The notes under the pieces: generated by a model
What the model was told of the DNA's origin: nothing
Database searches by the model: none
What the model saw: the letters and a program-made list of their open reading frames with translations, nothing else
Program-made: the position numbers and the translations under genes
In this document: piece by piece, positions 1 through 64,000 of the stretch
How the letters are laid out: every line of letters starts with the position of its first letter
Numbering within the stretch: the first letter of the stretch is position 1
Assembly: GCA_003649205.1 (NCBI GenBank)
Contig: QMRC01000002.1
Coordinates: forward strand, 128,001-192,000
Direction of reading: 5' to 3'
Length of the DNA stretch: 64,000 nt
Origin: Thermoprotei archaeon
Lineage (GTDB): Archaea > Thermoproteota > Thermoprotei > Thermoproteales > B15-G16

Positions 1-431
1 ACTGCTTCTTTGGTATGAGGTAGGTCTTACTTAATCTACCTAATTTCTTCGCAGGTACACCTCATGTTGCTACCTCTCTTTTCCTCCTTGCGAACTTTTC
101 CTCATTATGCTGTTTTCTTGGTTTAGTTATGTTGCTATCTTGTTGCTCTCGCTGAGTTAGTTTATGTTTCTCTCGTACGTTCTTCATATTCTTTTCTTGT
201 TGTTGGGTTTGTTTTGTTGCTGCTTGTTGGTAGTTCTTTGTTAAGTGTATGTAGGAGTGTTTGTGTTTTTGGTTGTTCTGTGTGTTGTGTGTTTGTTTGA
301 TTGGTGGGATTTTGTTTTGAGACTTGGGGGTGATTTCTGTGCTGTTTTGGTTGTGTTGTTTCGTGTTCTTAGGAGGGGTGGTGTTGTGGTTTCTGATTTT
401 GGTCTTGATCCTGGTGATGTAGAGCGATTGC

Positions 432-764
432 TTGGTGTGGAGGTACGTGATAGGTGCGGGGATAAGATTTCCGTGTTTAGGTTACTTGGCTTGTGTTCTT
501 GTCTTCGTCGTGGTGTTTTTTCCTCCAGTTCCTGATCTTGTGGTTAGGCTATCGAGTGAGAGTTATGTAGTGTTGGAGCATAAGATTGGGAGGTTGGATA
601 AGGTGAAGGCGAAGTTTAGGCGTTTATTTGATAGTGGTGTGCTGAATCCTGCTGAGACTTTAGCTATTGCTAAGGTGGATACCCTAGTTGTTGGTTCTGG
701 GGCTAGGTTTTTGTACATGGTGATACCATTTATCAGAAGGGTAATGTTGAGTTTAGGGCTGTGA
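432..764 (+). CDS. hypothetical protein (uncertain)
   Basis: 110-aa ORF; the C-terminal half looks protein-like but the surrounding DNA is G/T-rich and low in complexity. Confidence 0.3.
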   Translation: MVWRYVIGAGIRFPCLGYLACVLVFVVVFFPPVPDLVVRLSSESYVVLEHKIGRLDKVKAKFRRLFDSGVLNPAETLAIAKVDTLVVGSGARFLYMVIPFIRRVMLSLGL

Positions 765-1064
765 GGATTAAGCTTTGGGATGTAGGGTTTGTGAGGTGTT
801 GATTGGTGGGTTGAAGTCAATACTTCGAGTTAATTGTGATCTTGCTGTGGCTGTTGTGTTTTGTTATGTTTGAGGGTGGCTGTGTATGCATACTGTCATG
901 ATTCTAGCCTAGGTGTATTGTGAGGTAGGGATAAGCTCCTTGTCTTGGATTTATCGTGAATTTGTCAAAGGTGTTTAGGTGTTTTTCTAAGTGGATTCTT
1001 CATATTTAGCTGCTGTTGTTTGATCTCTATTGTCTGGTTATTGCTTGTTGTTTTTATCTCTATG

Positions 1065-2957
1065 CTATATTGGTAGTTCGCTGATTTTTCTCGTTAGTAG
1101 TTCGTTTATTGTTCTTTCTGCGCATTTCTCAAGGTTTTCCCTTAATTTGCTTGGTATTTGTCCTGGTACTTCTGGCGTGTATGTTGTTCTTACTATGATG
1201 AACATGAATGGTGTGTGGGCGTGTTTGTTGAGTATGGTGATGATGTTTTCTATTTTTGCTGTTTTGTTTCCTATTACTTCATCTAGTTTTCTGAAGGCGT
1301 AGTAGTTGATTAGTAAGTAAATGTCTACTTGTCCTAAATCTCTTCTTAGTTCGGGTCCGAGGTCTTCATTTATTGTGTATTCTATGCTTGGTATGTGGTA
1401 AGTCAATATAGGGTCCATGAGTGCTCTATCTATTAGTAGGTGGCGAATCGCTGTTCCGATGTCTGTTTCCATGCCACTTGTCTTGCCTGTTCTTGCTATT
1501 CGTTGAATTATTTCTGCTAGGTGACTATAGTCCAGGGTTATTAGGTAGAAAGAGAAGTTTCCTACTTTCACCAATGGTCTTTTGAGTACTTTTACGTTGA
1601 AGTTAAATGTCTTCACGTATAGGGAGTCGAACTTTGGGTCTAGTATTGTCTGTGTGAGTACTGTTATGTTCTCTACTAATTGTGTGAGGTCTGCTCCGCG
1701 GTGTATGAAGCTTAGCATTATGTCATCTATGTTGTATAGCGCCTTTATGTTGATTACTTTGCAGTACCTTAGTATTCTGGATGTGAGGTCAAGGAGTACT
1801 TGGTCGGGTTCTAGGAGATATGCTATCAGTGCTCTGGTTAGGGTCTCTAGTCCTGCTACTGCATGACCAATGTATGAGAGTACCCTCATACAGGTGTATA
1901 CTAATCTTGTGTAGAGGCTATCTAGTAGACTTCGTGTGAAACTTTCATAGATCTTCTCGTACAGTACTCCTCTCAGGTAACTTATTGCTTCTTCAAGTGC
2001 TGATGAGAGTTTTAAGGTAGGGGTTTCTCCTTGAAAATTGATTTCGATGTACTTTTTAGCTATCTTCTTATCTTTCTCTCCTGTTCTTGCTCCTTTCAAC
2101 AGCTCTTCTATGAATTTCCTTAGTTCCTTAAGTTTGCTCTCGAATGTTTGGTAGTGTTGTTCTTCAAGAAGGTATTTGTGTGCTTCTGTGTGGTGTGTGT
2201 CTCTGAGGATCCAGTCTAGTCTGTCAGAGTTTATTCCGCCTATTCCTTTGATTGAGCCTAATATCATTTGCATGACTCTGTACTTTAGCTTTAACTCTTT
2301 ACTAGTGAGTTCACTGAATATTGGATCCCATTCTTCAACCACCACTTGAGCTATGATTTTTTGTACTAAATTCCTCTCGTACTTAATTCTGCTCTTCCCT
2401 ATGAACTCAGTAATTGCTCTCTTAAGCTGTTCATTTTCGAGGAGCAGGTATGTCGTTATTGCTAGATCGAGTTTTTTAGGTTCGAAAAGATACATCTCAT
2501 ACACTTCGGACATGTGGGATACTAGTCGTCCAGTTACTCCATCAAGTGCATGTCCAAGACCACTATGCCCAAGGTCGTGTAGGAGGGCGCTTGCTTTGAG
2601 TATTAAAACGTCCTCTTCACTTAGTATTTCGCTTATTTTACTATATGTACGTCGTAGTAATTGAGCTATTGCTGATGCTATTTCCATGACTCCTATACTG
2701 TGTTCGAATCTACTGTGATTTGCACCTGGTATGAATAGGTACGTATGCGCTAGCTGCCTTATCTGCATTAATCTTTGTACTAGCGGTATCTTTATCAGTG
2801 ATGTAAGTCCATCATCTATGATCACATTGCCTACTATTGGTATTCTGTATGTAAAGCTCTCTGTTTGTTCTTCCACATTAACTAACTTTGAGTACCTAAT
2901 TTCGTACTCCCGTACTAGAAACCAAAATAGATCTTCTAAGGGCGTTATACTGAGCAT
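1065..2957 (-). CDS. HD-domain phosphohydrolase (SAMHD1/dGTPase-like, COG1078-type) with long C-terminal extension
   Basis: Motifs QRLMQIRQL, HSRFEHSIGV, LLHDLGH, DRLDWILRD. Confidence 0.85.
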   Translation of the reverse strand: MLSITPLEDLFWFLVREYEIRYSKLVNVEEQTESFTYRIPIVGNVIIDDGLTSLIKIPLVQRLMQIRQLAHTYLFIPGANHSRFEHSIGVMEIASAIAQLLRRTYSKISEILSEEDVLILKASALLHDLGHSGLGHALDGVTGRLVSHMSEVYEMYLFEPKKLDLAITTYLLLENEQLKRAITEFIGKSRIKYERNLVQKIIAQVVVEEWDPIFSELTSKELKLKYRVMQMILGSIKGIGGINSDRLDWILRDTHHTEAHKYLLEEQHYQTFESKLKELRKFIEELLKGARTGEKDKKIAKKYIEINFQGETPTLKLSSALEEAISYLRGVLYEKIYESFTRSLLDSLYTRLVYTCMRVLSYIGHAVAGLETLTRALIAYLLEPDQVLLDLTSRILRYCKVINIKALYNIDDIMLSFIHRGADLTQLVENITVLTQTILDPKFDSLYVKTFNFNVKVLKRPLVKVGNFSFYLITLDYSHLAEIIQRIARTGKTSGMETDIGTAIRHLLIDRALMDPILTYHIPSIEYTINEDLGPELRRDLGQVDIYLLINYYAFRKLDEVIGNKTAKIENIITILNKHAHTPFMFIIVRTTYTPEVPGQIPSKLRENLEKCAERTINELLTRKISELPI

Positions 2958-2969
2958 GCTAGTTCAACT

Positions 2970-3404
2970 CTACTTCACTGTGGCTTCTACTGCCCTATCG
3001 ATTCTCCTAACATATTCGTCATAAAGTTTAACCTCGTGCCTAAAAGGAGAACCACTTATGAGTTTTGCAATACGTTCAAGTGCTCTCCTGTCTCTTATCT
3101 TAACTACATTCCTCTTTTCATCATACTCTATTATTCCACACTCTGATAACGCCTTTAAGGCTGCTTTAAATTCCTCTTCGGAGTCAAAGAGAGCTAATCT
3201 CTGTTCTCTCGGTAATTCCTCAAATACAATACGCTGGAGTTCACCGTACAAAATCTCTGTTACCTCTCTCTCACTACCCTCTCTTTCCTGTATCTTCCTT
3301 TCCATCTCAATCAAGAACTTACTTATTATGTAAGCAACGAAACCAAGCATTTTCTCCCCAGATAAACTGATAGCAGCTTTTCTCTTAACCTTACCTACGA
3401 CCAA
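2970..3404 (-). CDS. small winged-helix-like protein
   Basis: 144 aa; ALKALSECGIIEYDE..VVKI helix-plus-wing pattern; ends 12 bp before the HD gene. Confidence 0.6.
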   Translation of the reverse strand: MVVGKVKRKAAISLSGEKMLGFVAYIISKFLIEMERKIQEREGSEREVTEILYGELQRIVFEELPREQRLALFDSEEEFKAALKALSECGIIEYDEKRNVVKIRDRRALERIAKLISGSPFRHEVKLYDEYVRRIDRAVEATVK

Positions 3405-3625
3405 TTTATCTGCAATATCGTTTAACTTTGAAGTGTGCCGATGTATTAACTGCGACTAGCTGCTTTTAAACCTTGCAACTCCTTTCATGATGAAAGTAGA
3501 TTCACTGCTATTTCGTTGAGCCTTATTGCTCTGTGCTGGTCCTGTGCATCCATACTCACATTGTACGTGCTGAGGATAATTAACCTATGAACTGTGTTGG
3601 TAGTTAGTGAGATATGATCGATAAG

Positions 3626-4034
3626 CTAGAGTACCTTTGCTGCTCTCTTTATCCTCTCTAGGTACTCTCTCAGTAATGGCATTTTTCGATCAATGGATCG
3701 TTCTCTAGGTCCTTTGCTATTTGCTCTAGGGTCTTTAGATAATCTTCATTAATTTCAATGACCTTTTCGTTTTCATTGTACTTCACTATACCAAGCTTGC
3801 TAAGGTACTTCAGATCTCTTTCTAGATTTTCGTCAGATTCGTGGAATACTACTCCTTGTTCTCCCCATACTCTGTTGAAGACGAATTCTGTGAATTCATT
3901 GAATTTGAGTTTTGTTTCCTTGGTTATGCCTTTTCTCTTTAGTAGAGAGTAGAGCATGTAGCATGTGTAGAGTCGTATTTTTTGACCCTTGTGTTGATTT
4001 CAAGTACTTTCTCTGTCCTCTTTGTTTTTCTCAT
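3626..4034 (-). pseudogene. frameshifted paralog of the 2970..3404 protein
   Basis: Adding one A in each of two runs (T6 at 3978-3983, T5 at 3682-3686) gives a 136-aa protein ending PLLREYLERIKRAAKVL, matching KLYDEYVRRIDRAVEATVK. Confidence 0.7.
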
Positions 4035-4530
4035 GCTTGGGTATGGTGTTTGGTGGGTGCCTGTGTTATGGTCTTAAATTTGTTTTTGGTTGTGTAGTTT
4101 ATGGAGTATGAAGGTGATTAGTCTATCTGGAGTTGCTAGGTTTCTTGTCATGTGTTTTTGGTTCTAGTATTTTGTCGATTTGTTTATGTGGGTTTTGGTG
4201 GTTTGTTTTTGCTTTTTCTTTCTTGGTTTGTATGTGAACATTTGTTTTAGAGTATTTGTTATCGGTGTGTAGGTCTGGGTTCATGCCTTTGTACTTGGGT
4301 ACTACGTTGCTGCTGAGTACCTTCTCGTATGTAACTTGTGTTGGTTTAGTTGCTCTAGGTCTTCACATATCTTTCTTGAGGAGAGTTCATAGGTTCGTTT
4401 TAGGACTTGTTCTCTGTATTCTCTTGTTTTGGCTATGTGTTCAGTTTCTATGTTGTGATATTCGGTTAGGAAGAGCTGTGTTGTGTGGATTTTGAGAGTA
4501 ACTTTTTTAGAATGAGGGTAGGGCCTGAGT

Positions 4531-4767
4531 TTGGGATTTGAGATCGTGATTTCTGCTGAGGAGGCTATTGCGAAGGCTAGGCAGGTACTTAACAACATGG
4601 GTTTATCACTGCACTTCCTGTTTGAGGTTATACCGGGGAGAGAAGAGCTTCATGATGTGTGGTATGTACGTGCGCATACGGCGGTTGGCGCTTTGGAGGT
4701 GGTTATTGATCGTAGTAAAGGTGAGGTTCTTGCTGTGAGGAGGCTTGTTAAGAAGGTTGAAGCATGA
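4531..4767 (+). CDS. small PepSY-like protein
   Basis: ISAEEAIAKA...VWYV...EVVIDRSKGEVL matches the PepSY-like pattern. Confidence 0.5.
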   Translation: MGFEIVISAEEAIAKARQVLNNMGLSLHFLFEVIPGREELHDVWYVRAHTAVGALEVVIDRSKGEVLAVRRLVKKVEA

Positions 4768-5162
4768 GCTTTAGGAATTTGTTGGAGTATGTGAGGTATC
4801 TTGAACTTGCGAGACAGTTACTGGATAACCTTGAGGAGCTTGAGAGGAGGGGTGATTTTAGGAAGGCTAGTGAGGTGTTGTGGGGTGCTGTAGTCAATTA
4901 CACGAAAGCGTTATTGGCTTTAGTGTGTGAGAAGCCGGAGATTGTGAGGTCTATGAGACATAGAGACCTTAGAAGGGAGATGAAGTATATTGTGATGTCT
5001 GTAGGTGAAGATCCACACCTTGTAACTGAAATTGAGGCTCTTCACGCTAACTTCTATGAAGACTTCATGGATCCTGACGATTATCTGATGTATAAAAGGA
5101 AGGTTTTGAAGTATCTAAACATAGTTATGAGGAGAATTGAGCAAGTGTTTGAGCAATTTTAG
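4764..5162 (+). CDS. PaREP1 family (HEPN-like) protein
   Basis: GDFRKASEVLWGAV...H...LHANFYE; ATGA overlap with the upstream gene. Confidence 0.75.
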   Translation: MSFRNLLEYVRYLELARQLLDNLEELERRGDFRKASEVLWGAVVNYTKALLALVCEKPEIVRSMRHRDLRREMKYIVMSVGEDPHLVTEIEALHANFYEDFMDPDDYLMYKRKVLKYLNIVMRRIEQVFEQF

Positions 5163-5865
5163 GTATCTAGTCTCTAGACTTTAAGGAGTTTAGTAATCCC
5201 TTAGCTTTAGGTTAGTGGTTGTTTAGAGTTTGTGGAGAGTCATTGGATTTGGGTATGGGGAACTATGCTATCTGTGTCCTTAATGCTTCAGTGGGGGGTC
5301 GTATCAAGCTTCATGGACTTCACTTGGTACCTATTACATTTTACATTTATTTAGCGAGTTGGTTCAGGAGTAAGATTGGGGTTTGGTAGTTAACGCCATA
5401 GCTCTCTATATTTCCGTTGGTTGTACCTGAGGTGTTTGAGGTTTGGGCTTTGTTGGATGAGTTGCGTAGGAGTGGTGGGTATAGGGGTTGTTTTGTTGTG
5501 GTTGATGTGTGTGAGGTGAGGGTTGTTATTGAGTATATTCTGGAGAGGTTTGTGGAGTTAGTTGTTTAGTGTAATGGTTTTTATTCCTAGGGGTCTGTGT
5601 TAGGGTGCTTGGGGGAGGTGAGGGGACGTAGTTTTGGTCTGGCTGGGATTGAGTTGATGTTTAAGGTGGTGTCATTGGTTTTGGCTACAGCGGCTTGACT
5701 AAGATCTTTAGTCGTTTACCTGAATCTATTTCTGGTCGTTGCTGTGACTATGGTGTTGTTACTACCTTGTACGGGTTTCACGGGGATAGGCTCTACTTTC
5801 CATTTCTTTCTACTTTCTGGGAATTAAGTAAAGGAAGTAGTGTGAAGGGGAGGGGTGTAGGAGCG

Positions 5866-6279
5866 TTATTCACGGAATGAGGGTACTCTAGTAAGTATGT
5901 CGTCGAGTGCTATTAATTCCTGGTCGAAGTCACTGGTAGATAGGGTTTCCTTTTCCTTAATCTTTCTAGCTATTTCCTCAATTATTTTGTAGAGTGTGTC
6001 TAGAACTTCTTTTACCATCTTTTCGACAGCTTCTGTCAGTTCTCTTGGACCTCCCATTAGCTGGTATCTGTATGAGAGGAGGGGTCTTAGTCTAGAGGGG
6101 AGTGCCATGAGTTGATTGTCTATTATTTTTAGTGCAGGTATGTTCTTCACCATGCCAACTGTCGTAATGATTGCTGCTATATTGTACATGTAATCAAGTT
6201 CGAGTGCAGGAGAGTACTTGACCCTTTCTAGCTGTGTTTTAATTGCTTCAGCTATTTCTTCTCCTGCTAGATTAACCAT
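5866..6279 (-). CDS. hypothetical helical protein
   Basis: 137-aa ORF with protein-like composition; third of three co-oriented genes. Confidence 0.65.
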   Translation of the reverse strand: MVNLAGEEIAEAIKTQLERVKYSPALELDYMYNIAAIITTVGMVKNIPALKIIDNQLMALPSRLRPLLSYRYQLMGGPRELTEAVEKMVKEVLDTLYKIIEEIARKIKEKETLSTSDFDQELIALDDILTRVPSFRE

Positions 6280-6345
6280 GGGCTCATCTCAGGTGTTGAT
6301 GGTTTTATACGTCTTACTAGCATAGCTGCATATATGTTTAGTAGT

Positions 6346-6600
6346 CTATCTCGTGCTTTTTTTGACTTTCTTTAAAGCTTCTTCGAGTTTCTTTCTCTCT
6401 TCTTCGCTAGTTGTTTTAGATAGAGCTTCTTCAATCATTCTCTCAGTGCTCATTATGTTAACTGCGAGCTTTAGGAGGTCCTCTATACGGGGGGTTGGAG
6501 AGACTGCGATTCTGTTAGTAGCTAATTCTATGTGTTTAGCCATTTCTTCGAAATTAGCTTTCATGTTTCTACACCTCTTATTGTTTGTGATTTGATCCAT
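6346..6600 (-). CDS. hypothetical coiled-coil protein (true start probably MKANFEE)
   Basis: Charged helical ORF overlapping the upstream stop. Confidence 0.6.
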   Translation of the reverse strand: MDQITNNKRCRNMKANFEEMAKHIELATNRIAVSPTPRIEDLLKLAVNIMSTERMIEEALSKTTSEEERKKLEEALKKVKKSTR

Positions 6601-6770
6601 TTCCTAATTGCTTCTACGGGATCTGCAGTATTGTGTAGTAGTGCATCTATTACATCAGAGTACGTCACTTTCTCTCCATATTTGCTAACGTACTTTCCTA
6701 CGATTTCTACTAGCTTTCTATGTACATCTTTCCTAATTTTTATCGTTACACCTTCTCTAACCTTATCCAT
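6561..6770 (-). CDS. ribbon-helix-helix-like DNA-binding protein
   Basis: VTIKIRKDVHRKLVEI...TYSDVIDALL strand-helix-helix pattern. Confidence 0.65.
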   Translation of the reverse strand: MDKVREGVTIKIRKDVHRKLVEIVGKYVSKYGEKVTYSDVIDALLHNTADPVEAIRKWIKSQTIRGVET

Positions 6771-6779
6771 ATCTTCACC

Positions 6780-6797
6780 GTTACTAACGTTAGTAAC
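6780..6797. promoter_or_regulatory. perfect 18-bp palindrome, putative operator
   Basis: GTTACTAACGTTAGTAAC between a TTTAAA box (6803-6808) and the start codon at 6770. Confidence 0.7.
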
Positions 6798-7530
6798 ATC
6801 TCTTTAAATTACTTCCCCTATGTAAGCTTTGTGTTTTCTTGAGTTAGGTGTTTCTTCTGTTTTGTGGTTTGGGGGTTTGTACGTTATTGGTATGTAGGTT
6901 GTGTGGGTTGGTGTGGTGTTTCTAGTTGGAGGTGGTATCGCTAATGATCTTGATAGTGAGGTTGATCTTGAGTGCTCTGATCATGTAGGTTTCTGGTCCT
7001 GCTGCGTAAGTTGTTTGGGGTGGGTTTGTGGGAGTGTGCTGGGTTTGGTTTTGCTGCCTAGGATTGATTTAATTTATCGTGAGGTTTCCTTCTCGTGATG
7101 TTGTTAGGCGCTTCTTCTATGTGCTTGCTCAGCTCAATTACGGTGGTATGTGGTATTTTCTCGAATAGTGGTTCTTCTGTGTCTATTTTAACTGATAGAG
7201 ATGCTCTCAGGGTCTTTGGGGGTGTTGGTAGGGTGCTTGAGCTAGCTAAACGTAGTCTTGTTGGTATTGGTGGGTATGCTAATACTTATGTTGTTGGGGA
7301 TGTTGTTTTGAAGTTAGTTGATGTTTTTGATCATAGGGTTTCTGTAACGTTTAGGTTGTCGAGGTTGTACGTTGTTACGCATTTGAGGAGATTTCGGGGG
7401 CGGGAGTTTAGGGATGCTGTATTTCAGGTACCTAGTTTGCTTGGAAGTGATGTGCTTCAGTGTGCACATGTTGATTTGGATTACGTGGTGATGAGATTTT
7501 GGAGTTTGACGTGATAGCTATGTGGTGTAG

Positions 7531-8835
7531 ATGCTGGGGTTTTCTGCAAAACAATATTATGTTGTGTACTGGGAATTTAGGTGGTGGGTGCTTGTTGTGA
7601 TTCGGTTTTTGAGACTCATTAACTTTAGGTTATTTGAGTATCTTGAATTGCCTCTCAATCAGGTGACAATACTTGTTGGTAGAAATAATACGGGGAAGAG
7701 TACTGTGGTAGAGGCTCTTGCTATTGTACTGTCTTTGCCGAGGAGATTTCATGATGTGTTGGGTTTAGATATTGTTGAGGTCATGGAGAGGTACAGAGGT
7801 GGATGTAAGTACCTTGTTAGGACTGGTGCGCCTTATTCAGAGGTAGAGCTTAGGCTAGATGATGAGACTATTAGGGCGACTGTCTTGACTGGTCCGCTTC
7901 AGGATAAGGAGGGTCTGCTGAGGGAAGCTGGACATTTGTGGGAGGGTATTCTGCGGTTACTTATGGAGAGAGCTAGGACTAAGTTCAGAGAGAAGTTGAG
8001 GGATTTAGAAGCTGAGATTAGGGCACTAGAGCATAGGTACAGGATACTTGAGTCAAGAGCACTTGAGAAGAAGCTTGAGGCTTTGAGAATGCAGATGGAG
8101 GATCTTGTTAGGAGGGAGAGTGAGTTTGTTGCGCAGTATCTAAGGGAGGACTTGAAGAGGGAGGACCTTTTAGCTGCTGTGCTGCAGCGGGGGGATTCAC
8201 TTCTTTGTGCAGGTTATGTGACTTTGAGAGATAAGGAAGTTGCAGTTGAGATATTTGACAGTGAGTGCATAGTGAAGTTACCGCAGGTTCTAGTTCGAGT
8301 ACCCTGGCTTAGGAGAGACCTAAAGGGTTTGCTCACAAGACTTGAGCAGGAGGTGGAGCCTCTGCTTAGGGTAGTGGAATTTCTCAGAAAGGAGGTCCCT
8401 TACTTCTGGGACTTACGTGGTGAGAAGATTGTGTTTAGGTTTGGTGAGAGGACTGAGATAGTGCCTTTAGATGCTACTGGTGATGGGTTGAGATCTCTAA
8501 TAGAGCTTTTAGTTCCCATATCTCTTGGTGCGGAGTTAGTTCTTCTTGAGGAGCCAGAGCGCCACATGCATCCGGGGTACCTAGATATCTACTGTCGAGA
8601 GTTAGTGAAGCAGTTGAGGAAAGAGAATGCGAAAACACAGTATGTAATTACGACGCATAGTCTTGAGTTCCTTAGAGACATTCTAGATCATGCACGGGAG
8701 GAAGAGGTATTGGACAAGGTAACAGTGGTTCGCCTCCATAGACTACCTGACGGTACGGTAGATGCTGAGGTAATTCCAGGAAAGGAAGCCTACAATGAGT
8801 TGGAGGAGCTAGGAAGTGATCTGAGGGGGATCTAG
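7531..8835 (+). CDS. ABC-type ATPase (AAA_15/AAA_21, OLD-like); true start probably near 7597
   Basis: NFRLF, Walker A GRNNTGKS, coiled-coil insert, GDG signature, LLEEPERHMHP, TTHS. Confidence 0.9.
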   Translation: MLGFSAKQYYVVYWEFRWWVLVVIRFLRLINFRLFEYLELPLNQVTILVGRNNTGKSTVVEALAIVLSLPRRFHDVLGLDIVEVMERYRGGCKYLVRTGAPYSEVELRLDDETIRATVLTGPLQDKEGLLREAGHLWEGILRLLMERARTKFREKLRDLEAEIRALEHRYRILESRALEKKLEALRMQMEDLVRRESEFVAQYLREDLKREDLLAAVLQRGDSLLCAGYVTLRDKEVAVEIFDSECIVKLPQVLVRVPWLRRDLKGLLTRLEQEVEPLLRVVEFLRKEVPYFWDLRGEKIVFRFGERTEIVPLDATGDGLRSLIELLVPISLGAELVLLEEPERHMHPGYLDIYCRELVKQLRKENAKTQYVITTHSLEFLRDILDHAREEEVLDKVTVVRLHRLPDGTVDAEVIPGKEAYNELEELGSDLRGI

Positions 8836-8837
8836 CT

Positions 8838-9419
8838 ACGGGTTCTAGACTATGCCTTTGTGAGGGTTCAGTGGATGCTGAGCTATTGTGTGAGGTGTTT
8901 AGACGAATTGTAGGACGGGAAGCACGAGTACGGAGGTTTACAGAGAAGGATTCTGTCATTCGGAGACTTGTAAGTGAGGGACTTAAGGGGCAGCAATCAA
9001 CGTGTAGTTTCATAATCGTTGAGGAGGGTAAACAGAGGTTACTCAGTAATGCTGCACTGCTTGTGTCAAAGCTTCGTAGTATCTCTAGGGATTTTAGCTT
9101 AGTACTCCTTGTGGATACTGATCATAACTATCCCGGTGATGTGGCTCAAGAACTTAGGAGGAGGATCAGCAATATCGTGAGACAGAGGTTTAGGACGGAA
9201 TTTAGGCCTCAAATTGGTGTAGTTAAGTCTACAGAGCACTACTACGTTATAACTGTTACTTATCCTCGTGGTAGAGCTATAGTAATGCACTTAGTCACGG
9301 TACCTCAATCGCTTGAGCATTGGCTTAGCATGTATGGTAATGATGTACGTAGCCTGATAGCAAAGCGAGGCACTATTCCATGGCTACAGAACCTTTGTGA
9401 AGTGCTTCAGAGGCAGTGA
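8838..9419 (+). CDS. Toprim-like partner of the ATPase (DUF3226/DUF4276-like)
   Basis: In-frame LCLCEGSVDAE lies upstream of the ORF-track start; LLVDTD and SLEHW downstream. Confidence 0.6.
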   Translation, partial: TGSRLCLCEGSVDAELLCEVFRRIVGREARVRRFTEKDSVIRRLVSEGLKGQQSTCSFIIVEEGKQRLLSNAALLVSKLRSISRDFSLVLLVDTDHNYPGDVAQELRRRISNIVRQRFRTEFRPQIGVVKSTEHYYVITVTYPRGRAIVMHLVTVPQSLEHWLSMYGNDVRSLIAKRGTIPWLQNLCEVLQRQ

Positions 9420-9835
9420 TGTGGCTTTCTGCTTTCTCTATACCATCCGCGATATTGCTTGAGATAGTTGTCACGGTGCGATACCTGGTGTTGTTTGTAG
9501 TTCTTCACCATTTCTTCATTTCTGGTGTCTGGTTTCGGTGGAAGGTAGATTTTCATGGTACGTAGTACACGTCGATCCAAGTAAAGTTAGCTAGAACAGT
9601 GAGGTGCGGGAAGTTGTACATTTATCGCAAATCTCTAGTTACCTTAAGACGTAAGCAACGTACTGAACGACTTGAGTAATGCCTTGTTCACAGCGTTATC
9701 CATAGCTAAGTGGAATCAGCAGTACTACTCAGTAGCTCCAGATCTCGACATCAAGCACCAATTGCTCACTGTGTTGAAGCAAGTCTCTTTTAAGGAAAGT
9801 GAGCTACTTCAAGATCAGTGGAGGATGGTCTTGCT

Positions 9836-9982
9836 ATGGGTGAGGAGAAGGTTCTAGAGTTCAACATTGACGAGGTTCTGAAGGGTAGGTGTATCATCAA
9901 GAGGTTCGGTAAGGAGAAGGTGGTCATCTGCAGGGAGGGTGATACGATCAAGATATACTTTGTCGAAAGAGAGGAGAGCTAA
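9836..9982 (+). CDS. 48-aa hypothetical protein
   Basis: MGEEKVLEFNIDEVLKGRCIIKRFGKEKVVICREGDTIKIYFVEREES; GGAGG upstream; below ORF-track cutoff. Confidence 0.55.
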   Translation: MGEEKVLEFNIDEVLKGRCIIKRFGKEKVVICREGDTIKIYFVEREES

Positions 9983-9999
9983 TTTCTGGAAAGTGAGCT

Positions 10000-10215
10000 A
10001 TGTTGAAGTTACTGAGTAAGCTACTCAGTGGTATACGCTTTGTGCTGGAGTACCGTAAGTATAGAGCCACCAGTGTAATTCGGATAGAGAGGTCGTGGCG
10101 CAAACCATGCGAATGGGCCATAGAGTACATCTGGGACTGGAGATAACTGAGAACCAGGAAGTTCGCTATCCATGTCGATGAGGCTGGTAACGTCAAGATC
10201 AGAGAAATTACGTAG
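10000..10215 (+). pseudogene. small ORF with internal TAA at 10144-10146
   Basis: Protein-like frame continues past the stop (LRTRKFAIHVDEAGNVKIREIT). Confidence 0.35.
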
Positions 10216-10363
10216 ATGTACGAAAAGGAAGTAGGTCCTCATCACTAGTGGAGCTGACTCTGCAAATTACACATTAAGTTGTGCTTTAGCGATGGGTGGT
10301 GGGGGTCACTTACCAGGAATGGGTGCTTTGTGAGGGTTGTGCTCGGGTAGGTGAGGTAGGTAC

Positions 10364-10597
10364 ATGGTTGGTCGTGAATGCTTTCTTGAGAAGCAACTCG
10401 ATGATGGGCGTATCTTCGTAGATGCACTTAGGATTACACTAGTTACTCAGCTACCGATAGCGTTCGTGATAGCATTAGTCACGGAGTTTAGTCTTGAGTG
10501 TCTTACCTCTCTCATAGCCTTGGTAAGTGTGCTCTTAACAGTACTGACGGTAGAGGTTGAGAGGAGGAGTAAGTTACTTGTGGAATGGGGGGAGTAG
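10364..10597 (+). CDS. small membrane protein
   Basis: Two hydrophobic segments; GAGGT upstream. Confidence 0.5.
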   Translation: MVGRECFLEKQLDDGRIFVDALRITLVTQLPIAFVIALVTEFSLECLTSLIALVSVLLTVLTVEVERRSKLLVEWGE

Positions 10598-10600
10598 CTC

Positions 10601-10693
10601 GTGAGTAGACGTGACGAAGTTCTCGAGATAGTTGAGTATGTGGTAATTGGGTTAGCTGCCATAGCGATACTACTCATTGGATGGCTACTTTAA
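10601..10693 (+). CDS. 30-aa single-TM microprotein
   Basis: MSRRDEVLEIVEYVVIGLAAIAILLIGWLL; GGGGAG upstream; diverged copy at 13911-13963. Confidence 0.45.
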   Translation: MSRRDEVLEIVEYVVIGLAAIAILLIGWLL

Positions 10694-11259
10694 CTGCGAT
10701 AAGGTGGTACTGCGGTAGTTTCTGTTGAGGAGAATCACGTATGAGCTGTACCTAGGTCCTGCTTACTTCTTCTGTGCTGGCTTGGGAAAAGCTGACTAGG
10801 GTGGTGTACTGTAGTCATCAGGGTCTTCAGGATAGGTCTAGCTGACATCTTCTCAGGTAGAGATCTGGTGAATGTGGTCTCTGGCCTGTACCTGGTAATG
10901 TCTGTGTCAGGGACCATGCTTCACTGACTACCTGACAGCGTGCTGCATAAACTCTGGGGAAATTGCTCTCAAGTTGCTGAGGGTCAGCAGGTTAGAGGTG
11001 ATTCTAGCACTAGTCAAGTCCTTCGTCCTGAGTAACGCAGCTATGTAGCTCAAGTCCTAGTTCACCCTGCGAAAACCTCGAAAGGAGTGGGAAGAGCTTA
11101 GCAGGTCAGGACTCACTGACCTTTCCTAGGCAAGGCTTCGGAAGAATTGGTGAGCCCAGATCATGCTGGTAGCTCTGTACCTACGGTATTTCACTACGAA
11201 GCGTAGGATAACAGGCAGCTTAGTTAGCAAAGGGTAAAAGTTACTTCGCAGCATGGTTC

Positions 11260-11520
11260 TTGAGGGTTTCTCAGGTGACTGAACTCCGCATATCGTACGA
11301 TCCTGTTGCGGATGCCCTATACATACGGCTACGAGATGACAAGGTAGCTGATAGTGTAGAGATCTGTAGAGACATCATCATCGACTACAATGCTAAAGGG
11401 GAGGTTATTGGCGTTGAAATACTGAACTTCTCGAAGAAAGACAGAGAAGTAAATCTTAACGAAGTTGTGCTCAGGGGTATTGAGGTGCTTATAGCACGAC
11501 TTCAGGAAGTGAGAGAGTAG
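11260..11520 (+). CDS. DUF2283 family putative antitoxin
   Basis: ISYDPVADALYIRL...IIDYNAKGEVIGVEILN. Confidence 0.85.
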   Translation: MRVSQVTELRISYDPVADALYIRLRDDKVADSVEICRDIIIDYNAKGEVIGVEILNFSKKDREVNLNEVVLRGIEVLIARLQEVRE

Positions 11521-11765
11521 TCTACACGAAGCACGCACTTGAGAGAGCTAAGCAGAGAGGAATAGCACTTACTGAAGTTGAGGATTGTCTTCAGAGACCT
11601 GATGCAGTACTAAGTGAAGACGAAGTCAAGAAAGCGGTTAAGATTAAGAAACTCGACGATAAAGTCCTTGTAGTAGTCTACAGGGTTCTCAATAACAAAA
11701 TTCTCGTGATAACTGTTTACAAGTCGTCCAGAGTTAGGAAGTACTTTCAGGTACCTGGAGTGTGA
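11511..11765 (+). pseudogene. DUF4258 (RelE-like) toxin frame lacking a start codon
   Basis: RVVYTKHALERAKQRGI...LVVVY...ILVITVY; no ATG/GTG/TTG at the 5' end of the frame. Confidence 0.7.
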
Positions 11766-11919
11766 GCACGTAAGCTCTAAGCTTGGTACGTACTCGAGAC
11801 GGTACTACATTGTGCACTAGTTGTCGACGTAATGACATCTTGCTTGGTCTCAGTATAACTCAGTACCGCAACTTGAGGTGGTGTCGTGGGTGTGGATGAG
11901 GACTCCATACTCACCCTAC

Positions 11920-12336
11920 TCACTTAGCTTGTAGTTCCTGAAGTAGTTTCTCTGTGTTTACTGCTTCTGGATACCTCAGTAGGTCCTGATCTTCAGTAAC
12001 TAGCTTCATCCCGTGTACACGAGCCATGTAGAGGTAGGAGGCATCGTAGAAGGTCAGGTTCTCACTAACCGCTAGGTCCAAGACATTGTGGATCTCGGTC
12101 CCAAGTCTCAGTACACGTATGCTACCGAGGATGAACTCGAAGAGCTTAGCTACAGTAGCTAGGTCCCTGATTCTTCCTAGCCTGTACTCTTTCCACAGCG
12201 CATTACCCACCTCATAGATTGTCAGGTCAAGTACTGTAAATCTGTCTGCATACTCGAGGAATTTCTTCCTCAGTCTCAGTACTAGTGGGTAGATAGCTGA
12301 GGCATCGAGTAGGTACTGTGAAGACGTGTAGATCAC
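11920..12336 (-). CDS. vapC: VapC PIN-domain toxin
   Basis: LLDASA, YEVGNALWK, LTFYDASY, LVTED. Confidence 0.9.
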   Translation of the reverse strand: MIYTSSQYLLDASAIYPLVLRLRKKFLEYADRFTVLDLTIYEVGNALWKEYRLGRIRDLATVAKLFEFILGSIRVLRLGTEIHNVLDLAVSENLTFYDASYLYMARVHGMKLVTEDQDLLRYPEAVNTEKLLQELQAK

Positions 12337-12581
12337 CTCTCAAGTCTACTCTCCTTCACAGCACGTATCCACTCATCAACTGGTACATCCATGGACTGTA
12401 GAGCCTTCTCAAGAATCTCCTCAAATTGCCGGAGCTTTACCCTACGAATCTCTTCCTTCAGTGCTCTCTCAACAACCGCCCTGATGTCAATGCCCAACCT
12501 CTCAGCCTCCTCCTTAAGCTCACGACGTACTCGAACTGAGAGAACTACAGTAGACATGCTATAACCACAATCTATCCACAC
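12333..12581 (-). CDS. vapB: VapB-type antitoxin
   Basis: MSTVVLSVRVRRELKEEA; overlaps the vapC start. Confidence 0.85.
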   Translation of the reverse strand: MWIDCGYSMSTVVLSVRVRRELKEEAERLGIDIRAVVERALKEEIRRVKLRQFEEILEKALQSMDVPVDEWIRAVKESRLER

Positions 12582-12649
12582 ATGGCAAGTATATGAAGTT
12601 TCCGTATACGTGACTATGTGTCGTGATTACACGTGTAGACGTTACTCCA

Positions 12650-12863
12650 GTACACGCTGCATGGATCTAGTTCATACTCACTGTCGCTTCACTTCGTGTA
12701 GGTGTAGGACCCTCCTCCACAGCACATCGCATAGCTCATACAGTGCGACATCTAGTACATACTACACCCTGCACTTCCTGACTACTCTACAAACTCAGTC
12801 ACTACGCGCTTCAGTTAGGTGCAGTGCCGCTGTGGTAAAGGCTTCCAAGATTACTTGTCTCAA
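12650..12863 (-). pseudogene. degraded vapC
   Basis: MRQVILEA...LDVALYELCDVLWRRV with in-frame stops, coupled to the antitoxin 12860..13099. Confidence 0.6.
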
Positions 12864-13099
12864 CTACTTCCCCTCACGTCTTCGCGGATTAACTCAGCTG
12901 AGGACCTCACAGTACCTACTTTCTGTCTCAGCATCTCACGTAGTTCATCAACTTCACTAAGGATTTTCTCTCTAAGCAAAGACCTAACTCGTTCCTCGAG
13001 AAACTTCCTGACCTCCTCAGCCCAATCAATCTCCGAGAACTGCTCCATCAATTCCCTTAGCTTGCGATCAATGCGAACACTAAAGATGACAGTAGACAT
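12860..13099 (-). CDS. vapB: VapB-type antitoxin (toxin inactivated)
   Basis: MSTVIFSVRIDRKLRE..IDWAEEVRKFLEER..ELIRED. Confidence 0.8.
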   Translation of the reverse strand: MSTVIFSVRIDRKLRELMEQFSEIDWAEEVRKFLEERVRSLLREKILSEVDELREMLRQKVGTVRSSAELIREDVRGSS

Positions 13100-13158
13100 A
13101 GACAGACACCGTGGTCATCTACTGTAGACAACCTTAGAACCTCAGTTAAGTAGTTTCA

Positions 13159-13587
13159 TTGTTGTGTAGTGAGATTGTAGAGCTATTGTTTTGGTGCGTA
13201 GTGTTGCTGGGTAAGGTATGTAAGTTTGATGTTGGGTATTTCCTCGACTTGGGGTCATTTTGTGTGTGGATGGATTTTCCTTACTTCGTAGTTGCTGTTA
13301 TTGGCTTGATAATGTTTGTCTTAGGTATAGTCTTGTTCGTTTTGTTTACACCCTTAGTTATAGATGTTGTTAGTTTGATGGTTTTACTCGTGGGTATAGT
13401 CCTTTCAGCTACTTCTGTATTGAGTAATGTGACTAAGAATTACTTTGGTACAGCAATTGTAGGGCTAGGTAGGAGGTTTGAATCTTTGGAGAAGAGGTTT
13501 GATTCTTTAGAACGAGAGGTTAGAGGTGGTTTTACTTCTCTTGGGATGTTGCTTAAAGAGATTCGTGATGAATTACGTAGGCGATGA
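13159..13587 (+). CDS. two-TM membrane protein with short coiled coil (start probably MDFP near 13270)
   Basis: Hydrophobic hairpin followed by RRFESLEKRFDSLERE. Confidence 0.6.
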   Translation: MLCSEIVELLFWCVVLLGKVCKFDVGYFLDLGSFCVWMDFPYFVVAVIGLIMFVLGIVLFVLFTPLVIDVVSLMVLLVGIVLSATSVLSNVTKNYFGTAIVGLGRRFESLEKRFDSLEREVRGGFTSLGMLLKEIRDELRRR

Positions 13588-14056
13588 TGGGAAACGATGT
13601 TGATTATGTAGGGATGGGGTAGTCGAGATAGGTGTATGGTCCGTGAGGTATCTTGTCATTGGATTTCTTTCTCTGCATGTTTTTGTTTTTTCACTCCTTT
13701 CTGTGGGGTGCTCATTGTTTATTCTTGAGACTGTAGCTTGTTGATTTATGATGGTGTTCTGGGTGGGGATGTGGATGTAGTTAATTGCATAGAGCTTTGC
13801 TATGGTCATTGTTGTGGTTATTGATTGGTGTATGCGTGGGTGTTTTGTCCTTGTTGGGTTGGGAGGGTTTCCTGTGATTAGGTGTGGTGTGTTTCTCAGG
13901 GTAATTAAGCTATGTGTTAATTGGGTTAGCTGTTGTAGCTATACTACTTGTTGGGTGTTGCTTTGGTAGTGATTTAGGATTTAGCTATGAAAGTTCTTAG
14001 GAGCTTATTATGTTGTCTCTTAGGAGATAGTTCATGAAGGTGATTGGGGGCTGGTG

Positions 14057-14464
14057 TTAGAGTAGTAGTGTGGCTCCTGTTAGTTTGATGCCTTCTCTTG
14101 GGTCTAGTACTATTCCGTACTTGTCCATGGTGCCTGAACCTATGATTAGTTCAGGTAGTTTAACTTTACGTCCTTCAATCTCGATCTTCTCTACGAACTT
14201 ATCTACAATGAGTGCTGTTTCAGGTGGTAGTAACTCGATGTCGTCTATTATTATGGTTATTTGAGCGTACTTATCTGCTTCTGCAAATTCACCATTTACT
14301 AGGTAGAGCTTAATTGTTTTGGGGAGCTTCGTCCATTTAGGGCCAAAGTTCTTTTCGAAGAAGGTGCGCTGTATTACGGTATGGCTTGAACCTGTATCGA
14401 ATAGTGCGGTGCAGTGGGCTACTTTATCCATGAACTTGATCTTTATGTTCTTTAATGCGCGCAC
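14057..14464 (-). CDS. retropepsin-like aspartyl protease
   Basis: ALFDTGS and LIIG motifs. Confidence 0.8.
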   Translation of the reverse strand: MRALKNIKIKFMDKVAHCTALFDTGSSHTVIQRTFFEKNFGPKWTKLPKTIKLYLVNGEFAEADKYAQITIIIDDIELLPPETALIVDKFVEKIEIEGRKVKLPELIIGSGTMDKYGIVLDPREGIKLTGATLLL

Positions 14465-14638
14465 TTATTGGCACCACCTACATTGTGGTTGAAACTGTGG
14501 TTAATATTTCTTGAGTTGTCTTGAGTTGTGGTTCTGTGGGGTTTGTTTCCTTCTATGTGCTTGCTTAGCTTGGTTATGGTGGTTTGAAGGCTTGGTTAGG
14601 CGTTTGAAGGGGTGCTGTGCTAGGTTGGTGGTTCTTCT

Positions 14639-15991
14639 CTAGGTTTTGCTGACGATGCGTCTTGCTAATTTGTGGAATTTCTTCCTGTATACTGTGGTGA
14701 GTATTATTGATCTTGCGAGTAGGTCCACATCCATTGCTATCCATGCGCCTACGGGGCGGTTGCTTCTAGGTAGTAGCTCTGGTAGGGTGTAGGCTAGTGC
14801 GACGCGTATGGTGTAGAGACATGTTGCATTTATTATTGTTGGTACTATGGTGTTTCCTGCTCCGCGGACGGCACTTGAAGCGCTCATAGCTGCTCCTAGT
14901 GCTGGTTCGCTGATTCCTGCTAGGATCAGGTACATCATTGCTAGCTTACGGGTCTCCTCGTTATTTGTGAAGATTGTTGGGGTGTAGGGTGCTGTGAGTA
15001 TGAGTACTGTCCCCATGATGGTCATGAATAGGGTATTTACCTTTATGAGTTCCCACCCAATCTTCTTTGCTTCATCGAGATTTCCTTTACCAATGCTTTG
15101 ACCAACCATACTCGTCGTAGCAATGCCTATAGCGAAGGCAGGTAAGTAGGCAAAAGCTTCTATGCGTATACCTATTGTGTGGGCTGCTAGAGGTATCTCT
15201 CCGCACCTAGCAATAGCTCCTATGTACGCCATGTTTCCTAGTGCGAATACTAATCTCTCTATTGTTGCAGGTAGCCCTAGCTTGAAGACTGTCCACGCCT
15301 CTTTCCTAGGTATTAATGGTTTGATGGTGAAGGGTAGTCTACGTATGAAGGGTAGGTAAGCTAGTACGCTAAACCACGTAGCGATGAACGATGCCATTGC
15401 TGCACCGAGAACACCCATGGGTGGAATACCCAGTAGTCCGAAGATCAGTAGTGGATCGAGGATCAGGTTAGCTATGGCACTTGCAGAGGTAGCTATCATT
15501 GAGGGCTTGGTATCACCTGTAGCTCTGAAACCAGCACCGAGCACCATAGCGGCTGATAGCACTGGTAGCCCTAGAGCACGTACCTGTAGGTAGGTTGTTG
15601 CATCAGCTATGAGTTCAGGACTTACATTACCACCTGCTAGTAACCTCACAATATCCTCAGCTACTAAGATCACCAATGCCGTTGTTGTGGAAGTGAGTAG
15701 TATAGCTGACGTGAGGGATTCACCTAGGGCTTTGGACGCTCTATCGTATAACCTAGCACCGTAGGCCTGTGCAGCTACGATCATGGAGCCCATGTAGAAT
15801 AGTAGTGTAGAGACGAAGAAGATCCATGAAGCGTACCCCGCTAAACCCACAGCAGCTACAGCCTCATCACCTAGACGTGATACGAAGAACGTATCTGTAA
15901 TGAAGAGGAGGCTATCAACTGCTTCAGCGATCATCAATGGCCAAGCAATGTTCCAAGCTTTAGCTAGTACGCTTCTATCAATGATCGTCAT
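14639..15991 (-). CDS. MATE family efflux transporter
   Basis: DTFFVSRLG..AVAAVG, GDTKPSM, NLILDPLLIFG; about 12 TM. Confidence 0.95.
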   Translation of the reverse strand: MTIIDRSVLAKAWNIAWPLMIAEAVDSLLFITDTFFVSRLGDEAVAAVGLAGYASWIFFVSTLLFYMGSMIVAAQAYGARLYDRASKALGESLTSAILLTSTTTALVILVAEDIVRLLAGGNVSPELIADATTYLQVRALGLPVLSAAMVLGAGFRATGDTKPSMIATSASAIANLILDPLLIFGLLGIPPMGVLGAAMASFIATWFSVLAYLPFIRRLPFTIKPLIPRKEAWTVFKLGLPATIERLVFALGNMAYIGAIARCGEIPLAAHTIGIRIEAFAYLPAFAIGIATTSMVGQSIGKGNLDEAKKIGWELIKVNTLFMTIMGTVLILTAPYTPTIFTNNEETRKLAMMYLILAGISEPALGAAMSASSAVRGAGNTIVPTIINATCLYTIRVALAYTLPELLPRSNRPVGAWIAMDVDLLARSIILTTVYRKKFHKLARRIVSKT

Positions 15992-16287
15992 TTATGTCAG
16001 GGATAGAGGTATTGAGGATTATTAACCTTTGTCCATAACTCTACGAATCGCTTACAGATTTTAGTCTCTTCATGACTAGTCTATGAGTTTACGAGACCTC
16101 TAGTAAGGTATTACAAACGAAAATTCGTCTTCCCTAGCTTTTTAGTGAAGCTAAGTGGGGTAGCGTCTTCGATGTACTTAGACATAGGTAGTGCGGAAAT
16201 TGAGGTCGTTGTCTGGTATTTAAGGAGTATCTTGGGGTCTATCGAGTATTGAGGGGTCTTTTCCTTGGTCCTGTACTCTATTCCGTA

Positions 16288-16897
16288 CTATAGTTCTCCT
16301 CTTTCTGCGCGGAGTATTGCCTTGAGTGTGTAGGCTATTATCCAGAGTTTTGCTGCTTCGAAGCAACCATCTTCGAGGAACCAGCGATCTGCTATTTCCA
16401 TGACTTTATCTAGCTTCTTCAAGTCGATTTCTTTTGGGTCTTTTTCCTTGATTTCCTTTAGGACTTGCTTTATGAATTCAGCTTCTTCAGGTTTTAGTGG
16501 ATCTAGTTTATGTGTGAGCTTCGATTATTCTCCCTGCTTCTCTAATTAGGTACTCTCTTTCTTCTGGTGTGAAGATTTTCTTTAGGGTCATGAAGTCGAT
16601 GAGGTTGCTGTGTAGTGCACGAATGAGTTGTGCTGAGAAGAGGGAGCTTCTTCTAATTTCTGCTCTAAGTCTCTGCTCAAGTTCCTTAAATCTCTCATCA
16701 ATTTGCTCGAATCTCTTATCGATTTGACTAAACCTCTCTACAACGTGTCTGAATCTCTCATCTATTAGTTTGAGCCTAGTTTCGATTTCAGTAAACTTCT
16801 TACCGAGCCAGTAGGCTAGAGATGCGACTGATGCGATGACTGTAGTTACAGTACCCAGTAGTGTGATGAACCACTCCATCTTACTTTCACTAATCAC
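16288..16897 (-). pseudogene. frameshifted paralog of 21163..21720 (TM anchor + heptad repeats + helical domain)
   Basis: After the stop at 16508 another frame reads KLDPLKPEEAEFI...DGCFEAAKLWIIAYTLKAILRAERGEL, matching the paralog. Confidence 0.85.
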
Positions 16898-16929
16898 GTA
16901 TACGTACCTCGTTAAAGAGAGTTTCTGAG

Positions 16930-17330
16930 AGTACCGGTGTGACTTTGTATGTTTGCTGAGTACGTGAGAGAGGTCGTGTACTGGAGGTGGTGTAGCTTAT
17001 GTTAAGCTTATGTTATTTGGTATATTTGTTACTATGTCTATGTCACCGAGTAGCATCAACCTGTTACGTATGTCTTCACCTCTGGTAGCAACTCCTTTAC
17101 TGACTTTGCTAGGAGCTGAGCATGTTACCTCTACTTCCTCAGGTACTGTACTCTTCACCTAATCCATTCAAATCTCATTCTCGATATTCTCCAGGAGCTT
17201 CATCAACTTGATAGCTCTTCTCTCGTAAATGTTCTTCTTACTGTGTACCTAGTACCTACGTATGTTGCTTCAAGTAGAGTGAGTTAATAGCGTTTTCCTT
17301 AACAAACGTGTACCTGATAATCTTCATCAT
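16930..17330 (-). pseudogene. degraded HEPN-MNT pair
   Basis: Fragments LLEATYVGTRY (HEPN) and LAKSVKELLPEVKTYV..GDIDIV (MNT) in shifting frames. Confidence 0.55.
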
Positions 17331-17528
17331 GTCGATAACTAGTGAGTTCTAATACGTCTCCCCTACATATCAACTATAGTCACATTGAGATAGACACTAT
17401 GTGAATTCAGTAAGTAGTACACAACATCACTCTCATCAATGCAGACCTCACTAGAATTCCTTAAACTCTCTCACGATAACACGAGTAAATTCCACAAACA
17501 ACATAAGACATGGTACTAGGGTAAGGAT

Positions 17529-18536
17529 GTGGTGCTTATGATCGATCAAAGTACGAACTTCAAAATATACATCGAGGGTATAGGTAAGTGGATTAGCTTT
17601 GTTGATAGAGAGCGAGAGTTAAAGCAACTCATCAACCTAGCAACAAGAGGAAATCCATTCCCTATAGCCATATACGGACCTGAAGGTTGTGGAAAAACAA
17701 CACTACTGAAGTACTTGACCAAACAACTCAAACAACATGAAAACTACATAGCGATCTACATAGACGCACTAGAACAGCAAGATCTAGCGAAAGCCATAGC
17801 ATGCACACATCACGAACTATGGGAAGTAGTGACATCACTAGTCGCCATAACCCCTGTTGGAGAAAACCTAGCAAAATCAATCACCACAATACTTCGTAAA
17901 CTCCACGAAAAAATATCACTGAAAGGTAAGAAGGTAGTAGTCGTAGTAGATGATGTGTACAAAGCAATAGGACTCAACAATGTAGCAAGGTACACAAAAA
18001 TGCTCTATGAATGGGTTAATTACCTACACACAAACTTCAACGTAAGTACTGTGCTCTTCATACTAACAACGTCAGAAGGAGAATCGAAGAGAGAACTGTA
18101 TCGACACACCTACGTACACGTGTACATGATGTGGAACCTACCGAAGAAAGGACTTGAGGAACTAGCTAAGCAACTCGAAGCACCAATAGATATCGAAGCG
18201 CTGTGGAAACTAACAGGGGGGAACCCAAGAGCAGTAATAGACCTCGCAATACACAATTGGGATGTAGATAACTGGACGAAGTACATAGAACGAAAAGTAA
18301 CGTCAACAATACGCGACATAGATCCAAGAGAATTGAAGACCTTAGTAGAGGACCCAGATAGCAACTGGAGAATAGCTACCAAACTCGAAGAAAGAGGACT
18401 AATGATGGAACTCAACAGAGCACTAGTAATAGGAGAAGAACCAAACCCCAATCCAGAACTAGGTATAGGAAGAGAGTGGGCATGGCAATTACCAATCTAC
18501 AGACAAGTAATCGAGAAAATAGTAAGCAGTAAGTAA
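17529..18536 (+). CDS. archaeal AAA+ ATPase (ATPase_2 family)
   Basis: FVDRERE, GPEGCGKT, VVVDD, TSEG, TGGNPR. Confidence 0.9.
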   Translation: MVLMIDQSTNFKIYIEGIGKWISFVDRERELKQLINLATRGNPFPIAIYGPEGCGKTTLLKYLTKQLKQHENYIAIYIDALEQQDLAKAIACTHHELWEVVTSLVAITPVGENLAKSITTILRKLHEKISLKGKKVVVVVDDVYKAIGLNNVARYTKMLYEWVNYLHTNFNVSTVLFILTTSEGESKRELYRHTYVHVYMMWNLPKKGLEELAKQLEAPIDIEALWKLTGGNPRAVIDLAIHNWDVDNWTKYIERKVTSTIRDIDPRELKTLVEDPDSNWRIATKLEERGLMMELNRALVIGEEPNPNPELGIGREWAWQLPIYRQVIEKIVSSK

Positions 18537-18639
18537 GACAACACCTCTAAAACCTCAAATCCTGAAGAGCATCACAGCATCACTGTCAACAAACAAACTT
18601 AAGTCTTCGTCTACGTCAATTAATGTATGGTGTCTACGT

Positions 18640-18870
18640 ATGAGTGAGGTACTAAGTATACGGATTCCTCGTGAACTTAAGAAGAAGATGGAAGAGCTGA
18701 AGAATTTCGTCGATTGGAAACAAGAAATCATCAAGTTCCTGGAAGAACGTGTCAAGTACTACGAGAAGCAGCGTGTCCTTAAGGAAGTGAATGAAATCAT
18801 CAAGAGACATCCAAGACTCCCTAAGGGTACTGCTATAGAGCTCGTGAGGGAAGATCGTGATAGTCATTGA
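18640..18870 (+). CDS. vapB: VapB-type antitoxin
   Basis: MSEVLSIRIPRELK..VDW..VREDR. Confidence 0.85.
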   Translation: MSEVLSIRIPRELKKKMEELKNFVDWKQEIIKFLEERVKYYEKQRVLKEVNEIIKRHPRLPKGTAIELVREDRDSH

Positions 18871-19267
18871 TGCATCTGCACTAGCTAAGTACATCCTAGG
18901 AGAAGAGCAGTGGGAAACAGTAGCTCAGTACCTAGAGCAGGAGAGGGTACTCACACTAGGTATGGCATTAGTTGAGGTGCTAAACGTAGTGAGAAAAGCA
19001 GTACACATCCACAAACTACTCAGTAGGGATGTAGCACGTGAAAAGTACCTAGCACTAAAGAAACTCGTAGAGAATGAAGTCATAGAAGTGGAGAATGAGG
19101 TAAAGTACCTTGAAAAAGCCTTCAACCTTGCTCTCAGCACCGGGATTACCGTCTATGATGCACTATACATCGTACAGGCAATGGAACACAAAACACAACT
19201 ACTCACCAGCGACCGAGGACAAGCAGAAGTAGCAAAGAACCTCGGTGTAACAGCAGTAATCGTATAG
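18857..19267 (+). CDS. vapC: VapC PIN-domain toxin
   Basis: VIDASA, EVLN, TVYDALY, LLTSD. Confidence 0.9.
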   Translation: MIVIDASALAKYILGEEQWETVAQYLEQERVLTLGMALVEVLNVVRKAVHIHKLLSRDVAREKYLALKKLVENEVIEVENEVKYLEKAFNLALSTGITVYDALYIVQAMEHKTQLLTSDRGQAEVAKNLGVTAVIV

Positions 19268-19589
19268 CACTCAAACCCCCCTACACAGGACCCCACCAGC
19301 ACCCTACAGATCCAACCCAATACCTCAACACTCCAGCAACATTGATGCACTAGAGCATACTACTCACCCCCACCAATAACCAACTCATAGAAAGCAGAAC
19401 ACTGATTCTCAGAGCACCCTCAGAACAGAGTTACTCATGCTACCACCATCAAGATCTTACCCAACACACCACCCTCACCAAGCACATACACAAAGCACCT
19501 CAACCCCGAAACCAACGTCTCAACACAGGTAATTACTCTACCATACCTTTCCTCAATCTATGACTTGTTGACAAGATGTTCGTTGAACA

Positions 19590-19623
19590 TTTATAAGGCT
19601 CCGTGCTACGTAATGTGTCACGG
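19590..19623 (+). promoter_or_regulatory. TATA box plus inverted repeat, putative TA operator
   Basis: TTTATAA followed by CCGTG-N13-CACGG just before vapB. Confidence 0.45.
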
Positions 19624-19625
19624 GA

Positions 19626-19850
19626 TTGTGCATGAGTACTGTGATACATGTCCGTGTACCTAGGTATGTAAAGGAGAAACTTGAGAAGTATGGTGTGAAC
19701 ATATCGGAAGAGGTAAGGCGTTTCCTTGAAGAGAGATTACGTCAGTTAGAAGCTCAGAAACTAGTGGAGGAACTTAGGAAGCATCTCGAGAGTATGCCTA
19801 AGGTAGGTGATAGTGTTCCACTAATTCGTGAAGATCGTGAAACTCGCTAG
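19626..19850 (+). CDS. vapB: VapB-type antitoxin
   Basis: MSTVIHVRVPRYVKEKLEKYGVNISEEVR..IREDR. Confidence 0.85.
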   Translation: MCMSTVIHVRVPRYVKEKLEKYGVNISEEVRRFLEERLRQLEAQKLVEELRKHLESMPKVGDSVPLIREDRETR

Positions 19851-19856
19851 CAACAT

Positions 19857-20285
19857 ATGGCTGTACTAGACTCATCATTCATCGTGAAACTAGTTATTCA
19901 CGAACCGTACAGCGAAGAAGCACTTAATCTCTTCAGGAAACTCACTACATCTGGAGAGAAGCTACGTACACCATGCATAGCTCTAGCTGAGGTCCTCAAT
20001 GCTATCTGGAAACATACTGTACTACTCAAAGATCTTGATCAGAGTCAGGTAGGGAATGTACTTAGGTACCTAACTTCTCTCTGGCGATTACTTCATGTTC
20101 ACCCAATCGATGAACTTGCTGAGAATGCTCTAAATGTAGCCACTAGGTTAGCAATTACAGTATACGACGCATTCTACATAGTCCTAGCACTACAGTACAG
20201 AGAAGTGCTCTACACCTTTGACAGAAAGTTAGCAGCTAAGGCGAAGGAGGTAGGTGTAGAGACTGTGGTACCATCTGAGTCTTAA
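19857..20285 (+). CDS. vapC: VapC PIN-domain toxin
   Basis: VLDSS, EVLNAIWK, TVYDAFY, YTFD. Confidence 0.9.
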   Translation: MAVLDSSFIVKLVIHEPYSEEALNLFRKLTTSGEKLRTPCIALAEVLNAIWKHTVLLKDLDQSQVGNVLRYLTSLWRLLHVHPIDELAENALNVATRLAITVYDAFYIVLALQYREVLYTFDRKLAAKAKEVGVETVVPSES

Positions 20286-20390
20286 TTGGGACTACCTCCT
20301 AAAACCATACAGGTAACTCACCTTAGAGGTTAGGGAGAGAGACTGAGTAAGCTTGCTCTTGTCACTAGTACCTTAAGTACCTACCTCAAT

Positions 20391-20440
20391 TGTTGAGAGA
20401 GCACTAGAGGGAGAGATTCGTAGAGTTAGACTTCGGCAAA
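20391..20440 (+). pseudogene. fragment of a vapB copy
   Basis: VERALEGEIRRVRLRQ versus VERALKEEIRRVKLRQ in 12333..12581; nucleotide similarity visible. Confidence 0.6.
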
Positions 20441-20444
20441 TTCA

Positions 20445-20590
20445 GTATCTTTGGTTGTTACTCTATCACCTATGACATCTGGTTTCTCGGCTATGGTGAT
20501 GTATACGAGGTTCTTGATGGTACCTATGTCGAGTAGGGTTTGTACTTTGGCTTTACTGTCCTTTACTGGAGATACTGTGCCTATTATCAT
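20445..20590 (-). pseudogene. retropepsin-like N-terminal remnant
   Basis: MIIGTV...KVQTLLDIGT resembles the LxDTG motif. Confidence 0.35.
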
Positions 20591-20595
20591 CTGGT

Positions 20596-21139
20596 TTATG
20601 TGATTGGTTCTTTCTCAATTCCTGTTCTGTTTTGAGTTTGTGCTAGTTGTTGTGTTTTCTTGAGGAGTTGCTCTATATCTGGTAGGCTTGCTTTGACTTG
20701 GTCTATTGTTAGTGCTGCTTCGTGGAACCCCCATACATGTAGGTCGTACGCGATGCTCCATCCTCGGTTTATGGTTGGTTCGTTTAGTTTTGTAGTGAGT
20801 GTTTTTGCTGCTTTGGATAGTAATTTTGTCCACCATTTACCTTCTCTATGTGCTTCCTGTGCTTCTGGAATGTTGAATTTTGTGGCTAGTGCTTTTACGC
20901 ATTCTTCAGCTACTTTGTATAGTTTCTCACTTGCTTGTACTGCATTGCCTTTTTCTAGGTATTCTCTAGCTTCTTGCATGAATTTTCTAGCTAGTTCGAG
21001 TCTTGCTTCAATTTCTTCGTTGGGATTACAGAGTTTGTGAGTGAGTATGTCGATGATGTATGTTTCTGGATCGGTGCTTTGTTCCCTTAGTTTTTTCAGG
21101 TAGCTTTCTAGGTAGTTTCAGGGTTATGCTATGTGACGT
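20596..21139 (-). pseudogene. PaREP1 family protein with frameshifted N-terminus
   Basis: VQASEKLYKVAEECVKALA..LHVWGFHE; N-terminus restored by removing one base of T6 (21091-21096); putative start is ACG. Confidence 0.75.
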
Positions 21140-21162
21140 GGAGGTTGCCTCTAGGTGTTTCG

Positions 21163-21720
21163 TTATTTCCTTTCTTCTAAGTCTCCTCTTTCTCTTCGTA
21201 GGATTGCTTTTAGTGTGTATGTTACGATCCAGAGCTTGGCTGCTTCTTCGCACCCGTCCTCCATGAGCCATCTCTTCGCTATCTCCATGATCTTATCTAG
21301 CTTGCTTAGGTCTATCTCCTTTGGATCTTTCTCCCTAATTTCTCTCACGACCTCTAGTATGAATTTAACTTCCTCTGGTTTTAGCGGGTTTAGTGCTGTT
21401 TTATGTGCTGTTGCTAAGCGTTCGATTTCTCTTAGGAGGTATTCTCTTTCCTCGGGTGTGAAGAGCTTTTTCATTGTCATGAAGTCTATTAGGTGTGTAT
21501 GGAGTGAGTGTATGAGTGAGGTCACTGTTCTGGCGCTACTTCTAATCTCTTGTCTTAGTTCCTTTAGTCTTTCATCTATTTTTCTGAATTTGTTGTCTAT
21601 TTCCTCGAACTTCATGTCTATTGACGCAAATTTTCTACCTAGCCAGTAGGCTAGGGATATCACCGAGATTACCACTGTGAGAAGCGTGCTGATAATTCCT
21701 GTAAGTACGTACATTTCCAT
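21163..21720 (-). CDS. membrane-anchored coiled-coil protein
   Basis: N-terminal TM, SLAYWLGRKF, heptads, NPLKPEE helical domain. Confidence 0.85.
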   Translation of the reverse strand: MEMYVLTGIISTLLTVVISVISLAYWLGRKFASIDMKFEEIDNKFRKIDERLKELRQEIRSSARTVTSLIHSLHTHLIDFMTMKKLFTPEEREYLLREIERLATAHKTALNPLKPEEVKFILEVVREIREKDPKEIDLSKLDKIMEIAKRWLMEDGCEEAAKLWIVTYTLKAILRRERGDLEERK

Positions 21721-21864
21721 GTTCTCTACTTGAGCTGTGTTTAATGATTCTCCTAAGTATGTTACTGTGCTTCTCTCTTAAATGTCAGTATTTTGGTCTA
21801 CGTTGTTTCTCTGTACCTGGTGTTGATTCGTAGTTTTCCCTAGTTTCATCTATGGTTTCGTTGT

Positions 21865-21915
21865 TCAGTTAGGCGTAACTTCTTCATCGTTCTGTTGTGG
21901 GCTGGATTCATCATC
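21865..21915 (-). ncRNA. box C/D sRNA candidate (second of tandem pair)
   Basis: ATGATGA-ATCCAGCCCACAA-CAGA-ACG-ATGAAGA-AGTTACGCCTAA-CTGA. Confidence 0.65.
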
Positions 21916-21941
21916 TTTTCGTTGGTCTCTGTTCTCTGGTG

Positions 21942-21997
21942 TCAGTACCCGGTATCGGCTTAATCATCGATGATCATCTTAGTCCTCCTTCATCATC
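21942..21997 (-). ncRNA. box C/D sRNA candidate (first of tandem pair)
   Basis: ATGATGA-AGGAGGACTAAG-ATGA-TCATCG-ATGATTA-AGCCGATACCGGGTA-CTGA; ATAAAA about 26 nt upstream. Confidence 0.6.
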
Positions 21998-22286
21998 GTT
22001 AACCTTTGTGTCTCTGTGGGGGTTTTATGGCGTTCTTCGTTTCTTGACTCTTTGTTGCTTCTTTGCTTTTCCTCTACAGGTAACTCATAGTGTTTCTTAC
22101 CTCTGTTCTGAGGTTTCGCTATGTTTCTTTCTCTTTTCTTGATGTTATTTTGCTTTTTGTTCTCTTTCTTCTGAGTTTTTGGTTTTGTGGCTGAGTGGTG
22201 TGCTTCTTTGTGGTTTTCCCTGAGGTGTTGTTGCTGTGATTGTTTTGAGTAAGGGTTTTGTAGTTGTTTTGTTGTTGGTTACTGTG

Positions 22287-22340
22287 GTGATGATGCTTCC
22301 CGGGGAGCGTCCGATTGGTGATGAGTACGGTGCCTACTGA
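22287..22340 (+). ncRNA. box C/D sRNA candidate
   Basis: GTGATGA-guide-CCGA-TTG-GTGATGA-GTACGGTGCCTA-CTGA. Confidence 0.75.
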
Positions 22341-22348
22341 CTGCTCTT

Positions 22349-23065
22349 TTAACTTGTTGGGAGGAGGTACTTGAGTAGGTTTATTGCTATGTTTAGTATC
22401 TTCTTCTCTGCTCTTCTAAGATCTTTTGCTATTGCTGACTTAGATACCTTCAGCATTGATGCTAGTTCTGTTAGGTTTACCTTTCTTGGGTATTCGTAGT
22501 AGCCTTTGCTTATTGCTGTGAGTAGGACTTTGTTTTGTGTCTTTGTTAGTGCATATTCGTTGACTATGGATGTTAGGTCTAGTAGTAGGAATGGGTTCAT
22601 TAGCTTTGCTAGCATGACTATGTCCTCAGGTCTCACTCTTGTGCTTTTGCATATCTTAACGTCGTTGTACTCTTTGAGTGTTGATAGGATTTCTGCTTCT
22701 TGCTTGCTATTTACTGATAGGAGGAACCAATCCTCTAGTCCTTCCTGTGTGAAGAGTGGTCTCAGTATTGCTAGTGGTTTATCCCATATACACTTTATTG
22801 CGTGTGTTGGTTTGCATACTAGCTCTAGTGCGCTCGTGTCTTTGCTTCTCCATAGTACGCCTACCTTCTTGACATTTAGTTTCTTGAATGTATCGATTAT
22901 TTCGTGTATGTCCCTGTTCCTATGGAGTACAACCATCTGTACATAGAGTCTTTCTTCGTCGATTACTCTTGAGTCTATGACATAGACCCCTATGTTGTCG
23001 AACTTCTCAGAGATAGATATAACAGGGCAATCTGGCTGCCACATCTTTATCAATGTTAGCCTCAT
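22349..23065 (-). CDS. Bat-like (HTH_10) transcriptional regulator
   Basis: LTKTQNKVL..GYYEYPRKVNLTELA..LRRAEKK. Confidence 0.9.
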   Translation of the reverse strand: MRLTLIKMWQPDCPVISISEKFDNIGVYVIDSRVIDEERLYVQMVVLHRNRDIHEIIDTFKKLNVKKVGVLWRSKDTSALELVCKPTHAIKCIWDKPLAILRPLFTQEGLEDWFLLSVNSKQEAEILSTLKEYNDVKICKSTRVRPEDIVMLAKLMNPFLLLDLTSIVNEYALTKTQNKVLLTAISKGYYEYPRKVNLTELASMLKVSKSAIAKDLRRAEKKILNIAINLLKYLLPTS

Positions 23066-23183
23066 GCCACATCCCTAACTATTTACAGCAATAAATATAT
23101 TAATAAATAACAGTAACTCTAAGTTTCAACATAGTGAATATGTAAACCAAAACTCTTATCTATTCAGGTTAAAAAGGTAGTGT

Positions 23184-24686
23184 ATGAGGTTTTCCTCCAT
23201 GGCTTCTGCTGAGAAAGCCATTAAGTTAGGTAGGTTGAAGGTTGGTCTAAGGTTGAGAGAGATACCACCATTCATTGGTATCGCTGCTGCTTTCGGTCCA
23301 GGTATTGTCTGGGCTGCTATTGCTCAGGGTTCAGGTGAGTTCATTTGGTGGCCATACCTAGCAGCTAAGTACGGTACAGCACTAATGTGGATTCTACCAA
23401 TCGCAGCTTACATGCAGTTCTTCGTCAATCACCTCGTAATAAGGTACACTGCAGCTACTGGAGAGGGCATCTTCTATGGGTTTGCTAGAATTCACCCAGC
23501 ATTCGCCATAATAATGATGATAATGTGTATGATAACGTTTAGCTGGATGGCGGGTTACGCAGGTGCAGGTGCTACAGCACTAGCAGCGTTAACAAACTTC
23601 CCACCAGGTTGGCCTGTTAAGCTACAGGTAATCTTCTGGACGTACGTGACTGTTGTTCTCTTCGTAGCTGCATTGTGTCTAGGTGGTGTAGTGTATAATG
23701 TTGTTCAGTACTTCATGTACGTAACCTTCGCGATTGCAACCGTTGGTCTACTAACTGTAGCTATTGCTTGTCCAGTCGTCCATAAGTATGCTCCTGAGTT
23801 CCTATCATCACTACTACCATTCCCAAGACCAGAGTTCTGGGAGGTAATTGGTAAGCTAGAGCCAGGTGATGCATCTGTACTAGTGACCTGTATTGCCTTC
23901 GCCGGTATGGGTGGCTTCTTCAACTTAATGTACTCATACTGGTGGAGGGAGAAGGGCTTAGCAATGGCTAGGTATGTTGGTAGAGTCGTCGGTCTAGCTG
24001 GCAAACCAGAGCCAATTCCAGAGGCAGGTTTCGCGATTGATCCGGAGAAGCCAACACCTGAAGAAGCTAGGAGGAGATGGAAGGATTGGATGAAGTTTGC
24101 ACACCTAGATAATGCTCTACTAGGTGTTACCAGCAACTTCGTCACTATCATACTAACGACAACACTATCGTACTCAATACTGAGGATGGTGTACCACACC
24201 TATCCAAAGGGTTGGGAGCTCTGTGTAGTACAGGCTAAGTGGTTCGAGATAATGTGGGGTCCAGTAGGTGCAATGATTCTGTGGATCATTGCTTGGAGCT
24301 TCATGGGTAACTGCTACCTAGGTATCATAGATGCTGTACCGAGGATGTGTACTGATGCTGTCTACGCTGTATTTGAGAGAGCTAGGAAGTGGTCGTATAG
24401 GAGATGGTACTACTTCTGGCTATTCGTCTACGTAGTACCTCTGTCCCTTATTACGCCATGGCTAGCTAAGCCAGGTTGGTTAATCATACTCTGTGGTATA
24501 CTGAACTTCTTCGCTATGGTCATCTACATACCAGCACTGCTGTACCTCTACTACGTGATAATGAAGAGAGAGTACCCTGCAAAGTTCGCAGTACCGGGTA
24601 CAGGTTGGCTCATTGCAGGCATCATAGCGTTCATATTCTACCTCTACACAGCGATATGGTACCTGAAGATTAGGTTCGGTCTATAA
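23184..24686 (+). CDS. Nramp-like / APC-superfamily transporter
   Basis: GPGIVWAAIAQGSGE, RYTAATGE; multiple TM segments. Confidence 0.8.
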   Translation: MRFSSMASAEKAIKLGRLKVGLRLREIPPFIGIAAAFGPGIVWAAIAQGSGEFIWWPYLAAKYGTALMWILPIAAYMQFFVNHLVIRYTAATGEGIFYGFARIHPAFAIIMMIMCMITFSWMAGYAGAGATALAALTNFPPGWPVKLQVIFWTYVTVVLFVAALCLGGVVYNVVQYFMYVTFAIATVGLLTVAIACPVVHKYAPEFLSSLLPFPRPEFWEVIGKLEPGDASVLVTCIAFAGMGGFFNLMYSYWWREKGLAMARYVGRVVGLAGKPEPIPEAGFAIDPEKPTPEEARRRWKDWMKFAHLDNALLGVTSNFVTIILTTTLSYSILRMVYHTYPKGWELCVVQAKWFEIMWGPVGAMILWIIAWSFMGNCYLGIIDAVPRMCTDAVYAVFERARKWSYRRWYYFWLFVYVVPLSLITPWLAKPGWLIILCGILNFFAMVIYIPALLYLYYVIMKREYPAKFAVPGTGWLIAGIIAFIFYLYTAIWYLKIRFGL

Positions 24687-24998
24687 CTCTCTTCCCAACT
24701 TTTTAATAGCTACTAGCCCTCTTCACTTCCTCTCCTAACAGCTCCAACACACCGTCTATGATTCTCAATCTGGATTTCCCTTCAATTTGAGGTCTGGAGA
24801 GGTTTAGGGTTGAATGATGCTGTAGTTTATTGAGTGTGTTAGGGAGGTAATACCTGTTATGGGTGTTGCTACTGGTAGTACGTACACTGCGAAAGTTTGG
24901 GAAATGGGTATTTCAATGTACCTAATCACTTGAGGGTAGGTGGTTGAGGAAGGTATGTGCTTTTTATAAACTGTGTTGAAGTGAATTGGTTACTAGTG

Positions 24999-26663
24999 TT
25001 ATAGCTGAAATACTGCTCCTTTATCTGCTGATGAGACTGCTCTCGAGTATCTGAGTAGGTATCCCTTACTGATCTTTGGTCTTGGTGGCTTCCACTCCTT
25101 TAGTCTCTTCTCGATTTCTTCAGGTGGTAGTAGTAGATCTAGCTTCTTGTTCTTAAGGTCAATCCTTATTCTATCTCCGTCGCGTACGATGGCTATTGGC
25201 CCACCTTCTGCTGCTTCAGGTGATACGTGTCCAATAGCTAGTCCTCTTGTTGCTCCTGAGAATCTACCGTCTGTTACTAGTGCTACGGATTCGGCTAATC
25301 CCATACCTGCTACTGCTGCTGTTGCTGCTAGCATCTCTCTCATGCCTGGTCCACCTTTGGGTCCTTCGTACCTTATCACAACCACATTACCTGGAACTAT
25401 CTTACCGTCTAGAATAGCCTTCACGGCATCTTCTTCGCAGTCGAAGACTTTCGCTGTTCCTTCGAAGTACCTTAGGTGCTCTGGTATTGCTCCTATCTTT
25501 ATCACTGCTCCTCTAGGTGCTAGTGTACCTTTGAGTATCATGATACCTCCTCTTGGACTCCACGGATTCTCTACACTCCTGATAACGTCTCTCCTCAGTA
25601 CCGTAACTCCTTCAAGTAGCTCTCTAACTGTCTTCATTGTTACTGTTAATCTATCCTTGTGTATGAGTCCTAGTTTATCGAGTTCCTTCATTACTGCTAG
25701 TACACCACCTGCTTCGTAGAGGTCTAGCACGAAGTATGGTCCTGCAGGACTCAACTTACATAGTGTCGGTACTTTTTCGCTTAGTTCGTCGAAGTCGTCT
25801 AGTGTTAGGTCTACTCCTGCTTCTCTAGCTATTGCTGGTAGGTGGAGTACTGTATTTGTTGATCCTCCTAGTGCTAGGTCAACAGCTATTGCATCTAGGA
25901 ATGCTTCTCTAGTCAGGATTTTGCTTGGTGTTATGCTCTTCTCGACTAGCTTGACTATGAGCATTCCTACGTACTTTGCTAGTCTTACTCTCTCTGCGTA
26001 GACTGCTGGTATGGTTCCGTTTCCTGGTGGTGCTACTCCAAGTGCTTCTGCTAGGCAGTTCATGGTGTTTGCTGTGAACATACCTGCACAAGATCCGCAG
26101 GTTGGGCATGCTCTCTCTTCTACCTCCTTCAGTTCCTCTAGTGTTATCTTACCTGTCTTGTACTCACCAATTGCTTCGTACGCATTCTTGAAGTCTATGA
26201 GCTTGCCCCTGTACTTACCTGGTAGCATTGGCCCTCCTGCTATGAGTATTGCTGGTATGTCTAGTCTTGCCATTGCCATTAGCATTCCTGGTATGATCTT
26301 GTCACATGAACCTACGAGGACTAGTCCGTCGAATCTATGTGCTTGTGCCATTATCTCTATGCTATCAGCAATTATCTCTCTGGAGGGTAGTGAGTACCTC
26401 ATTCCTTCATGACCCATAGCTATTCCATCACATACACCAATTACACCGAACTCGATGGGTGTTCCTCCTGCCATTCTAACTCCTGCTTTAACTGCTTCAG
26501 CTATCTGTCTTAGGTGTATGTGACCTGGAATTATCTCATTCCATGCACATGCAATGCCGATTAGTGGTCTGCGTATCTCTTCATCGATGTAGCCCATGGC
26601 CTTGAATAGTGATCTATGTGGGGTTCTCTCAATACCTTCCTTCACGATAGAGCTTCTCATCAT
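24999..26663 (-). CDS. ilvD: dihydroxy-acid dehydratase
   Basis: [43 protein letters not shown]. Confidence 0.97.
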
Positions 26664-26796
26664 GTGGGAGCACCTCCAAGTACTAGTAGCGTATGTGATG
26701 AATTATTATTTTACGTGGTTGACATGTTCTAATTCGTGATTGCGAACCTCGTAAAAATAGAGGGTTGGTACTGAAGGTATTGGGTTTACGAGTGAC

Positions 26797-27027
26797 TTAT
26801 AGGTACCCTAGTGCTCTTAGTCTCTCCTTAATCTTCTCCTCTTCTTCAGGTGTGTAGCTTGGTTTCTCTTCCTCTACTAAGACCTGTTCTAGGACGTACT
26901 TGATGAATTCCTCAACTGATGTGAATGTTCCTGTTTCCTCTATGAATTTCTTGGCTTTCTCGTACAGCTCTTTAGGTATCTTCACACTTACGTACTCATC
27001 GCTCATGTTGATTACCGTACCTCTCAA
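26797..27027 (-). CDS. CopG/RHH regulator
   Basis: YVSVKIPKELYEK..FTSVEEFI; C-terminal ERLRALGYL. Confidence 0.85.
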   Translation of the reverse strand: MRGTVINMSDEYVSVKIPKELYEKAKKFIEETGTFTSVEEFIKYVLEQVLVEEEKPSYTPEEEEKIKERLRALGYL

Positions 27028-27055
27028 CTGCGTACCAGTACTTAAGTATTCTAAC

Positions 27056-28420
27056 TTATGGTGGTTGGAGTTCGAGTATTTGCTCTAGGATCTTCTCTAC
27101 ATCCTCTAACTTACCTACTTCCTGTGGTGGTTTCTCACTACACATAAATATCGCGTACTCTCCGTGATTACTGTCATCAGGTCCCTTAGCGGTCTCTAGG
27201 CTGTATACTGTGTTGAATCCTACCATCTCATTCGCTCCGTAGTGTAGGTTGTCGAAGTACAGTGTTATGTCTGGCATGTATGTTGTCTTTGGTCCTGTGT
27301 ATGCGTTCCACTTGTAGTGTACTACGTTATTTAGCTTCCTACCGTTGGGGTCTCTGACCTTACTTAGTGCGTCAGCTACCTGTCTACATATGTCCTCGTA
27401 CTCACTCCTCTTTACTACTCCCTTTGGCTCCCTACCTTCGAGATTGATCCATACCTGACCTACGTAAGCACCCCAAGACCATGCGATTGTTCTCTCCCAG
27501 TCGATTAGCTTCTTCTCGTCTAGTTGCTTCAAGGTCATGGGTTTACTTGGTTTCTCCTTGAGCTTTAGGAATCTCTCCTGAATCAGTACCTCGTTTACGT
27601 TGATTCTAGCGTACATTCTCTTAGCTCCGTGATCGCTCATGACTATGACTACGGTGTCTCTAGGTAGCTGTGTCACTAGGTTACTGAGTTCCTCATCTAT
27701 CTTCTTGTAGAGGTTGAGTAGACCGTACTTCAGCTCTGGATCCTCTACGTACCTTGGGTGTTCTCTATCGAAGTACTTCCATAGTGTGTGCTGTGCTCTA
27801 TCTACTGACATGAGTACACAGATAGCTAGGTCCCAGTCTTTAGTCCTTAGTAGGTACTTCAAGATCTTGAAGTCGTGCTCAATCTTCTCAATTAGCTTCC
27901 TATACAGCTTCCTAGGTTCTATTCTCCTGTAGTCGTACACATCTATTATGTACTGATCCTCACCACCAACTACGTTGAGTACTTCCTCCTTTAGCTCTCT
28001 AGGCCATGTGAAGTCACTCGAGGTATCTGGTGTGAAGAAGTCTGCTACTACGTATCCCCTGATTCTAGGTGGTGGGTATGTGCCTGGTACGAAGCATAGT
28101 ACGGTCTTTAGTCCTCGTTTACTAGCTCTATTCCATATGAAGTCTATGTGCTCAACAACTCTGTAGCTGTAAAGTCTATAGTCTGTGTAGGTTCCTGGTA
28201 CTCGGTATCTTAGGTCGTAGAGTCCGAAGTATCCAGGGTTTAAGCCGCTGAAGGCTGTTAACCAGGCTGGTATAGTTATTGGTGGTACGGTGGATTGTAC
28301 TCTCCTGTAGTATGTCTCGTATAGTTGTCTCATTGTGGGGAGTTCCTTAATCCAGGACTCAATCTGTAGCGGTTCAGCACTGTCTATACCGAGGATGAGA
28401 ACTCTAGTCAATGCCCACAC
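27056..28420 (-). CDS. alkaline phosphatase superfamily nucleotide pyrophosphatase/phosphodiesterase
   Basis: ILGIDS, STVPPITIPAW, DRAQH, MSDHG, INLEGREPKG. Confidence 0.9.
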   Translation of the reverse strand: MWALTRVLILGIDSAEPLQIESWIKELPTMRQLYETYYRRVQSTVPPITIPAWLTAFSGLNPGYFGLYDLRYRVPGTYTDYRLYSYRVVEHIDFIWNRASKRGLKTVLCFVPGTYPPPRIRGYVVADFFTPDTSSDFTWPRELKEEVLNVVGGEDQYIIDVYDYRRIEPRKLYRKLIEKIEHDFKILKYLLRTKDWDLAICVLMSVDRAQHTLWKYFDREHPRYVEDPELKYGLLNLYKKIDEELSNLVTQLPRDTVVIVMSDHGAKRMYARINVNEVLIQERFLKLKEKPSKPMTLKQLDEKKLIDWERTIAWSWGAYVGQVWINLEGREPKGVVKRSEYEDICRQVADALSKVRDPNGRKLNNVVHYKWNAYTGPKTTYMPDITLYFDNLHYGANEMVGFNTVYSLETAKGPDDSNHGEYAIFMCSEKPPQEVGKLEDVEKILEQILELQPP

Positions 28421-28427
28421 CTCCGAG

Positions 28428-28652
28428 CTAGTGTTTTCTGTTGACCCCCCAGGTTACTCGAGCCCAAATTCTCTCATGGAGGTAGTACAGTACTGTCTTC
28501 ACGAAATTTATGAGTATTCCGGTACCGATGGAGAACTCAGCTTTACCTGTCAGGACGTACAGTATAGCTATGGTAACGCAGGTAGCTAAGCACCTCCACG
28601 TTGCAGCTTTCACGAGGCTTCTAGTTCTTGACTCTAGTGCTACCTTCATCAC
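28428..28652 (-). CDS. DUF2061 membrane protein
   Basis: ESRTRSLVKAATWR...YYLHERIW...WG. Confidence 0.9.
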   Translation of the reverse strand: MMKVALESRTRSLVKAATWRCLATCVTIAILYVLTGKAEFSIGTGILINFVKTVLYYLHERIWARVTWGVNRKH

Positions 28653-29275
28653 TTAGTCACCACGTCACTAATTGATGCTCCGAGACTGAGTAGACGTCTG
28701 TAAATGTCTATATGCTCTAGGTACTCAGTGACTGGTGGTGGTAGCATCTTCTTCCAAGACTCATCACCTGATAGTATCTTTCTCCTGAGTTCGCTAGCAG
28801 ATACCTCAATGCACCTATGTACGTTTCGATGACCTGGTACAACTACGTAACCGAGTAAGTTGAACGCTATGACCATCGGTGGCTTATTGCCGATGAAAGC
28901 TGTATCGCTTGGATTCATGTTGAGTAACTTCTCAACTGTCCTAGCCCAGGTAATGAGTGGGTGATTACTGAAGATAACCTTGTCCTCTGTTGGTAGTGGT
29001 GTATCCTTACCGAAGTCAGGTACAGCTCTAATAACTACCCTTGAGAGATCTACATCAGCCCACTCAAGTAACCTCCTCCAGCACTCAATCCTCTCGTTGA
29101 CGGTTAGTGGATCCTTAGGACCTAGAGGTGTCTCCCTAACACCAATGATTACTGTACTAGCTATCTCAAGACCTAGCTTAACGCTAGCTAAGTGACCTTG
29201 ATGAGGTGGTTGAAATCTACCTATGTACACTGCTCTCCTAAACAACATACCTAATCGCAGTGAGTAGCTTATCAA
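28649..29275 (-). CDS. HxGH nucleotidyltransferase (NMNAT/cytidylyltransferase-like)
   Basis: GRFQPPHQGH, PLTVNER, SASELR. Confidence 0.8.
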   Translation of the reverse strand: MISYSLRLGMLFRRAVYIGRFQPPHQGHLASVKLGLEIASTVIIGVRETPLGPKDPLTVNERIECWRRLLEWADVDLSRVVIRAVPDFGKDTPLPTEDKVIFSNHPLITWARTVEKLLNMNPSDTAFIGNKPPMVIAFNLLGYVVVPGHRNVHRCIEVSASELRRKILSGDESWKKMLPPPVTEYLEHIDIYRRLLSLGASISDVVTK

Positions 29276-29296
29276 CCTAATATATCAGTTAAACAA

Positions 29297-29324
29297 CACG
29301 TATACATACGTGACATATCACGTA
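29297..29324. promoter_or_regulatory. overlapping inverted repeats between divergent genes, putative RHH operator
   Basis: CACGTAT-AC-ATACGTG and TACGTGA-CATA-TCACGTA. Confidence 0.55.
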
Positions 29325-29378
29325 CAGACTAATGACATTTAGAGAGTAATTTAAGTAGGGTTCTTAGGTATGTGATTA

Positions 29379-29612
29379 GTGATGAGTGAGGTATCAGAGA
29401 GCAAGAGAAGTAGGAAGAGAGATTACGTCAACATCTCCATACCTAGACCACTCTACGAGAGATTAGCTAAAGCACTTGAGGGTACAGGATTTAGAAGTCC
29501 AACTGAGTACATAATCTTCCTTATTAGGAAGTACCTACCGTTGCTAGAGTCAAAGGATGTGAAAAAGAGATTAATTGCACTAGGTTACCTACCTGAGGAG
29601 GAGATGACGTAG
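29379..29612 (+). CDS. CopG/RHH regulator
   Basis: YVNISIPRPLYERL..FRSPTEYI; KRLIALGYL. Confidence 0.85.
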   Translation: MMSEVSESKRSRKRDYVNISIPRPLYERLAKALEGTGFRSPTEYIIFLIRKYLPLLESKDVKKRLIALGYLPEEEMT

Positions 29613-29684
29613 TAGGTACCTCAGGGTAGTGATTTGCATTAACCTACGTAATTTACATTAACCTTCCTTAATACCGTAGAGTTA

Positions 29685-30158
29685 GTGAGGATCATGGTCA
29701 GTAGAAGGCTTATCACCATAGTTACCGTTATCGCAGTGGTTATTGCTGTTCTAGCTATTGCGATCTATCTCAAGTACCAAGCAGTGAGCAGTAGTGTAGA
29801 TAGTCTCGTTGTTGATGTTCGTGTAATGGGTCTCTTACCAACGGAATTTAGAGGTGGTAAGGCAGTTAAGTACAATATTAAACTGCTGATCTTAATCTAC
29901 TGTAGAGTAGGTAGTTTTAGAGCAAGAGCTCTATCTATAAAGCTGTACTCAGATAGTACAGTACTTTATGAAGAGCAATTGAAAGACATTGTAGTCACCA
30001 GAAGTCCCATACCAATAATCTCGACACTGAATGTGGATGCTAAGTACATAGAAGCGTTTCTAGGTAGAAAGCCAAGAGTTGTAGCTAGTGTAGTAGCTGA
30101 AGTCACGGTACTTGGTGTGAAGATTGGCGAGATTAAGCGCGTAATCGAGCTTAGATAG
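29685..30158 (+). CDS. membrane-anchored beta-rich protein (LEA_2-like)
   Basis: N-terminal TM followed by alternating beta-strand pattern. Confidence 0.55.
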   Translation: MRIMVSRRLITIVTVIAVVIAVLAIAIYLKYQAVSSSVDSLVVDVRVMGLLPTEFRGGKAVKYNIKLLILIYCRVGSFRARALSIKLYSDSTVLYEEQLKDIVVTRSPIPIISTLNVDAKYIEAFLGRKPRVVASVVAEVTVLGVKIGEIKRVIELR

Positions 30159-30327
30159 GAACTTCAATGAGATAACTTAGGGAAACAAGCTCCCAACCAA
30201 CACACGTAGAATGTGGCACTTATCGCAGATTAGTAGTAGAGTGTAGTCACCGTAGTTAACCATTGAATAGCTAGGTATGAGGATTGAGGAAAGGCTAATA
30301 AATATGAAGAGATAAGGTGACACGACA

Positions 30328-30420
30328 GGGGCCGTCGTCTAGCCTGGACTAGGATGCCAGCCTGGGGAGAAACCCCGCCCAGAACGCTGGTGAGCCCGGG
30401 TTCAAATCCCGGCGGCCCCA
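30328..30420 (+). tRNA. tRNA-Pro(GGG) with 17-nt intron at 37/38 (30368-30384)
   Basis: Acceptor stem GGGGCCG/CGGCCCC, anticodon stem CCAGC/GCTGG, T arm GGTTCAAATCC, BHB helix CTGG/CCAG. Confidence 0.93.
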
Positions 30421-30455
30421 GGGGAGTACCGGGGTCAAACCCGGACTCCCCGCCA
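30421..30455 (+). ncRNA. tRNA-like minihelix ending in G-CCA
   Basis: GGGGAGT-A-CCGGG-GTCAAA-CCCGG-ACTCCCC-G-CCA: 7-bp plus 5-bp stems. Confidence 0.6.
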
Positions 30456-30472
30456 ACTAATCCTCTCCTATC

Positions 30473-31678
30473 TTAATCTCTCCCCAGAAAGTCAATAGCT
30501 TGCCTCACGTGTCGTGCTAAGTCATCGAGACCAAATACTATACTAAGCCGCTGTAGTCTTTCAAGCCACTCGACGTGATGTCTACTCGCCCGGAATTCAG
30601 CAAAATACTTCCTATACTTCTCTGAATGATAATAATGAACTCTTTCAGCTGGTACCTTAAGGAGGTTAACTGCTAGCTCTTTGAACGGCTCTACCTGTCC
30701 TAGTCCTACACATCTTACAATGACGTACTTCTTGCCACACTTCCTCCTAACTAAATATATTCTAACTCTCTCCTGAAGTAATTTTCTCAAGTCATCTCGA
30801 CTGAGCCCTACACCCTTGATAATCCTCAGTTTAGCATTTCGTCTTCTATGCCTCAACTCCATGAGATAGAGGAGACAGTTTTTGCGCATGTGCTCTATTG
30901 AGAATCTTATCCTGAAGTACCTACTTGGTCTCCAATTCTCTTTTATTTCACCTAGGGTGTAGTCTATGTACTTCATTTCTTTGAGTTTCTCTAAGACCTG
31001 TAGGATAGGTCGTAGCTTATGTTCACTACATCTAACGTAAATTGAGCAATGTACCCAGCCATGTTTATCCATGCGTACATTAACCGTGCCATCTCCGTCT
31101 ACTAGACCTGATAAGAATTCAGCAACTTCATAGTAGGTATTAGGAAAGCAAACAACTCCTCTTCTTAGGCAGGTCACGATAGTAGTAACTTCTGGATCTT
31201 TAACTCTTAGGTACAACATGGGTTTTACTTCGTGAGGTAACACGTGTATACATCCAAGTCTAACATAGAGTCTTGGGTATGTCTTCAGTAGTATTGCACA
31301 GAGCTCCTTGTCTGTACTAGCAAAGCGTATGTATGGTCCCAACACAGAACCATCGGTCAGTGCTAATCCCACTCTATACCATACGTTGCTCATTGAAGTA
31401 TTCTTTACAGTGATTTCCTCAACGAACTTACTGAATTCTCTCCTTAAGTACACTACCCTCTCATTGATGCAGTACCTAGCACTACGTGTCCTCGATCTAG
31501 CCACTATAACCAAAGAAGGTATATGTTTTATCTGCTCTCTCAGTTCTCTCGCTTTTTGCTTTAGTTGTTCTAGCTCTTCTTTGGTGAAGTATCTGTGTAT
31601 TAACTCCATTACTTTGCTATGTAGTTTCTCTACGAATTCATCTATTTCATCGTACTTGATGGTGATTCTCGATTTCAC
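30473..31678 (-). CDS. free-standing double-motif LAGLIDADG endonuclease-like protein
   Basis: VGLALTDGS and FLSGLVDGDG; basic composition; no intein termini. Confidence 0.8.
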   Translation of the reverse strand: MKSRITIKYDEIDEFVEKLHSKVMELIHRYFTKEELEQLKQKARELREQIKHIPSLVIVARSRTRSARYCINERVVYLRREFSKFVEEITVKNTSMSNVWYRVGLALTDGSVLGPYIRFASTDKELCAILLKTYPRLYVRLGCIHVLPHEVKPMLYLRVKDPEVTTIVTCLRRGVVCFPNTYYEVAEFLSGLVDGDGTVNVRMDKHGWVHCSIYVRCSEHKLRPILQVLEKLKEMKYIDYTLGEIKENWRPSRYFRIRFSIEHMRKNCLLYLMELRHRRRNAKLRIIKGVGLSRDDLRKLLQERVRIYLVRRKCGKKYVIVRCVGLGQVEPFKELAVNLLKVPAERVHYYHSEKYRKYFAEFRASRHHVEWLERLQRLSIVFGLDDLARHVRQAIDFLGRD

Positions 31679-31748
31679 GAATTGTAGTGAGTGCTATGGG
31701 TTATAGGGGTCTTACATTTGGTCGACTGTGTTGTTTCTCTCTATGTCT

Positions 31749-32408
31749 TTACTTCTTGCTACTAAGTACTTCACAGATCTTGATGACGAAGTCCTTTGCT
31801 ACTGGTGGCCCCCATGCTGTTACTACGTTATCATCTACGATCACTGCTTTTTCAATGTACTCTGCTCCACCTTCTCTAAGTATCTTGACTAGTGCTGGAT
31901 CTGGGTAGCAGGTTGCTCTTAATCCCTTTAAGATACCCGCCTTAGCTAGTATTGCTGGTGCTGCACAGATTGCTGCAACTACCTTACCTTTCTCGTGAAA
32001 TAATCTACATAGCTTCTCTAGGTGTGGTAGTCCTGGTTCTGGTACCTTACCGACTACCCTTACGTATACTCCCGGTCCTCCAATTATGACTATTGCGTCG
32101 TACTTCGTAGCTAATTCACTTAGCTTGTCCTCTATGTCTATGATGTAGTACCTATACGGTATGTCTATGGTCTTATTCATAGCTAGTACGTCTATGGTTG
32201 CACCTGCTCTCTCAAGTACTTCTCTAACTGGTTGGTACTCCTTTGGTTGGTATCCTTCAAATAGTACGATTAATACCTTCTTGCCCTCTACCTTAGGTAT
32301 TTTCGCTGGTATTGATGTTTGTATGTGAGTTAGTGTTAGGTAGAGTGCAGTAGCTATGATTATTATGGTGATTACTATGGCTAAGACTACTTTCTTCACA
32401 TCAATCAC
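31749..32408 (-). CDS. DJ-1/PfpI family protein with N-terminal membrane anchor
   Basis: YDAIVIIGGPG, AAICAAP, VVTAWGP. Confidence 0.9.
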   Translation of the reverse strand: MIDVKKVVLAIVITIIIIATALYLTLTHIQTSIPAKIPKVEGKKVLIVLFEGYQPKEYQPVREVLERAGATIDVLAMNKTIDIPYRYYIIDIEDKLSELATKYDAIVIIGGPGVYVRVVGKVPEPGLPHLEKLCRLFHEKGKVVAAICAAPAILAKAGILKGLRATCYPDPALVKILREGGAEYIEKAVIVDDNVVTAWGPPVAKDFVIKICEVLSSKK

Positions 32409-32441
32409 CCTGAGTTTTGGTGCGTAACTGATGTTTAAGTT

Positions 32442-32897
32442 CTAGCTCATGGCTTTGCCTCTCCTCTCGAGCTTCTTCGAGATCCATCCTTCATTTACTT
32501 CTACTAGTTCCCATTCCTTCTTGAATTCTTGAAAGTACTTCTTGGCTTCTATCCAGAATCCATTGTCGTACACTACAATACCGTGTTCGAGGGCATCTAG
32601 TACTGCTATGTCGAAGTTCTTTAGTGCTGTGTAGAACTCGTCTTCTGTGTATATCCATGGTTGTACCATTGGGGTGTGGGGCATAAGCTTGAATCTCTCT
32701 AATCCCTTTGGTGCTGATTTGAGTACGATGAGGATATCTATATCGCTCCAAGGTTTCCAGCATCCTCTAGCTCTAGAGCCAAATACCACTATTGACCTAA
32801 CGTTACTTCCTAGTCTCTTCAGTACTTCATCCCTAAACTTCAGTACGTAGACTCTGACATCTGTACCGAGTTCATCAGTACCTAAGTACTTAAGCAC
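32442..32897 (-). CDS. MNT nucleotidyltransferase antitoxin
   Basis: VFGSRARG..SDIDIL. Confidence 0.9.
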   Translation of the reverse strand: MLKYLGTDELGTDVRVYVLKFRDEVLKRLGSNVRSIVVFGSRARGCWKPWSDIDILIVLKSAPKGLERFKLMPHTPMVQPWIYTEDEFYTALKNFDIAVLDALEHGIVVYDNGFWIEAKKYFQEFKKEWELVEVNEGWISKKLERRGKAMS

Positions 32898-33265
32898 CTC
32901 ATCACCTCCGATACAACTTTTCTAGCTAATTCAATAGCTTTCTTAGCTACTGTCTCCGTGTACTCGATTCCATATCTCTTCCTAGCGTCAGGATAACGTG
33001 AAGCGTAGTAGTGTATCGTCAATTCTCTAAGCTCTTCATCACTCACTGTTAGCTCTAGTCCATATGCTCTAGCTCTTGAGTACAGTAGACATAGGTCATG
33101 TATTCTGAGGAAGTTGCCATGACGTAATAGGTATGCTTTGAGAATGTGTTGAATAGCTTGTTCAGCGTGAAAGCAAGCATATGCGTAATCTCCTACATAA
33201 TACCTCTCCTCTGCTCTCTTGAGCTCTGAGCGACTACTCTCAATCCAGTCCTCTACTGTAGCCAT
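32882..33265 (-). CDS. HEPN toxin
   Basis: ACFHAEQA..LKA, HDL, YYASRYPD. Confidence 0.9.
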   Translation of the reverse strand: MATVEDWIESSRSELKRAEERYYVGDYAYACFHAEQAIQHILKAYLLRHGNFLRIHDLCLLYSRARAYGLELTVSDEELRELTIHYYASRYPDARKRYGIEYTETVAKKAIELARKVVSEVMRCLST

Positions 33266-33284
33266 CTCTTCTCCACCTACTTAA

Positions 33285-33334
33285 TCAGCTCAAATCGCTT
33301 TAATCACCTATCATCAAGACCAATCTTCATCATC
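33285..33334 (-). ncRNA. box C/D sRNA candidate
   Basis: ATGATGA-AGATTGGTCTTG-ATGA-TAG-GTGATTA-AAGCGATTTGAG-CTGA; both guides 12 nt. Confidence 0.65.
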
Positions 33335-33359
33335 GAGGGTAGGTGTGGTTGATACCTAC

Positions 33360-34334
33360 TTAAGCTTTCCTGCATTGTTTCATCGACTCTATGATCTTGA
33401 CTACTTCTCTAGCGAGTTTGATCTTGGATTTTAGATCAGTCATTACTATGTTGCTTGTGATCACGTAGATTTCGAGTTCCTTACTTATCCTCTCGCCTAC
33501 TTCTCTATCTCTCACATCTACTACCATGGCGTCTACGTAGTCTCTAAGTATTTCAGCTACTGAGTAGCTCGATGGTTCGTAACCTATTGCTTTTAGGAAT
33601 TTATGGAGTGGTCCTGAGAATGGTCTATTACCTACTATTGGTGATATCGCTACTACAGGTACTTCACCGCGTAGCTCCTTTATCTTCTCACCTAGTCCCT
33701 GTACCTTCAGTATAGGTAGTATGCTATTTACCGTGTTACTTGGTCCTATGATTATGGCGTCTGCTTGTTCTAGTGCTGTGATTACGTCTCTTGTTACCTT
33801 TGCTTTCTCTAGTCCTAGGAATGTTATTCCGTGTACTTCAGGTTCCATTCTGTACTTGACTAAGTACTCCTGTATGTGGAGGTTACCTATGTTCGTGAGT
33901 ACGTAGGTTTCTACGTGGTTATCTGTTGCTGGTAGTACTGTGGCTCTGATACGTAGCTTACTTGCTAGGTACTTCGTTACCTGCGTTAGTGTGTACCCTC
34001 TCTTCATGAGTAGTGTCCTTGTAATGTGTGTTGCTAGGTCTCTATCACCGATGTTGAACCATGTCCAGTCTAGTCCGTACTGTTTTGCTTGTTGTAGGAA
34101 GTTGAAGGTGTCTTCTTTGATTCCCCAGTACTTACCTGTATCGAGGATGTTTGCGAAGAGGTATAGTACTGTATCTACGTCAGGTGCTATGTAGAGGTCA
34201 TTCCACCAGAAGTTATCTGCTACGTTGACTACGACAGTTATATCTTCTTCAGGGACGACATGTCTTAGACCTTCGAGTAGTTTGGGCGTTCCTGTTCCAC
34301 CGCTTAGAACTACGAGCTTCACCTTGATTCCCAC
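33360..34334 (-). CDS. cofD: 2-phospho-L-lactate transferase
   Basis: LSGGTGTPKLL, PDVDTVLY, WGIKEDTF, IGDRDLATH, IIGPSN. Confidence 0.95.
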   Translation of the reverse strand: MGIKVKLVVLSGGTGTPKLLEGLRHVVPEEDITVVVNVADNFWWNDLYIAPDVDTVLYLFANILDTGKYWGIKEDTFNFLQQAKQYGLDWTWFNIGDRDLATHITRTLLMKRGYTLTQVTKYLASKLRIRATVLPATDNHVETYVLTNIGNLHIQEYLVKYRMEPEVHGITFLGLEKAKVTRDVITALEQADAIIIGPSNTVNSILPILKVQGLGEKIKELRGEVPVVAISPIVGNRPFSGPLHKFLKAIGYEPSSYSVAEILRDYVDAMVVDVRDREVGERISKELEIYVITSNIVMTDLKSKIKLAREVVKIIESMKQCRKA

Positions 34335-34430
34335 TTTGTTTGTGTTGCTTGGGATTTTTAGTTAAGTGCCGTGTCTACTCCTTGGGGTAGGCTCAAATAG
34401 ATGGGTTGTTACTTGTGTTGAGGGGTTGGG

Positions 34431-35408
34431 ATGTGTTCTCAAGTCTCTATCTCTATCCTGGTTGAGCGTGGTCTATGTTCTAGCTGTGGTGCTTGTGCTG
34501 CAGTGTGTCCCTTCTCAGCTATTGAGTTTCCAGAGCCTTTCTCATTACCTAGGGTAATTGGTGATAAGTGTAGGTTGTGTGGTCTCTGCTATAGGATCTG
34601 TCCTCAGGTAGGTATTGTTGATGAGGTTAGGGGGAGAGAGGTTAAGCCGTTGGCTACGTACATGGCTAGGTCTACTCTAGCTGAGGTTAGGGGGGTTGCT
34701 CAGTGTGGTGGTGTTGTCACTACATTAGCTATGTACTTACTGGATAGGAGGTTCGTTGATGCTGTTGTGTCTGTTGGTAGGGATGAGTACTGGCGTCCAG
34801 TACCTAAGCTCATTACTGATAAGTTGGGGGTTCTCGAGGTAGCAGGTTCGAAGTATACCTACGTATCGGTTCTTACATTGTTGAGAGATGTCGTTAGAAG
34901 TGATGCTATTAGGTCGGTAGCTGTTATTGGTCTTCCCTGTCATATGAGAGCTATTGAGAAAATGAGGAGATTGAAGTTAGCTGCCTCTCAGAAAGTTAAG
35001 TACCTCATCAGCATCTTCTGCATGCACAACTTCGAATATGGTGTAGTGAAGTACATTGTTGAGAAGTTTGGTCTCGATATCAAGTCCATCTCTAAGATGG
35101 ATATAAAGAGGAGGTTCATAGTTAAGTTAGTGGATGGTAGGGTTCTCGAGGTACCTCTCAAGGAGTTAGATCAGTTCGTTAGAGCTTGCTGCCGTAGCTG
35201 TCCAGAGTTTGTCTCCACAATAGCAGATGTCTGTGTCGGTAGTGTAGGTGCTGAAGAAGGTTGGAGTACCGTATTCGTGATGTCTGAGAGAGGTAGAGGA
35301 ATTGTTGAAGATGCTGTGAGAGATCAATACCTTGAGGTTAAGGAGCTACCTGAAAAGGCCATGAAGATTGTGGCGAAGTTAATCAGTATGAAGGTTGGAA
35401 GTAGATAG
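34431..35408 (+). CDS. F420-binding FrhB/FdhB/FpoF-family protein with N-terminal 2x[4Fe-4S] domain
   Basis: CSSCGACAAVCP, CRLCGLCYRICP, GGVVT, AGSKY, GLPC, CRSC. Confidence 0.9.
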   Translation: MCSQVSISILVERGLCSSCGACAAVCPFSAIEFPEPFSLPRVIGDKCRLCGLCYRICPQVGIVDEVRGREVKPLATYMARSTLAEVRGVAQCGGVVTTLAMYLLDRRFVDAVVSVGRDEYWRPVPKLITDKLGVLEVAGSKYTYVSVLTLLRDVVRSDAIRSVAVIGLPCHMRAIEKMRRLKLAASQKVKYLISIFCMHNFEYGVVKYIVEKFGLDIKSISKMDIKRRFIVKLVDGRVLEVPLKELDQFVRACCRSCPEFVSTIADVCVGSVGAEEGWSTVFVMSERGRGIVEDAVRDQYLEVKELPEKAMKIVAKLISMKVGSR

Positions 35409-35468
35409 TAATAACTCAAGTAGCTAAACTTTATTTCCTGAACCAATGTCAGTTAGAGAGGGATCTAG

Positions 35469-37511
35469 TTGAGTAAGCCACTTCACGTCAAGATCGGTAA
35501 GCTCGAGTCCCCTCCCTTAGCTGCTGAGAACATTGATCTGGTCATCGGCTCTGTAGTTATTGAGGAGGAGTGGGAACCAACTGGTCCTGCTTCAAGACCT
35601 TCACTTCCAATGCTGAGGGCTTGGGATCTATTCCTCTTGAAGAGGTATGAACCTATGTACGTAGTTGAGAATAAGCTACAGCACGCAAAGACCTTACTCA
35701 CACTCACGGTATCCGGTGCATTAGCCTACCTAGCACTAGCTAAGAGAAGGCTTAGAGCTGCGTACCGTAGGTTAGGTGAGGATGCCCCAATTGAGTTAGG
35801 TGTTGCTGTTGAGGCTCCACTCACTAGGTTACTGATAGGTATTAGGCCAAAGGTATTGACTGAGCTTGAGGAGCCCCTGAGGTATGCTGAGGAGCAGATA
35901 GTCGAGATCAGTGCAGCTATCCACAGTAATCAGGAAGCTAGTATCGAGGACTTGGAGTCAAAGATGTTTCACATAGGTACAGCTACGCTACTGCTAACTG
36001 AGGTAGCTGAGATAGCTAATTTAATGCTAGTTCCGAAGGGTATTAAGGTACCTGAAAAGCTTGAGTTTGGAAAGGCACTCATTGACTTCACGAAACCTGT
36101 AGTACTTATCCTCGGTGATGTTCCTGAGGTAGTAGATGTTGTTGAGTACTGTGAGAGAAGTGGGTATATCGATAAGATCGAGATCGTGACTGGTGGATGC
36201 TATGCACTAGACACCGTTAGGGTTGGTAAGTACTTGGTTAAGGTCGTTGGTACGCTCGATGACGTTAGGGATGTTGTCGGTAGAGGACTTGTGGACGTAC
36301 TCATCGTTGGTGAGCAAGGTGCTATACCAGACATAGTTGAGAAAGCCAAGGAGAAGGGTACTGTGGTGATTACGACAACAGAGAGAGCTTACCTAGGTCT
36401 ACCAGACCTTACAGGTGTGGATACTGAGAAGATAGTTGAAGCTGTTAAATCAGGTACAGTGAGGGGATTTGCTGTCTTGGATGCACAGAAGTTAGCTGAG
36501 GTAGTACCTAGAGTAGCACTGGTAGTTTATGAAGCTAGAAAGGAAGTGAAGCCTAAAGCTCTTGAGGAGGTAAAGGAGGTCTTTAGCAGGGAGAAGTACG
36601 TAATGAAGCCACCACTCGGACCTGTTCCTGAACCTGTTATCAGGGATCTAGGTGTTCCTGTCGTGATGGGTACTATACCTGGTATAATAGCTGTTGTTGG
36701 ATGTAGTAACTATGGACCTAGCTCACTTGAGGAACTTGGTGAGATCCTTGAGGAGCTGTGTAAGAGGAACTTCCTAATCCTCACGACAGGCTGTACAGCA
36801 ATAGCACTGTCCAAGTACAGGACTAAGGAGGCAGGTCACGGGCTTTACGAGGACTTCCCAGATCAGACATTGGTGATGGGATCTCCAACAGCTATAGCAC
36901 ACATAGCTGGACTCGCACTCAAGGTACCACAGATCTTCGCTAGAATGCCGCTTAGATCAAATGCACCTGCACTAGTCGACTACCTACTTAATAGAGTTGG
37001 TGCTGTTGGTCTAGCATGGTCAGCACCGCTCGAGAGGGATGCAGCAATTGCATGGGGCGTACTAAGGTGTGGTGTACCAGTTGTTGCTGGTCCAGCACTA
37101 GCACCTGTTGGTAGGTTATTCCTTGGTGATCCAACTAAGCCAGAGAAGTACGTGATATACGACAAGAGGACGAAGAAGAAGGTATTCGTTGGACCAGTAC
37201 CTGAGCACCTACTGTGTCTAGCTAAGAACAAGGACGAAGCACTGATACTGATAACTAAGCTAGTTATGAGGGCTAACGATGGTCACAGCGCTAGGGCTAT
37301 CAAGGCATGTCACTACGTCGACATGTACAGGAAAGTACATGGAACACTACCACCAGACCTACCGAACTACATCAGAGCTGAAGCAGACATAGCGATAACG
37401 GTCAAGGACGAGGTCATGAAGTTCCTACAGGAGAAGGGCTGGAAACCACTAGAGGAACCATTGGTAGACCCAACGTGTCTACCGCTACTCCAAGAAATAA
37501 CAAGTTTATAA
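35469..37511 (+). CDS. cdhA: degenerate archaeal CO dehydrogenase alpha subunit (ACDS alpha)
   Basis: EEEWEPTGP, VVMGTIPGIIAVVGC, DYLLNRVGAVGLAW, GPVPEHL, DPT conserved; cluster motifs missing. Confidence 0.9.
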   Translation: MSKPLHVKIGKLESPPLAAENIDLVIGSVVIEEEWEPTGPASRPSLPMLRAWDLFLLKRYEPMYVVENKLQHAKTLLTLTVSGALAYLALAKRRLRAAYRRLGEDAPIELGVAVEAPLTRLLIGIRPKVLTELEEPLRYAEEQIVEISAAIHSNQEASIEDLESKMFHIGTATLLLTEVAEIANLMLVPKGIKVPEKLEFGKALIDFTKPVVLILGDVPEVVDVVEYCERSGYIDKIEIVTGGCYALDTVRVGKYLVKVVGTLDDVRDVVGRGLVDVLIVGEQGAIPDIVEKAKEKGTVVITTTERAYLGLPDLTGVDTEKIVEAVKSGTVRGFAVLDAQKLAEVVPRVALVVYEARKEVKPKALEEVKEVFSREKYVMKPPLGPVPEPVIRDLGVPVVMGTIPGIIAVVGCSNYGPSSLEELGEILEELCKRNFLILTTGCTAIALSKYRTKEAGHGLYEDFPDQTLVMGSPTAIAHIAGLALKVPQIFARMPLRSNAPALVDYLLNRVGAVGLAWSAPLERDAAIAWGVLRCGVPVVAGPALAPVGRLFLGDPTKPEKYVIYDKRTKKKVFVGPVPEHLLCLAKNKDEALILITKLVMRANDGHSARAIKACHYVDMYRKVHGTLPPDLPNYIRAEADIAITVKDEVMKFLQEKGWKPLEEPLVDPTCLPLLQEITSL

Positions 37512-37588
37512 GTCTCGAAGCAAGAGATTATGAAGGTGATTTACCTATCTCCAAACAACTATATAGTTGGTTAGGGTGATGTGTAGCT

Positions 37589-39010
37589 ATGTCCTCTAGC
37601 ATAGTACCCGGATTTCCCGTCGACATTGGACCTGCGTACGAGGGTCAGAGAATTAGGAGACCAGACATGTACGTTGAGTTCGGTGGACCCAAGATAGCTC
37701 AGAAGTTCGAGCTACTAAGGGTTAAGAAGTTGGAAGAGGTTGAGGATGAGAAGGTTGAGGTTATTGGACCTGACCTACCTGAGCTGAAAGAGGGTGAGAG
37801 CTATCCAATCGGTATAGTCATTGAGGTAGCTGGTGCAAAGCTCACACCTGAACTAGAGGGTGTTCTCGAGAGGAGAATTCACGACTTCCTAAACTACATC
37901 GACGGTGTCATGCACGTAGGTTCGAGAGCAGACATTTGGATTAGGATAAGTAAGAAGGCATACAGTAAAGGTCTCAATACACTGAAGCTAATTGGTCTAG
38001 CTCTGATCAAGCTATTCAAGAAGACCTTCCCAATGATTGAGAAAGCACAGGTAAAGTTCATAACAGATCTTGAGAAGGTTAAGGAGTACCTAAGTGAGGC
38101 AATGAAGGTTTACGAGGAGAGAGATAAGAGGGCACTAGCTCTAACAGATGAGGAGGTAGATACATTCTACGGCTGTATCCTATGCCAGTCCTTCGCTCCT
38201 GGTCATGTCTGCATAATAACTCCTGAAAGACCATCAGCATGCGGTGCTGTGTCCTGGTTTGATGCTAGAGCAGCAGCCATGATCGATCCCAAGGGACCAA
38301 TATTCCCAGTACCTAAAGGTAAGTGTCTGGATCCAGTTAAGGGAGAGTACGAAGGTGTTAACGAGAAGGTTAAGGAGAAGTCACTTGGGAATGTAGAGAA
38401 GGTGTACCTATACAGCATGTTCGACTATCCAATGACATCCTGTGGTTGCTTCGAAGCAGTAGCATTCTACATACCTGAGGTCGATGGTATAGGTATAGTC
38501 CATAGAGGATTTAGAGGTAAGACACCTATTGGACTAACGTTTGGTCAGTTAGCAGAGCAGGTCGGTGGTGGTAGACAGGTAAGTGGCTTCCTAGGCATAT
38601 CGATACTGTACATGAGGTCCAGGAAGTTCCTAATAGCTGATGGTGGATGGAAGAGAGTTGTGTGGCTACCGAGCGAGCTTAAGGAGAAGCTAAAGGATGT
38701 GATACCACCAGATCTCTACGATAAGATAGCTACTGAGAAAGATGTATCAACTGTTGAGGAGCTAAAGAAGTGGTTGATCGAGAAAGGTCACCCAGTAGCA
38801 GAGAAGCTAAAGGCTGCTGAAGCAGCACCCCCAGCTGCACCACCTGCCGCACCTCCCGCACCTGCCGCTCCAGCTCCTGCACCAGCACCGCCAACAGCGG
38901 TTACGGTACCAGCAGCGGCACCAGCAGCACCACAGGTACCCATTAGGATAGTGCTGCACAATGCTAGGATATACATCAAGAGAGTAGTTGTTGTGAAGAA
39001 GGGTACCTAG
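37589..39010 (+). CDS. cdhC: acetyl-CoA synthase (ACDS beta)
   Basis: FYGCILCQSFAPGHVC, CGA, TSCGCFE; Pro/Ala linker and C-terminal beta peptide. Confidence 0.97.
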   Translation: MSSSIVPGFPVDIGPAYEGQRIRRPDMYVEFGGPKIAQKFELLRVKKLEEVEDEKVEVIGPDLPELKEGESYPIGIVIEVAGAKLTPELEGVLERRIHDFLNYIDGVMHVGSRADIWIRISKKAYSKGLNTLKLIGLALIKLFKKTFPMIEKAQVKFITDLEKVKEYLSEAMKVYEERDKRALALTDEEVDTFYGCILCQSFAPGHVCIITPERPSACGAVSWFDARAAAMIDPKGPIFPVPKGKCLDPVKGEYEGVNEKVKEKSLGNVEKVYLYSMFDYPMTSCGCFEAVAFYIPEVDGIGIVHRGFRGKTPIGLTFGQLAEQVGGGRQVSGFLGISILYMRSRKFLIADGGWKRVVWLPSELKEKLKDVIPPDLYDKIATEKDVSTVEELKKWLIEKGHPVAEKLKAAEAAPPAAPPAAPPAPAAPAPAPAPPTAVTVPAAAPAAPQVPIRIVLHNARIYIKRVVVVKKGT

Positions 39011-39021
39011 GGTGTTCATTC

Positions 39022-39240
39022 ATGAGTACGAGACAGGAGGGGAAGAGGAGTACTGAGCAAGGTAGTGAACTAGGTACTGATCTCCTCAACTTCCTCCTTT
39101 CTCTTGTTGGTTTAGGAGCTACTGTTGAACTTCACGGTGTGACGATAACAGCTGAGAAGGTTGTCATAACGAGAATTGAGGGGAGTGGTAGTGAGTCAGG
39201 AGAGAAGGGTAAGGGAAGAGAGGAGAGAAGCAGAAGCTAG
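39022..39240 (+). CDS. small protein resembling the CdhD N-terminal / CdhC C-terminal peptide
   Basis: DLLNFLLSLVG..TVELHGVTITAEKVVI; ATG 11 bp after the cdhC stop. Confidence 0.65.
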   Translation: MSTRQEGKRSTEQGSELGTDLLNFLLSLVGLGATVELHGVTITAEKVVITRIEGSGSESGEKGKGREERSRS

Positions 39241-40561
39241 GAAGGTTGTTGCGGATTTACTCAAGCTACTGAGTACAGCTGATAGACTAGAGTTCGAAGA
39301 CGTTGTGATTGATGCTAGGGAGCTAACTATCGAGTTCATACCCCCATCAGCTCCAACAGGTCCAACGTACCTGAAGCTAACCGTTGAGCCGGTTGGTGTA
39401 CCACAGCCACCAGGTGGTAAGCTAGAGTTCATCCTTGAGGTAACTCCAACAGGCTTTAGATTACTCACACCACCAGTACCTGGTGCTGTACCTATTACAG
39501 TACCGCCCATAGCTGCTGTCCCTAAGCTTGTTGAGTTTATTAAGGTGGAGTACAAGTACCCAAGTCTTGAGTTCAAGGGGTCAATTGCCGAGGTCAAGAT
39601 AGGTGCTACGAAAGCTGAAGGTGGTACGAGATCTACAGTTATTAAGATTGGTGGTGACAATAAGCCCCCTATCTTCAGGTTCCTAGGTTACGTAGTTAAT
39701 AGACCGAAGGTAGCACTAGACGTATTCGATACAACTATCCCACTACCTAGAGCTGTGAGAGATGCGTACGGTGATGTTCTCTCAAATCCCTATGAGTGGG
39801 CAAAGAAGTGTATCAACGTGGTTAAGGCAGATCTAATATCGTTTCACCTAGTCAGTACTGACCCCGGTATCAAAGATGTATCACCACAAGAAGCAGCTAA
39901 AGAGGTTGAGCAGATGCTCCAGACAATAGACATTCCATTCATTGTCGGTGGTTGTGGTAATCCAGTTAAGGACCTAGAGACCTTCGCGAAGGTAGCTGAG
40001 GTAGCTGCTAACGAGAGACTCGTACTGGCATCAGTTACCTTCGGTATGAATATACCTAAGTACGTTGAGGTTGTTAAGAAGTTCAATCACGTAGCACTAG
40101 CCCTCATATTCATGGATGTGACTCAGGCTAAAGCCATATGTCGTAGGTTGATGGATCTAGGTCTCAGCAAGGATAGGATAATTCTCGACCCGACAACGGC
40201 TGCATTAGGGTATGGTACAGAGTACTCCTTTAGTGCAGCTGAGAGAATTAGGTTAGCTGCTCTTAGAGGTGACGAGGATCTACAGGTACCAATGAGCTGT
40301 GCCGCGACAAATGCTTGGGCTGCTAGAGAGGCGTGGATGAAGCTAGATGCGTGGGGTCCAAGGGAGTGGAGAGGTCCTCTCTGGGAAGCTGTTACAGCTA
40401 TGACGATGTTGCTTGCTGGTGCGGATCTCTTCATGATGATGCATCCACTAGCAGCGTCCATAGTTAAGTCTGTTACTGAGTTCATGGAGAAGCAGACGGT
40501 TAGGGATGTTATTGAGAAGGAGGTTTCTGAGTACTATAGCTGGGTGACTAAGAGGTATTGA
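39176..40561 (+). CDS. cdhD: corrinoid Fe-S protein small subunit (ACDS delta); start probably near 39191
   Basis: IGATKAEGGTR, HLVSTDP, DPTTAALGYG, TNAWAAREAW, RGPLWE, MMMHP. Confidence 0.95.
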   Translation: MRGVVVSQERRVREERREAEARKVVADLLKLLSTADRLEFEDVVIDARELTIEFIPPSAPTGPTYLKLTVEPVGVPQPPGGKLEFILEVTPTGFRLLTPPVPGAVPITVPPIAAVPKLVEFIKVEYKYPSLEFKGSIAEVKIGATKAEGGTRSTVIKIGGDNKPPIFRFLGYVVNRPKVALDVFDTTIPLPRAVRDAYGDVLSNPYEWAKKCINVVKADLISFHLVSTDPGIKDVSPQEAAKEVEQMLQTIDIPFIVGGCGNPVKDLETFAKVAEVAANERLVLASVTFGMNIPKYVEVVKKFNHVALALIFMDVTQAKAICRRLMDLGLSKDRIILDPTTAALGYGTEYSFSAAERIRLAALRGDEDLQVPMSCAATNAWAAREAWMKLDAWGPREWRGPLWEAVTAMTMLLAGADLFMMMHPLAASIVKSVTEFMEKQTVRDVIEKEVSEYYSWVTKRY

Positions 40562-40577
40562 GAGGAGGTGACCTTAC

Positions 40578-42008
40578 GTGCCTAGGAGGATTAAGCCTCT
40601 TGATGTCTATAGGTTACTTCCGAAGCTAAATTGCGGTAAGTGTGGTGAACCGACGTGCATGGTCTTTGCTACTAAGCTGATTGAGCGACAGACTACACTC
40701 GATAAGTGTAGGCCTCTCTTCGAGGATCCTAGATTTAGGGAGAACTTGAGGAAGTTAATGGAGTTGTTGAGGCCTCCTGTTAAGGAGGTTACCATAGGTG
40801 TTGAACCTAATGCTGTTAAGGTCGGTGGCAAGGACGTTGTGTATAGGCATGAATGGACTTGGAGGAATCCAACAGCTATAGCTCTCGATGTTCACGATGG
40901 GATGGGTGATGAAGAGGTTGAGAGGAGGATTAAGTTTGTTAATGAGTGGTTCTATGAGAGGATTGAGAAGAGACTCGGTATTGACTTACTTGCTGTTAGG
41001 TGTGTCTCTGGTAGTGCTGAGCGATTTGTGAAGTTTGTCGAGAAGGTATGTAAGTTAACTAGTAAACCGTTGATCGTGTGTACTCTTGATCCAGCTACTC
41101 TCGAGGAAGTATTGAAGAGGATTGGTTCTCGAAGACCTCTAATCTATGCTGCTACTGAGAGAAATTGGAGGGAGTTCGCTGATCTAGCTGTTAAGTGGTC
41201 TTGTCCTTTGGTTGTTTCAGCTCCTAACGACCTATCTAAGTTGAAGAGCTTAGTGGTCTCGATAGTGAAGAACTTTGGTTATGAGGAGCTGGTACTGGAT
41301 CCAGGTACCTTGGTTAGTAATGGTGGTTTCCTAGATACGATATCGAACTTTACGGCTCTCAGGTACTCAGCTATTGAGTTTGGTGAGAGGGAAGTAGGTT
41401 TTCCACTCATGGCTATACCAGCTACTGTCTGGATCTTCGAGAGTGGTGGTACTGAGGAGCTGGAGTTTAGGGAAGCAATTATAGCGTGTTCGTTAGTAGC
41501 TAGGTACGCGGATATTCTAGTAATGCATAGCTTAAGCCCATGGGTCTACATGGCTGTTCTCTGTCTGAGGGACTGCCTGTACACTGATCCACGAGTTCCA
41601 CCATCAGTTAAACCTGGACTGTACGAGGTGGGTAAACCAACACCTGAATCTCCTCTCGTAGTTACCTGTAACTATGCACTCACAGTATCCCTAGTGAGAG
41701 GAGATCTTGAGAAGAGTGGTATCGATGCTTGGCTACTGGTGATAGATACTGAGGGTACCTCTGTAGCATCAGCTGTTGCTGGTAAGAGATTCACAGCGGA
41801 TAAGATAGCTGAGGCGGTTAAGGAGCTTAAGTTAGAGGAGAAGGTCAAGCACAGGTCGCTGGTGATACCTGGCTACGCAGCTAAGATAGCTGGTGAACTA
41901 GAGGATCTACTACCAGGGTGGAGGGTCTTCGTAGGTCCTAGAGAGAGTAGTGATCTACCTAAGTTCATTAGGGAGATTTGGAGTAAGGAGGTCCTGGGTA
42001 AGGCGTAG
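40578..42008 (+). CDS. cdhE: corrinoid Fe-S protein large subunit (ACDS gamma)
   Basis: LPKLNCGKCGEPTCMVFA, YTDPRVP, NYALT, VGPRES. Confidence 0.97.
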   Translation: MPRRIKPLDVYRLLPKLNCGKCGEPTCMVFATKLIERQTTLDKCRPLFEDPRFRENLRKLMELLRPPVKEVTIGVEPNAVKVGGKDVVYRHEWTWRNPTAIALDVHDGMGDEEVERRIKFVNEWFYERIEKRLGIDLLAVRCVSGSAERFVKFVEKVCKLTSKPLIVCTLDPATLEEVLKRIGSRRPLIYAATERNWREFADLAVKWSCPLVVSAPNDLSKLKSLVVSIVKNFGYEELVLDPGTLVSNGGFLDTISNFTALRYSAIEFGEREVGFPLMAIPATVWIFESGGTEELEFREAIIACSLVARYADILVMHSLSPWVYMAVLCLRDCLYTDPRVPPSVKPGLYEVGKPTPESPLVVTCNYALTVSLVRGDLEKSGIDAWLLVIDTEGTSVASAVAGKRFTADKIAEAVKELKLEEKVKHRSLVIPGYAAKIAGELEDLLPGWRVFVGPRESSDLPKFIREIWSKEVLGKA

Positions 42009-42010
42009 GC

Positions 42011-42787
42011 ATGAGTATACTGATTGCTGTAAGCGGTAAGGGTGGTGTAGGGAAGACCGTCATCACAGCACTCATGCTAAAGGCAATTACTGAGGAAGGT
42101 ATTGAGGATAGGGCTATCCTAGTGATTGATGCTGATCCGGATGCTAATCTAGCAGACGTACTTGGCATACCACTTGATGTAAAGAAAACTCTTGGTTACG
42201 TAGCTACTGAGTTCAAGAAGGAGCTAGAGAAAGCCTCTATATCCGAGGTCGATAAAGCTACAGTACTTCAGACACGAGTACTTGAGGTAGTTCAGGAACT
42301 ACCTAAATTCGACTTCCTCGTTATGTGGAGAACTGAAGGTGAGGGCTGTTATTGCTTTGTTAACGCAGTTCTCTCCAATGTTCTTGAGTGGTTAATGGAT
42401 CAGTACGACATAATCCTAGCTGATTGTGAAGCAGGGTTAGAGCACTTCAATAGACGAGTTTTCAAAGCAATAGACTACTTAGTACTGGTTACTGATCAGA
42501 GTAAAGCGAGCTTCGATACTGTTAAGAGAGTTCTAGATGTTGTTCATGAAGTGGGTATAAGGGTTAGGAATGTGGGTATCGTAGTCAATAAGTTCAGAGA
42601 ACACTATAGAGAACGAGTTACGAAACTTGCTAGTGAAATTGGAGTAGAGATTTGGGGATTCGTACCATATAGTGAGGCCATTGAGGAATTTATGTCTGAA
42701 GCTAGATCACTGATGGAGTTACCGAGAGATGAAGCTGCTTATGTAGCTGTGAAGGAGGTACTCAAGAAAAAAATAGGTATTTTGTAG
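42011..42787 (+). CDS. cooC: CooC/AcsF nickel-insertion ATPase
   Basis: GKGGVGKT, DADP, GEGCYC, DCEAGLEH. Confidence 0.92.
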   Translation: MSILIAVSGKGGVGKTVITALMLKAITEEGIEDRAILVIDADPDANLADVLGIPLDVKKTLGYVATEFKKELEKASISEVDKATVLQTRVLEVVQELPKFDFLVMWRTEGEGCYCFVNAVLSNVLEWLMDQYDIILADCEAGLEHFNRRVFKAIDYLVLVTDQSKASFDTVKRVLDVVHEVGIRVRNVGIVVNKFREHYRERVTKLASEIGVEIWGFVPYSEAIEEFMSEARSLMELPRDEAAYVAVKEVLKKKIGIL

Positions 42788-42796
42788 GTTCCCGTT

Positions 42797-43795
42797 CTAG
42801 CTCCTTAACTTCTTGACTATTTCACCGATTAGTGCAAGAGCTTCTTTCTTCTTCGGACCTAGTGGTGATCCCATTACAATGTGAGTTATTCCAGCCTTGA
42901 TTAACTCTCTAAGTTTCTCAATGCACTCATCTGGTGAGCCTGAAATTGAGAAGTAGTCTAGCATTAAGTCATCTACGTTCTCAGCAGCTTTCTTGAAGTC
43001 TCCCTTAGCTAGTGCTTCTCTGATAGTGCTTACCTTACCTAGATCTATTCCTCGTTCCTTCAGTAATGTATCTGGTGCTCCTGCAACTATGAACGCTACT
43101 ACTAGTCTAGCTGCATCCTTTGCCTTCTTTGAATCTGGTGCTACTGAGAAGCAGGTATACGCTACAATGTCTATCTTGCTGAAGTCCTTTCCAGCTGCTT
43201 CAGCACCCTTCTTAATTAGTGGTATTGCCTTCTCGAAGTCCTTGGGGTGTGATGCGTTTATCAGTACTCCATCACCTAGTTGACCAGCTAGCTGAAGCAT
43301 CTTAGGTGCTTGGGCACCTATGTAAATTGGTATTGCTCTACTTGGCTTGAAGTTTAGTCTTGCTCCCTTAAGCTTGAAGAACTCACCTTCGAAGTTAACT
43401 ACTTCACCAGCAAGTAATCTCCTAATGACTGTCACAGCTTCTCTAACAGCTGTTAGTGGTTTCTTCCTCTCAATACCAATAGCTTCGAGTGTTGCCTTAT
43501 CACCTGAACCTATACCGAGAATAGCTCTTCCACCACTAACCTCATCTAGTGTAGCTACTGCAGCAGCTGTCCAAGCTGGGTGAATAACATATGGGTTTGT
43601 AACACCTACACCTAGAGTTATTTTACTTGTCTTGATAGCCATCATGGTTAATGCGATGTAGACAGTACGGTTGCAGTAGTGATCTGTTACCCATATACTA
43701 TCTAGGCCATTCTGCTCGGCAATGATTGCATACTCGACTAATGTTGAAATAGCTCTATCAGGAACCAGCTCTATACCGAACTTCAAGTTAACCAC
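42797..43795 (-). CDS. mer: F420-dependent methylene-H4MPT reductase
   Basis: KFGIELVP, WVTDHY, GVTNPY, IYIGAQAPKML, DGVLINASHPKD, GSPLGP. Confidence 0.88.
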   Translation of the reverse strand: MVNLKFGIELVPDRAISTLVEYAIIAEQNGLDSIWVTDHYCNRTVYIALTMMAIKTSKITLGVGVTNPYVIHPAWTAAAVATLDEVSGGRAILGIGSGDKATLEAIGIERKKPLTAVREAVTVIRRLLAGEVVNFEGEFFKLKGARLNFKPSRAIPIYIGAQAPKMLQLAGQLGDGVLINASHPKDFEKAIPLIKKGAEAAGKDFSKIDIVAYTCFSVAPDSKKAKDAARLVVAFIVAGAPDTLLKERGIDLGKVSTIREALAKGDFKKAAENVDDLMLDYFSISGSPDECIEKLRELIKAGITHIVMGSPLGPKKKEALALIGEIVKKLRS

Positions 43796-44087
43796 ACAGT
43801 ATCCCCACCTATGGGGGTCCAGACTTATTGAAGAGAGAAATACATTGTTATTAAAAATTACGATGTAGCGAATTTACTTAATTGCTAGTGCTAGTGGTAA
43901 TCAATGGTTGGTTTGATTTGGTGTGATTAATTGCTTTTAGTAACTGATGGGTTTGCTTGAGCTACTATAATTGGTAATTTTCCTCTCGTGTATCTGCTTC
44001 AAGTCAAGTACTTATACTTCTGAAGCTGTTTCTGGTTGAGGGTTAAGTACATTAGGTAACGAAGTCCATACCTAGCTACTGTAGTCT

Positions 44088-44870
44088 TTGGTGATCTCCA
44101 TGGGTGAAGTACCTAAGGTAGAGATAATTGGGTTACTCGACTTTCCCGATGTTAAGCCAGGTGATGACCTTGGAAAGCTAATTGTCGAGGTTGCTAGGAG
44201 AAACGGTATTGAGTTCATGGATGGTGATGTAATTGTTATCGCTCAGAAGATTGTCTCTAAGTCCGAGGGTAGAATAGTTGATCTGCAGACCGTTAAACCG
44301 TCTGAGTATGCAGTGAAGTTGGGTGAGGAACTAGGTAAGGACCCTAGATTAGTTGAGGTGGTGCTTAGGGAATCTCATGAGGTTTTGAAGGCTGAGGCAG
44401 GGCACTTGATCTCGCTGACAAGACATGGATTCGTATGTGCTAATGCTGGTGTTGATCTATCTAATGTAGATGGTAGTGGGTTAAGAGTAACGTTACTACC
44501 TGTAAATCCGGATGAGTCAGCTAGGAGAATTAGGGAGAGAATTAAGGAGTTGACTGGTAGGGATGTTGCTGTTGTCATAACAGATACCTTCGGTAGACCA
44601 TTTCGTGAAGGTGTTGTGAATTTTGCAATAGGTATATCCGGTATCCATCCATTTCGTGACTACATAGGTAAGGTAGATAGGTACGGATACGTAATGAGAG
44701 TGACTAAGGTCTGCATCGTTGATGAGGTAGCTGCAGCGGCGGAGCTAGTTATGGGACAAGGTGCTGAGGGTATTCCAGTTGTAGTAATTAGAGGGCTCAG
44801 GTACGAGAGAAGGGATGACGCAAGTATTCAGGAAGTTGTTATGCGTAAGGAGAAGTGGTTATTCAGGTAA
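44088..44870 (+). CDS. cofE: coenzyme F420-0:L-glutamate ligase
   Basis: KIVSKSEG, CANAGVDLSN, ITDTFGRPFR, DEVAAAAELVMG. Confidence 0.95.
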   Translation: MVISMGEVPKVEIIGLLDFPDVKPGDDLGKLIVEVARRNGIEFMDGDVIVIAQKIVSKSEGRIVDLQTVKPSEYAVKLGEELGKDPRLVEVVLRESHEVLKAEAGHLISLTRHGFVCANAGVDLSNVDGSGLRVTLLPVNPDESARRIRERIKELTGRDVAVVITDTFGRPFREGVVNFAIGISGIHPFRDYIGKVDRYGYVMRVTKVCIVDEVAAAAELVMGQGAEGIPVVVIRGLRYERRDDASIQEVVMRKEKWLFR

Positions 44871-44921
44871 TCAGCTCGTCGCGAGCTCGATCACTGCTCA
44901 CGCTGGGACGGCTTCATCACC
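44871..44921 (-). ncRNA. box C/D sRNA candidate
   Basis: GTGATGA-AGCCGTCCCAGC-GTGA-GCA-GTGATCGA-GCTCGCGACGAG-CTGA. Confidence 0.7.
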
Positions 44922-45032
44922 AAAACCTCATAGAGATACGTAGGTATATATTCCTTACCTTAGTGTTGACAGAAAAGGGGTAAACGCTTATAAAGGGCAT
45001 GTAGTCCTATTCTACGGCACCAACCACCTTGG

Positions 45033-46442
45033 GTGATGTTAATGAGTAGCAAATCCGCAGAGAAGAGTCCTATCTACTACCTCTTCAACCCTCGTAGCAT
45101 TGCCGTGATAGGTGCTTCTCGTGATCCCAAGAAGATAGGTTATCAGATTCTCAAGAACATCATTGAGTATGGATTTAAGGGAAAGGTCTATCCAGTCAAC
45201 CCGAAAGCTGATGAGATTCTCGGACTAAAGTGCTACAAATCCATTCTCGATATACCTGATGAAGTTGATGTCGCTGTCATATCGATACCTGCTCAGTACG
45301 TATTACCTGTTGTTGAGGAATGTGGTAAGAAAGGTGTTAAGGCTCTAATAGTGATATCCTCTGGCTTTGGTGAGGTAGGTAATGTCGAGCTTGAGAGAAA
45401 GCTAGTTGAGACAGCTAGGAAGTACGGAATGAGGATACTTGGACCCAATATCTTCGGTCTCTACTACGGACCTGCTAGGTTGAACGCAACCTTTGGTCCT
45501 AAGGAGGTTATTCCAGGTAACATAGCATTTGTCTCACAGAGTGGTGCTCTAGGTATAGCACTCATGGGGTGGACCATTGCAAAGGGCGTAGCTCTCTCAG
45601 CTGTTGTCAGCATGGGTAACAAGGCAGATATAGATGATGCAGATGTCCTTGAGTACTTCGAAACTGATCCTAACACCAAGGTCATACTCATATACATGGA
45701 GGGTATTAGACCAGGTCTCGGTAGGAGGTTTGTTGAAGTGGCTAGGAGAGTATCTAAGAAGAAGCCAATCATAGTTATCAAGGCTGGTAGAACAGAGAGA
45801 GGTGCTGCTGCAGCAGCGTCGCACACTGGTGCGCTTGCAGGAGCAGATGCAATATACAATGCGGCATTTAAGCAAGCAGGTGTGCTCAGAGCGATAGGTT
45901 TTGAAGAAGCATTTGATTGGGCTAAAGCACTGAGCATGCTACCACCACCTAAGGGTGAGAACGCAGTAATCATAACGAATGGTGGTGGTGCTGGGGTAAT
46001 GGCTACTGATGCAGCTGTTGAGTGCGGTATTCGATTAATGGAGATGCCACCAGATCTACAGGAGAGGTTCAGGAAGTACATGCCACCATTCGGGAGCCCG
46101 AAGAACCCAATAGACTTGACAGGTCAAGCAAGTGAAGAGGCGTACAAAGGTGCTCTCCTAGAAGCATTCAATGAACCTAGAATTCACTCCATAATACTAC
46201 TGTACTGTCAGACAGCAATTACAGATCCAGAGGTGCTTGCTGATAAGATAATTGAGGCTTGGAATGAAGCTAAGGAGAGAAAGCCTATGGTAGTCTCATT
46301 CATTGGTGGAATTGAGTGTGATAGAGCTATGGCGAAACTAGATAAGGCTGGTATCCCAGCATACCCATCTCCAGAGAGAGCTGTTAGTGCTCTCAGTGCT
46401 GTCTATAAGTGGGCTAGATGGGCAGGTTACGTGAAGGAGTAA
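45033..46442 (+). CDS. acdA: ADP-forming acetyl-CoA synthetase alpha subunit
   Basis: IAVIGAS, YPVNP, ILGPN, SQSGA, SHTGALAG, NPIDLTG. Confidence 0.95.
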   Translation: MMLMSSKSAEKSPIYYLFNPRSIAVIGASRDPKKIGYQILKNIIEYGFKGKVYPVNPKADEILGLKCYKSILDIPDEVDVAVISIPAQYVLPVVEECGKKGVKALIVISSGFGEVGNVELERKLVETARKYGMRILGPNIFGLYYGPARLNATFGPKEVIPGNIAFVSQSGALGIALMGWTIAKGVALSAVVSMGNKADIDDADVLEYFETDPNTKVILIYMEGIRPGLGRRFVEVARRVSKKKPIIVIKAGRTERGAAAAASHTGALAGADAIYNAAFKQAGVLRAIGFEEAFDWAKALSMLPPPKGENAVIITNGGGAGVMATDAAVECGIRLMEMPPDLQERFRKYMPPFGSPKNPIDLTGQASEEAYKGALLEAFNEPRIHSIILLYCQTAITDPEVLADKIIEAWNEAKERKPMVVSFIGGIECDRAMAKLDKAGIPAYPSPERAVSALSAVYKWARWAGYVKE

Positions 46443-46495
46443 GCAGTTCCCCTTTCTCTCTCACCACTCCCCCTTTAGATCTGGGTACTAGCTAG

Positions 46496-46546
46496 GTGAT
46501 GAGTGCGGACCCCACATGATAGATGATTGCCCCTCAGCACAACTGA
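46496..46546 (+). ncRNA. box C/D sRNA candidate
   Basis: GTGATGA-GTGCGGACCCCAC-ATGA-TAG-ATGATT-GCCCCTCAGCACAA-CTGA. Confidence 0.7.
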
Positions 46547-46548
46547 TG

Positions 46549-47883
46549 CTACACCTTAGTAACCTCTAGACTTAAAGTCCCACACCTCACCTCAGCTACT
46601 ACACTAAACTTCTTATTAGCTTCATTAAATCCAGGTTCAACGTAATAACCACATACACCACTAGGTCCTCTAACAATACACGTACCTATCTCGACATGGG
46701 GTTTAATGCATACCTTAACCTCCTCTGGGATCTTTAAACTAGCTCTGGTAGTACCTGTACCCACCCTCAGCTTAACCTCACTTTCATTAACAACACTTGA
46801 GTAGGTTGCATTAACTACTAGCGTACCTGTCTCAATCTGTGTACTCAAGTCCTCAATACAAATACCGGATCCATGGATTGCTACGGCACCTGTATCAACA
46901 TCTACCTCCAACTTACTTAGCCTAGCACCATTGATAGAGAGCTTCACGGATCCAGAACGTACCTTCGTCTTCAAGTTCCTCAATTTCTCAATAGGTAGCT
47001 CAAGATGTGCCTCACCTACATCACACACCAAGCTCAGTACCCTGCCCTCTGTAGTGAGTTCAATACTAGGCTCCTTCCCCTTCTCACACCATACAACAAC
47101 TCTACCACTACCTGGCTTGAGCACTATGGAACCAGACCCAACCTCAACAGTGACATCGGCTTCATGTCTCAGCTCAACACTACGATCAAGAACCTTCTCC
47201 CTCATGCCTAAACCAATCCAACCAAGGGATAGCGACTTAAGTGCTGAAGATAGTGCAGTACCTACACTACGAAGTACTGAGGACAGCGCAGTACTCATAG
47301 GCTTAGTAAGACCACAGATAAGCCCTAGAAATCTACCCTCGTCCTCAGTTGATATCGATAACACATCACGGCACTTAAGTAAGGCTAGCTCTCTCAGGTG
47401 TTTCGGTACTCTCAGAGAGACTACATCCTCTATCCTCTCAATAACGGTATCAAATAACTCAGCATCCACATCATCATCCACGGTGACAGATATAGCATCA
47501 CGAATTATTGCTTTTTGTCCTCTCTCCCTCAACCTAGCCAATAACTCCTTAGTTACGTGTATGGAAATAGCATCTCTGAACACAAAAAGCTCAGTGGCTT
47601 TAGCCTTCTCATCCTCACCACTGTACAGGTTCTTGAGTATGCGATATACCTTCCAACCTAACTGACTTAACCTATAGAGCCCCTTCTCATCCTTCTCGAT
47701 TAAACCCTGTAGTGATCTTAGGTGAAATGCGAAGTGGCCTGAATCCCCTACACCAACACATTTCATCAACTCAACGTACGGTAAGGGACCTCTCTCACCA
47801 AGTACAAGAACTACCCTCCTCCTAACCTCATGACTTAAAGCCTTGAAGATCCTATTCAGTTCCTCCTCACTAACTTCAACCAC
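46549..47883 (-). CDS. ArsR-type wHTH fused to beta-repeat (DUF4097-like) domain
   Basis: IFKALSHEVRRRV..FAFHLRSL..YRLS; repeated V.TG/V.SG strands. Confidence 0.75.
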   Translation of the reverse strand: MVEVSEEELNRIFKALSHEVRRRVVLVLGERGPLPYVELMKCVGVGDSGHFAFHLRSLQGLIEKDEKGLYRLSQLGWKVYRILKNLYSGEDEKAKATELFVFRDAISIHVTKELLARLRERGQKAIIRDAISVTVDDDVDAELFDTVIERIEDVVSLRVPKHLRELALLKCRDVLSISTEDEGRFLGLICGLTKPMSTALSSVLRSVGTALSSALKSLSLGWIGLGMREKVLDRSVELRHEADVTVEVGSGSIVLKPGSGRVVVWCEKGKEPSIELTTEGRVLSLVCDVGEAHLELPIEKLRNLKTKVRSGSVKLSINGARLSKLEVDVDTGAVAIHGSGICIEDLSTQIETGTLVVNATYSSVVNESEVKLRVGTGTTRASLKIPEEVKVCIKPHVEIGTCIVRGPSGVCGYYVEPGFNEANKKFSVVAEVRCGTLSLEVTKV

Positions 47884-47972
47884 CCCTCCTCCCTCACGAT
47901 ATAGAAGGGACTACACAGTAATGTACTAATCCACTTAACTCAACACAACCTATGTGTAGAGAGTACTTCACT

Positions 47973-48443
47973 TCATGGAGAAACGCCTAGGTACCTCAGT
48001 ACCTGTGGTATAGCATCTCTAACCCTCATACCGTATAGCGTTACTGGCCTAATACCAAATTGCTGAAGCCAAGATACTACACCTTGACCGAAGTTACCTG
48101 CGACCACAGCTCTAGCACCTGTAGATGCAACCCACTGAGCTATAGCATAGCCGAAACCTCCACCCATACCCCCACCCATGCCTCTACCCATACCACGTCC
48201 TCTACACCATCCACCACCGCCACCACCTCTAGCAAAAGTATTTGGAAATACATCTACTCTGATCACAGTACCGTCAGGAGCTACATCGACGATGGTGAAG
48301 GTGCTGGCTCTAGCGAAGCCAGGTGATATCACATCATCGAGACCTCCTGTACCAAGGGTTGCAAATACTATCCTTACTACACCACCGATCTGTGATCCAG
48401 AACTACTTGGAGGGTACATACTGTACACCTCGCTAGAGTACAA
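47973..48443 (-). CDS. NifB/NifX-family (FeMo-cofactor-binding-like) protein
   Basis: ISPGFARASTFTIVDV, Gly-rich insert, VVAGNFG. Confidence 0.8.
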   Translation of the reverse strand: MYSSEVYSMYPPSSSGSQIGGVVRIVFATLGTGGLDDVISPGFARASTFTIVDVAPDGTVIRVDVFPNTFARGGGGGGWCRGRGMGRGMGGGMGGGFGYAIAQWVASTGARAVVAGNFGQGVVSWLQQFGIRPVTLYGMRVRDAIPQVLRYLGVSP

Positions 48444-48578
48444 AAGTAGCGACGAAGCTTATAATTTAAGCATTCTCGATGTAGCGGATCAACAGTTAAA
48501 GGAAGGAGTCTTCATTAGTGTTGAACGTTATGGTCGTATTCCCATCAAACTAACTTAAAGTTCAGTGCATAAGGGGGT

Positions 48579-49664
48579 GTGGGGGTTTCTATGCGTATTA
48601 GAGATATTAGGACTAGAGTTCTTGAGCTGAAGCTTAGATCAGTGTTCAGAACTGCTCTTGGTGAGGAAGAGCTGGCGAAGTCTGTGTTGGTTTTTGTTGA
48701 GACTGGTGATGGTGCTGTTGGTATCGGTGAGGCGTCCCCAGCACCTAGGGTAACTGGTGAAGATGTATCTACTGTAGTTGAAGTTATTGAGAAGGTGCTT
48801 AAGCCGAGAGTTGTTGGGCTTGAGGTTGAGGAGTTTAGAAGGATTTGGTTGACTATGGAGAGGTGTATTGAGGGTAATTACTCGGCTAAGGCGGGTATCG
48901 ACATAGCTGTTCACGATCTTCTGGGTAAGGTTCTCGGTAGACCGCTCTGGAGATTACTCGGTGGTTTAGTGAGTGAGCTTGAGACTGACATAACGGTTAG
49001 TCTCGATAGGCCTGAGGTGATGGCTGAGGAGGCTAGGGTTGCTGTTGAGAAGGGGTTTAGGGTTTTGAAGTTGAAGTTGGGTCTTGATCCTAAGCTCGAT
49101 GTTGAGCGTGTTAGAGCTGTGAGGGATGCTGTCGGTTATGACGTTAGGTTGAGGGTTGATGCTAATCAGGGTTGGTCACCTAAGCAAGCTGTCTGGGTTC
49201 TCAGTAGGATTGAGAGGTTTGAGATTGAGTGTGTTGAGCAGCCAGTACCTGAGTGGTGTATTGACGGTCTTAAGTACGTTAGGGAGAGAGTTGAGGTTCC
49301 TGTAATTGCTGATGAGAGTGCTAAGACCGTACGTGACGTAGCTCACTTAGCTAAGCTTGAAGCCGTGGACGGTGTGAATGTGAAGCTAATGAAGTGTGGT
49401 GGTATCACACCAGCACTTGACATAGTTTCCGTAGCTAGATCTCACGACTTAATGCTGATGTTTGGCTGTATGCTAGAGACGAGGGTCTCGATCACTGCTG
49501 CAGCATCAGTAGCTTCCTATGCGCAGCCTGAATTTATCGACTTAGATGCACCACTCAGTATAGTGCATGAACCAATTAAGGGAGGAGTAGAGTACGTAGG
49601 ACCTAGGATGAAATTACCACTAGGTCCTGGTCTAGGTGTAGAGGTCATAGAGTGGGATCTATAG
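48579..49664 (+). CDS. dipeptide epimerase / N-acyl amino acid racemase (enolase superfamily)
   Basis: GIGEA, KLKLG, VDANQGW, EQP, ADES, KLMKCGG, DLD. Confidence 0.9.
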   Translation: MGVSMRIRDIRTRVLELKLRSVFRTALGEEELAKSVLVFVETGDGAVGIGEASPAPRVTGEDVSTVVEVIEKVLKPRVVGLEVEEFRRIWLTMERCIEGNYSAKAGIDIAVHDLLGKVLGRPLWRLLGGLVSELETDITVSLDRPEVMAEEARVAVEKGFRVLKLKLGLDPKLDVERVRAVRDAVGYDVRLRVDANQGWSPKQAVWVLSRIERFEIECVEQPVPEWCIDGLKYVRERVEVPVIADESAKTVRDVAHLAKLEAVDGVNVKLMKCGGITPALDIVSVARSHDLMLMFGCMLETRVSITAAASVASYAQPEFIDLDAPLSIVHEPIKGGVEYVGPRMKLPLGPGLGVEVIEWDL

Positions 49665-50723
49665 TTTCCCTATCGAATGTAACCTATCTAGTACGGAATC
49701 AACTAACCTACCTGGATCTCTACGTGGATCAGCTGCTGGTAAACCAATCTCCCTCTCTATTTTCTCACACATCTCTAGAATCTCATCTCTAGATCTACCG
49801 TATCCCATAATCGATATCGCTACTACCTTACTTGAGGGAACTAGGAACTCTATAGCTCTTATCTCTCGTATAAGAGGCTCCATGGGTACAGTAAATCCGT
49901 CTCTGAACTTCCTCCATGGATCGTGTGCGAGAATGACAGCATCAGGCCAACAACCGTAGAGTATGGCTACTGAGACCTGGCCATATGCAGGGTGGAGAAC
50001 TGAAGCCTGTCCCTCAACGAGTACCGGATTGTAACCTTCCTTATCTAGCTCGAGTACGTGAAGCTCAACAACACCTGGACAGAAATCTGAGGGAACTGCA
50101 TCGATAACGGTACCTCTATGAGCACCAACCATTATCATGGTTTGACCAGTACCAACAACACCAACTCTGTAACCACGTTTCTCAAGTTCACTACACACCT
50201 CAAGTACAGTAACGTTCTTACCAACAACACAGTCAGTACCAGCAATCAGTACACGACCACACCTTGTCTTCCGAACATCACCAGACCATATACGAAGTAG
50301 TTCCCTCCTCGGCTTCCTAACATCAACAATCCTGACGCCATGCTCACTAGCTAACTTCGAGAACTCAGGGTCCTCACTCAAGAAGTAGTGAAGACCACTC
50401 CATATCTCGAGACCACACTCAATAGCTCTCCTAATTACAGCTCTATGATGTTCAGGAAGAACACCACCAATAGTAGCTACACCAACGATAAGGACTTCAG
50501 GTCTATACACCAGAGCCTCATCTAGAGAAGCAACAACAGGAATACCTAGCTTACTCAAACCAAGAACCTCACCAGCATCACGACCGGCGTACCTACTGTC
50601 TATGACAGCAACAATGTCGAACTTCCTGCCACTGTACATAACGAGTATGTTAGCTGTCTTGCCAGTAAGTGAACCTAGGAAGCCCTCAGCTAGGATAACA
50701 GCTCTCTTACCCATAGACTGCAT
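49659..50723 (-). CDS. DUF1611 family (DgcN-like N-acetyltransferase)
   Basis: SGLH, GTDCVVGK, TGQT, DAVPSDF, EGQAS. Confidence 0.9.
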   Translation of the reverse strand: MQSMGKRAVILAEGFLGSLTGKTANILVMYSGRKFDIVAVIDSRYAGRDAGEVLGLSKLGIPVVASLDEALVYRPEVLIVGVATIGGVLPEHHRAVIRRAIECGLEIWSGLHYFLSEDPEFSKLASEHGVRIVDVRKPRRELLRIWSGDVRKTRCGRVLIAGTDCVVGKNVTVLEVCSELEKRGYRVGVVGTGQTMIMVGAHRGTVIDAVPSDFCPGVVELHVLELDKEGYNPVLVEGQASVLHPAYGQVSVAILYGCWPDAVILAHDPWRKFRDGFTVPMEPLIREIRAIEFLVPSSKVVAISIMGYGRSRDEILEMCEKIEREIGLPAADPRRDPGRLVDSVLDRLHSIGKL

Positions 50724-50869
50724 GTAACTTACACAACATATAAGACTTTACCTAAGTATCAGGATCAACTACACAAGTGTAAAAGAAATTTAAGACACAT
50801 AGGTACCTAGTTCAAGGTACAGCAACCTATTTAAACAACTCCTCAACACCACACGTAGGTGATTAACCT

Positions 50870-51427
50870 ATGTGCCCACTTAGACCAGGTAGATGCTATA
50901 GGCACTTTAGTGGACCACCATACACTAGGCTAGAGTACATACCAGGTGCACCACAGGTACAAATACCAAAGTTCGATCTAGGTAACGTAAATGGTAAGTT
51001 CGAGGTAGTGGTAAAGCTCGTAGCTGAGGAAAACGGTCAGATAAGAGCAAACGCACTTGAAGCAGCGAGACAGATGGCTCATAAGTACTTAGCATCTAAG
51101 ATAGGTGAGCAGAATTACCACCTAAGGTTAGTCACGTATCCACACCACGTACTTAGGGAGAACAAGATGTTAGCTATGGCAGGTGCAGACAGACTTCAGG
51201 AAGGTATGAGACTTGCATTTGGTACTCCAGTTGGTAGAGCAGCTAGAGTCTACAGGGGTAGTGTAGTGATGTATGTGAGGACTAGAAAGGAGTACATAGA
51301 TCATGCAAAGGAAGCACTGAGAAGAGCATCCTCAAAGATATCCATACCGTGTAGAATAGTTGTTGAAGAGCTATCAGAACCAAGAGGACCAGAAGGAATA
51401 GTTGGTTTCGTGAAAGTAGGTAGTTAG
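50870..51427 (+). CDS. rpl10e: 50S ribosomal protein uL16 (L10e)
   Basis: [40 protein letters not shown]. Confidence 0.98.
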
Positions 51428-51438
51428 AGTTTCCTACC

Positions 51439-52842
51439 TCACTGACCAACCTTAATTAACTTGTACCTCTCGTAGATTAGCTCTACAGTACCATCTTTAA
51501 TGTAGAATTCAACGTAGAACTTCCTACCCCATGAAGTGGTGTAGAATATAGCTCTCTCCTCACTTAACTCAATAGGTATTAGAGGTACAATGCTCTCCGT
51601 GTACCTATCTCTACGCTCTACATACAGGAAGTCACCACGTTTCCTAACGTAGAGCTTCATAGTACCCCTGTACGTCTCGTACGTACCCTCAAGTCTTTCA
51701 AGCAATCTCTCAGTTCTAATGAATGGTAGCTCCTTCTCAGGATCTCTACCCATCATTAGTGCGAGAGCGTACATCCCTATGTTTGAGAGCGGGTAACCAG
51801 ATGCATTAGCTAGTACTGCAACACCTATCCTCTCCTCCGGTACATAACCAATAAATGCGGTGTAGACCAGAACTGAACCACTGTGCTCAATCAATCTCCT
51901 ACCTAGGAAGTTCTTGTGAATGATTAGTCCGTACCCATAGTACTCCTCACCAAGAAGCTCAAAAGGTAGCTTTACATGTGGTTTCTCCATTAACTCTATC
52001 ATCTCTTTGCTGAGTACCTGTACATCACCTAACTTACCACGGTTAATGTACATCATTAAGTATCTCGAGAGATCCATTACATTGCTGAGTAAACCACCAT
52101 CAGCAGTTACACCATAGGGGAACTTACTAGCTATGTACCTACCCTCCTTATCCAGTATGTATGGCGTAGCTACGTCTGGGTCCTTCTCGACATCCTCCTT
52201 ATGGAAGTACGTTCTCTTCATACCGAGAGGCTCCAGAATTCTCCTCTTGACATAGTCCTCATACCTCATACCACTGACCCTGGAGATTATATACCCCAAC
52301 AGTACGTACCCTTCATTGAGGTAGAAGAACTTCTCACCAGGTCGTGAAACAGCCCACTTCTCTGAATCCCTCATGAATGAAATCACGTCCTCAGGTGAGG
52401 CTAGTGGTAGCCAAGTAGTATCGAGACCTAGTACACCAGATATGTAGGCTTCAGCATAGGCTAGTGCTGGGAGACCTGTCGTGTGAGTTAGGAGGTGGTG
52501 AACCCTTATTGGTTCTCCAAATGGCTTTATATCGAGAGGAACGTACTTACTCACAGGATCATCGAGAGATAGTTTCCCCTCCTCAACTAATTGAAGAGTA
52601 GCTATTGCTGTGAACGACTTAGTTACAGAGCCAATACCGTAGATTGTGTGAGGTGTTGCGTGTAGACCTTGATCCACATCTCTAAATCCAAATCCACGAG
52701 CATAGATAACCTCGCTATCCCTAACTAGAGCAATACTGAGACCAGGAATCTTTGTCTTAGCTATCTTCTCCAATATGAAAGACTCTAACTTACCTATATC
52801 TATGGATACCATGGTCTGAACCAAATTACAGGTTATAACCAC
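51439..52842 (-). CDS. beta-lactamase-fold serine peptidase (Pab87-like)
   Basis: GSVTK (SxxK), LLTHT, YLN (YxN), HSG, C-terminal FY..IYERY domain. Confidence 0.9.
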   Translation of the reverse strand: MVITCNLVQTMVSIDIGKLESFILEKIAKTKIPGLSIALVRDSEVIYARGFGFRDVDQGLHATPHTIYGIGSVTKSFTAIATLQLVEEGKLSLDDPVSKYVPLDIKPFGEPIRVHHLLTHTTGLPALAYAEAYISGVLGLDTTWLPLASPEDVISFMRDSEKWAVSRPGEKFFYLNEGYVLLGYIISRVSGMRYEDYVKRRILEPLGMKRTYFHKEDVEKDPDVATPYILDKEGRYIASKFPYGVTADGGLLSNVMDLSRYLMMYINRGKLGDVQVLSKEMIELMEKPHVKLPFELLGEEYYGYGLIIHKNFLGRRLIEHSGSVLVYTAFIGYVPEERIGVAVLANASGYPLSNIGMYALALMMGRDPEKELPFIRTERLLERLEGTYETYRGTMKLYVRKRGDFLYVERRDRYTESIVPLIPIELSEERAIFYTTSWGRKFYVEFYIKDGTVELIYERYKLIKVGQ

Positions 52843-53118
52843 ATAAATAAAGATCTACCCTTTCACCAGATCTTCAGAACTCATAGCTAACACCATACAC
52901 ACCCTTATCCTAGTAACAGCACGTCCTACAACTAATAGGAGCATTAATGTACTTACTCAAGGACTAAATTCCACATACTAAGAGCAACTCTAGACATAAT
53001 ACTCGCAAACGAATTGAAGAGGTGACAACACTCGTAGAGGGTATGTACGGTAATGTGAACCCTACGCGTCAAGTAATTACTGGGTAAGAGATGAGAGCTA
53101 GTGATGAGACTCGCCCTA

Positions 53119-53168
53119 TCAGCTCCGCCGATTATCTTCACCACTCAGGGCAGCGAAGACTCATCACC
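53119..53168 (-). ncRNA. box C/D sRNA
   Basis: GTGATGA-GTCTTCGCTGCC-CTGA-GTG-GTGAAGA-TAATCGGCGGAG-CTGA. Confidence 0.85.
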
Positions 53169-53337
53169 GGATGAGGATACAGCCGAAGGGGGAAAATAAA
53201 CTTCACCAATGCTTGAGTACAGGTAGGTAAACTATATAGGTGAAGAAAGTAGGTTGCTTAGCGCTTTACTTCACGCTAGTAACCTAGCCAGGATTATGTG
53301 CTAATCTTTATCTTTATGCCGATAAGTATTGTAAAGT

Positions 53338-53697
53338 ATGAGAGCACCGTGTGAATACATATCAAGGTTAGTGATACCAGCTATCAGGGCGCTAGTAGCT
53401 GCATACCTAGTGAAGGAGTATAAGCTCTCACAAGTCGAGATAGCGAAGAAGCTAGAAGTCACACAACCAGCAATAAGCTATTACCTGCATTCGAAGAGAG
53501 GTAAGCAAGCACTTGAATTACTTAAGAGCGATGAAAGGGTAATGAAGTTAGTGAAGGAACTAGCTGAGCACTTACGTAGTAATGAGAGATCATCTACGTT
53601 CCAAAAGTTCATATGTGAGATATGTGTCTACATAAGAAGTTCTGATGACTTATTTTCCGAGATAATGTCTCTAATGGACAGAAGGATGAGTAGGTAA
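53338..53697 (+). CDS. HTH transcriptional regulator
   Basis: PCE..VIPAIRA..LSQVEIAKKLEVTQPAISYY..KRG..CEIC. Confidence 0.9.
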   Translation: MRAPCEYISRLVIPAIRALVAAYLVKEYKLSQVEIAKKLEVTQPAISYYLHSKRGKQALELLKSDERVMKLVKELAEHLRSNERSSTFQKFICEICVYIRSSDDLFSEIMSLMDRRMSR

Positions 53698-53802
53698 CCT
53701 ACTTTGAACTCCTTACACGGATAAGCTATTGCAAGTTAAACTCTCCTATTTACTTCGACGATAGACTTATAGATATTCACAATTTTTTCAAAAGTTACAG
53801 CA

Positions 53803-54666
53803 CTACGTAAGTAACTCATCCATACTACCACTTCTGTATCCAAGTAGGTCCAGAGTAACGTACCTATACCCCAGCTTCATGAGCTCTCTGGCTACCCTGT
53901 CCATGACTTCACAGTTAAAGAACTTCCACCTCTCATCCCTTCCAACTTCAATTCTAGCTATGTACCCATGATCACGAACTCTAATCTGAGCAACACCTGT
54001 TAACTCTTTGACAATTCTCTCAGCTTTGGCTATTCTCCTCAGTCTCTCTAATGTAATAGCTTCACCATAGGGAATTCTCGTTGCAAGACATGCCATGGAT
54101 GGTCTATTCCAGTTAGGTAGCTCAAGCGCTCTCGCTAGTTCTCTAACTTCATCCTTTGTCACACCTACTTCAGCAAGTGGTGACTTCACATTCTCCTCAA
54201 GTAGAGCGCGGTAACCAGGTCTACGGAGCTTCAAGTCGCTAGCATTAGTTCCATCAACTACAGCTATCGCACCAAATCTAGTAGCGACTTCCTTCATGCT
54301 CCTAATGAGCATCTTCTTACAGTGGTAACACCTATCAGGTGTATTACGAATGAACTCAGGATCGTTCAATACATTAACCTCAATCATTACGTGTCTAACA
54401 CCTAAGGAGCTAGCTACCTTCCTAGCCCACTCTAGATCTTCAGGTGGTTGAAGAGGTGATGTACATGTAACAGCAATTACATTATTCAAACCGAGAGCTA
54501 GAATAGCTACCTTCAAGACAACAGAACTATCTACACCACCTGAGAAGGCAATAATGATAGGTCCACCACACTTTCTAAACCAGTTAACTAAGTTCCTGAA
54601 CTTACTGAGTAAATTACTGCTTAATCTAGCTTCAACCTCCGTAATAGCTACACACATGGATTTCAA
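53803..54666 (-). CDS. larE: ATP-dependent sacrificial sulfur transferase LarE
   Basis: AFSGGVDS, RCYHCK, DGTNASD..RPG, CLATRIPYG, GYRSGSM. Confidence 0.9.
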   Translation of the reverse strand: MKSMCVAITEVEARLSSNLLSKFRNLVNWFRKCGGPIIIAFSGGVDSSVVLKVAILALGLNNVIAVTCTSPLQPPEDLEWARKVASSLGVRHVMIEVNVLNDPEFIRNTPDRCYHCKKMLIRSMKEVATRFGAIAVVDGTNASDLKLRRPGYRALLEENVKSPLAEVGVTKDEVRELARALELPNWNRPSMACLATRIPYGEAITLERLRRIAKAERIVKELTGVAQIRVRDHGYIARIEVGRDERWKFFNCEVMDRVARELMKLGYRYVTLDLLGYRSGSMDELLT

Positions 54667-54726
54667 CCACAGGTACAGTACCTAAGAGTATATGAACGAG
54701 CTTTTAAATATCTGAGTTACTAATTC

Positions 54727-55098
54727 ATGAGGGCTGGAGGTGTAGTGATGAGTAAAGACCAGGTAATTGGAATAGCTCTACTAATAGCGTCAATAGTGGT
54801 AATTCTAGTGTATGGTTACTTAGTCTTCTTTCCACCACCGCTCTACGTTATGGGTGTTAGTGTAGATATCTTCGTCCTAAAGCTAACAGGATTCATAGCG
54901 ATACTAGCTGTCTTCGGTATCATGGCGTGGATAGGGTATACACTAGCTACAACACCGCCACCAAAACCAATTGAGGAAGTAGAGAAGGAAATTGAGGAAG
55001 AGCTCAAGAAGTTAGAGGAGGAGTTGAAGAAAGAGGAGAAGAAGGAAGAGGAAAAGAAGGAGGAGAAAGCAGCAGAGGAAGGAGAGAAAACACAGTAA
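54727..55098 (+). CDS. conserved archaeal two-TM protein with acidic tail
   Basis: WIGYTLATTPPPKPIEE followed by E/K-rich tail. Confidence 0.85.
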   Translation: MRAGGVVMSKDQVIGIALLIASIVVILVYGYLVFFPPPLYVMGVSVDIFVLKLTGFIAILAVFGIMAWIGYTLATTPPPKPIEEVEKEIEEELKKLEEELKKEEKKEEEKKEEKAAEEGEKTQ

Positions 55099-55116
55099 GT
55101 GAACTAGGTACTCACC

Positions 55117-55944
55117 CTACATATGCGCAATCTCGTGTATTGAAACAACCTTCACTCTTCGTAGTAATAGTACATTCCCGAGTAGTAGAGCTATGTACCA
55201 CAGCATGAGAGAGAACAATGCTAACCTCAAATCAACTAGTTCAATCTCTGCACCACCGAAGAAGTACTCGAAGTACCTACCTATCGGTGGTACCTTACCG
55301 AGGAATGTGTAGCACACTATGGATGCATAGGCATGGAATGGATTCACGTAGGTAGCTACTACACCGAAGTCTGTCCAGAGAGCTGCGTACGCTACAAATG
55401 CTATCATTAGTGGTAGCATAGCGATGAAGGTTAAGCTCTTGGGTTTACGGATGGCGAAGACTAGTAGACCTAGATCGTACGAGAGTAGGTGTGCTAGAAT
55501 GCCACCCATGACCAATGCGCCAAAGAGCATTAGTGGGTACTTCGGCACTACCCATACCCTGTACTTAATCCATGTAATAACCATTGTTGAGATGTAGAAT
55601 ATAGCTAAGATAATCAGAAACACGACTAAGTTAGCTGCGAAATCCTCTATAGCGTACCTCCTAGGACTTAACTTCGTGAACTTCGTTACATATCGTGCAC
55701 CTGCTATCTGAAATGCGGAAGAGTAGGTCAATGATATAGCTACAGAAGCTGCTGCTATCAATCCTAAGAATGCAAATGCAGTTGCAGTATTTGTTTCGAC
55801 ATACTCTATCGGTACCTCACCTCCCTCCCTACTGAAGACAAAGAACCACATTATGAGCCAGAACTCTACGAAGAATACCGACCAAAACAATAGGTGCTTA
55901 TTCGTTACCAAGGACTTAACCTTTAGCTTCAGGAACAAAGTCAT
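55117..55944 (-). CDS. ABC transporter permease
   Basis: About six TM segments; overlaps the ATPase stop. Confidence 0.75.
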   Translation of the reverse strand: MTLFLKLKVKSLVTNKHLLFWSVFFVEFWLIMWFFVFSREGGEVPIEYVETNTATAFAFLGLIAAASVAISLTYSSAFQIAGARYVTKFTKLSPRRYAIEDFAANLVVFLIILAIFYISTMVITWIKYRVWVVPKYPLMLFGALVMGGILAHLLSYDLGLLVFAIRKPKSLTFIAMLPLMIAFVAYAALWTDFGVVATYVNPFHAYASIVCYTFLGKVPPIGRYFEYFFGGAEIELVDLRLALFSLMLWYIALLLGNVLLLRRVKVVSIHEIAHM

Positions 55945-56738
55945 GAACTCACCTCCATAGCTAACTCATATACCCTGTCAAGAGTTATGAGATCTGTCAA
56001 GGCCTTACCCTCACCAGTCTCAACAATACTGAATTCCCTACCACTTATAGTGAATGTGAGTAGTGCCTCCTCTACCCTATTCGGAACTAATTTACTACGC
56101 TGTAGCTTCTCGACGTCAATTCTACCGTAGACTCTACCCTCGAACATCAGGTATGCAGACCATGTACGTAGAGCAGGTATGAGCCAAGTCTCATGTGTAC
56201 TAATGATGATGGTACCTCTGTACTCAGTAATCTTCTTGAGGAGCAGAGCCTTCCTAGCTGGATCAAGCTGCTCAAAAGGCTCATCTAATACTACATGCTT
56301 TGCGCAAGAACACAGAGCTAGTACACTTGTCACAATCTTTCTTTGACCAGCAGATAACTCCCATAACTTTCTCCTATTGATATCCCTAGGCTTAAGACCG
56401 AATTCCTCAAACATAGCTAGTGCCTGATCTAAGTCGCCACCTGTTAGATCCATGAATAACCTAGCTAAATCCCGAACACTAACTCCTAACATGGCGTAGA
56501 CATCCTCTACATTCGTAGCCACTAGTCCTGGTTCGCCATATATACTACGTAGATCCTTACCATCAATCACCACTCTACCACTATCAATAGGCACTAGACC
56601 AGTGATTACCTTGATTAATGTCGTCTTACCAGAACCATTAGGTCCTAGGAGCAGGTGCTTTGAGTCAAAGACACAGCTAATTCCGTGAAGGACTTCCTCA
56701 CCATCGTACCCAGCATGTACCTCCACCAATTCTATCAT
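55941..56738 (-). CDS. ABC transporter ATP-binding protein
   Basis: GPNGSGKT, LSAGQ, LDEP, STH. Confidence 0.93.
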   Translation of the reverse strand: MIELVEVHAGYDGEEVLHGISCVFDSKHLLLGPNGSGKTTLIKVITGLVPIDSGRVVIDGKDLRSIYGEPGLVATNVEDVYAMLGVSVRDLARLFMDLTGGDLDQALAMFEEFGLKPRDINRRKLWELSAGQRKIVTSVLALCSCAKHVVLDEPFEQLDPARKALLLKKITEYRGTIIISTHETWLIPALRTWSAYLMFEGRVYGRIDVEKLQRSKLVPNRVEEALLTFTISGREFSIVETGEGKALTDLITLDRVYELAMEVSS

Positions 56739-56805
56739 ACTTTAACCTCGAACTAGAGTTGGGTACTAACCCCTTAAAAAGTGGATGGATATCTCCTAAA
56801 TTGTC

Positions 56806-56907
56806 GTGAAGGTAGTGGTCTGTGGTAAGGGTGGTACTGGTAAATCGTCGACGGCTGCTCTTAACGATATTAGTACCATAGTGAATAGGTTACTGTCAGT
56901 ACGTTAG
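56806..56907 (+). pseudogene. CooC/MinD-type ATPase remnant
   Basis: MKVVVCGKGGTGKSSTAAL then a stop after 33 aa. Confidence 0.6.
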
Positions 56908-56942
56908 ATGTTCAGCGAGATTGATTGTATTTGTAAAGAAAT

Positions 56943-57063
<121 letters not shown>

Positions 57064-57161
57064 TCTTCACGAATTGGTGCCTACATGGGGTATTTATCAT
57101 TATCTTCTTTAACTTACTTTGCTCCTGCTGTGTGTAGCTGCTTTAGCTAAGTTTAAATCTC

Positions 57162-57839
57162 GTGTGTACCTTCCTCACATGGTCTATGAGTGAGGTATCT
57201 GTGGTATCACTTGACTTTGCAGGAACTATAGCTCCTAAGGACTTTATTGACTACTTCTGGCTTACATTGATTCCTAAGTTCTACTCTCTTAAGTATGGTG
57301 TTGGTATTGAGGAGGCTTACAGGTACGTAATTTCGGAGTACGAGAGTGTTAGTACTGATGATGTTAATTGGTATCTTCCCAACTATTGGCTTGAGAGATT
57401 TGGTCTCATCGAGTATAGGGACGTGATGCTGAGTATGCTCAATGACTACGTTACTGTGTATAGTGAGGTTCCTACTGTTCTCACTAAATTGAGGGAAAAT
57501 GGTATTGAGATTGTTATTGTGAGCAATACAGCTATTGAATTCATTGATGTCTTCTTCAATAAGTATGGTGAATTGAGGAAGTTTTTCTCTAAGGTGTATT
57601 CATGTGTTTCGCACTTCGGCATACCACGTAAGTCAAAGGAGTTTTACTTGCGAGTTATTGAAGATCTCGGTGTGAAGCCCTCTAATGTAGTTCACGTCGG
57701 TGATGATGTAGTCTATGACTTTGAGGTACCTCGTTCACTAGGTATTAAGGCGTACCTACTTGATAGATCTGGAAAGAGAAAATCTCCCCTCACAATTAGT
57801 TCTCTTACAGAGTTGCTTGATCTAGTGCTGAAGAAGTAG
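57162..57839 (+). CDS. HAD-superfamily hydrolase
   Basis: LDFAGT, IVSN, HVGDD..DF. Confidence 0.88.
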   Translation: MCTFLTWSMSEVSVVSLDFAGTIAPKDFIDYFWLTLIPKFYSLKYGVGIEEAYRYVISEYESVSTDDVNWYLPNYWLERFGLIEYRDVMLSMLNDYVTVYSEVPTVLTKLRENGIEIVIVSNTAIEFIDVFFNKYGELRKFFSKVYSCVSHFGIPRKSKEFYLRVIEDLGVKPSNVVHVGDDVVYDFEVPRSLGIKAYLLDRSGKRKSPLTISSLTELLDLVLKK

Positions 57840-58403
57840 TAGCATTCCATGGACTATGCAGTAGAGCGCAATGGAAATCAGTGCTACTGCAGCTACTGTG
57901 GTTACGTACCTTCTATAGCTAGTTAGTACACTCGATATCTGGGATGCTGCTAGGAAGCTAAGTACGTCGACGAGGGTGAGTGCTGTGAAGGTCGCTAGGA
58001 ATACCTCGAGTACTCTCCTACCTATTAGACCGAGTGTAATTGAGGTTATCTGCGTCTTATCGCCTAACTCCATTAATGTGAAGACTACAGGTAGCTTACC
58101 CAGGTTACCTACTAGAACTCCTGAACTCACTTCTTTAAAGCTCCTAGCTAGTAGGTACGTCAGGTAGATACCTGCTGAAAGTTCGAAGAGACCCTGTACT
58201 TGATGAGGTAGGTTAAGTAGTAGCTGTACGAGGATAGCATTTACTGTGGATACAATGAGTATGGAGAGGAGTAAATACGTGAGCGCTCTCCAAGTTTTAC
58301 CTCTGTGGACTAGACCGAGAGCTATAGCTGTTAGCTGAGTCTTGTCACCTAGCTCCATTACAGCTATGGACGATGTCAGTACTAGGTACGTAGCTACATC
58401 CAC
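57822..58403 (-). CDS. UPF0016/GDT1 (TMEM165) transporter
   Basis: Two ELGDKTQ motifs. Confidence 0.92.
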   Translation of the reverse strand: MDVATYLVLTSSIAVMELGDKTQLTAIALGLVHRGKTWRALTYLLLSILIVSTVNAILVQLLLNLPHQVQGLFELSAGIYLTYLLARSFKEVSSGVLVGNLGKLPVVFTLMELGDKTQITSITLGLIGRRVLEVFLATFTALTLVDVLSFLAASQISSVLTSYRRYVTTVAAVALISIALYCIVHGMLLLLQH

Positions 58404-58503
58404 CTAAGTCACCTTATCAACCTCAGGTACCTAAGCTACTTCTCTTTTTCTGCAAGACAACCTTATCACAGAGTTTGACCTAACATCTAGATGGGTTTTA
58501 GTA

Positions 58504-59997
58504 ATGAGTTACTGTACACGCATACTTGAGGGTATTGGGACAGAGATCGGTTTTGTAGCAAGTGGAGCAACTGCGTACGCAGTACCTGTTGTCATCAGCA
58601 AGAAGTACGAGCACATGATATCAGATGAGCAGCTCGTGATAATTCACGATACACACTACCCAAGTACTCTCTTTCTCGGTGTATTGAGGAAGTTGACGAG
58701 GTATGAACCGTTTCTCCGTGAAAGGGTAAGAACTGTCTATGTAGATTACCCAGAGCTGATTAGTGAGAGCGAGCTCTACACTTTTACCAATGTAGTAGCT
58801 CTCCTCTACGCTGAGCTAGATACCAAGGAAGGGGTTGCTCATGAATGTATTCACGCTCCATTCCCTGGATCAAAGGTTTACCTAGTTGAGAGAGGTGAGT
58901 ACTTGAGTAAGTTCCTAAGGGTCAATAATGCTCTTGAGGTTGGAGTACATAAGTTCAGTGATTGGGTACTACCACTTGATCCAAAGTACTTAACATATCA
59001 CGTAGGTGTTTTTGGTGCTACTGGAACAGGTAAGTCACGTCTCATAAAGGCTCTCATAGATGAGATCCTTAAGAAAACTGACTACTCGGTAATAGTGTTT
59101 GACCATACAGGTGTTGACTACGTTCCCTTCTATCGAGATTACGTAGTACCTTCAGATACCATTAAGATATCTCCTCCACTCATAGCATCTGTCATAGCTA
59201 AGCTAGCTAACCTATCTTGGAGTACCTATGGGGATTACCTCGAGATTACGTGTATGGAGTACGTTACCGGGGGTAAGAGAAGTAGTAAACAAGTTCAATT
59301 ACAGAGTATTTGCCGGGAAGTCAATAACGGTATCGTCCTTGGGGGTTGTTGGAGTAAGAAGAAATTCATTGAGAAATTAACTGCGAACATCACGAATCTG
59401 GGTGGTAGGAGAGCTACTGCTAGGAAGGCTGAGCTATTCATCGACTACTACCTAGATGATTCGTTCTTTGACTCACTCAATCAGAGGGTTTTACCTCCAA
59501 AGTACATTGTTGAGAAGGCTCTTCGTGAGAGATTGGTTGTTGTCGATTTGAGTAGGGATAGAGAGCTTGCTATCAAGCAGGCTATAGTTAAGGACGTTAT
59601 GGAGGAAGTATGGAGGTTAGTGAAGGAGTATCAGAGACCTGTTAAGGTGGGTATTGTCATTGATGAGGCGCAGAACTATGTGTCTGAGGAGTGGAGTATC
59701 TGTGGTGATGTAATCGAGACAACTGTTAGGGAGGGTAGGAAGTGGCAGTACTTCGTAATTCTCGCTAGTCAGCGAGTTGCTAGAGATATTCGACCGTCGG
59801 TTAGAGCTAACTTGGGTACGGTATTCTTCTCAAGGTTACAAGCAACTGGTGATCTACGTGAACTAGGTGGGTACCTCGATCTTGGCGGTGTGACTGAGGC
59901 TTCACTAGCTCAGTTAGGTACTAGGGAGTTCTTCGTTGCTGGCCTCATGAATCCACTACGTAGACCAATACTCATTAAGGTACGAGAGGTGAGCTAG
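58504..59997 (+). CDS. HerA-like ATPase
   Basis: HAS-barrel-like N-terminus, HVGVFGATGTGKS, IDEAQNY, REGRK, ASQR. Confidence 0.88.
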   Translation: MSYCTRILEGIGTEIGFVASGATAYAVPVVISKKYEHMISDEQLVIIHDTHYPSTLFLGVLRKLTRYEPFLRERVRTVYVDYPELISESELYTFTNVVALLYAELDTKEGVAHECIHAPFPGSKVYLVERGEYLSKFLRVNNALEVGVHKFSDWVLPLDPKYLTYHVGVFGATGTGKSRLIKALIDEILKKTDYSVIVFDHTGVDYVPFYRDYVVPSDTIKISPPLIASVIAKLANLSWSTYGDYLEITCMEYVTGGKRSSKQVQLQSICREVNNGIVLGGCWSKKKFIEKLTANITNLGGRRATARKAELFIDYYLDDSFFDSLNQRVLPPKYIVEKALRERLVVVDLSRDRELAIKQAIVKDVMEEVWRLVKEYQRPVKVGIVIDEAQNYVSEEWSICGDVIETTVREGRKWQYFVILASQRVARDIRPSVRANLGTVFFSRLQATGDLRELGGYLDLGGVTEASLAQLGTREFFVAGLMNPLRRPILIKVREVS

Positions 59998-59998
59998 A

Positions 59999-61162
59999 GT
60001 GAGCTACGACTACGAGGAAATTACGATACCAAATGGTAGGGTTGATAGGATCGACTTCTGGATTTCGCCACCTGTACTCTACTCAGTAATTCGTACAGTT
60101 GATAAGTTGAGTCAAGTTCTCTCAACTAAGTCTACTAAAGTTCTTACTGCTGTGGGGAAGGTAAAGGATAGGGTCGAGATAAAGGAAATTAGGACTAACA
60201 TAGGGACTGATCTAGTCACTGTAGCCATAGACTCAACTTATACCATACCTTATCTAGAGTTAATTGGTGGTAACTTAGCTATTGTTGCTGCGGGATTCGT
60301 AAGGTATCCAGCATTGAAGAAGGGTATCAACAGCTATGCGACAGCAACCATTGTACTAGATGATGAGGTTCAGAACTTTGAGAACTACGTCAGTAAGATT
60401 GCTCAGTACATGGAGAGGAAGGTACTGTATAGATTGTTGAAGAAGTTGGAGAGAGGTTACAGATTTGACTTAGTTGCTATCGATGGTAGTATTCTCCCAG
60501 CTCCTTTACCCTTTGCATTACCAAGTGGTATTAAGGGAAGGAGCGAGAGTAAGGTTGGTAAGGTGCTGTCCAAGAGTTTTCTCCTGATGAAGGAGATCAT
60601 TAAGTTAGCTAGGAAACATAATGTTGCTATAGTTGGCATAATTAAGAGAGTTAGGACAAAGTACTTCTCGATTATTCTCGGTGAAAAAGCTCCAGTAAAT
60701 GATAAGGTAATTGCTTCTCTCTTACTGAAGCCAAGTACCTACTTAGTGCTCGGTAAATTGGGTAGTATAGTTAGGGAGTATGTGAAGTATGTAAGGGGTT
60801 TGTCGTTGAAGGAAGTAGATGAGGTTAGAGATGCTCTTCCAGAAGTCGATGACATAGATGTTGTCTTCTACCGATCACCCATGAGCCTCTATATGCAGAG
60901 TACCAAGGTTGAGATACTGAACTTTAGCAACGTAGATCTTCATGATATCATTAGCTATCTCTGCATTCATACGACGCATACTGGAGTCCCTCACTTCATG
61001 GACATGGTAGATGCATACATTAGGTGCGAATCCAAGGTCTTACCTCATATACAGCAAATTCTCGAGAGTAAGGTAATTGAGAAGGGTGGATTACCTATAC
61101 TAACTGGATTTACAAATCCACAGAAGATGCACCTATACCGCGATCAGTTTCATTCAAGGTAA
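59999..61162 (+). CDS. NurA-like nuclease
   Basis: VAIDST, MERK, IDGSI, GIIKR, GVP..VD; directly after the HerA-like gene. Confidence 0.82.
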   Translation: MSYDYEEITIPNGRVDRIDFWISPPVLYSVIRTVDKLSQVLSTKSTKVLTAVGKVKDRVEIKEIRTNIGTDLVTVAIDSTYTIPYLELIGGNLAIVAAGFVRYPALKKGINSYATATIVLDDEVQNFENYVSKIAQYMERKVLYRLLKKLERGYRFDLVAIDGSILPAPLPFALPSGIKGRSESKVGKVLSKSFLLMKEIIKLARKHNVAIVGIIKRVRTKYFSIILGEKAPVNDKVIASLLLKPSTYLVLGKLGSIVREYVKYVRGLSLKEVDEVRDALPEVDDIDVVFYRSPMSLYMQSTKVEILNFSNVDLHDIISYLCIHTTHTGVPHFMDMVDAYIRCESKVLPHIQQILESKVIEKGGLPILTGFTNPQKMHLYRDQFHSR

Positions 61163-61819
61163 TTACTTTGGTACATGTGTACAAGTTTCTTCCCTCTCCT
61201 CCTTTCTCTCCTCATATAATCTATGCAGTAGGAGACGAACTTTCTTCGCTATGATATCGGTCTTAGTTATTATACCAACAACCCTGCCCCTATCAGCAAC
61301 CAAGACTGCTGGTACACCCTGTGACAATATCTTAACTACGACGTCGATTCTCTCATTAACACTAATTATCGGAAGAGCATCAGACATTATCTTCTCAACT
61401 GGTTCTTTGAGAATTGCATCACCTTCCCTAATCAACGCTCTCAATACATCATCCTCCTTAACAGTGCCAATAACCTTGTCATCCTTTATGACAGGTAGCT
61501 GAGAAAAGCCATGTTTCCACATGAGTTTGATAGCCTTCTCGACACTATCCTCTGGTTGAACGTACACAACGGGTGAGTTCATTACGTCACCTGCTTTAGT
61601 TCCTTCAGTAATGCTCTCTTCCAGTACTTTTAGTATTCTCCTTAGTGTTGATAGACGAGGATCAACTGTACCAGCTTCAATCCTAGCTATTAGAGACTGA
61701 CTTACACAAGCTCTCTTAGCTAGTTCTCTCTGTGTTAATCCAGCCTTTTTACGAAGGAGTTTTATGTCTTCAGGTGTTGGTAGAAAGGACATGTAGTAGC
61801 ACCGAGTATAATTTTTCAT
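61163..61819 (-). CDS. XRE-HTH + CBS-pair regulator
   Basis: GLTQRELA..VSQSLIARIE..DPRLST; FSQLPV; GIITKTD. Confidence 0.93.
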   Translation of the reverse strand: MKNYTRCYYMSFLPTPEDIKLLRKKAGLTQRELAKRACVSQSLIARIEAGTVDPRLSTLRRILKVLEESITEGTKAGDVMNSPVVYVQPEDSVEKAIKLMWKHGFSQLPVIKDDKVIGTVKEDDVLRALIREGDAILKEPVEKIMSDALPIISVNERIDVVVKILSQGVPAVLVADRGRVVGIITKTDIIAKKVRLLLHRLYEERKEEREETCTHVPK

Positions 61820-61851
61820 TGAGAATCTTAAAAATCTGATTTAGGCAAGGT

Positions 61852-62973
61852 ATGCTATTCGAGAGACCTAAGGATGCTCTACTTGAGGTGTTGCGTGAGG
61901 AGGGTCTCTTTTCAGTAGCTTGCCATGTAAGAGGTATTGTGAAGAGACCTAGAGAGGATCCATTTCAGGATCTTGCTGTTGCACTTCTCCTCGGTAAAGG
62001 GGTTCTTACTGAACGACGTGAAGGTGATTTACCGAGAGGCGTCGTTTATCGTGAGGGTGTATTCAAGTTCTTGGGTGGTCCTGGAGATGAGCACCCTGAT
62101 GTGGTCTTCAGAAAGGTAGGTAGCGGGTATAAGCACGTACTAGAGGGGGTAGCTCTCGAAAGGTTACTATCTAGATTCCCCCTCATAGTGATTGACCTAT
62201 CACTCTGGGAACGACATACAGAAGGTGAGAAGTCTAGGCTCATACAGCAGCTAGCTTCCTCACTTAACGTAGTTAGAGCATTTCTCTGGGATCAACACCT
62301 CGTACTTACATGTACTTACCCATCGATTGCTGAGCGATTTAGGAGAGCTGTAGGTCAGAGAGCAAGACCTCAAGTAACGCAGGAGTCAACACTTGAATTT
62401 CTCAGGAGTTTAGGTCGTGTAAGGGCTATTCTCCTAGATCCAAATGTTGATGAAGAACTCACTACAGATGATGTACTCACTGCTGATGTCTTCGTCATCG
62501 GTGGTATAGTCGATAGAGAGGTACCGAGACCTGGTGAGACCAGGTTAATTGCTGATAAGTTAGGTTCTTTGGTTGAGAGAAAGAAGATCGTACTACGTGG
62601 TAAGTTGTATGGTGTCCCTCACAGGGTAAATAGAGTGATTGAGTTAATACTTAGAACGAGGTACGTTACGAGAGATCTCGAGAAAGCAATTCTCTCTACA
62701 ATGTCGATATACGATAAACTATGGAGACTTCGTCATGAACTTGTTGAGAGAGCTATTAGGGTTAGAATTGAAGGTAGTACCAAGCTCCTCATCTCGAGGT
62801 CAGTAGTTAATGAGTTACGTAGGTTTCTAGGTCTCGATATAGAGTATATTAACCTAGCTATAAGGCAGGTCGGTGTTGAGGTAGTTGATGACGATTATCT
62901 GGGTAAGGTGCTTCGGTCATGTGAAGTCGTTAGGAGAAGAGATGGTAGGGTAGTTTATGTTTTTAGGGGGTAG
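61852..62973 (+). CDS. trm10: tRNA m1R9 methyltransferase
   Basis: VIDLSLW..H, LLDP, FVIGGIVD, GVPHRVN. Confidence 0.8.
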   Translation: MLFERPKDALLEVLREEGLFSVACHVRGIVKRPREDPFQDLAVALLLGKGVLTERREGDLPRGVVYREGVFKFLGGPGDEHPDVVFRKVGSGYKHVLEGVALERLLSRFPLIVIDLSLWERHTEGEKSRLIQQLASSLNVVRAFLWDQHLVLTCTYPSIAERFRRAVGQRARPQVTQESTLEFLRSLGRVRAILLDPNVDEELTTDDVLTADVFVIGGIVDREVPRPGETRLIADKLGSLVERKKIVLRGKLYGVPHRVNRVIELILRTRYVTRDLEKAILSTMSIYDKLWRLRHELVERAIRVRIEGSTKLLISRSVVNELRRFLGLDIEYINLAIRQVGVEVVDDDYLGKVLRSCEVVRRRDGRVVYVFRG

Positions 62974-63004
62974 TTCCTGAAGTTGTTCTTGAAGAGGGTT
63001 TTGT

Positions 63005-63847
63005 GTGAGTAGTAAGGAGTTTACAGTAGTTATACCTGCATACAATGAGATGGGTAGGATAGATAAGTACCTACCTGAGCTAGTACGTACTCTTGACAAG
63101 TACTTAGGAGATAGCTGTGAAGTAATTATTGTCACTGATGGGTGTACAGATGGTACTGATCTATGGGTCCATGAATTTAGTAAGCAGCATACAAACATCA
63201 AGCATCTAAACTTCAAGCATAGACTAGGTAAGGGAAGAGCTATTGTCACTGGACTGAGTATTGGCAGAGGTAGGTATCTCGCATATGTAGATGCTGATGG
63301 TTCAGTACCACCTAAGGAGGTAGTTAAGCTACTCCTATACATTAAGAAGGTGAACTGTGATCTAGTGATCGCTTCACGTTACTTACCAACATCACAGATC
63401 CTTAGAAAGCCGCCACTAATACGTATCCTGTACTCAAGAATCTTCAATGCAATCACTAAGATGTTATTTCCTGTACTCAGCACAATTCATGATACTCAAT
63501 GTGGACTAAAGGTAATTCGTCGAAGTACCTTCAGTAAGATTAAGAGTAAATTACTGGTACAGAATTTCGCCTTTGATGTCAATCTAATACTATCGGTAAT
63601 AGACGTGAGTGGTGAAGTTGTTGAAGTACCGATTCAGTGGTTTCACGTTGATATAGGGAGTAAGGTTAACGGAGAAGGTAGCATATTCACTAGGGTTAGA
63701 TGCTTAAATAAGGTAGGTCTTCAAATGCTACTTTCAGTACTGAAGCTAAAACTCTACAGAGGTAGATTAGGTATTGGGAGAGCACTACTTCAGCACCTTG
63801 GTAAGGTACTTGACTTCCTAATTTCACTTACCTTGAGAGGTGAGTAG
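63005..63847 (+). CDS. GT2 glycosyltransferase (dolichyl-phosphate hexose synthase-like)
   Basis: VVIPAYNE, DGCTDGT, GKG, DADG, DTQCGLK. Confidence 0.92.
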   Translation: MSSKEFTVVIPAYNEMGRIDKYLPELVRTLDKYLGDSCEVIIVTDGCTDGTDLWVHEFSKQHTNIKHLNFKHRLGKGRAIVTGLSIGRGRYLAYVDADGSVPPKEVVKLLLYIKKVNCDLVIASRYLPTSQILRKPPLIRILYSRIFNAITKMLFPVLSTIHDTQCGLKVIRRSTFSKIKSKLLVQNFAFDVNLILSVIDVSGEVVEVPIQWFHVDIGSKVNGEGSIFTRVRCLNKVGLQMLLSVLKLKLYRGRLGIGRALLQHLGKVLDFLISLTLRGE

Positions 63848-64000
63848 ATAGGTTAGGTAGTGAGGAGCTCCTCATCCTCATGTACATAGCGAGGAGTGGA
63901 GAGCACTCGGTATCAGTAGATGAGCTGTGTAGAAGCACAGGGATGAACCGAGTGCAGCTATACAAGCTAGTTCACAGATTGTGTGATCTCAACTTACTAC
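63845..64000 (+). CDS. partial winged-helix protein (runs off window; start uncertain)
   Basis: ELLILMYIARSG..SVDELCRSTGMNRVQLYKLVHRLCDLNLL. Confidence 0.5.

What the first reader, a model, noticed from the sequence alone, without database searches (positions are those of the whole stretch)
30421..30455. CCA-ending tRNA minihelix fused directly to the tRNA-Pro discriminator
Seen: with no spacer after A73 comes GGGGAGT-A-CCGGG-GTCAAA-CCCGG-ACTCCCC-G-CCA. This is a perfect 7-bp acceptor-like stem on a 5-bp T-like stem, with no D or anticodon arm. Its acceptor sequence differs from tRNA-Pro yet pairs fully, which a simple att-site duplication would not give. Known: minihelices are substrates for RNase P, the CCA enzyme and some synthetases. 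Inference: one cut would both mature the tRNA-Pro 3' end and release a 35-nt tRNA mimic (decoy for anticodon nucleases or aminoacyl carrier). Alternatively it is a 32-nt hairpin inserted between A73 and the original CCA.
Basis: partly seen in the sequence, partly recalled or inferred. Interest (0 to 1): 0.75.

Follow-up and report, generated by a model that had tools for sequence, protein, structure and literature searches.

The report
tRNA-top-half hairpin with endonuclease gene
Two essential tRNA genes of an uncultured heat-loving archaeon carry a small hairpin that mimics the top half of a tRNA, wedged in just before their CCA end, and each sits next to its own copy of a selfish-type DNA-cutting enzyme gene, which suggests a new way for such elements to sit in tRNA genes without harming them.

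Summary
At 30421-30455, directly after A73 of an intron-containing tRNA-Pro(GGG), lies a 7-bp + 5-bp hairpin followed by G-CCA (-26.3 kcal/mol, z -4.5).

It is not unique. The only tRNA-His gene of the genome carries a second copy at the same junction. That copy has an identical 16-nt T-arm-like hairpin and G-CCA, but a different outer stem that still pairs fully (4 pairs changed on both sides, 0 broken).

In 44 of 58 T-arm motif matches, CCA follows the discriminator directly, so the hairpin reads as an insert between N73 and the encoded CCA.

Each copy is followed by one of the genome's only two close paralogs (33% identical) of a ~400-aa double-motif LAGLIDADG homing-endonuclease-like gene. 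Distant relatives of this gene lie in or beside initiator-tRNA introns in other archaea.

The module was found only in one Thermoproteales genus: 2 of 120 class genomes, and 1 of 11 metagenome pattern hits.

Best reading (about 0.55): a t-element-like tRNA top-half mimic that lets an endonuclease-linked insertion sit in a tRNA gene harmlessly. RNase Z or RNase P would cut at N73 and CCA would then be added. No RNA data exist.

The scan has noted minihelix RNAs behind tRNA genes before, on phage and bacterial DNA, but not this one.

The parts
30328..30420 (+). tRNA-Pro(GGG) gene, ending at discriminator A73. It is the only gene for this isoacceptor in the assembly.
   Evidence: Rfam RF00005, 48.1 bits. 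The anticodon was read by hand.
30368..30384 (+). 17-nt canonical (37/38) bulge-helix-bulge intron of tRNA-Pro
   Evidence: The Rfam alignment has a 20-nt insert in the anticodon loop. The BHB (CTGG/CCAG central helix, bulges GGA and AAC) was read by hand. Orthologues in relatives have an intron at the same place.
30421..30427 (+). 5' strand of the acceptor-like outer stem (7 nt)
   Evidence: Fold. Covariance-model alignment with the His copy.
30428..30428 (+). Single unpaired A on the 5' side, where the D and anticodon arms would leave a real tRNA. The His copy has 3 nt here.
30429..30444 (+). T-arm-like hairpin: 5-bp stem and 6-nt loop GTCAAA. It is identical (16 of 16) in the His copy.
   Evidence: This exact 16-mer occurs only twice in the genome. 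It is the only shared DNA between the two loci besides the real T-arm.
30445..30451 (+). 3' strand of the acceptor-like outer stem
30452..30455 (+). Unpaired G followed by CCA. It serves as discriminator and CCA for the hairpin, and is probably the tRNA gene's original encoded CCA.
   Evidence: Genome-wide pattern of encoded CCA. The same G-CCA occurs in the His copy.
30473..31678 (-). 401-aa double-motif LAGLIDADG homing-endonuclease-like gene, convergent with the tRNA. Its stop codon lies 18 nt after the CCA.
   Evidence: Pfam LAGLIDADG_3. 33% identical paralog beside tRNA-His. These are the only two in the genome. AF2 model with pLDDT 81, best PDB match I-Tsp061I.

Best explanation
The hairpin is a selected mimic of the tRNA top half (acceptor stem plus T arm). 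In function it resembles a t-element. It sits between the discriminator base and the genomically encoded CCA of the sole tRNA-Pro(GGG) and sole tRNA-His genes of one uncultured Thermoproteales genus.

Each copy belongs with its own paralog of a LAGLIDADG homing-endonuclease-like gene. I read the pair as a selfish, endonuclease-linked insertion whose RNA part makes it harmless.

Proposed steps:
1. The tRNA promoter gives a transcript of pre-tRNA, hairpin, CCA and trailer.
2. RNase Z cuts after N73, because no CCA follows it. Alternatively, RNase P cuts at the 5' base of the hairpin. Both act on the same bond.
3. The CCA-adding enzyme completes the tRNA.
4. The hairpin, which has its own acceptor stem and G-CCA, is trimmed after its CCA and released as a 35-nt (Pro) or 39-nt (His) RNA.
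5. At the DNA level, the insert splits the N73/CCA junction. I infer that this junction is, or once was, the endonuclease's target, so the occupied gene would be immune.

Shown: the anatomy, the second copy with compensatory changes, the exclusive pairing with the two paralogs, the presence of the enzymes, and the narrow distribution.

Inferred: transcription, the cuts, the release of the hairpin RNA, any endonuclease activity and its target.
For: Structure and second copy:
- The fold is -26.3 kcal/mol with z -4.5.
- The second copy follows C73 of tRNA-His at G000:C14:51-89.
- Its 16-nt T-like hairpin and G-CCA are identical. In its outer stem, 4 of 7 aligned pairs are changed on both sides and none is broken.
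- A covariance model built from the Pro copy alone finds the His copy at 29.3 bits (E 4.5e-4 per genome). It finds nothing else in the genome except the Pro copy's own antisense strand, at E 0.9.
- The two loci share no other DNA apart from the real T-arm, although their protein genes have drifted to 33% identity. The hairpin is therefore under constraint.
- The unpaired bases lie only on the 5' side, as in a tRNA stripped of positions 8-48.
- The loop keeps the letters T, C, A, A where a T-loop has positions 55-58.

Genome context:
- In 44 of 58 T-arm motif matches CCA follows N73 directly.
- Four real tRNA(-like) genes have no encoded CCA, so cutting at N73 followed by CCA addition must already work in this cell.
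- The genome has RNase Z (321 bits, above the cut-off), a class-I CCA-adding enzyme and RNase P RNA (112 bits).
- Both tRNAs are single-copy isoacceptors, so the insert must be processed correctly.

Literature:
- Archaeal RNase Z cuts after the discriminator in CCA-less precursors and after CCA in CCA-containing ones. It needs only the acceptor stem (PMC7479834, abstract).

Link to the endonuclease gene:
- tblastn finds only two close paralogs, and each lies within 200 nt of a hairpin.
- Both LAGLIDADG aspartates are invariant in 22 sequences.
- The AF2 model best matches the archaeal intron endonuclease I-Tsp061I.
- In 3 of 9 distant loci the relative lies in or beside an initiator-tRNA gene, antisense inside a ~1.3-kb intron in two of them. 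A further 3 of 6 loci carry tRNA genes.

Reality of the DNA: it occurs in G000, G001, a metagenome contig and contigs from three runs.
Against: - There is no RNA evidence of any kind.
- The helix is 12 bp in the Pro copy but 13 bp in the His copy, with bulges of 1 and 3 nt. That is awkward for enzymes that measure from the T-loop.
- The loop has 6 nt rather than 7, with G at the position of U54. It is not a canonical T-loop.
- All pairs are Watson-Crick, so the antisense strand or single-stranded DNA would fold equally well. The strand is inferred only from the tRNA's orientation, the G-CCA tail and the loop letters.
- With RNase Z and a CCA-adding enzyme present, any insert after N73 might be tolerated. 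The strict conservation of the T-like hairpin therefore needs a reason that the model only guesses at (RNase P recognition or clean release).
- The endonuclease gene lies outside the insert, and its orientation relative to the tRNA differs between the two loci (minus in Pro, plus in His). The two parts do not form a simple movable unit.
- No empty-site allele or joint was seen in four DNA runs.
- There are only two independent copies, from one genus.
Confidence: 0.55

Rival explanations
1. DNA-level element only. The palindrome would be a recognition, immunity or repair scar of the LAGLIDADG endonuclease, or a hairpin used in its mobility. It would have no role as RNA, and the tRNA would simply tolerate it.
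For: All stem pairs are Watson-Crick, so double- or single-stranded DNA forms the same structure. It is strictly paired with the endonuclease paralogs. Any insert after N73 could be removed by RNase Z.
Against: A protein site on duplex DNA does not explain an outer stem that changed completely yet stayed fully paired. Nor does it explain the bulge lying only on the 5' side, the T-loop-like letters, or the conserved unpaired G before CCA. The fixed orientation relative to the tRNA, while the endonuclease gene is flipped, points to the transcript.
Confidence: 0.15
2. A new kind of terminal intron. The 32-36-nt hairpin would be cut out and A73/C73 ligated to the encoded CCA, so the encoded CCA would be the one used.
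For: The insert lies exactly between N73 and a CCA that is followed by a trailer typical of this genome. The order is rich in non-canonical tRNA introns (for example L022). Relatives of the neighbouring gene live in tRNA introns.
Against: No bulge-helix-bulge can be drawn at the two junctions. The four bases before the would-be 5' bulge (GCCC) do not pair with the four before the 3' bulge (TCCC), and the hairpin pairs with itself, leaving one free base next to the acceptor stem (hand reading; fold). No enzyme is known that would join a 3-nt exon.
Confidence: 0.1
3. The released CCA-ended minihelix is itself the product that matters. It would be a small RNA that is charged, caps or titrates a tRNA-binding enzyme, or acts as a decoy for tRNA-targeting nucleases.
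For: The encoded G-CCA and T-like loop are conserved more strictly than simple removal would need. The first four pairs of the Pro copy equal those of tRNA-Pro, and the His copy has an 8-bp stem, as tRNA-His does. Minihelices are substrates of synthetases, RNase P and the CCA enzyme (PMC4033280, passages).
Against: Nothing found bears on charging or on any target. The discriminator is G in both copies, unlike A73 of tRNA-Pro and C73 of tRNA-His. There are only two copies in one genus, and each is tied to a selfish-type gene.
Confidence: 0.1
4. The LAGLIDADG protein is a maturase-like or regulator-like binder of the hairpin (RNA or DNA) and not a nuclease. It would help or control processing of these two tRNAs.
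For: The fold search also hits the bI3 maturase and WhiA, which are LAGLIDADG proteins without nuclease roles. The protein has about 90 extra residues at the N end and about 140 at the C end. Protein and hairpin occur one-to-one.
Against: Both catalytic-position aspartates are invariant in 22 sequences. The best structural matches are active homing endonucleases. The constant part of the hairpin is the same for two proteins that are only 33% identical.
Confidence: 0.07
5. A chance hairpin, or a plain 3' stabiliser or terminator hairpin, with no link to tRNA mimicry.
For: Loose minihelix-shaped hairpins are as common in the genome as in a reversed control (17 against 19). The same 16-mer occurs as ordinary hairpins in unrelated phage and bacterial contigs.
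Against: Two copies lie at the same single-base junction of two tRNAs, with an identical core and a compensated outer stem. They are conserved in a second species and in metagenomes. No other tRNA gene of the genome has such a hairpin.
Confidence: 0.03

Closest known systems
t-elements: tRNA-like processing signals of plant mitochondria (PMC1920247, seen as search listing and start of abstract) and the natural t-element upstream of 5S rRNA in Haloferax volcanii (PMC4326828, passages)
   Same: A partial tRNA shape, without decoding function, that tells RNase P and RNase Z where to cut and so defines the end of the neighbouring RNA. An archaeal precedent exists.
   Different: Here the element defines the 3' end of a tRNA. 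It sits exactly between the discriminator and the encoded CCA, it is only a 12-13-bp top half with its own G-CCA, and it is tied to a homing-endonuclease-like gene.
mascRNA / MEN-beta tRNA-like RNAs (Rfam RF01684; the biology is recalled, not read here)
   Same: RNase P cutting at the 5' side of a tRNA-like structure makes the 3' end of the upstream RNA and frees a small RNA that carries CCA.
   Different: Those are eukaryotic cloverleaf-like RNAs behind long non-coding RNAs, with CCA added after transcription. The weak RF01684 match lies on the tRNA itself, not on the hairpin.
Synthetic acceptor/T-arm minihelices (Francklyn and Schimmel; as described in PMC4033280, passages)
   Same: A 12-bp acceptor plus T-stem helix ending in N-CCA. 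This is the part of a tRNA that RNase P, the CCA-adding enzyme and many synthetases recognise.
   Different: This one is natural and genomically encoded. Its loop has 6 nt with G in place of U54, it has a 1-3-nt bulge at the stem junction, and the His copy has 13 bp.
Archaeal bulge-helix-bulge introns that carry LAGLIDADG homing endonuclease genes (I-Tsp061I, I-DmoI type), and the tRNA-intron-borne relatives seen
   Same: A LAGLIDADG gene is linked to an insert in a stable-RNA gene, and host RNA-processing enzymes remove the insert so that the host gene still works.
   Different: There is no BHB motif and no splicing. The gene lies outside the insert, and removal would be by end-processing plus CCA addition.
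Free-standing homing endonuclease genes next to tRNA genes (phage T4 SegB; PMC13096335, seen as listing and start of abstract). Also the scan's own unchecked note e1-2103304 on a GIY-YIG element with a hairpin after the CCA of bacterial tRNA genes.
   Same: A nuclease gene beside tRNA genes, with a structured piece at the tRNA's 3' end.
   Different: A different nuclease family and domain of life. Here the hairpin lies before the CCA and mimics a tRNA top half.

Membership tests
Canonical tRNA (Rfam RF00005) | Cloverleaf with D arm and anticodon arm | tested here: not met
   With a permissive E-value, the tRNA model matches only 30328-30420 and not the hairpin. ARAGORN calls nothing there.
t-element / tRNA-like processing signal | Acceptor-like stem coaxial with a T-arm-like hairpin, next to the end of another RNA | tested here: met
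   Fold and structural alignment of the two copies. The element starts at the base after N73.
t-element / tRNA-like processing signal | Cut by RNase P and/or RNase Z in the cell | not testable with these tools
   The enzymes are encoded, but no RNA run was listed.
Acceptor/T-arm minihelix (12 bp, 7-nt T-loop, N-CCA) | 7-bp + 5-bp helix ending in an unpaired N and CCA | tested here: met
   The Pro copy meets it exactly. The His copy has 8 + 5 bp.
Acceptor/T-arm minihelix (12 bp, 7-nt T-loop, N-CCA) | Canonical 7-nt T-loop (U54 U55 C56 R57 A58 N N) | tested here: not met
   The loop is GTCAAA, 6 nt. The letters at positions 55-58 are kept, position 54 is G, and one of positions 59/60 is missing.
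Acceptor/T-arm minihelix (12 bp, 7-nt T-loop, N-CCA) | Substrate for aminoacylation or the CCA enzyme | not testable with these tools
   No computation bears on it.
Archaeal BHB intron | Two 3-nt bulges around a 4-bp helix at the two junctions | tested here: not met
   Hand reading: GCCC before the 5' junction cannot pair with TCCC before the 3' junction. The MFE fold shows a closed hairpin with one free base. The same gene's real intron does show the motif.
att-site duplicate left by an integrase | Direct repeat of the tRNA's own 3' part, with an integrase gene nearby | tested here: not met
   The acceptor strands differ from those of tRNA-Pro and tRNA-His. No integrase was found among ten neighbouring ORFs. 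True 3'-half duplicates elsewhere in the genome look different.
Deletion remnant of another host tRNA | Acceptor ends equal to those of an existing tRNA gene | tested here: not met
   The 3' strands plus G-CCA occur once each in the 94%-complete assembly.
LAGLIDADG homing endonuclease (the neighbouring gene) | Two LAGLIDADG helices with conserved acidic residues, and the alpha-beta-beta-alpha-beta-beta-alpha fold | tested here: met
   Pfam PF14528. D109 and D196 are invariant in 22 sequences. AF2 model with pLDDT 81, top PDB matches I-Tsp061I and I-OnuI.
LAGLIDADG homing endonuclease (the neighbouring gene) | Site-specific DNA cleavage and homing into empty sites | not testable with these tools
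   No empty-site allele or joint was seen in four DNA runs. The distribution is patchy.
LAGLIDADG homing endonuclease (the neighbouring gene) | Encoded inside an intron or intein | tested here: not met
   Both genes stand free downstream of the CCA. Distant relatives do lie inside initiator-tRNA introns.

The most novel reading that the evidence does not exclude
This would be a new class of selfish insertion in tRNA genes. A homing-endonuclease-linked 'minihelix cassette' occupies the discriminator/CCA junction. It is removed by the tRNA end-processing enzymes (RNase Z or RNase P, then the CCA-adding enzyme) and not by splicing. Removal releases the first known natural, genomically encoded CCA-ended minihelix RNA, and this RNA may itself be charged or bound by tRNA enzymes.
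Probability: 0.35. Interest if true: 0.8.

Novelty: new variant of a known kind. Interest (0 to 1): 0.62.

Why it matters
If the model holds, end-processing can play the role that splicing plays for introns. A selfish endonuclease could then park in an essential tRNA gene by bringing a piece of RNA that the host's own RNase Z or RNase P and CCA enzyme clean away. That would add a third route, beside BHB introns and split genes, by which archaeal tRNA genes become disrupted.

It would also provide a natural minihelix, an object so far known mainly as a synthetic substrate and as a hypothetical ancestor of tRNA. The natural example has two variants that could be used directly in assays with RNase P, RNase Z, the CCA enzyme and synthetases.

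It also gives a concrete target hypothesis for an uncharacterised LAGLIDADG family, namely the 3' end of tRNA genes.

Tried and rejected
**Readings rejected**
- BHB intron at 73/74: no motif can be drawn.
- att duplicate, or deletion remnant of a host tRNA: rejected.

**More copies by exact pattern**
- The 16-mer with up to 1 mismatch matched 3 of 41 relatives. Two were G000 and G001; the third was an unrelated hit in G017.
- The 16-mer plus N7-8 plus GCCA matched 2 of 120 class genomes.
- It matched 11 metagenome stretches. Only 1 is the element (the Pro copy); 10 are chance hits in G+C-rich contigs.
- It matched 25 viral stretches, none of them minihelix-like.

**More copies by covariance model R1**
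- In 120 class genomes I examined 15 further hits. 13 are T-arms of ordinary tRNA genes and 2 are unrelated hairpins.
- In 151 phylum genomes there were 2 weak hits, with no tRNA nearby.

**Relatives of the protein**
- The word-indexed search found only the G001 orthologue.
- The full HMMER search gave 32 hits, 2 of them close.
- No relative was found in viral contigs.
- No close relative was found in 401 phylum genomes.

**Other checks**
- Synteny of the empty site: seven window proteins searched against 22 relatives' tRNA-Pro loci gave no hit, so the boundaries of the insertion could not be set.
- Shared genes between the two loci: only the LAGLIDADG gene.
- Expression: no RNA holder was listed.
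- Four DNA runs, held as contigs, gave no joint that skips the hairpin or the gene. The two listed joints (30354 to 30393 or 30395) are low-likeness matches of other tRNAs.
- The MAFFT alignment A3 of the two copies was structurally wrong, so I did not use it.
- Literature searches found no description of a hairpin between discriminator and CCA, nor of a LAGLIDADG gene tied to one. Supplementary files were not seen.

Full report
**What is there**

The window is G000:C2:128001-192000, from a 2.07-Mb, 31-contig, 43% G+C assembly. A sister assembly's record title calls it an uncultured Thermoproteales archaeon.

Rfam places a tRNA at 30328-30420 (48.1 bits). It is tRNA-Pro(GGG) with a 17-nt canonical intron at 30368-30384. 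The intron's bulge-helix-bulge can be drawn by hand. Orthologues in same-order genomes have the same body and intron position.

The 35-mer folds at -26.3 kcal/mol, with z -4.5 against 200 shuffles, none of which folds as well. It forms the same hairpin inside the 143-nt context.

**It is an insert before the encoded CCA**

I scanned the genome for T-arm-like motifs followed by seven bases and a discriminator, which gave 58 matches.
- 44 have CCA directly after N73.
- 6 of the other 14 have no matching 5' acceptor strand and are not tRNAs.
- 3 are one tRNA-His gene. It appears twice in the palindromic contig C3 and once at the start of C14.
- 1 is tRNA-Pro(GGG).
- 4 are tRNA or tRNA-like genes with no encoded CCA: tRNA-Arg(TCG), and three genes with a GGGGG T-stem.

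In this organism, then, CCA is normally encoded. The two exceptions, Pro(GGG) and His, have a hairpin between N73 and a CCA that is followed by a trailer of the usual kind. The four genes without CCA show that cutting at N73 followed by CCA addition must already operate.

**The second copy**

A DNA search of the genome with the tRNA plus hairpin found G000:C14:20-98. This is the 3' half of tRNA-His(GTG) followed, right after C73, by an 8-bp outer stem, three unpaired bases, the same 16-nt inner hairpin, then G and CCA.
- The exact 16-mer occurs only at these two places in the genome.
- A covariance model made from the Pro copy alone scores the His copy at 29.3 bits (E 4.5e-4 per genome). It finds nothing else except the Pro copy's own antisense strand at E 0.9.
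- In its alignment, 4 of 7 outer pairs differ on both sides and none is broken.
- A short-word BLAST of the two loci finds only the real T-arm (24 nt) and this 16-mer in common.

Both copies are present, letter for letter, in the other species of the genus (G001). The Pro copy is also in one metagenome contig. Logan contigs from three runs span the tRNA and hairpin, and two of them continue through the neighbouring gene. So the DNA is real.

**The neighbour**

Eighteen bases after the CCA, on the other strand, ends a 401-aa ORF (30473-31678) with a LAGLIDADG_3 match. About 200 bases after the His copy's CCA, on the same strand as the tRNA, starts a 399-aa ORF with the same Pfam match.
- The two proteins are 33% identical over 323 residues (E 4e-39).
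- tblastn finds no third copy in the genome.
- tblastx of 8 kb around the Pro locus against the His loci finds nothing else shared.

Two hairpins and two paralogs, each pair within 200 nt in a 2-Mb genome, cannot be coincidence.

The family is very small.
- A word-indexed search of 5.8 billion proteins found only the G001 orthologue.
- A full profile search of 1.84 billion representatives gave 32 hits at E up to 1e-3. Only 2 of them are close, the Pro-linked and His-linked clusters.
- A profile search of 401 genomes of the phylum gave no close relative. The best other hit scored 46 bits against 760.

Both LAGLIDADG aspartates are invariant in an alignment of 22 sequences. The AlphaFold model (pLDDT 81) is most like the archaeal intron-encoded endonuclease I-Tsp061I, followed by I-OnuI-type enzymes. 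The bI3 maturase and WhiA appear lower in the list.

**The wider family goes with tRNA genes**

Nine distant loci were fetched from Desulfurococcales and Thermoprotei MAGs.
- In 3 of the 9 (L052, L053, L056) the gene lies at an initiator tRNA-Met gene.
- In L053 and L056 it lies antisense inside an intron of about 1.3 kb whose ends pair over 16 bases.
- Of six further distant loci, 3 carry tRNA genes within the roughly 1.5-kb flanks.

I checked that note only to this extent.

**Distribution**

- The hairpin pattern was found in 2 of 120 genomes of the class, both in the one genus.
- The covariance model's other hits in those 120 genomes were ordinary tRNA T-arms (13 of 15 examined) or unrelated hairpins (2 of 15).
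- 151 more genomes of the phylum gave two weak hits with no tRNA nearby.
- Relatives' tRNA-Pro(GGG) genes run from A73 straight into CCA or a trailer.

These are samples. I can say 'not found in those searched', not 'absent'.

**How it most likely works**

The genome encodes RNase Z (321 bits, over the curated cut-off), a class-I CCA-adding enzyme and RNase P RNA (112 bits).

Published work on two methanogen RNase Z enzymes reports three relevant properties (PMC7479834, abstract only):
- They cut just after the discriminator when no CCA follows.
- They cut after the CCA when one is encoded.
- They accept precursors that lack the D, T or anticodon arm, provided the acceptor stem is present.

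In Haloferax, tRNA-like t-elements are cut by RNase P and tRNase Z, and a natural t-element defines the 5' end of 5S rRNA (PMC4326828, passages).

Applied here, RNase Z would cut after A73 or C73, because GG follows and not CCA. RNase P, reading the hairpin as an acceptor/T-arm substrate, would cut the same bond. The CCA enzyme would then finish the tRNA. The hairpin, which has its own acceptor stem and G-CCA, would be trimmed after its CCA and released. Both tRNAs are the only genes for their anticodons, so this must work well. All of these steps are inferred; none has been observed.

**Why a tRNA-like hairpin, and why the endonuclease?**

My reading is that the two parts form one selfish unit, comparable to an intron with its homing endonuclease gene. 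The endonuclease would target the uninterrupted 3' end of the tRNA gene. The insert would split that site and so protect the occupied gene. The insert's tRNA-like shape would guarantee clean removal by the end-processing enzymes.

Four facts do not fit neatly:
- The gene lies outside the insert, and it is flipped between the two loci.
- No empty allele was seen.
- With RNase Z present, the strict conservation of the T-like hairpin is more than mere tolerance would need.
- The helix is 12 bp in one copy and 13 bp in the other, and the loop is not a canonical T-loop.

Because every pair is Watson-Crick, a DNA-level structure cannot be excluded. I therefore put the main reading at about 0.55 and keep five rivals:
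- a DNA-only element (0.15);
- a non-BHB terminal intron (0.10);
- a small RNA that functions in its own right (0.10);
- a maturase-like partnership (0.07);
- chance, or a plain stabiliser hairpin (0.03).

**Comparison with what is known**

In function it is closest to t-elements and to the mascRNA principle. My knowledge of mascRNA is recalled, and the weak RF01684 match lies on the tRNA, not on the hairpin. In shape it is closest to the synthetic acceptor/T-arm minihelices discussed in PMC4033280 (passages). That review treats minihelices as laboratory substrates and hypothetical ancestors, not as genes.

In genetic logic it is closest to archaeal introns with LAGLIDADG genes, but it fails the BHB test. 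Five literature searches found no description of a hairpin between discriminator and CCA, or of a LAGLIDADG gene tied to one.

Earlier notes of this scan describe minihelix RNA genes in phage tRNA arrays and a GIY-YIG element with a hairpin after the CCA of bacterial tRNA genes. These are unchecked AI notes on other DNA, and I used them only as analogies.

**Verdict**

This is a real, conserved, two-copy module that I judge to be a new variant of a known kind: a tRNA-like processing signal combined with a homing-endonuclease-associated insert. It is narrow in distribution, has no expression data, and is directly testable.

Noticed in passing
G000:C3 (whole contig, centre near 145714): Contig C3 is a perfect palindrome. 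tRNA genes and RNase P RNA appear twice in mirror positions around the tRNA-His T-arm. This is almost certainly an assembly fold-back at the palindromic tRNA-His/hairpin region. The true continuation is C14:1-98.
   Followed up: partly
G000:C1:29038-29111, C4:26137-26304, C12:49812-49912: Three tRNA(-like) genes with a GGGGG/CCCCC T-stem have no encoded CCA. They share an identical trailer (TCATTTACTCAT...) and about 50 further conserved bases. ARAGORN gives them three different identities, two of them with introns. They may be the missing Tyr/Trp/Met genes or a repeated tRNA-like element.
   Followed up: no
L052, L053, L056 (Desulfurococcales MAG loci), just after the initiator tRNA-Met CCA: Within 0-6 bases after the encoded CCA comes a conserved 18-nt piece, GTGGGGGCCCCGCC(A/G)CCA, which repeats the tRNA's last bases and ends in a second CCA before a T-run. 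It occurs in three different MAGs whose initiator tRNA gene holds a LAGLIDADG gene.
   Followed up: no
G000:C5:~35761 (-) and C9:~18603 (-): These are orphan copies of the 3' halves of tRNA-Asn and tRNA-Thr, with CCA and the same trailer as the full genes a few kb away. This is the classic signature of integrated elements at tRNA genes.
   Followed up: no
window 32442-33265 (-): Overlapping HEPN (127 aa) and minimal nucleotidyltransferase (151 aa) genes form a HEPN-MNT type toxin-antitoxin pair. They lie two genes beyond the LAGLIDADG gene.
   Followed up: no
window 56946-57063 (-): The second tRNA of the window (57.5 bits) is tRNA-Thr(TGT) with a 44-nt intron by ARAGORN. Its CCA is encoded directly and there is no hairpin.
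   Followed up: no
G000:C2:248163-248480 (+), outside the window: A more distant member of the same LAGLIDADG family (351-aa frame) lies about 400 nt upstream of a cluster of tRNA-Val(GAC), tRNA-Pro(CGG) and tRNA-Lys(TTT). Those tRNAs have normal CCA ends.
   Followed up: partly
L022 (G008:C1:~1504864): The tRNA-Pro(GGG) orthologue of a same-order genome has a second, non-canonical insert inside its T-arm. This shows how freely this order places introns in this gene.
   Followed up: no

What the first reader, a model, noticed from the sequence alone, without database searches (positions are those of the whole stretch)
33360..46442. Self-contained F420 / methyl / acetyl-CoA / ATP module without a working CODH
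Seen: cofD, frhB-like, cdhA*, cdhC, small ORF, cdhD, cdhE, cooC, mer, cofE and acdA are contiguous; cdhB, mtd, mch, ftr, fwd, mtr and mcr are not in the window. Known: Mer interconverts methylene- and methyl-pterin with F420, CFeSP/ACS condense methyl + CO + CoA, and ACD couples acetyl-CoA to ATP. Inference: a truncated Wood-Ljungdahl variant that uses free CO with C1 units to make acetate and ATP, or cleaves acetyl-CoA and releases CO. This would be unusual for a crenarchaeal-type heterotroph.
Basis: partly seen in the sequence, partly recalled or inferred. Interest (0 to 1): 0.85.

Follow-up and report, generated by a model that had tools for sequence, protein, structure and literature searches.

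The report
Acetyl-CoA synthase operon with dead CODH
An uncultured hot-sediment archaeon keeps an intact acetyl-CoA synthase gene cluster whose CO dehydrogenase subunit has lost most of its metal-binding residues yet is still conserved, so the enzyme probably gets or releases its CO by some other route.

Summary

The CdhA-like protein (680 aa) is not a pseudogene. It belongs to a small conserved family that has lost:
- the B/D-cluster cysteines;
- the E/F ferredoxin insert;
- two of the five C-cluster cysteines;
- the catalytic lysine.

It is under purifying selection (dN/dS 0.11). CdhB is absent. CdhC, CdhD and CdhE look intact.

The module is not self-contained. The same genome encodes:
- fwdABCD, ftr and mch;
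- an MtrH/corrinoid/methyltransferase cluster;
- acdB;
- a second, extremely divergent CdhA-type CODH with every catalytic motif, 64 kb downstream beside hypD.

Mtd and CdhB were found in neither genome of this genus, although relatives in the same order that carry the Wood-Ljungdahl (WL) pathway have them.

My verdict is a remodelled archaeal acetyl-CoA decarbonylase/synthase (ACDS) with a pseudo-CODH subunit. This is a new variant of a known system.

The parts
33360..34334 (-). cofD, 2-phospho-L-lactate transferase (F420 biosynthesis)
   Evidence: TIGR01819, 328.6 bits against a cut-off of 257.45; PF01933
34431..35408 (+). FrhB-family F420 reductase with an N-terminal 2x[4Fe-4S] ferredoxin domain. 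Same architecture as the zeta subunit of the F420-reducing CODH and as FwdI
   Evidence: Fer4 + FrhB_FdhB_N + FrhB_FdhB_C. Solved relatives include 8rja_E (163.1 bits) and 8riu_B (141.9 bits, residues 11-321). Same position upstream of cdhA* in G001. dN/dS 0.150
35469..37511 (+). CdhA*, a cysteine-depleted ACDS alpha paralogue (pseudo-CODH)
   Evidence: TIGR00314, 531.7 bits, below the 781.3 cut-off. Motif table. Family alignment. dN/dS 0.107. The fold model matches CdhA structures, TM 0.76-0.79
37589..39010 (+). cdhC, acetyl-CoA synthase beta subunit. The A-cluster Cys motifs are present
   Evidence: TIGR00316, 640.5 bits against 355.95. The conserved C196/C199/C208/C218 and C285-G-C287 are invariant in alignment A3. 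dN/dS 0.043
39022..39240 (+). 72-aa ORF between cdhC and cdhD that overlaps the cdhD start in another frame. Status unknown
39176..40561 (+). cdhD, delta subunit (small subunit of the corrinoid Fe-S protein)
   Evidence: TIGR00381, 389.4 bits against 252.9
40578..42008 (+). cdhE, gamma subunit (large corrinoid Fe-S subunit with an N-terminal FeS domain)
   Evidence: NF003195, 538 bits against 306; PF04060 + PF03599
42011..42787 (+). CooC/AcsF-type nickel-insertion ATPase
   Evidence: Best solved relative is CooC1, 3kje_A, E 6.2e-19. P-loop and a C-Y-C motif are visible in the translation
42797..43795 (-). mer, F420-dependent methylene-H4MPT reductase
   Evidence: TIGR03555, 458.6 bits against 348.7
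44088..44870 (+). cofE, F420-0:glutamate ligase
   Evidence: TIGR01916, 293.8 bits against 180.65
45033..46442 (+). acdA, alpha subunit of the ADP-forming acetate-CoA ligase
   Evidence: TIGR02717, 597 bits against 567.15. Beta subunits are encoded elsewhere

Best explanation
The region is a remodelled archaeal acetyl-CoA decarbonylase/synthase (ACDS) operon in an uncultured archaeon. The only close public record, 94% identical, is labelled 'uncultured Thermoproteales archaeon'.

Shown:
- The beta (ACS), gamma and delta (corrinoid Fe-S protein) subunits and a CooC-type nickel chaperone are intact.
- The alpha subunit is a conserved, purifying-selection-maintained paralogue (CdhA*). It has lost every electron-relay cluster, two of the five C-cluster cysteines and the catalytic lysine.
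- The epsilon subunit is gone.

Inferred, 1. CdhA* no longer interconverts CO and CO2. It is kept as the structural partner that docks on and closes over CdhC. In canonical archaeal ACDS this job is done by CdhA Rossmann domain 2 and the C-terminal domain. In bacteria it is done by the cluster-free A1 domain of AcsB.

Inferred, 2. The carbonyl carbon therefore does not arrive through a tunnel from a C-cluster in the same complex. It comes from, or goes to, dissolved CO. The only candidate enzyme for CO/CO2 conversion is the stand-alone, very divergent but motif-complete CdhA-type CODH 64 kb downstream.

Inferred, 3. Methyl groups reach the corrinoid protein as methyl-H4MPT. They are made by the adjacent F420-dependent Mer, or by the MtrH/corrinoid/methyltransferase cluster from methylated substrates. 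Acetyl-CoA is converted to acetate plus ATP by the ADP-forming acetyl-CoA synthetase (AcdA here, AcdB elsewhere). The FrhB-type protein, cofD and cofE supply and recycle reduced F420.

The direction of flux (synthesis or cleavage of acetyl-CoA) cannot be told from sequence.
For: Loss of catalytic equipment. In a 54-row alignment, all 9 family members lack the B/D Cys region and have a 14-21-aa linker with 0-1 Cys in place of the E/F insert. They read GExG for DEQC, GSP for GSC, and have no Lys. All 40 canonical rows have Cys1-5, the Lys and an 85-93-aa insert with 8-9 Cys.

Not a pseudogene. The frame is open. dN/dS is 0.107 against the same-genus genome G001. Nine family members share 44-54% identity and 68% mean column identity. 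A contig about 92% identical in nucleotides, from a different study (X3, record 18, 35160-39303), covers the whole gene and the cdhA*-cdhC junction with no indel inside cdhA*.

No epsilon subunit. PF02552 found nothing in G000 or G001, but found cdhB directly after canonical cdhA in 4 of 41 relatives. cdhB follows cdhA in 29 of 29 sampled loci of the phylum. tblastn with three same-order CdhB proteins gave a best E of 1.4. Only 77 bases separate cdhA* and cdhC.

Link to ACS. The cdhA*-then-cdhC order is kept in G001 and in metagenome loci L059 and L060. Relative to canonical-canonical identity, the C-terminal domain is the best retained part of CdhA*, with a ratio of 0.73. CdhA* is 41.8% identical to canonical CdhA there, against 22.9% for the second CODH. 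The ACDS preprint 10.64898/2026.07.07.736967 (section 8 read) places the CdhC interface on the CdhA C-terminal domain and Rossmann domain 2.

Second CODH. It has the B-cluster Cys, the His, Cys1-5, the Lys and an E/F insert with 10-11 Cys. dN/dS is 0.155. It lies on the same contig.

Methyl supply and ATP step.
Against: No experiment or structure shows that CdhA* binds CdhC.

In one subgroup of the family, locus L061 shows CdhA* standing alone beside DUF2250, a YeiH-type membrane protein, Usp and TrmB genes, with no cdhC within 10 kb downstream. In L062 it is followed by another CdhA-like N-terminus. The family is therefore not always tied to ACS.

The only three invariant cysteines of the family are the equivalents of C-cluster Cys1, Cys3 and Cys4, and the ligand His is also invariant. 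This hints at a remaining metal site rather than a bare scaffold.

The second CODH sits on a branch of 4.2 changes per column, and its nearest other proteins are 28-29% identical. Its function as a CO dehydrogenase is inferred from motifs alone.

The genome is 93.8% complete and G001 is 71% complete. A canonical cdhAB or mtd on unassembled DNA is unlikely but not excluded.

The higher retention of the C-terminal domain is modest, and my domain boundaries are approximate.
Confidence: 0.6

Rival explanations
1. CdhA* is not a bare scaffold. It carries a remodelled metal site at the old C-cluster position, held by three Cys and one His. It would then have a new non-redox role such as binding, sensing or gating CO for the A-cluster, or a regulatory role like those proposed for CODH clades C and D.
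For: Across nine members only 44-54% identical, the only invariant cysteines are C244, C412 and C442. These are the equivalents of C-cluster Cys1, Cys3 and Cys4. The ligand His (H152) is invariant too. Rossmann domain 2 is more conserved within the family (73.2%) than among canonical CdhA (68.9%). L061 shows a member next to regulator genes and away from cdhC. Passages of 10.1101/2025.09.14.676152 propose auxiliary or regulatory roles for CODH clades that lack CO/CO2 activity.
Against: No electron-relay cluster is left. The nickel-binding Cys5 is a proline in 9 of 9 members and the catalytic Lys is lost. The retained residues could be structural. Nothing was measured. This reading is compatible with the scaffold reading rather than exclusive of it.
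Confidence: 0.25
2. One reading: a truly truncated Wood-Ljungdahl pathway. ACS and the corrinoid protein would cleave acetyl-CoA to supply methyl- and methylene-H4MPT for biosynthesis and release CO, as Dehalococcoides mccartyi does. Alternatively they would condense external CO with methyl groups. Either way there is no link to CO2 through the methyl branch.
For: Mtd was not found in G000 or G001, yet it is present in 6 of 6 WL-bearing genomes of genera g7 and g8 of the same order. No FolD/MtdA-type enzyme or Hmd was found, and tblastn with four same-order Mtd proteins gave a best E of 0.64. The operon's CODH is dead and epsilon is missing. Mer lies next to the cdh genes. The Dehalococcoides precedent (acetyl-CoA cleaved by AcsB, CO leaves the cell, no CODH) is described in passages of PMC7005905, which cites Zhuang et al. 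2014.
Against: An intact fwdDB-fwdA-fwdC, ftr and mch operon would have no evident use without a methenyl/methylene link, so an unrecognised dehydrogenase is as likely as a true gap. A motif-complete CODH exists. The genome is a 93.8%-complete MAG.
Confidence: 0.25
3. An ordinary, complete archaeal Wood-Ljungdahl pathway. The canonical cdhA-cdhB and mtd would simply lie in unassembled parts of the MAG, and CdhA* would be an extra paralogue of no consequence.
For: The genome is 93.8% complete with 4.2% contamination. Contig C3 is an assembly artefact, a perfect palindrome, so assembly quality is imperfect. Genus g8 of the same order carries two CdhA paralogues side by side.
Against: The same three genes are missing from both genomes of the genus. 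Only one cdhC/D/E set was seen, and it is the one attached to CdhA*. The independently assembled contig of run X3 shows the same cdhA*-cdhC junction.
Confidence: 0.1

Closest known systems
Canonical archaeal ACDS (CdhABCDE) of Methanosarcina (structures 3cf4, 9c0q-9c0t)
   Same: Same fold for the alpha subunit: the model matches 9c0r, 9c0q, 9c0s, 8riu and 3cf4 at TM 0.76-0.79. Sequence hits reach E 1e-88 to 1e-112. The beta, gamma and delta subunits and CooC are the same, and the order alpha-beta-delta-gamma is the same apart from epsilon.
   Different: There is no epsilon gene. The alpha subunit lacks the B, D, E and F cluster motifs, Cys2, Cys5 and the catalytic Lys. Its TIGR00314 score is below the family cut-off.
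F420-reducing CODH component of Candidatus Ethanoperedens thermophilum (8riu; PMC11493965, passages read)
   Same: An FrhB-type subunit with an N-terminal two-cluster ferredoxin domain is encoded with the cdh genes. The window's protein aligns over its full length with zeta (8riu_B, 141.9 bits) and with FwdI (8rja_E, 163.1 bits).
   Different: In Ethanoperedens, zeta is anchored at the junction of alpha and epsilon and receives electrons from a working C-cluster. Here epsilon is absent and alpha has no clusters, so that wiring cannot exist. The protein scores equally well against the F420 domains of Fsr, so orthology with zeta is not shown.
Incomplete Wood-Ljungdahl pathway of Dehalococcoides mccartyi (PMC7005905 passages, citing Zhuang et al. 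2014)
   Same: ACS plus the corrinoid Fe-S protein without a functional CODH in the complex; CO as a free intermediate.
   Different: Dehalococcoides has no CODH gene at all and uses bacterial AcsB with folate chemistry. This archaeon keeps a degenerate alpha subunit, a separate divergent CODH, H4MPT enzymes and an ATP-yielding acetyl-CoA synthetase.
Clade A Ni-CODH structural groups A-4 and A-6 of Inoue et al. 2019 (PMC6344411, Table 2 and passages read)
   Same: CdhA-type proteins with incomplete C-cluster and acid-base motifs that are still encoded with ACS genes.
   Different: A-4 and A-6 are reported from bacteria only. They change the His and Cys1, and keep Cys2-5 and the E/F clusters. 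The family here keeps the His and Cys1, loses Cys2, Cys5, the Lys and all of B, D, E and F, and is archaeal. None of the six groups in Table 2 has this pattern. That paper's 'others' class is in supplements I could not open.
Domain A1 of bacterial AcsB
   Same: A prismane/CODH-like fold without metal clusters that holds ACS against CODH and helps form the closed state. The ACDS preprint (section 8 read) states that in archaea this role is taken by CdhA Rossmann domain 2.
   Different: A1 is fused to ACS and contacts a working CODH. CdhA* is a separate full-length polypeptide, and no working CODH is encoded beside it. The analogy is an inference, not a test.

Membership tests
ACDS alpha subunit / clade A Ni-CODH (CdhA, TIGR00314) | Whole-protein score at or above the curated cut-off | tested here: not met
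   531.7 bits against a cut-off of 781.3, matched in three separate stretches
ACDS alpha subunit / clade A Ni-CODH (CdhA, TIGR00314) | C-cluster ligands: one His and five Cys | tested here: not met
   The His, Cys1, Cys3 and Cys4 are present. Cys2 is Gly and Cys5 is Pro in 9 of 9 family members. All 40 canonical rows have the five Cys. The ligand positions were assigned by alignment and from Inoue's Table 2
ACDS alpha subunit / clade A Ni-CODH (CdhA, TIGR00314) | B-cluster cysteines and the E/F ferredoxin insert for electron transfer | tested here: not met
   The B/D region is deleted. A 14-21-aa linker with 0-1 Cys replaces the 85-93-aa insert with 8-9 Cys
ACDS alpha subunit / clade A Ni-CODH (CdhA, TIGR00314) | Acid-base Lys near the C-cluster | tested here: not met
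   The SQK motif is replaced by LER, NEA or DES in the nine members
ACDS alpha subunit / clade A Ni-CODH (CdhA, TIGR00314) | CdhA fold and descent from clade A | tested here: met
   The model (pLDDT 71, pTM 0.75) matches CdhA structures at TM 0.76-0.79. The family is one clade (support 100) nested in a set of 21 Thermoproteota CdhA rows (support 99)
ACDS alpha subunit / clade A Ni-CODH (CdhA, TIGR00314) | Partner epsilon subunit (CdhB) encoded next to it | tested here: not met
Acetyl-CoA synthase beta subunit (CdhC) | Score above the cut-off, and the A-cluster Cys motifs (four Cys for the [4Fe-4S] cluster and Cys-Gly-Cys) | tested here: met
   640.5 bits against 355.95. C196, C199, C208, C218 and C285-G286-C287 are invariant in A3. 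The assignment of the motifs to the A-cluster is recalled knowledge
Corrinoid Fe-S protein (CdhD and CdhE) | Scores above the curated cut-offs; N-terminal FeS domain in the large subunit | tested here: met
   TIGR00381, 389.4 against 252.9. NF003195, 538 against 306. PF04060, 51.6 bits
Zeta subunit of F420-reducing CODH (8riu_B) | Ferredoxin domain plus F420-reductase domain, encoded with cdhA, and bound to alpha/epsilon | tested here: inconclusive
   Architecture and position are met. It scores no better against zeta than against FwdI or Fsr. Binding is not testable here
Complete archaeal H4MPT Wood-Ljungdahl pathway | Fwd, Ftr, Mch, Mtd, Mer and CODH/ACS all present | tested here: not met
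   Fwd, Ftr, Mch and Mer are present. Mtd, Hmd and FolD/MtdA-type enzymes were not found. The genome is 93.8% complete

The most novel reading that the evidence does not exclude
An archaeal acetyl-CoA synthase / corrinoid protein machine that works without an integrated CO dehydrogenase. A catalytically dead CdhA would be retained only because ACS needs it as a lid and dock. CO would be handled as a free intermediate by a separate, fast-evolving CODH. The pathway would also be cut at the Mtd step. The cluster would then serve either methyl-group-plus-CO acetogenesis from methylated substrates, or acetyl-CoA cleavage for C1 supply. That would be an archaeal counterpart of the Dehalococcoides solution, and natural evidence that the structural and catalytic roles of CdhA can be separated.
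Probability: 0.3. Interest if true: 0.8.

Novelty: new variant of a known kind. Interest (0 to 1): 0.6.

Why it matters
CODH/ACS is among the oldest carbon-fixing machines, and CO tunnelling from the C-cluster to the A-cluster is treated as central to how it works.

A conserved alpha subunit without clusters, next to an intact ACS, is a natural separation-of-function variant. It makes one question directly testable: does archaeal ACS need CdhA as a structural partner, independently of CO production?

It also shows that genome surveys can mislead in two ways. Surveys that score 'cdhA present' may overcall Wood-Ljungdahl capacity. Surveys that discard sequences without C-cluster ligands, as the marine survey PMC13240472 states it did, cannot see this class at all.

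Finally, it places a modified acetyl-CoA pathway in an order whose sampled genomes mostly lack it.

Tried and rejected
Complex prediction of CdhC (residues 1-410) with CdhA* (residues 95-680). The verdict was 'no answer' (runs 0.42, 0.00, 0.00) and the controls were not folded. It is not used as evidence either way.

Sequencing runs. No RNA holder is listed, so nothing can be said on expression. Eight DNA holders were listed. Four were laid. Only the X1 and X3 contigs are used. X1 may be the source sample, so it is not independent.

Pseudogene reading of cdhA*. Rejected: the frame is open, dN/dS is 0.107, and the family is conserved.

Heterodimer of CdhA* with the second CODH. Considered and set aside on recalled structural knowledge: in Ni-CODH dimers each C-cluster is served by the B-cluster of the other monomer, and CdhA* has none. 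This was not tested.

The divergent CofE-like gene in the ftr-fwd operon and the two unannotated neighbours (342 and 374 aa) as a replacement for Mtd. There is no supporting family match. Left open.

Genome-contig scan. Only one relative was found, so it gave a label but no wider synteny.

Literature. I found no description of this CdhA pattern in three searches or in the passages read from PMC6344411, PMC13240472 and 10.1101/2025.09.14.676152. Supplements were closed. Inoue's Supplementary Table 1 ('others' class) and Lemaire's Supplementary Figs 16-17 (zeta distribution) could bear on novelty.

Organism names for P0002-P0008 could therefore not be obtained.

Full report
**What is there.** The window is G000:C2:128001-192000 of a 2.07-Mb, 31-contig genome rated 93.8% complete and 4.2% contaminated.
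- cofD (-)
- an FrhB-family protein with an N-terminal two-cluster ferredoxin domain (+)
- a CdhA-like gene (+)
- cdhC, cdhD, cdhE and a CooC-type ATPase (all +)
- mer (-)
- cofE and acdA (+)

The cluster is bounded on the left by a HEPN/nucleotidyltransferase pair. On the right it is bounded by a DUF7347 protein. The 'small ORF' is a 72-aa frame at 39022-39240 that overlaps the cdhD start.

**The alpha subunit.** The 680-aa CdhA-like protein scores 531.7 bits on TIGR00314, under the 781.3 cut-off, in three pieces. Against solved ACDS alpha subunits (8riu, 9c0q, 3cf4) the alignment skips two segments. One carries the B/D-cluster cysteines and the other carries the E/F ferredoxin insert.

I built a 54-row alignment with a motif table.
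- All 40 canonical CdhA rows have the B-cluster Cys pattern, Cys1-5, the acid-base Lys and an 85-93-aa insert with 8-9 Cys. Of these, 38 of 40 also have the ligand His.
- The window's protein and eight relatives (P0002-P0009, 635-683 aa, 44-54% identical) all lack the B/D region.
- Those nine have a 14-21-aa linker with 0-1 Cys in place of the insert.
- They read GExG for DEQC and GSP for GSC, and they have lost the Lys.
- They keep the His, Cys1, Cys3 and Cys4. These three are the only invariant cysteines of the family.

I assigned the ligands by alignment, and by the order given in Table 2 of Inoue et al. 2019 (PMC6344411, passages). None of that paper's six clade A groups has this pattern.

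**It is a maintained gene, not a wreck.**
- The same-genus genome G001 has the same frhB-like / cdhA* / cdhC / cdhD order.
- dN/dS between the two genomes is 0.107 for cdhA*, 0.043 for cdhC, 0.150 for the frhB-like gene and 0.155 for the second CODH.
- A 4,138-base contig from a hydrothermal-vent run of another study (X3) covers 35160-39303 at about 92% nucleotide identity. Its indels lie only in the intergenic spacers and, in frame, in the Pro/Ala tail of cdhC.
- An AlphaFold model (pLDDT 71, pTM 0.75, built from only nine sequences) matches CdhA structures at TM 0.76-0.79.

**Where the family sits.** In a maximum-likelihood tree made with the quick method, the nine proteins form one clade (support 100). 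That clade is nested in a starred set of 21 Thermoproteota CdhA rows (support 99). It is sister, at support 84 and with a long-branch warning, to the second CdhA paralogues of genus g8 of the same order. Those paralogues (L017, L019) lack the ligand His and the D-cluster. In L019 the paralogue is followed directly by a cdhC without cdhB.

The family is rare.
- Among 401 sampled genomes of the phylum, 96 had a CdhA match. In the rows listed, only G000 gave a single full-length match to a 680-aa frame.
- Among 41 relatives, only G000 and G001 did.
- In 1.84 billion 50%-identity representatives, only P0001 and P0007 scored above 1,100 bits. The next protein scored 529 bits.

Other, different degenerate or insert-less CdhA-like groups do exist (P0049/P0105, P0109, P0113, P0135). 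Motif erosion in clade A is therefore not unique to this family.

**What is missing and what is elsewhere.**
- CdhB: no match in G000 or G001. It is found right after canonical cdhA in four relatives (G020, G022, G028, G038), and it follows cdhA in 29 of 29 sampled phylum loci.
- Mtd: no match in G000 or G001, but present in all six genomes of genera g7 and g8.
- FolD/MtdA-type enzymes and Hmd: none.
- tblastn with same-order Mtd and CdhB proteins found nothing better than E 0.64.
- McrA: none.

Present elsewhere in the genome:
- A ftr / CofE-like / fwdDB / fwdA / fwdC / mch operon with MptN, on C5.
- MtrH with a corrinoid protein, three URO-D-family methyltransferases and an MFS transporter, on C1.
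- AcdB on C1 and C3. The two C3 copies are mirror images, because C3 is a perfect palindrome.
- Two kinds of [NiFe]-hydrogenase large-subunit genes.
- A second prismane-family gene at C2:229469-231544.

**The second CODH.** It is 691 aa by the longest frame and overlaps the end of hypD. It has a four-Cys B-cluster pattern without D-cluster cysteines, the His, Cys1-5, the Lys and a 72-77-aa insert with 10-11 Cys. It is nevertheless extremely divergent:
- TIGR00314 gives only 231 bits.
- Its nearest other proteins are 28-29% identical.
- Its branch is 4.2 changes per column.

G001 has it too, at 88% identity. It is the only candidate for CO/CO2 conversion in the genome.

**How it most likely works.** The shown and inferred steps are set out under Best explanation. 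The docking role of CdhA* rests on four points:
- The cdhA*-then-cdhC order is conserved in G001, L059 and L060.
- The C-terminal domain is the best retained part of the protein. Its identity to canonical CdhA, divided by canonical-canonical identity, is 0.73. The same ratio is 0.54-0.68 for the other parts. CdhA* is 41.8% identical there, against 22.9% for the second CODH (my domain boundaries are approximate).
- The ACDS preprint (10.64898/2026.07.07.736967; abstract and sections 8 and 11 read) maps the CdhC interface to the CdhA C-terminal domain and Rossmann domain 2.
- The same preprint states that this part of CdhA takes over the role of the bacterial A1 domain.

The FrhB-type protein has the architecture of the zeta subunit of the F420-reducing CODH of Ca. 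Ethanoperedens (PMC11493965, passages). Without clusters in alpha and without epsilon, that wiring cannot hold here. A ferredoxin:F420 role serving Mer is my inference.

**Against this reading.**
- L061 shows a family member with no cdhC nearby, and L062 shows one followed by another CdhA-like gene.
- The three kept Cys and the His suggest a residual metal site.
- The function of the second CODH rests on motifs alone.
- All absences rest on two MAGs.

**Comparison and novelty.** The system works like an ACDS and shares four of its five subunits. Its alpha subunit, however, fails the family's defining tests (see Membership tests).
- The nearest functional precedent is the CODH-less ACS/CoFeSP of Dehalococcoides mccartyi (PMC7005905 passages).
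- The nearest sequence precedents are Inoue's A-4 and A-6 groups, which are bacterial and have a different pattern.

I found no description of this pattern in three literature searches. Supplements were closed. I rate it a new variant of a known kind, with interest 0.6.

Noticed in passing
G000 contig C3 (outside the window), whole contig, 291,428 bases: The contig is identical to its own reverse complement at every position. It is a perfect palindrome, most likely a fold-back assembly artefact. Hits on C3 therefore appear twice (acdB, a hydrogenase large subunit, a weak FwdA-like match), and the genome size is inflated by about 146 kb.
   Followed up: yes
L056 8385-11544 (= G000:C2:228385-231544): The motif-complete but very divergent CdhA-type CODH starts inside the end of hypD (TIGR00075, 437 bits). 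No other hyp or coo gene lies beside it. The neighbours are housekeeping genes: a GAPOR-like AOR, G1P dehydrogenase, TatD, a Thi4-like gene and TruA. Whether a CODH next to hypD relates to the CO ligand of [NiFe] hydrogenases is pure speculation and was not tested.
   Followed up: partly
window 39022-39240 (+): This 72-aa ORF lies between cdhC and cdhD and overlaps the cdhD start (39176) in another frame. Part of it resembles the N-terminal region of CdhD. It may be an alternative start, a frameshift or a remnant duplication of the CdhD N-terminal region.
   Followed up: no
window 30328-30420 (+) and 56946-57063 (-): Rfam finds two tRNA genes, 93 and 118 bases long, so probably intron-bearing. 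ARAGORN finds none in the window.
   Followed up: no
window 32442-33265 (-) and 30473-31678 (-): A HEPN and nucleotidyltransferase (MNT) pair lies directly left of cofD. A 401-aa ORF with a weak LAGLIDADG_3 match lies next to the first tRNA.
   Followed up: no
L057 12255-13139 (-) (= G000:C5:86255-87139): A divergent CofE-like gene (PF01996, 49.6 bits; 294 aa) sits inside the ftr / fwdDB / fwdA / fwdC / mch operon. FwdD and FwdB are fused in one 568-aa protein. MptN and LarB lie nearby.
   Followed up: partly
L019 (G022:C9) and L017 (G028:C2), relatives in the same order: Genus g8 carries a second CdhA paralogue. It lacks the C-cluster His and the D-cluster but keeps Cys2-5, the Lys and E/F. 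In L019 it is followed directly by a cdhC without cdhB. It is the nearest sister of the degenerate family in the tree, and it may be an intermediate stage.
   Followed up: partly
P0049 / P0105, P0109, P0113, P0135 (database proteins): These are further CdhA-like groups with other patterns of loss. For example, P0049/P0105 keep the B/D cysteines but have lost the His and all five C-cluster Cys. Motif erosion seems to have happened several times in clade A.
   Followed up: partly
L058 6299-13505 (= G000:C1:284299-291505): MtrH is clustered with a B12-binding corrinoid protein, three URO-D-family methyltransferases and an MFS transporter. This layout is typical of demethylation systems that load methyl groups onto H4MPT. 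A CRISPR-associated Csa2/Csa3 pair lies upstream.
   Followed up: partly

Follow-up and report, generated by a model that had tools for sequence, protein, structure and literature searches.

The CO dehydrogenase (CODH) α subunit encoded in the ACS operon of a Thermoprotei archaeon appears to be a pseudoenzyme that is retained by selection. The gene (cdhA*, product α*) lies in the window, i.e., the whole stretch of 64,000 nucleotides that was analysed, and the same genome carries a second, unlinked CdhA-type gene (product α2). We give an even chance to the reading that α* is a CODH-inactive α paralogue, which occupies the α slot of ACDS and docks or tethers CdhC (the ACS β subunit), while the CO2/CO chemistry is performed by α2. 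CODH/ACS is among the oldest carbon-fixing machines, and according to the textbook view, CO formed at the C-cluster reaches the A-cluster through a channel within the protein. A case in which the α subunit of an ACS operon is probably unable to make CO, and yet is selected in several lineages, is a natural experiment, because what α contributes to ACS (docking, closing, tethering, tunnel) can be told apart from its enzymatic role. The selection of α* in the place of a working enzyme suggests a job other than catalysis. The positions of the genes and of the diagnostic residues are collected in Table 1.

Table 1. Genes of the cdhA* operon and diagnostic sites within cdhA*, in positions of the window.
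Feature	Position	Strand	Evidence
ζ-like F420-reductase module (FrhB/FpoF type, N-terminal 2x[4Fe-4S] ferredoxin domain), 325 aa	34431..35408	+	PF04432, PF04422, Fer4
cdhA* (P0001), cluster-less CdhA paralogue, 680 aa	35469..37511	+	profiles, structure matches, alignments, dN/dS, tree
V65-V66 junction, where the canonical B/D-cluster Cys segment of ~25 residues is missing	35661..35666	+	alignments A1, A5; 0/14 conserved columns kept
Asp217 (G-D where canonical CdhA has GHN), at or adjacent to the site of the missing C-cluster His, clade-invariant	36117..36119	+	alignments, ligand table
Cys244 (GGCYA), second Cys of the canonical CC pair, clade-invariant	36198..36200	+	alignments, ligand table
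Gly284 in place of the DEQC Cys	36318..36320	+	alignments, ligand table
Short linker (~residues 365-372) replacing the ~80-residue, 8-Cys ferredoxin insert (E/F clusters)	36561..36584	+	0/14 conserved columns kept; pLDDT 63-77
Cys412 (VGCS), C-cluster ligand position kept, invariant	36702..36704	+	alignments, ligand table
Cys442 (TGCTA), C-cluster ligand position kept, invariant	36792..36794	+	alignments, ligand table
Pro473 in place of the GSC Cys; S472-P473-T474 clade-invariant	36885..36887	+	alignments, ligand table
cdhC (ACS β subunit), 473 aa, C-terminal Pro/Ala-rich linker and terminal segment	37589..39010	+	TIGR00316, 640.5 bits (cut-off 356)
cdhD (δ), 461 aa	39176..40561	+	TIGR00381, 389 bits (cut-off 253)
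cdhE (γ, corrinoid Fe-S protein large subunit), 476 aa	40578..42008	+	NF003195, 538 bits (cut-off 306)
CooC/AcsF-like P-loop ATPase, 258 aa	42011..42787	+	PF01656, PF10609

The cdhA* reading frame starts with a TTG codon and runs through its 680 codons without interruption. Its product matched the prismane/CODH superfamily profile PF03063 at 98 bits (cut-off 27) and the cdhA model TIGR00314 at 531.7 bits in three pieces, i.e., below the equivalog cut-off of 781.3. The closest PDB sequence was 8riu_A (1.5e-112). The structure predicted for α* (pLDDT 87.6, pTM 0.87) gave a TM-score of 0.86 against 9c0r_A, 8riu_A, and 3cf4_A, at sequence identities of 28–32%. Of the 236 highly conserved columns of canonical CdhA, 136 are altered or deleted in α*. 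When cdhA* was compared with its same-genus orthologue, a dN/dS of 0.107 was obtained; the corresponding values for its neighbours were 0.150 (the frhB-like ζ gene), 0.043 (cdhC), and 0.090 (cdhD). Purifying selection acts on cdhA*, and decay is not under way. An uninterrupted frame kept by selection was what the sequence-only reading of this DNA had claimed, and both parts of that claim are upheld; relaxed selection, which it had named as the sign of an incipient pseudogene, was looked for, and the value for cdhA* lies within the range of its neighbours. Lost catalytic residues, purifying selection, and conservation across species are the marks of a pseudoenzyme, and all three were found for α*, whose inactivity would follow from the residues lost.

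These losses affect all cluster sites of the canonical subunit. Relative to 8riu_A, α* has nothing that matches chain residues 63–93 (the B/D Cys segment) and 388–469 (the ferredoxin insert), and neither region of α* contains any Cys. At the C-cluster, three of the six ligand positions are kept (C244, C412, and C442), and the His, the DEQC Cys, and the GSC Cys are gone. The ligand states were read from alignments A1, A3, and A5 and from the ligand table, with the placement of Asp217 differing between alignments. Gly stands in place of the first Cys of the CC pair, and the second is C244, a putative Fe ligand. The GSC Cys, at the position of Pro473, is the residue that we take to be the Ni ligand of the C-cluster. 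The segment GALAYLALA is found at residues 83–91, in the position of the "His-rich helix". The sequence-only reading had already described the deletion of the N-terminal B/D segment, the GALAYLALA helix, the altered GHN, EQC, and GSC positions, the restriction of the remaining Cys to GGC, VGC, and TGC, and the loss of both internal ferredoxin motifs, and the alignments bear out each of these points. It had also allowed for ligands at shifted positions, but no other conserved Cys exists in α*. The only reasonable reading of these residues is that canonical CODH chemistry has been lost in α*, because the ligands of the B, D, E, and F clusters are missing together with the presumed Ni-binding Cys.

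The remodelling of α* is shared by a clade of nine proteins that are 44–54% identical, with a mean column identity of 68%. The ligand pattern is the same in all nine. The clade received an SH-aLRT of 100 in two trees, one of 47 rows with LG+G4 and one of 33 rows with a mixture model; fragments shorter than 560 aa and near-duplicate canonical CdhA were left out of these trees. Of the nine Cys of α*, only C244, C412, and C442 are invariant across the clade. The substituted residues D217, G243, Y245, G281, G284, P473, and T474 are likewise invariant across this range of identity, as are the remodelled loops GD.P, GGCYA.D, VGE.G, and GSPT, and H478 and K485 are conserved. One source annotates P0007 and P0008 as cdhA. 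Annotation by profiles or in the style of KEGG will give this name to α* as well, and metabolic reconstructions will then assign a complete carbonyl branch to such genomes on the basis of the wrong gene. In the wider alignment, several further CdhA-like lineages have degenerated independently (P0062, P0066, P0088, P0104, and P0049/P0058); in the P0049/P0058 lineage, all six C-cluster ligand positions are lost. Non-catalytic CODH relatives may therefore be a neglected class.

In the window, the genes ζ-α*-β-δ-γ-cooC follow one another on a single strand, separated by gaps of 60, 77, 165, 16, and 2 bp, and α* occupies the α slot of the ACS operon, directly before cdhC. The last gene of the operon presumably encodes CooC; no CooC-specific model scored, and the name is taken from the place of the gene in the operon. 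The A-cluster Cys of CdhC (C196, C199, C208, C218, C285, and C287) are invariant in alignment A4, and CdhE keeps its N-terminal Cys motif (CxxCx4Cx16C), in agreement with the sequence-only reading, which had both proteins keeping their Cys ligands. The operon order in the window is that of G022. On an independent contig of the same genus (L009), the order is identical up to a partial cdhD at the contig end. In L079, cdhC follows α* directly after a gap of 24 bp, and the encoded CdhC is 69% identical to that of the window; in L080, cdhC starts 28 bp after α*. In L011 (genome G411), α* lies directly upstream of a canonical cdhA-cdhB-cdhC-cooC-cdhD series, and G410 carries a member of the α* clade and a canonical cdhA above the TIGR00314 cut-off in one genome. 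In genomes of the G410 type (L010 and L081), the clade member is solitary, with no ACS genes around it, and adjoins a DUF2250 wHTH gene. Because these members stand apart from ACS genes, docking to ACS cannot be the sole context of the clade. All of these data come from metagenome-assembled genomes.

The ζ-like protein encoded upstream of cdhA* matched 8riu_B, the ζ subunit of an F420-reducing CODH, at 2.4e-40 and 8rja_E at 8.1e-47. This gene precedes α* only in the genus of the window; it was not found in the 437 bases upstream in L079, nor beside the L010 and L083 copies. No match to cdhB (ε, PF02552) was found in the draft genomes G000, the genome of the window (93.8% complete, 4.2% contamination), and G001 (71%), and cdhB was present in four of the five other genomes searched (G020, G022, G028, and G410). 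Because G000 is an incomplete metagenome-assembled genome, the missing cdhB and canonical cdhA are to be read as not found rather than as proven absent. The sequence-only reading had noted neither the ζ-like gene nor the missing ε, nor the accessory or solitary placement of the clade in other genomes. Ftr, Mch, and Mer are present in the genome of the window, and McrA was not found; an H4MPT methyl branch feeding an ACS therefore exists. A scan with bacterial promoter and terminator models, which are unsuited to archaea, gave no more sites than shuffled sequences. Eight sequencing runs, none of RNA, are listed for window:34431-40561, and they say nothing on expression.

The second paralogue, α2, is encoded at G000:C2:229526-231412, ~65 kb downstream of cdhA* and outside the window. 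It has all six C-cluster ligands and is otherwise divergent, with 222.5 bits against TIGR00314. In α2, the genome still has a candidate CODH. The two paralogues were compared over the columns with a conservation of 90% or more among 40 canonical CdhA. Here, α* kept 14 of 16 columns in the N-terminal extension and 24 of 37 in the C-terminal domain, but none of the 14 in the B/D segment and none of the 14 in the ferredoxin insert. For α2, the respective counts were 4 of 16, 13 of 37, 6 of 14, and 8 of 14. When retention in α* was normalised by the conservation within canonical CdhA, values of 0.60 (Rossmann 1), 0.57 (Rossmann 2), 0.62 (C-terminal domain), and 0.76 (N-terminal extension) were obtained. 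By this sequence measure, conservation shows no preference for the proposed docking half, and only the N-terminal extension stands out.

These observations can be joined in a model in which docking and catalysis are split between two paralogues. α* keeps the CdhA fold together with the ACDS-specific N-terminal extension and the C-terminal domain, the parts that cryo-EM and cross-linking data in print locate against CdhC. In Zimmer et al. 2026 (PMC13370988), the contact between CdhA and CdhC has two main components, the C-terminal domain of CdhA facing CdhC A2 and Rossmann domain 2 of CdhA facing CdhC A3; a cross-link between CdhA E15 and CdhC K452 is also reported. The conserved N-terminal extension of α has been proposed to stabilise β (Lemaire et al. 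2024, PMC11493965). α* could thus dock CdhC in its "closed", CO-accepting state, or tether it within the complex, standing in for Rossmann domain 2 of a true CdhA or for the cluster-less A1 domain of AcsB. CO2/CO interconversion would be left to the unlinked, ligand-complete α2 of the same genome. We infer that α* has no CODH activity and that α2 is the working CODH; the physical binding of α* to CdhC, and a role of α* as tunnel or cap, we infer likewise. For the complex of CdhC residues 8–405 (A4) with α* residues 100–680 (A2), an uncontrolled prediction reached 0.04 and 0.00, where the mark is 0.32; it counts neither way.

Several points speak against this model in its plain form, among them the solitary clade members, the divergence of α2, and the normalised retention values given above. 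CO that diffuses freely from an unlinked CODH to ACS would forfeit the channelling that is thought typical. Moreover, the invariant Cys and loops of α* are easier to reconcile with a site in which something is still bound than with a bare scaffold. The "redox-dead scaffold" of the sequence-only reading is therefore sustained only in part: the canonical CODH ligands are indeed lost, but the claim exceeds the data, given three invariant Cys and frozen loops. A remodelled metal site in α* is possible because C244, C412, and C442 are the sole invariant Cys and the loops around them are frozen. The fuller version of the model, to which we give less than even odds, combines, in some uncultured archaea, an ACS complex with α* as a dedicated non-catalytic adaptor for docking or CO gating, CO2 reduction by an unlinked, ε-less CdhA-type enzyme, and a remodelled three-Cys metal site in α* where the former CO tunnel ends. 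If true, such an ACDS would have no CODH integrated into it, and the structural role of the α subunit would be shown directly to be separable from catalysis.

Alternatively, the primary role of α* could lie in the pocket itself. The residues Cys244, Cys412, Cys442, and Asp217, perhaps with Glu282 or His478, could bind a different centre, e.g., an Fe-S cluster held by three Cys or a cluster of the hybrid type known from HCP and CooS-V, and carry a new activity. Candidates would be gas or redox sensing, assistance to CdhC in the maturation of its Ni site or cluster, or some different reaction, with the ζ-like F420 reductase maybe acting as redox partner. We consider this unlikely. The restriction of invariant Cys to just these three positions favours it, and so does the invariance of the substituted residues, since a dead site would drift, as in P0049/P0058. 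The ζ-like gene, 60 bp upstream, is under selection, and one clade member adjoins regulators. A precedent is given by CooS-V/clade D and the hybrid cluster protein (PMC13240472 and 10.1101/2025.09.14.676152), where an altered ligand set is accompanied by a different cluster and by the lack of CO oxidation or other CO/CO2 activity; PDB 7b7q is also among the structure matches of α*. These proteins, however, still have their B and D clusters and the majority of the ligands, are of CooS type, and are not linked to ACS, whereas α* is of Cdh type, has no relay clusters, and is ACS-linked. Against such a centre stands that α* retains no electron path to the site, and the invariant Cys could also be structural remnants of a tightly packed core.

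The ζ-like protein does little to restore an electron path. The ACDS operon of Ca. Ethanoperedens thermophilum, like that of the window, includes a gene for an FrhB-type F420 reductase whose N-terminal ferredoxin domain holds two clusters. In the F420-reducing CODH of that organism (alpha2-epsilon2-zeta2), ζ is anchored where α and ε meet, and the cluster of the α ferredoxin insert passes electrons to it and links it to the C-cluster (PMC11493965). Both the junction and the insert cluster are missing here. The ζ-like protein of the window is also shorter (325 aa vs 370) and has no counterpart of the C-terminal extension, to which PMC11493965 assigns a dimerising role. Moreover, the occurrence of the gene upstream of α* in a single genus fits poorly with a general redox partnership. 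Wiring of the Ca. Ethanoperedens type cannot exist in the window, because the insert, ε, and the presumed Ni ligand of the C-cluster are all missing.

It is improbable that α* is a regulator or competitor of a real CODH on the CdhA-binding face of CdhC, where it would gate ACS or switch it between CO sources or directions, or an assembly chaperone, and that it persisted in the genus of the window after the canonical cdhAB had been lost. The arrangement in G411, with α* directly upstream of a complete canonical set, and the co-occurrence of α* and canonical cdhA in G410 speak for such a role. However, no canonical α was found beside α* in the genus of the window, in L079, or in L080, so there is nothing for α* to compete with there, and an operon on one strand, with its genes so closely spaced, points to co-expression of α* and CdhC in stoichiometric amounts. 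Very improbable is a working CODH with shifted or unconventional ligands. Three of the six ligand positions, the invariant Asp217, the conserved H478 and K485, and the CooC-like ATPase retained in the operon could be cited for it, but the GSC Cys, the presumed Ni ligand, is Pro in all nine proteins, the B/D segment and the E/F insert are wholly absent with no substitute conserved Cys, and the score lies under the TIGR00314 cut-off. That cdhA* is a pseudogene in the making, or an error of assembly, is hardly credible, because the massive loss of functional residues and the metagenomic source are set against 680 open codons, a dN/dS like that of the neighbouring genes, a well-conserved clade of nine, a confident structure model, and the recurrence of gene and order on an independent same-genus contig and on metagenome contigs.

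As for the origin of α*, displacement of the α gene is somewhat more likely than its decay in place. The LG+G4 tree hints at a link between α* and P0057 (SH-aLRT 93, long branches), which is absent from the mixture-model tree of 33 rows. A grouping of CdhA* with six copies from the order as one clade was rejected (AU test, p 0.0146); the group was named post hoc and has long branches. The CdhC of the window is 55–59% identical to those of order relatives, 52–55% to those of G410 and G411, 69% to that of L079, and 60–66% to many CdhC of Thermoproteota type, and these sequence identities cannot discriminate between the two origins.

Within the texts searched, several of them in part (including PMC13240472, PMC6344411, PMC9586279, PMC13370988, PMC11493965, PMC4543118, PMC10469681, and 10.1101/2025.09.14.676152), no description of a cluster-less, ACS-linked CdhA was found, which agrees with the earlier statement that such an ACDS architecture is not known to have been described. 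Two surveys (PMC13240472 and PMC6344411) filter on ligands and thus drop such genes silently. Inoue et al. 2019 (PMC6344411) discarded sequences that were truncated by deletion in the regions of the D-, B-, and C-clusters, and by this filter α* would have dropped out of their study.

Canonical CdhA (M. barkeri, 3CF4; M. thermophila, 9C0Q-T; Ca. Ethanoperedens, 8RIU) shares with α* the fold and the partners cdhC, cdhD, cdhE, and cooC, but α*, unlike canonical CdhA, lacks the B/D segment, the ferredoxin insert, and three of the six C-cluster positions, and no ε gene was found in its genome. Structural groups A-4 and A-6 of Ni-CODH (Inoue et al. 2019, PMC6344411) resemble α* in that they belong to clade A (Cdh type), have an incomplete C-cluster signature, and still cluster with ACS genes. 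Their signatures, (D,P,C,C,C,C) for A-4 and (N,S,C,C,C,C) for A-6, differ from (-/D, C, G, C, C, P) in α*. Both groups, reported from bacteria only, keep the last four Cys together with the E/F motifs (F being incomplete in A-6), whereas α* is archaeal and has no E/F insert; by the filter of that study, they are also free of deletions in the B-, C-, and D-cluster regions, in contrast to α* with its missing B/D segment.

In bacterial AcsB, ACS is held against the CO source by the A1 ("prismane") domain, which has the CODH/prismane fold and no cluster; the likeness of A1 to α* would be one of function only. In archaea, the role of A1 is played by Rossmann domain 2 of CdhA, according to Zimmer et al. 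(PMC13370988). A1 is one domain fused within ACS, whereas α* is a separate, full-length protein of CdhA type. Residues 317–541 of α* match the N-terminal part (positions 52–255) of the AcsB-type model NF040764.

The open frame cdhA* encodes a CdhA-type protein (P0001, here alpha*) that matched the prismane/CODH family PF03063 with 98 bits. Against the cdhA equivalog TIGR00314 it scored 531.7 bits over three separate pieces, short of the cut-off of 781.3 bits. The closest solved relative by sequence was 8riu_A (1.5e-112), the alpha chain of the Ca. Ethanoperedens F420-reducing CODH described in the consulted part of Lemaire et al. (2024, PMC11493965). The alignment with this chain contained two gaps (chain residues 63-93 and 388-469), which correspond in alignments with canonical CdhA to the N-terminal Cys segment and the 8-Cys ferredoxin insert, respectively. 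The former carries the B and D clusters of the CdhA family and the latter its E and F clusters. The six C-cluster ligand positions were read column by column from the alignment. The His is missing, with Asp217 at or next to its position, the first Cys of the CC pair is replaced by Gly, the DEQC Cys by Gly284, and the GSC Cys by Pro473. The second Cys of the CC pair (C244), the VGC Cys (C412), and the TGC Cys (C442) are retained. Re-reading P0001 reproduced every motif of the sequence-only reading, and its statement that cdhC and cdhE keep their Cys ligands also held, as the A-cluster Cys of CdhC and the N-terminal Cys motif of CdhE are present.

In a word-indexed search through 5.8 billion proteins, 8000 candidates were scored and 53 of them matched the window protein at E <= 1e-10. 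Nine matches (P0001-P0009; 635-683 aa, 44-54% identical to the window protein, coverage at least 95%) share the ligand pattern and both deletions without exception (9/9), with a mean column identity of 68%. They are monophyletic (SH-aLRT 100), with a stem of 0.56 in a 47-row LG+G4 tree and 0.78 in a 33-row mixture-model tree; the remaining eight form the sister group of the window protein. As far as these sequences tell, cluster-less CdhA is a family, not an accident. The nine-sequence profile, run against 1.84 billion cluster representatives, found two above 1100 bits (P0007 and P0001), with the next score, that of a canonical CdhA, lying far lower at 528.7 bits. Cluster-less CdhA is also rare. 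A CdhA match at E <= 1e-60 was present in 95 of 401 sampled genomes of the phylum; only the window's own genome, G000, gave a single-piece match (1107 bits), and the runner-up reached 336.6 bits over the C-terminal part only. In a set of 41 genomes from relatives of the window, the form occurred in G000 and the same-genus G001 only. Pattern matches were confirmed as cluster-less loci in 3 of 82 cases in a species-representative genome collection and in 7 of 508 in a metagenome collection. The evidence base for cdhA* consists of metagenome-assembled genomes only. Other degenerate CdhA-like lineages were also seen: P0049/P0058 (4 N-terminal Cys kept, all six C-cluster positions lost), P0062 and P0066 (without B/D segment and ferredoxin insert, last four Cys kept), and P0088 and P0104 (His to Asp, CC pair absent).

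Only 77 bp separate cdhA* from cdhC, with no cdhB in between, and PF02552 (epsilon, CdhB) had no match in the drafts G000 (93.8% complete) and G001. The upstream F420-reductase protein matched 8rja_E (FwdI) at 8.1e-47 and 8riu_B at 2.4e-40. The latter is zeta of the solved alpha2-epsilon2-zeta2 F420-reducing CODH, where, in the section consulted, zeta is held in place at the point where alpha and epsilon meet (PMC11493965, section 7). Because the ferredoxin insert is gone and no cdhB was found, this zeta wiring cannot apply here. The ACS operon is enclosed by an F420/acetate island made up of cofD (33360-34334), mer (42797-43795), cofE (44088-44870), and the gene for the alpha subunit of an ADP-forming acetyl-CoA synthetase (45033-46442), which fits conversion of ACS-made acetyl-CoA to acetate and ATP. 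Since Ftr, Mch, and Mer are present in G000 and McrA was not found there, the organism looks like a non-methanogen with an H4MPT methyl branch feeding ACS. Just upstream of cofD lies an overlapping HEPN-MNT-like pair; a nucleotidyltransferase with a HEPN protein is the usual make-up of this toxin-antitoxin module. A 401-aa frame may, by sequence, be a homing-endonuclease relative (weak LAGLIDADG-like match, PF14528, 1.4e-6, no single stretch passing).

Coordinates of the features discussed (window positions unless a locus is named)
Feature	Position	Strand	Remarks
LAGLIDADG-like ORF	30473-31678	-	401 aa
Nucleotidyltransferase	32442-32897	-	PF01909
HEPN	32882-33265	-	PF05168
F420/acetate island gene	33360-34334	-	
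FrhB/FpoF-type F420 reductase	34431-35408	+	N-terminal two-cluster ferredoxin domain
cdhA*	35469-37511	+	680 codons, TTG start
cdhC	37589-39010	+	
cdhD	39176-40561	+	
cdhE	40578-42008	+	
CooC-like ATPase	42011-42787	+	
F420/acetate island gene	42797-43795	-	
F420/acetate island gene	44088-44870	+	
F420/acetate island gene	45033-46442	+	
alpha2	G000:C2:229526-231412; L002:1444-3519		691 aa; ~65 kb downstream, outside window
hypD	L002:360-1517		PF01924, 1.9e-134
G022 operon alpha	L077:6148-8448	-	
G028 operon alpha	L078:3794-6088	+	
DUF2250 winged-helix gene	L010:7215-7823		same strand as cluster-less CdhA
DUF2250 winged-helix gene	L081:3027-3632		same strand as cluster-less CdhA

A second, unlinked CdhA-type gene, alpha2, is present in G000 and also in G001. 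Its product is divergent (TIGR00314, 222.5 bits; 3cf4_A, 8.4e-55) and keeps all six C-cluster positions, so that G000 has, by sequence, a candidate CODH. The B/D segment of alpha2 contains only 4 Cys, and its ferredoxin region is shortened, with 9 Cys. The gene directly follows and overlaps hypD; CODH genes do not usually adjoin [NiFe]-hydrogenase maturation genes.

Across 40 canonical CdhA, 236 alignment columns are at least 90% conserved; members of the alpha* clade kept 100 of them and lost 136. In the N-terminal extension, alpha* kept 14 of 16 such columns and alpha2 4; in the C-terminal domain, 24 and 13 of 37 were kept. The B/D segment gave 0 and 6 of 14, and the ferredoxin insert 0 and 8 of 14. 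According to the consulted parts of Zimmer et al. (2026, PMC13370988), CdhA contacts CdhC through its C-terminal domain and its Rossmann domain 2 (section 8), the CdhA N-terminus cross-links to the CdhC C-terminus, and Rossmann domain 2 takes the role of the cluster-less A1 domain of bacterial AcsB. The conserved alpha N-terminal extension was proposed to stabilise beta (Lemaire et al. 2024, PMC11493965, in part). Given these contacts and the retained regions, alpha* appears to have kept the ACS-touching parts and lost the electron-moving ones, and alpha2 the reverse. After normalisation by within-canonical conservation, the C-terminal half of alpha* was not preferentially conserved (0.57 and 0.62, compared to 0.60 for Rossmann domain 1), and the N-terminal extension was the sole region standing out (0.76).

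The mechanism that fits best is one in which alpha* would be a non-catalytic alpha subunit, a putative docking, closing, or tethering partner of ACS, and alpha2 would convert CO2/CO. A serious rival is that the metal site of alpha* has been remodelled and would serve sensing, maturation, or some other purpose, because C244, C412, and C442, out of nine Cys in P0001, are the sole invariant Cys of the clade and the substituted residues around them are likewise invariant, unlike in the P0049/P0058 lineage, where every C-cluster position was lost. That the only invariant Cys are the retained C-cluster ones is the strongest point against a purely inert scaffold. Of the redox-dead scaffold proposed earlier, the loss of CODH chemistry is supported by the ligand pattern, but complete redox inertness is more than the data carry.

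In Nei-Gojobori comparisons with L009, an independent same-genus contig, cdhA* had a dN/dS of 0.107 at 94% amino-acid identity. Of its neighbours, the upstream gene gave 0.150, cdhC 0.043, and partial cdhD 0.090. The AlphaFold2 model, made from the alignment of P0001 with CdhA homologues, had a mean pLDDT of 87.6 and a pTM of 0.87 and superposed on solved CdhA chains with a TM of 0.86. Decay or artefact as the origin of cdhA* is ruled out because the gene is under selection and its product folds into a confident CdhA-like model.

The closest described systems are canonical CdhA, zeta-containing F420-reducing CODH, the A1 domain of AcsB, CO-inactive CODH relatives such as CooS-V (PMC13240472; 10.1101/2025.09.14.676152; both in part), and the ACS-linked clade-A proteins A-4/A-6 of Inoue et al., which have incomplete C-cluster signatures. 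In contrast to alpha*, the A-4/A-6 proteins are, in the consulted text, bacterial only, carry the E/F motifs, and have no B-, C-, or D-cluster deletions (PMC6344411). Loss of the relay motifs, loss of half of the C-cluster ligands, and retention in an ACS operon are combined in none of these systems. A cluster-less ACS-linked CdhA was not found described in the main texts of the literature searched. Sequences with deletions or changed ligands were removed, as their consulted parts state, by Inoue et al. (2019, PMC6344411) and a 2026 marine survey (PMC13240472); such filtering would therefore keep this clade hidden.

Two genomes of the window's order, G022 and G028, have the window's gene order (zeta, alpha, cdhC, cdhD, cdhE, cooC), with epsilon absent. 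Their operon alpha (764-766 aa) is fast-evolving (stem 1.25 substitutions per site), with the C-cluster His changed to Glu and the CC pair to SC. It retains the insert and the remaining Cys, and its B/D segment contains 4 Cys, where most canonical CdhA have 6. Since this alpha is altered and both genomes carry a canonical cdhA-cdhB pair at another locus, constraint on the operon alpha slot seems relaxed or changed throughout the order wherever there is another CODH. The mixture-model tree did not group alpha* with these order copies, and the AU test rejected such a grouping (p 0.0146), the group having been named after seeing the trees and the branches being long.

Outside the genus, metagenome contig L079 carries a clade member of 683 aa (53% identical), and a gap of 24 bp separates it from a downstream cdhC that is 69% identical to that of the window. 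On L080, cdhC starts 28 bp after the clade member, with a CooC-like gene upstream on the opposite strand. Two top CdhC matches share their longest-contig sizes (24215 and 30912) with P0003 and P0005, which fits but does not prove alpha*-cdhC adjacency there. In genome G411, alpha* is directly 5' of a complete canonical cdhA-cdhB-cdhC-cooC-cdhD, and in G410 and on L081 it follows a DUF2250 wHTH gene at a site apart from the ACS genes; the G410-type genome has canonical cdhA and cdhC at another place. Two types of context can thus be distinguished: replacement, as in the window's genus and on L079 and L080, and accessory, as in G411 and G410. Genes upstream of alpha* on L083 are unrelated. The G410-type surroundings, which include a TrmB regulator, a Usp gene, and a heavy-metal P-type ATPase, hint at a regulatory setting for this subclade.
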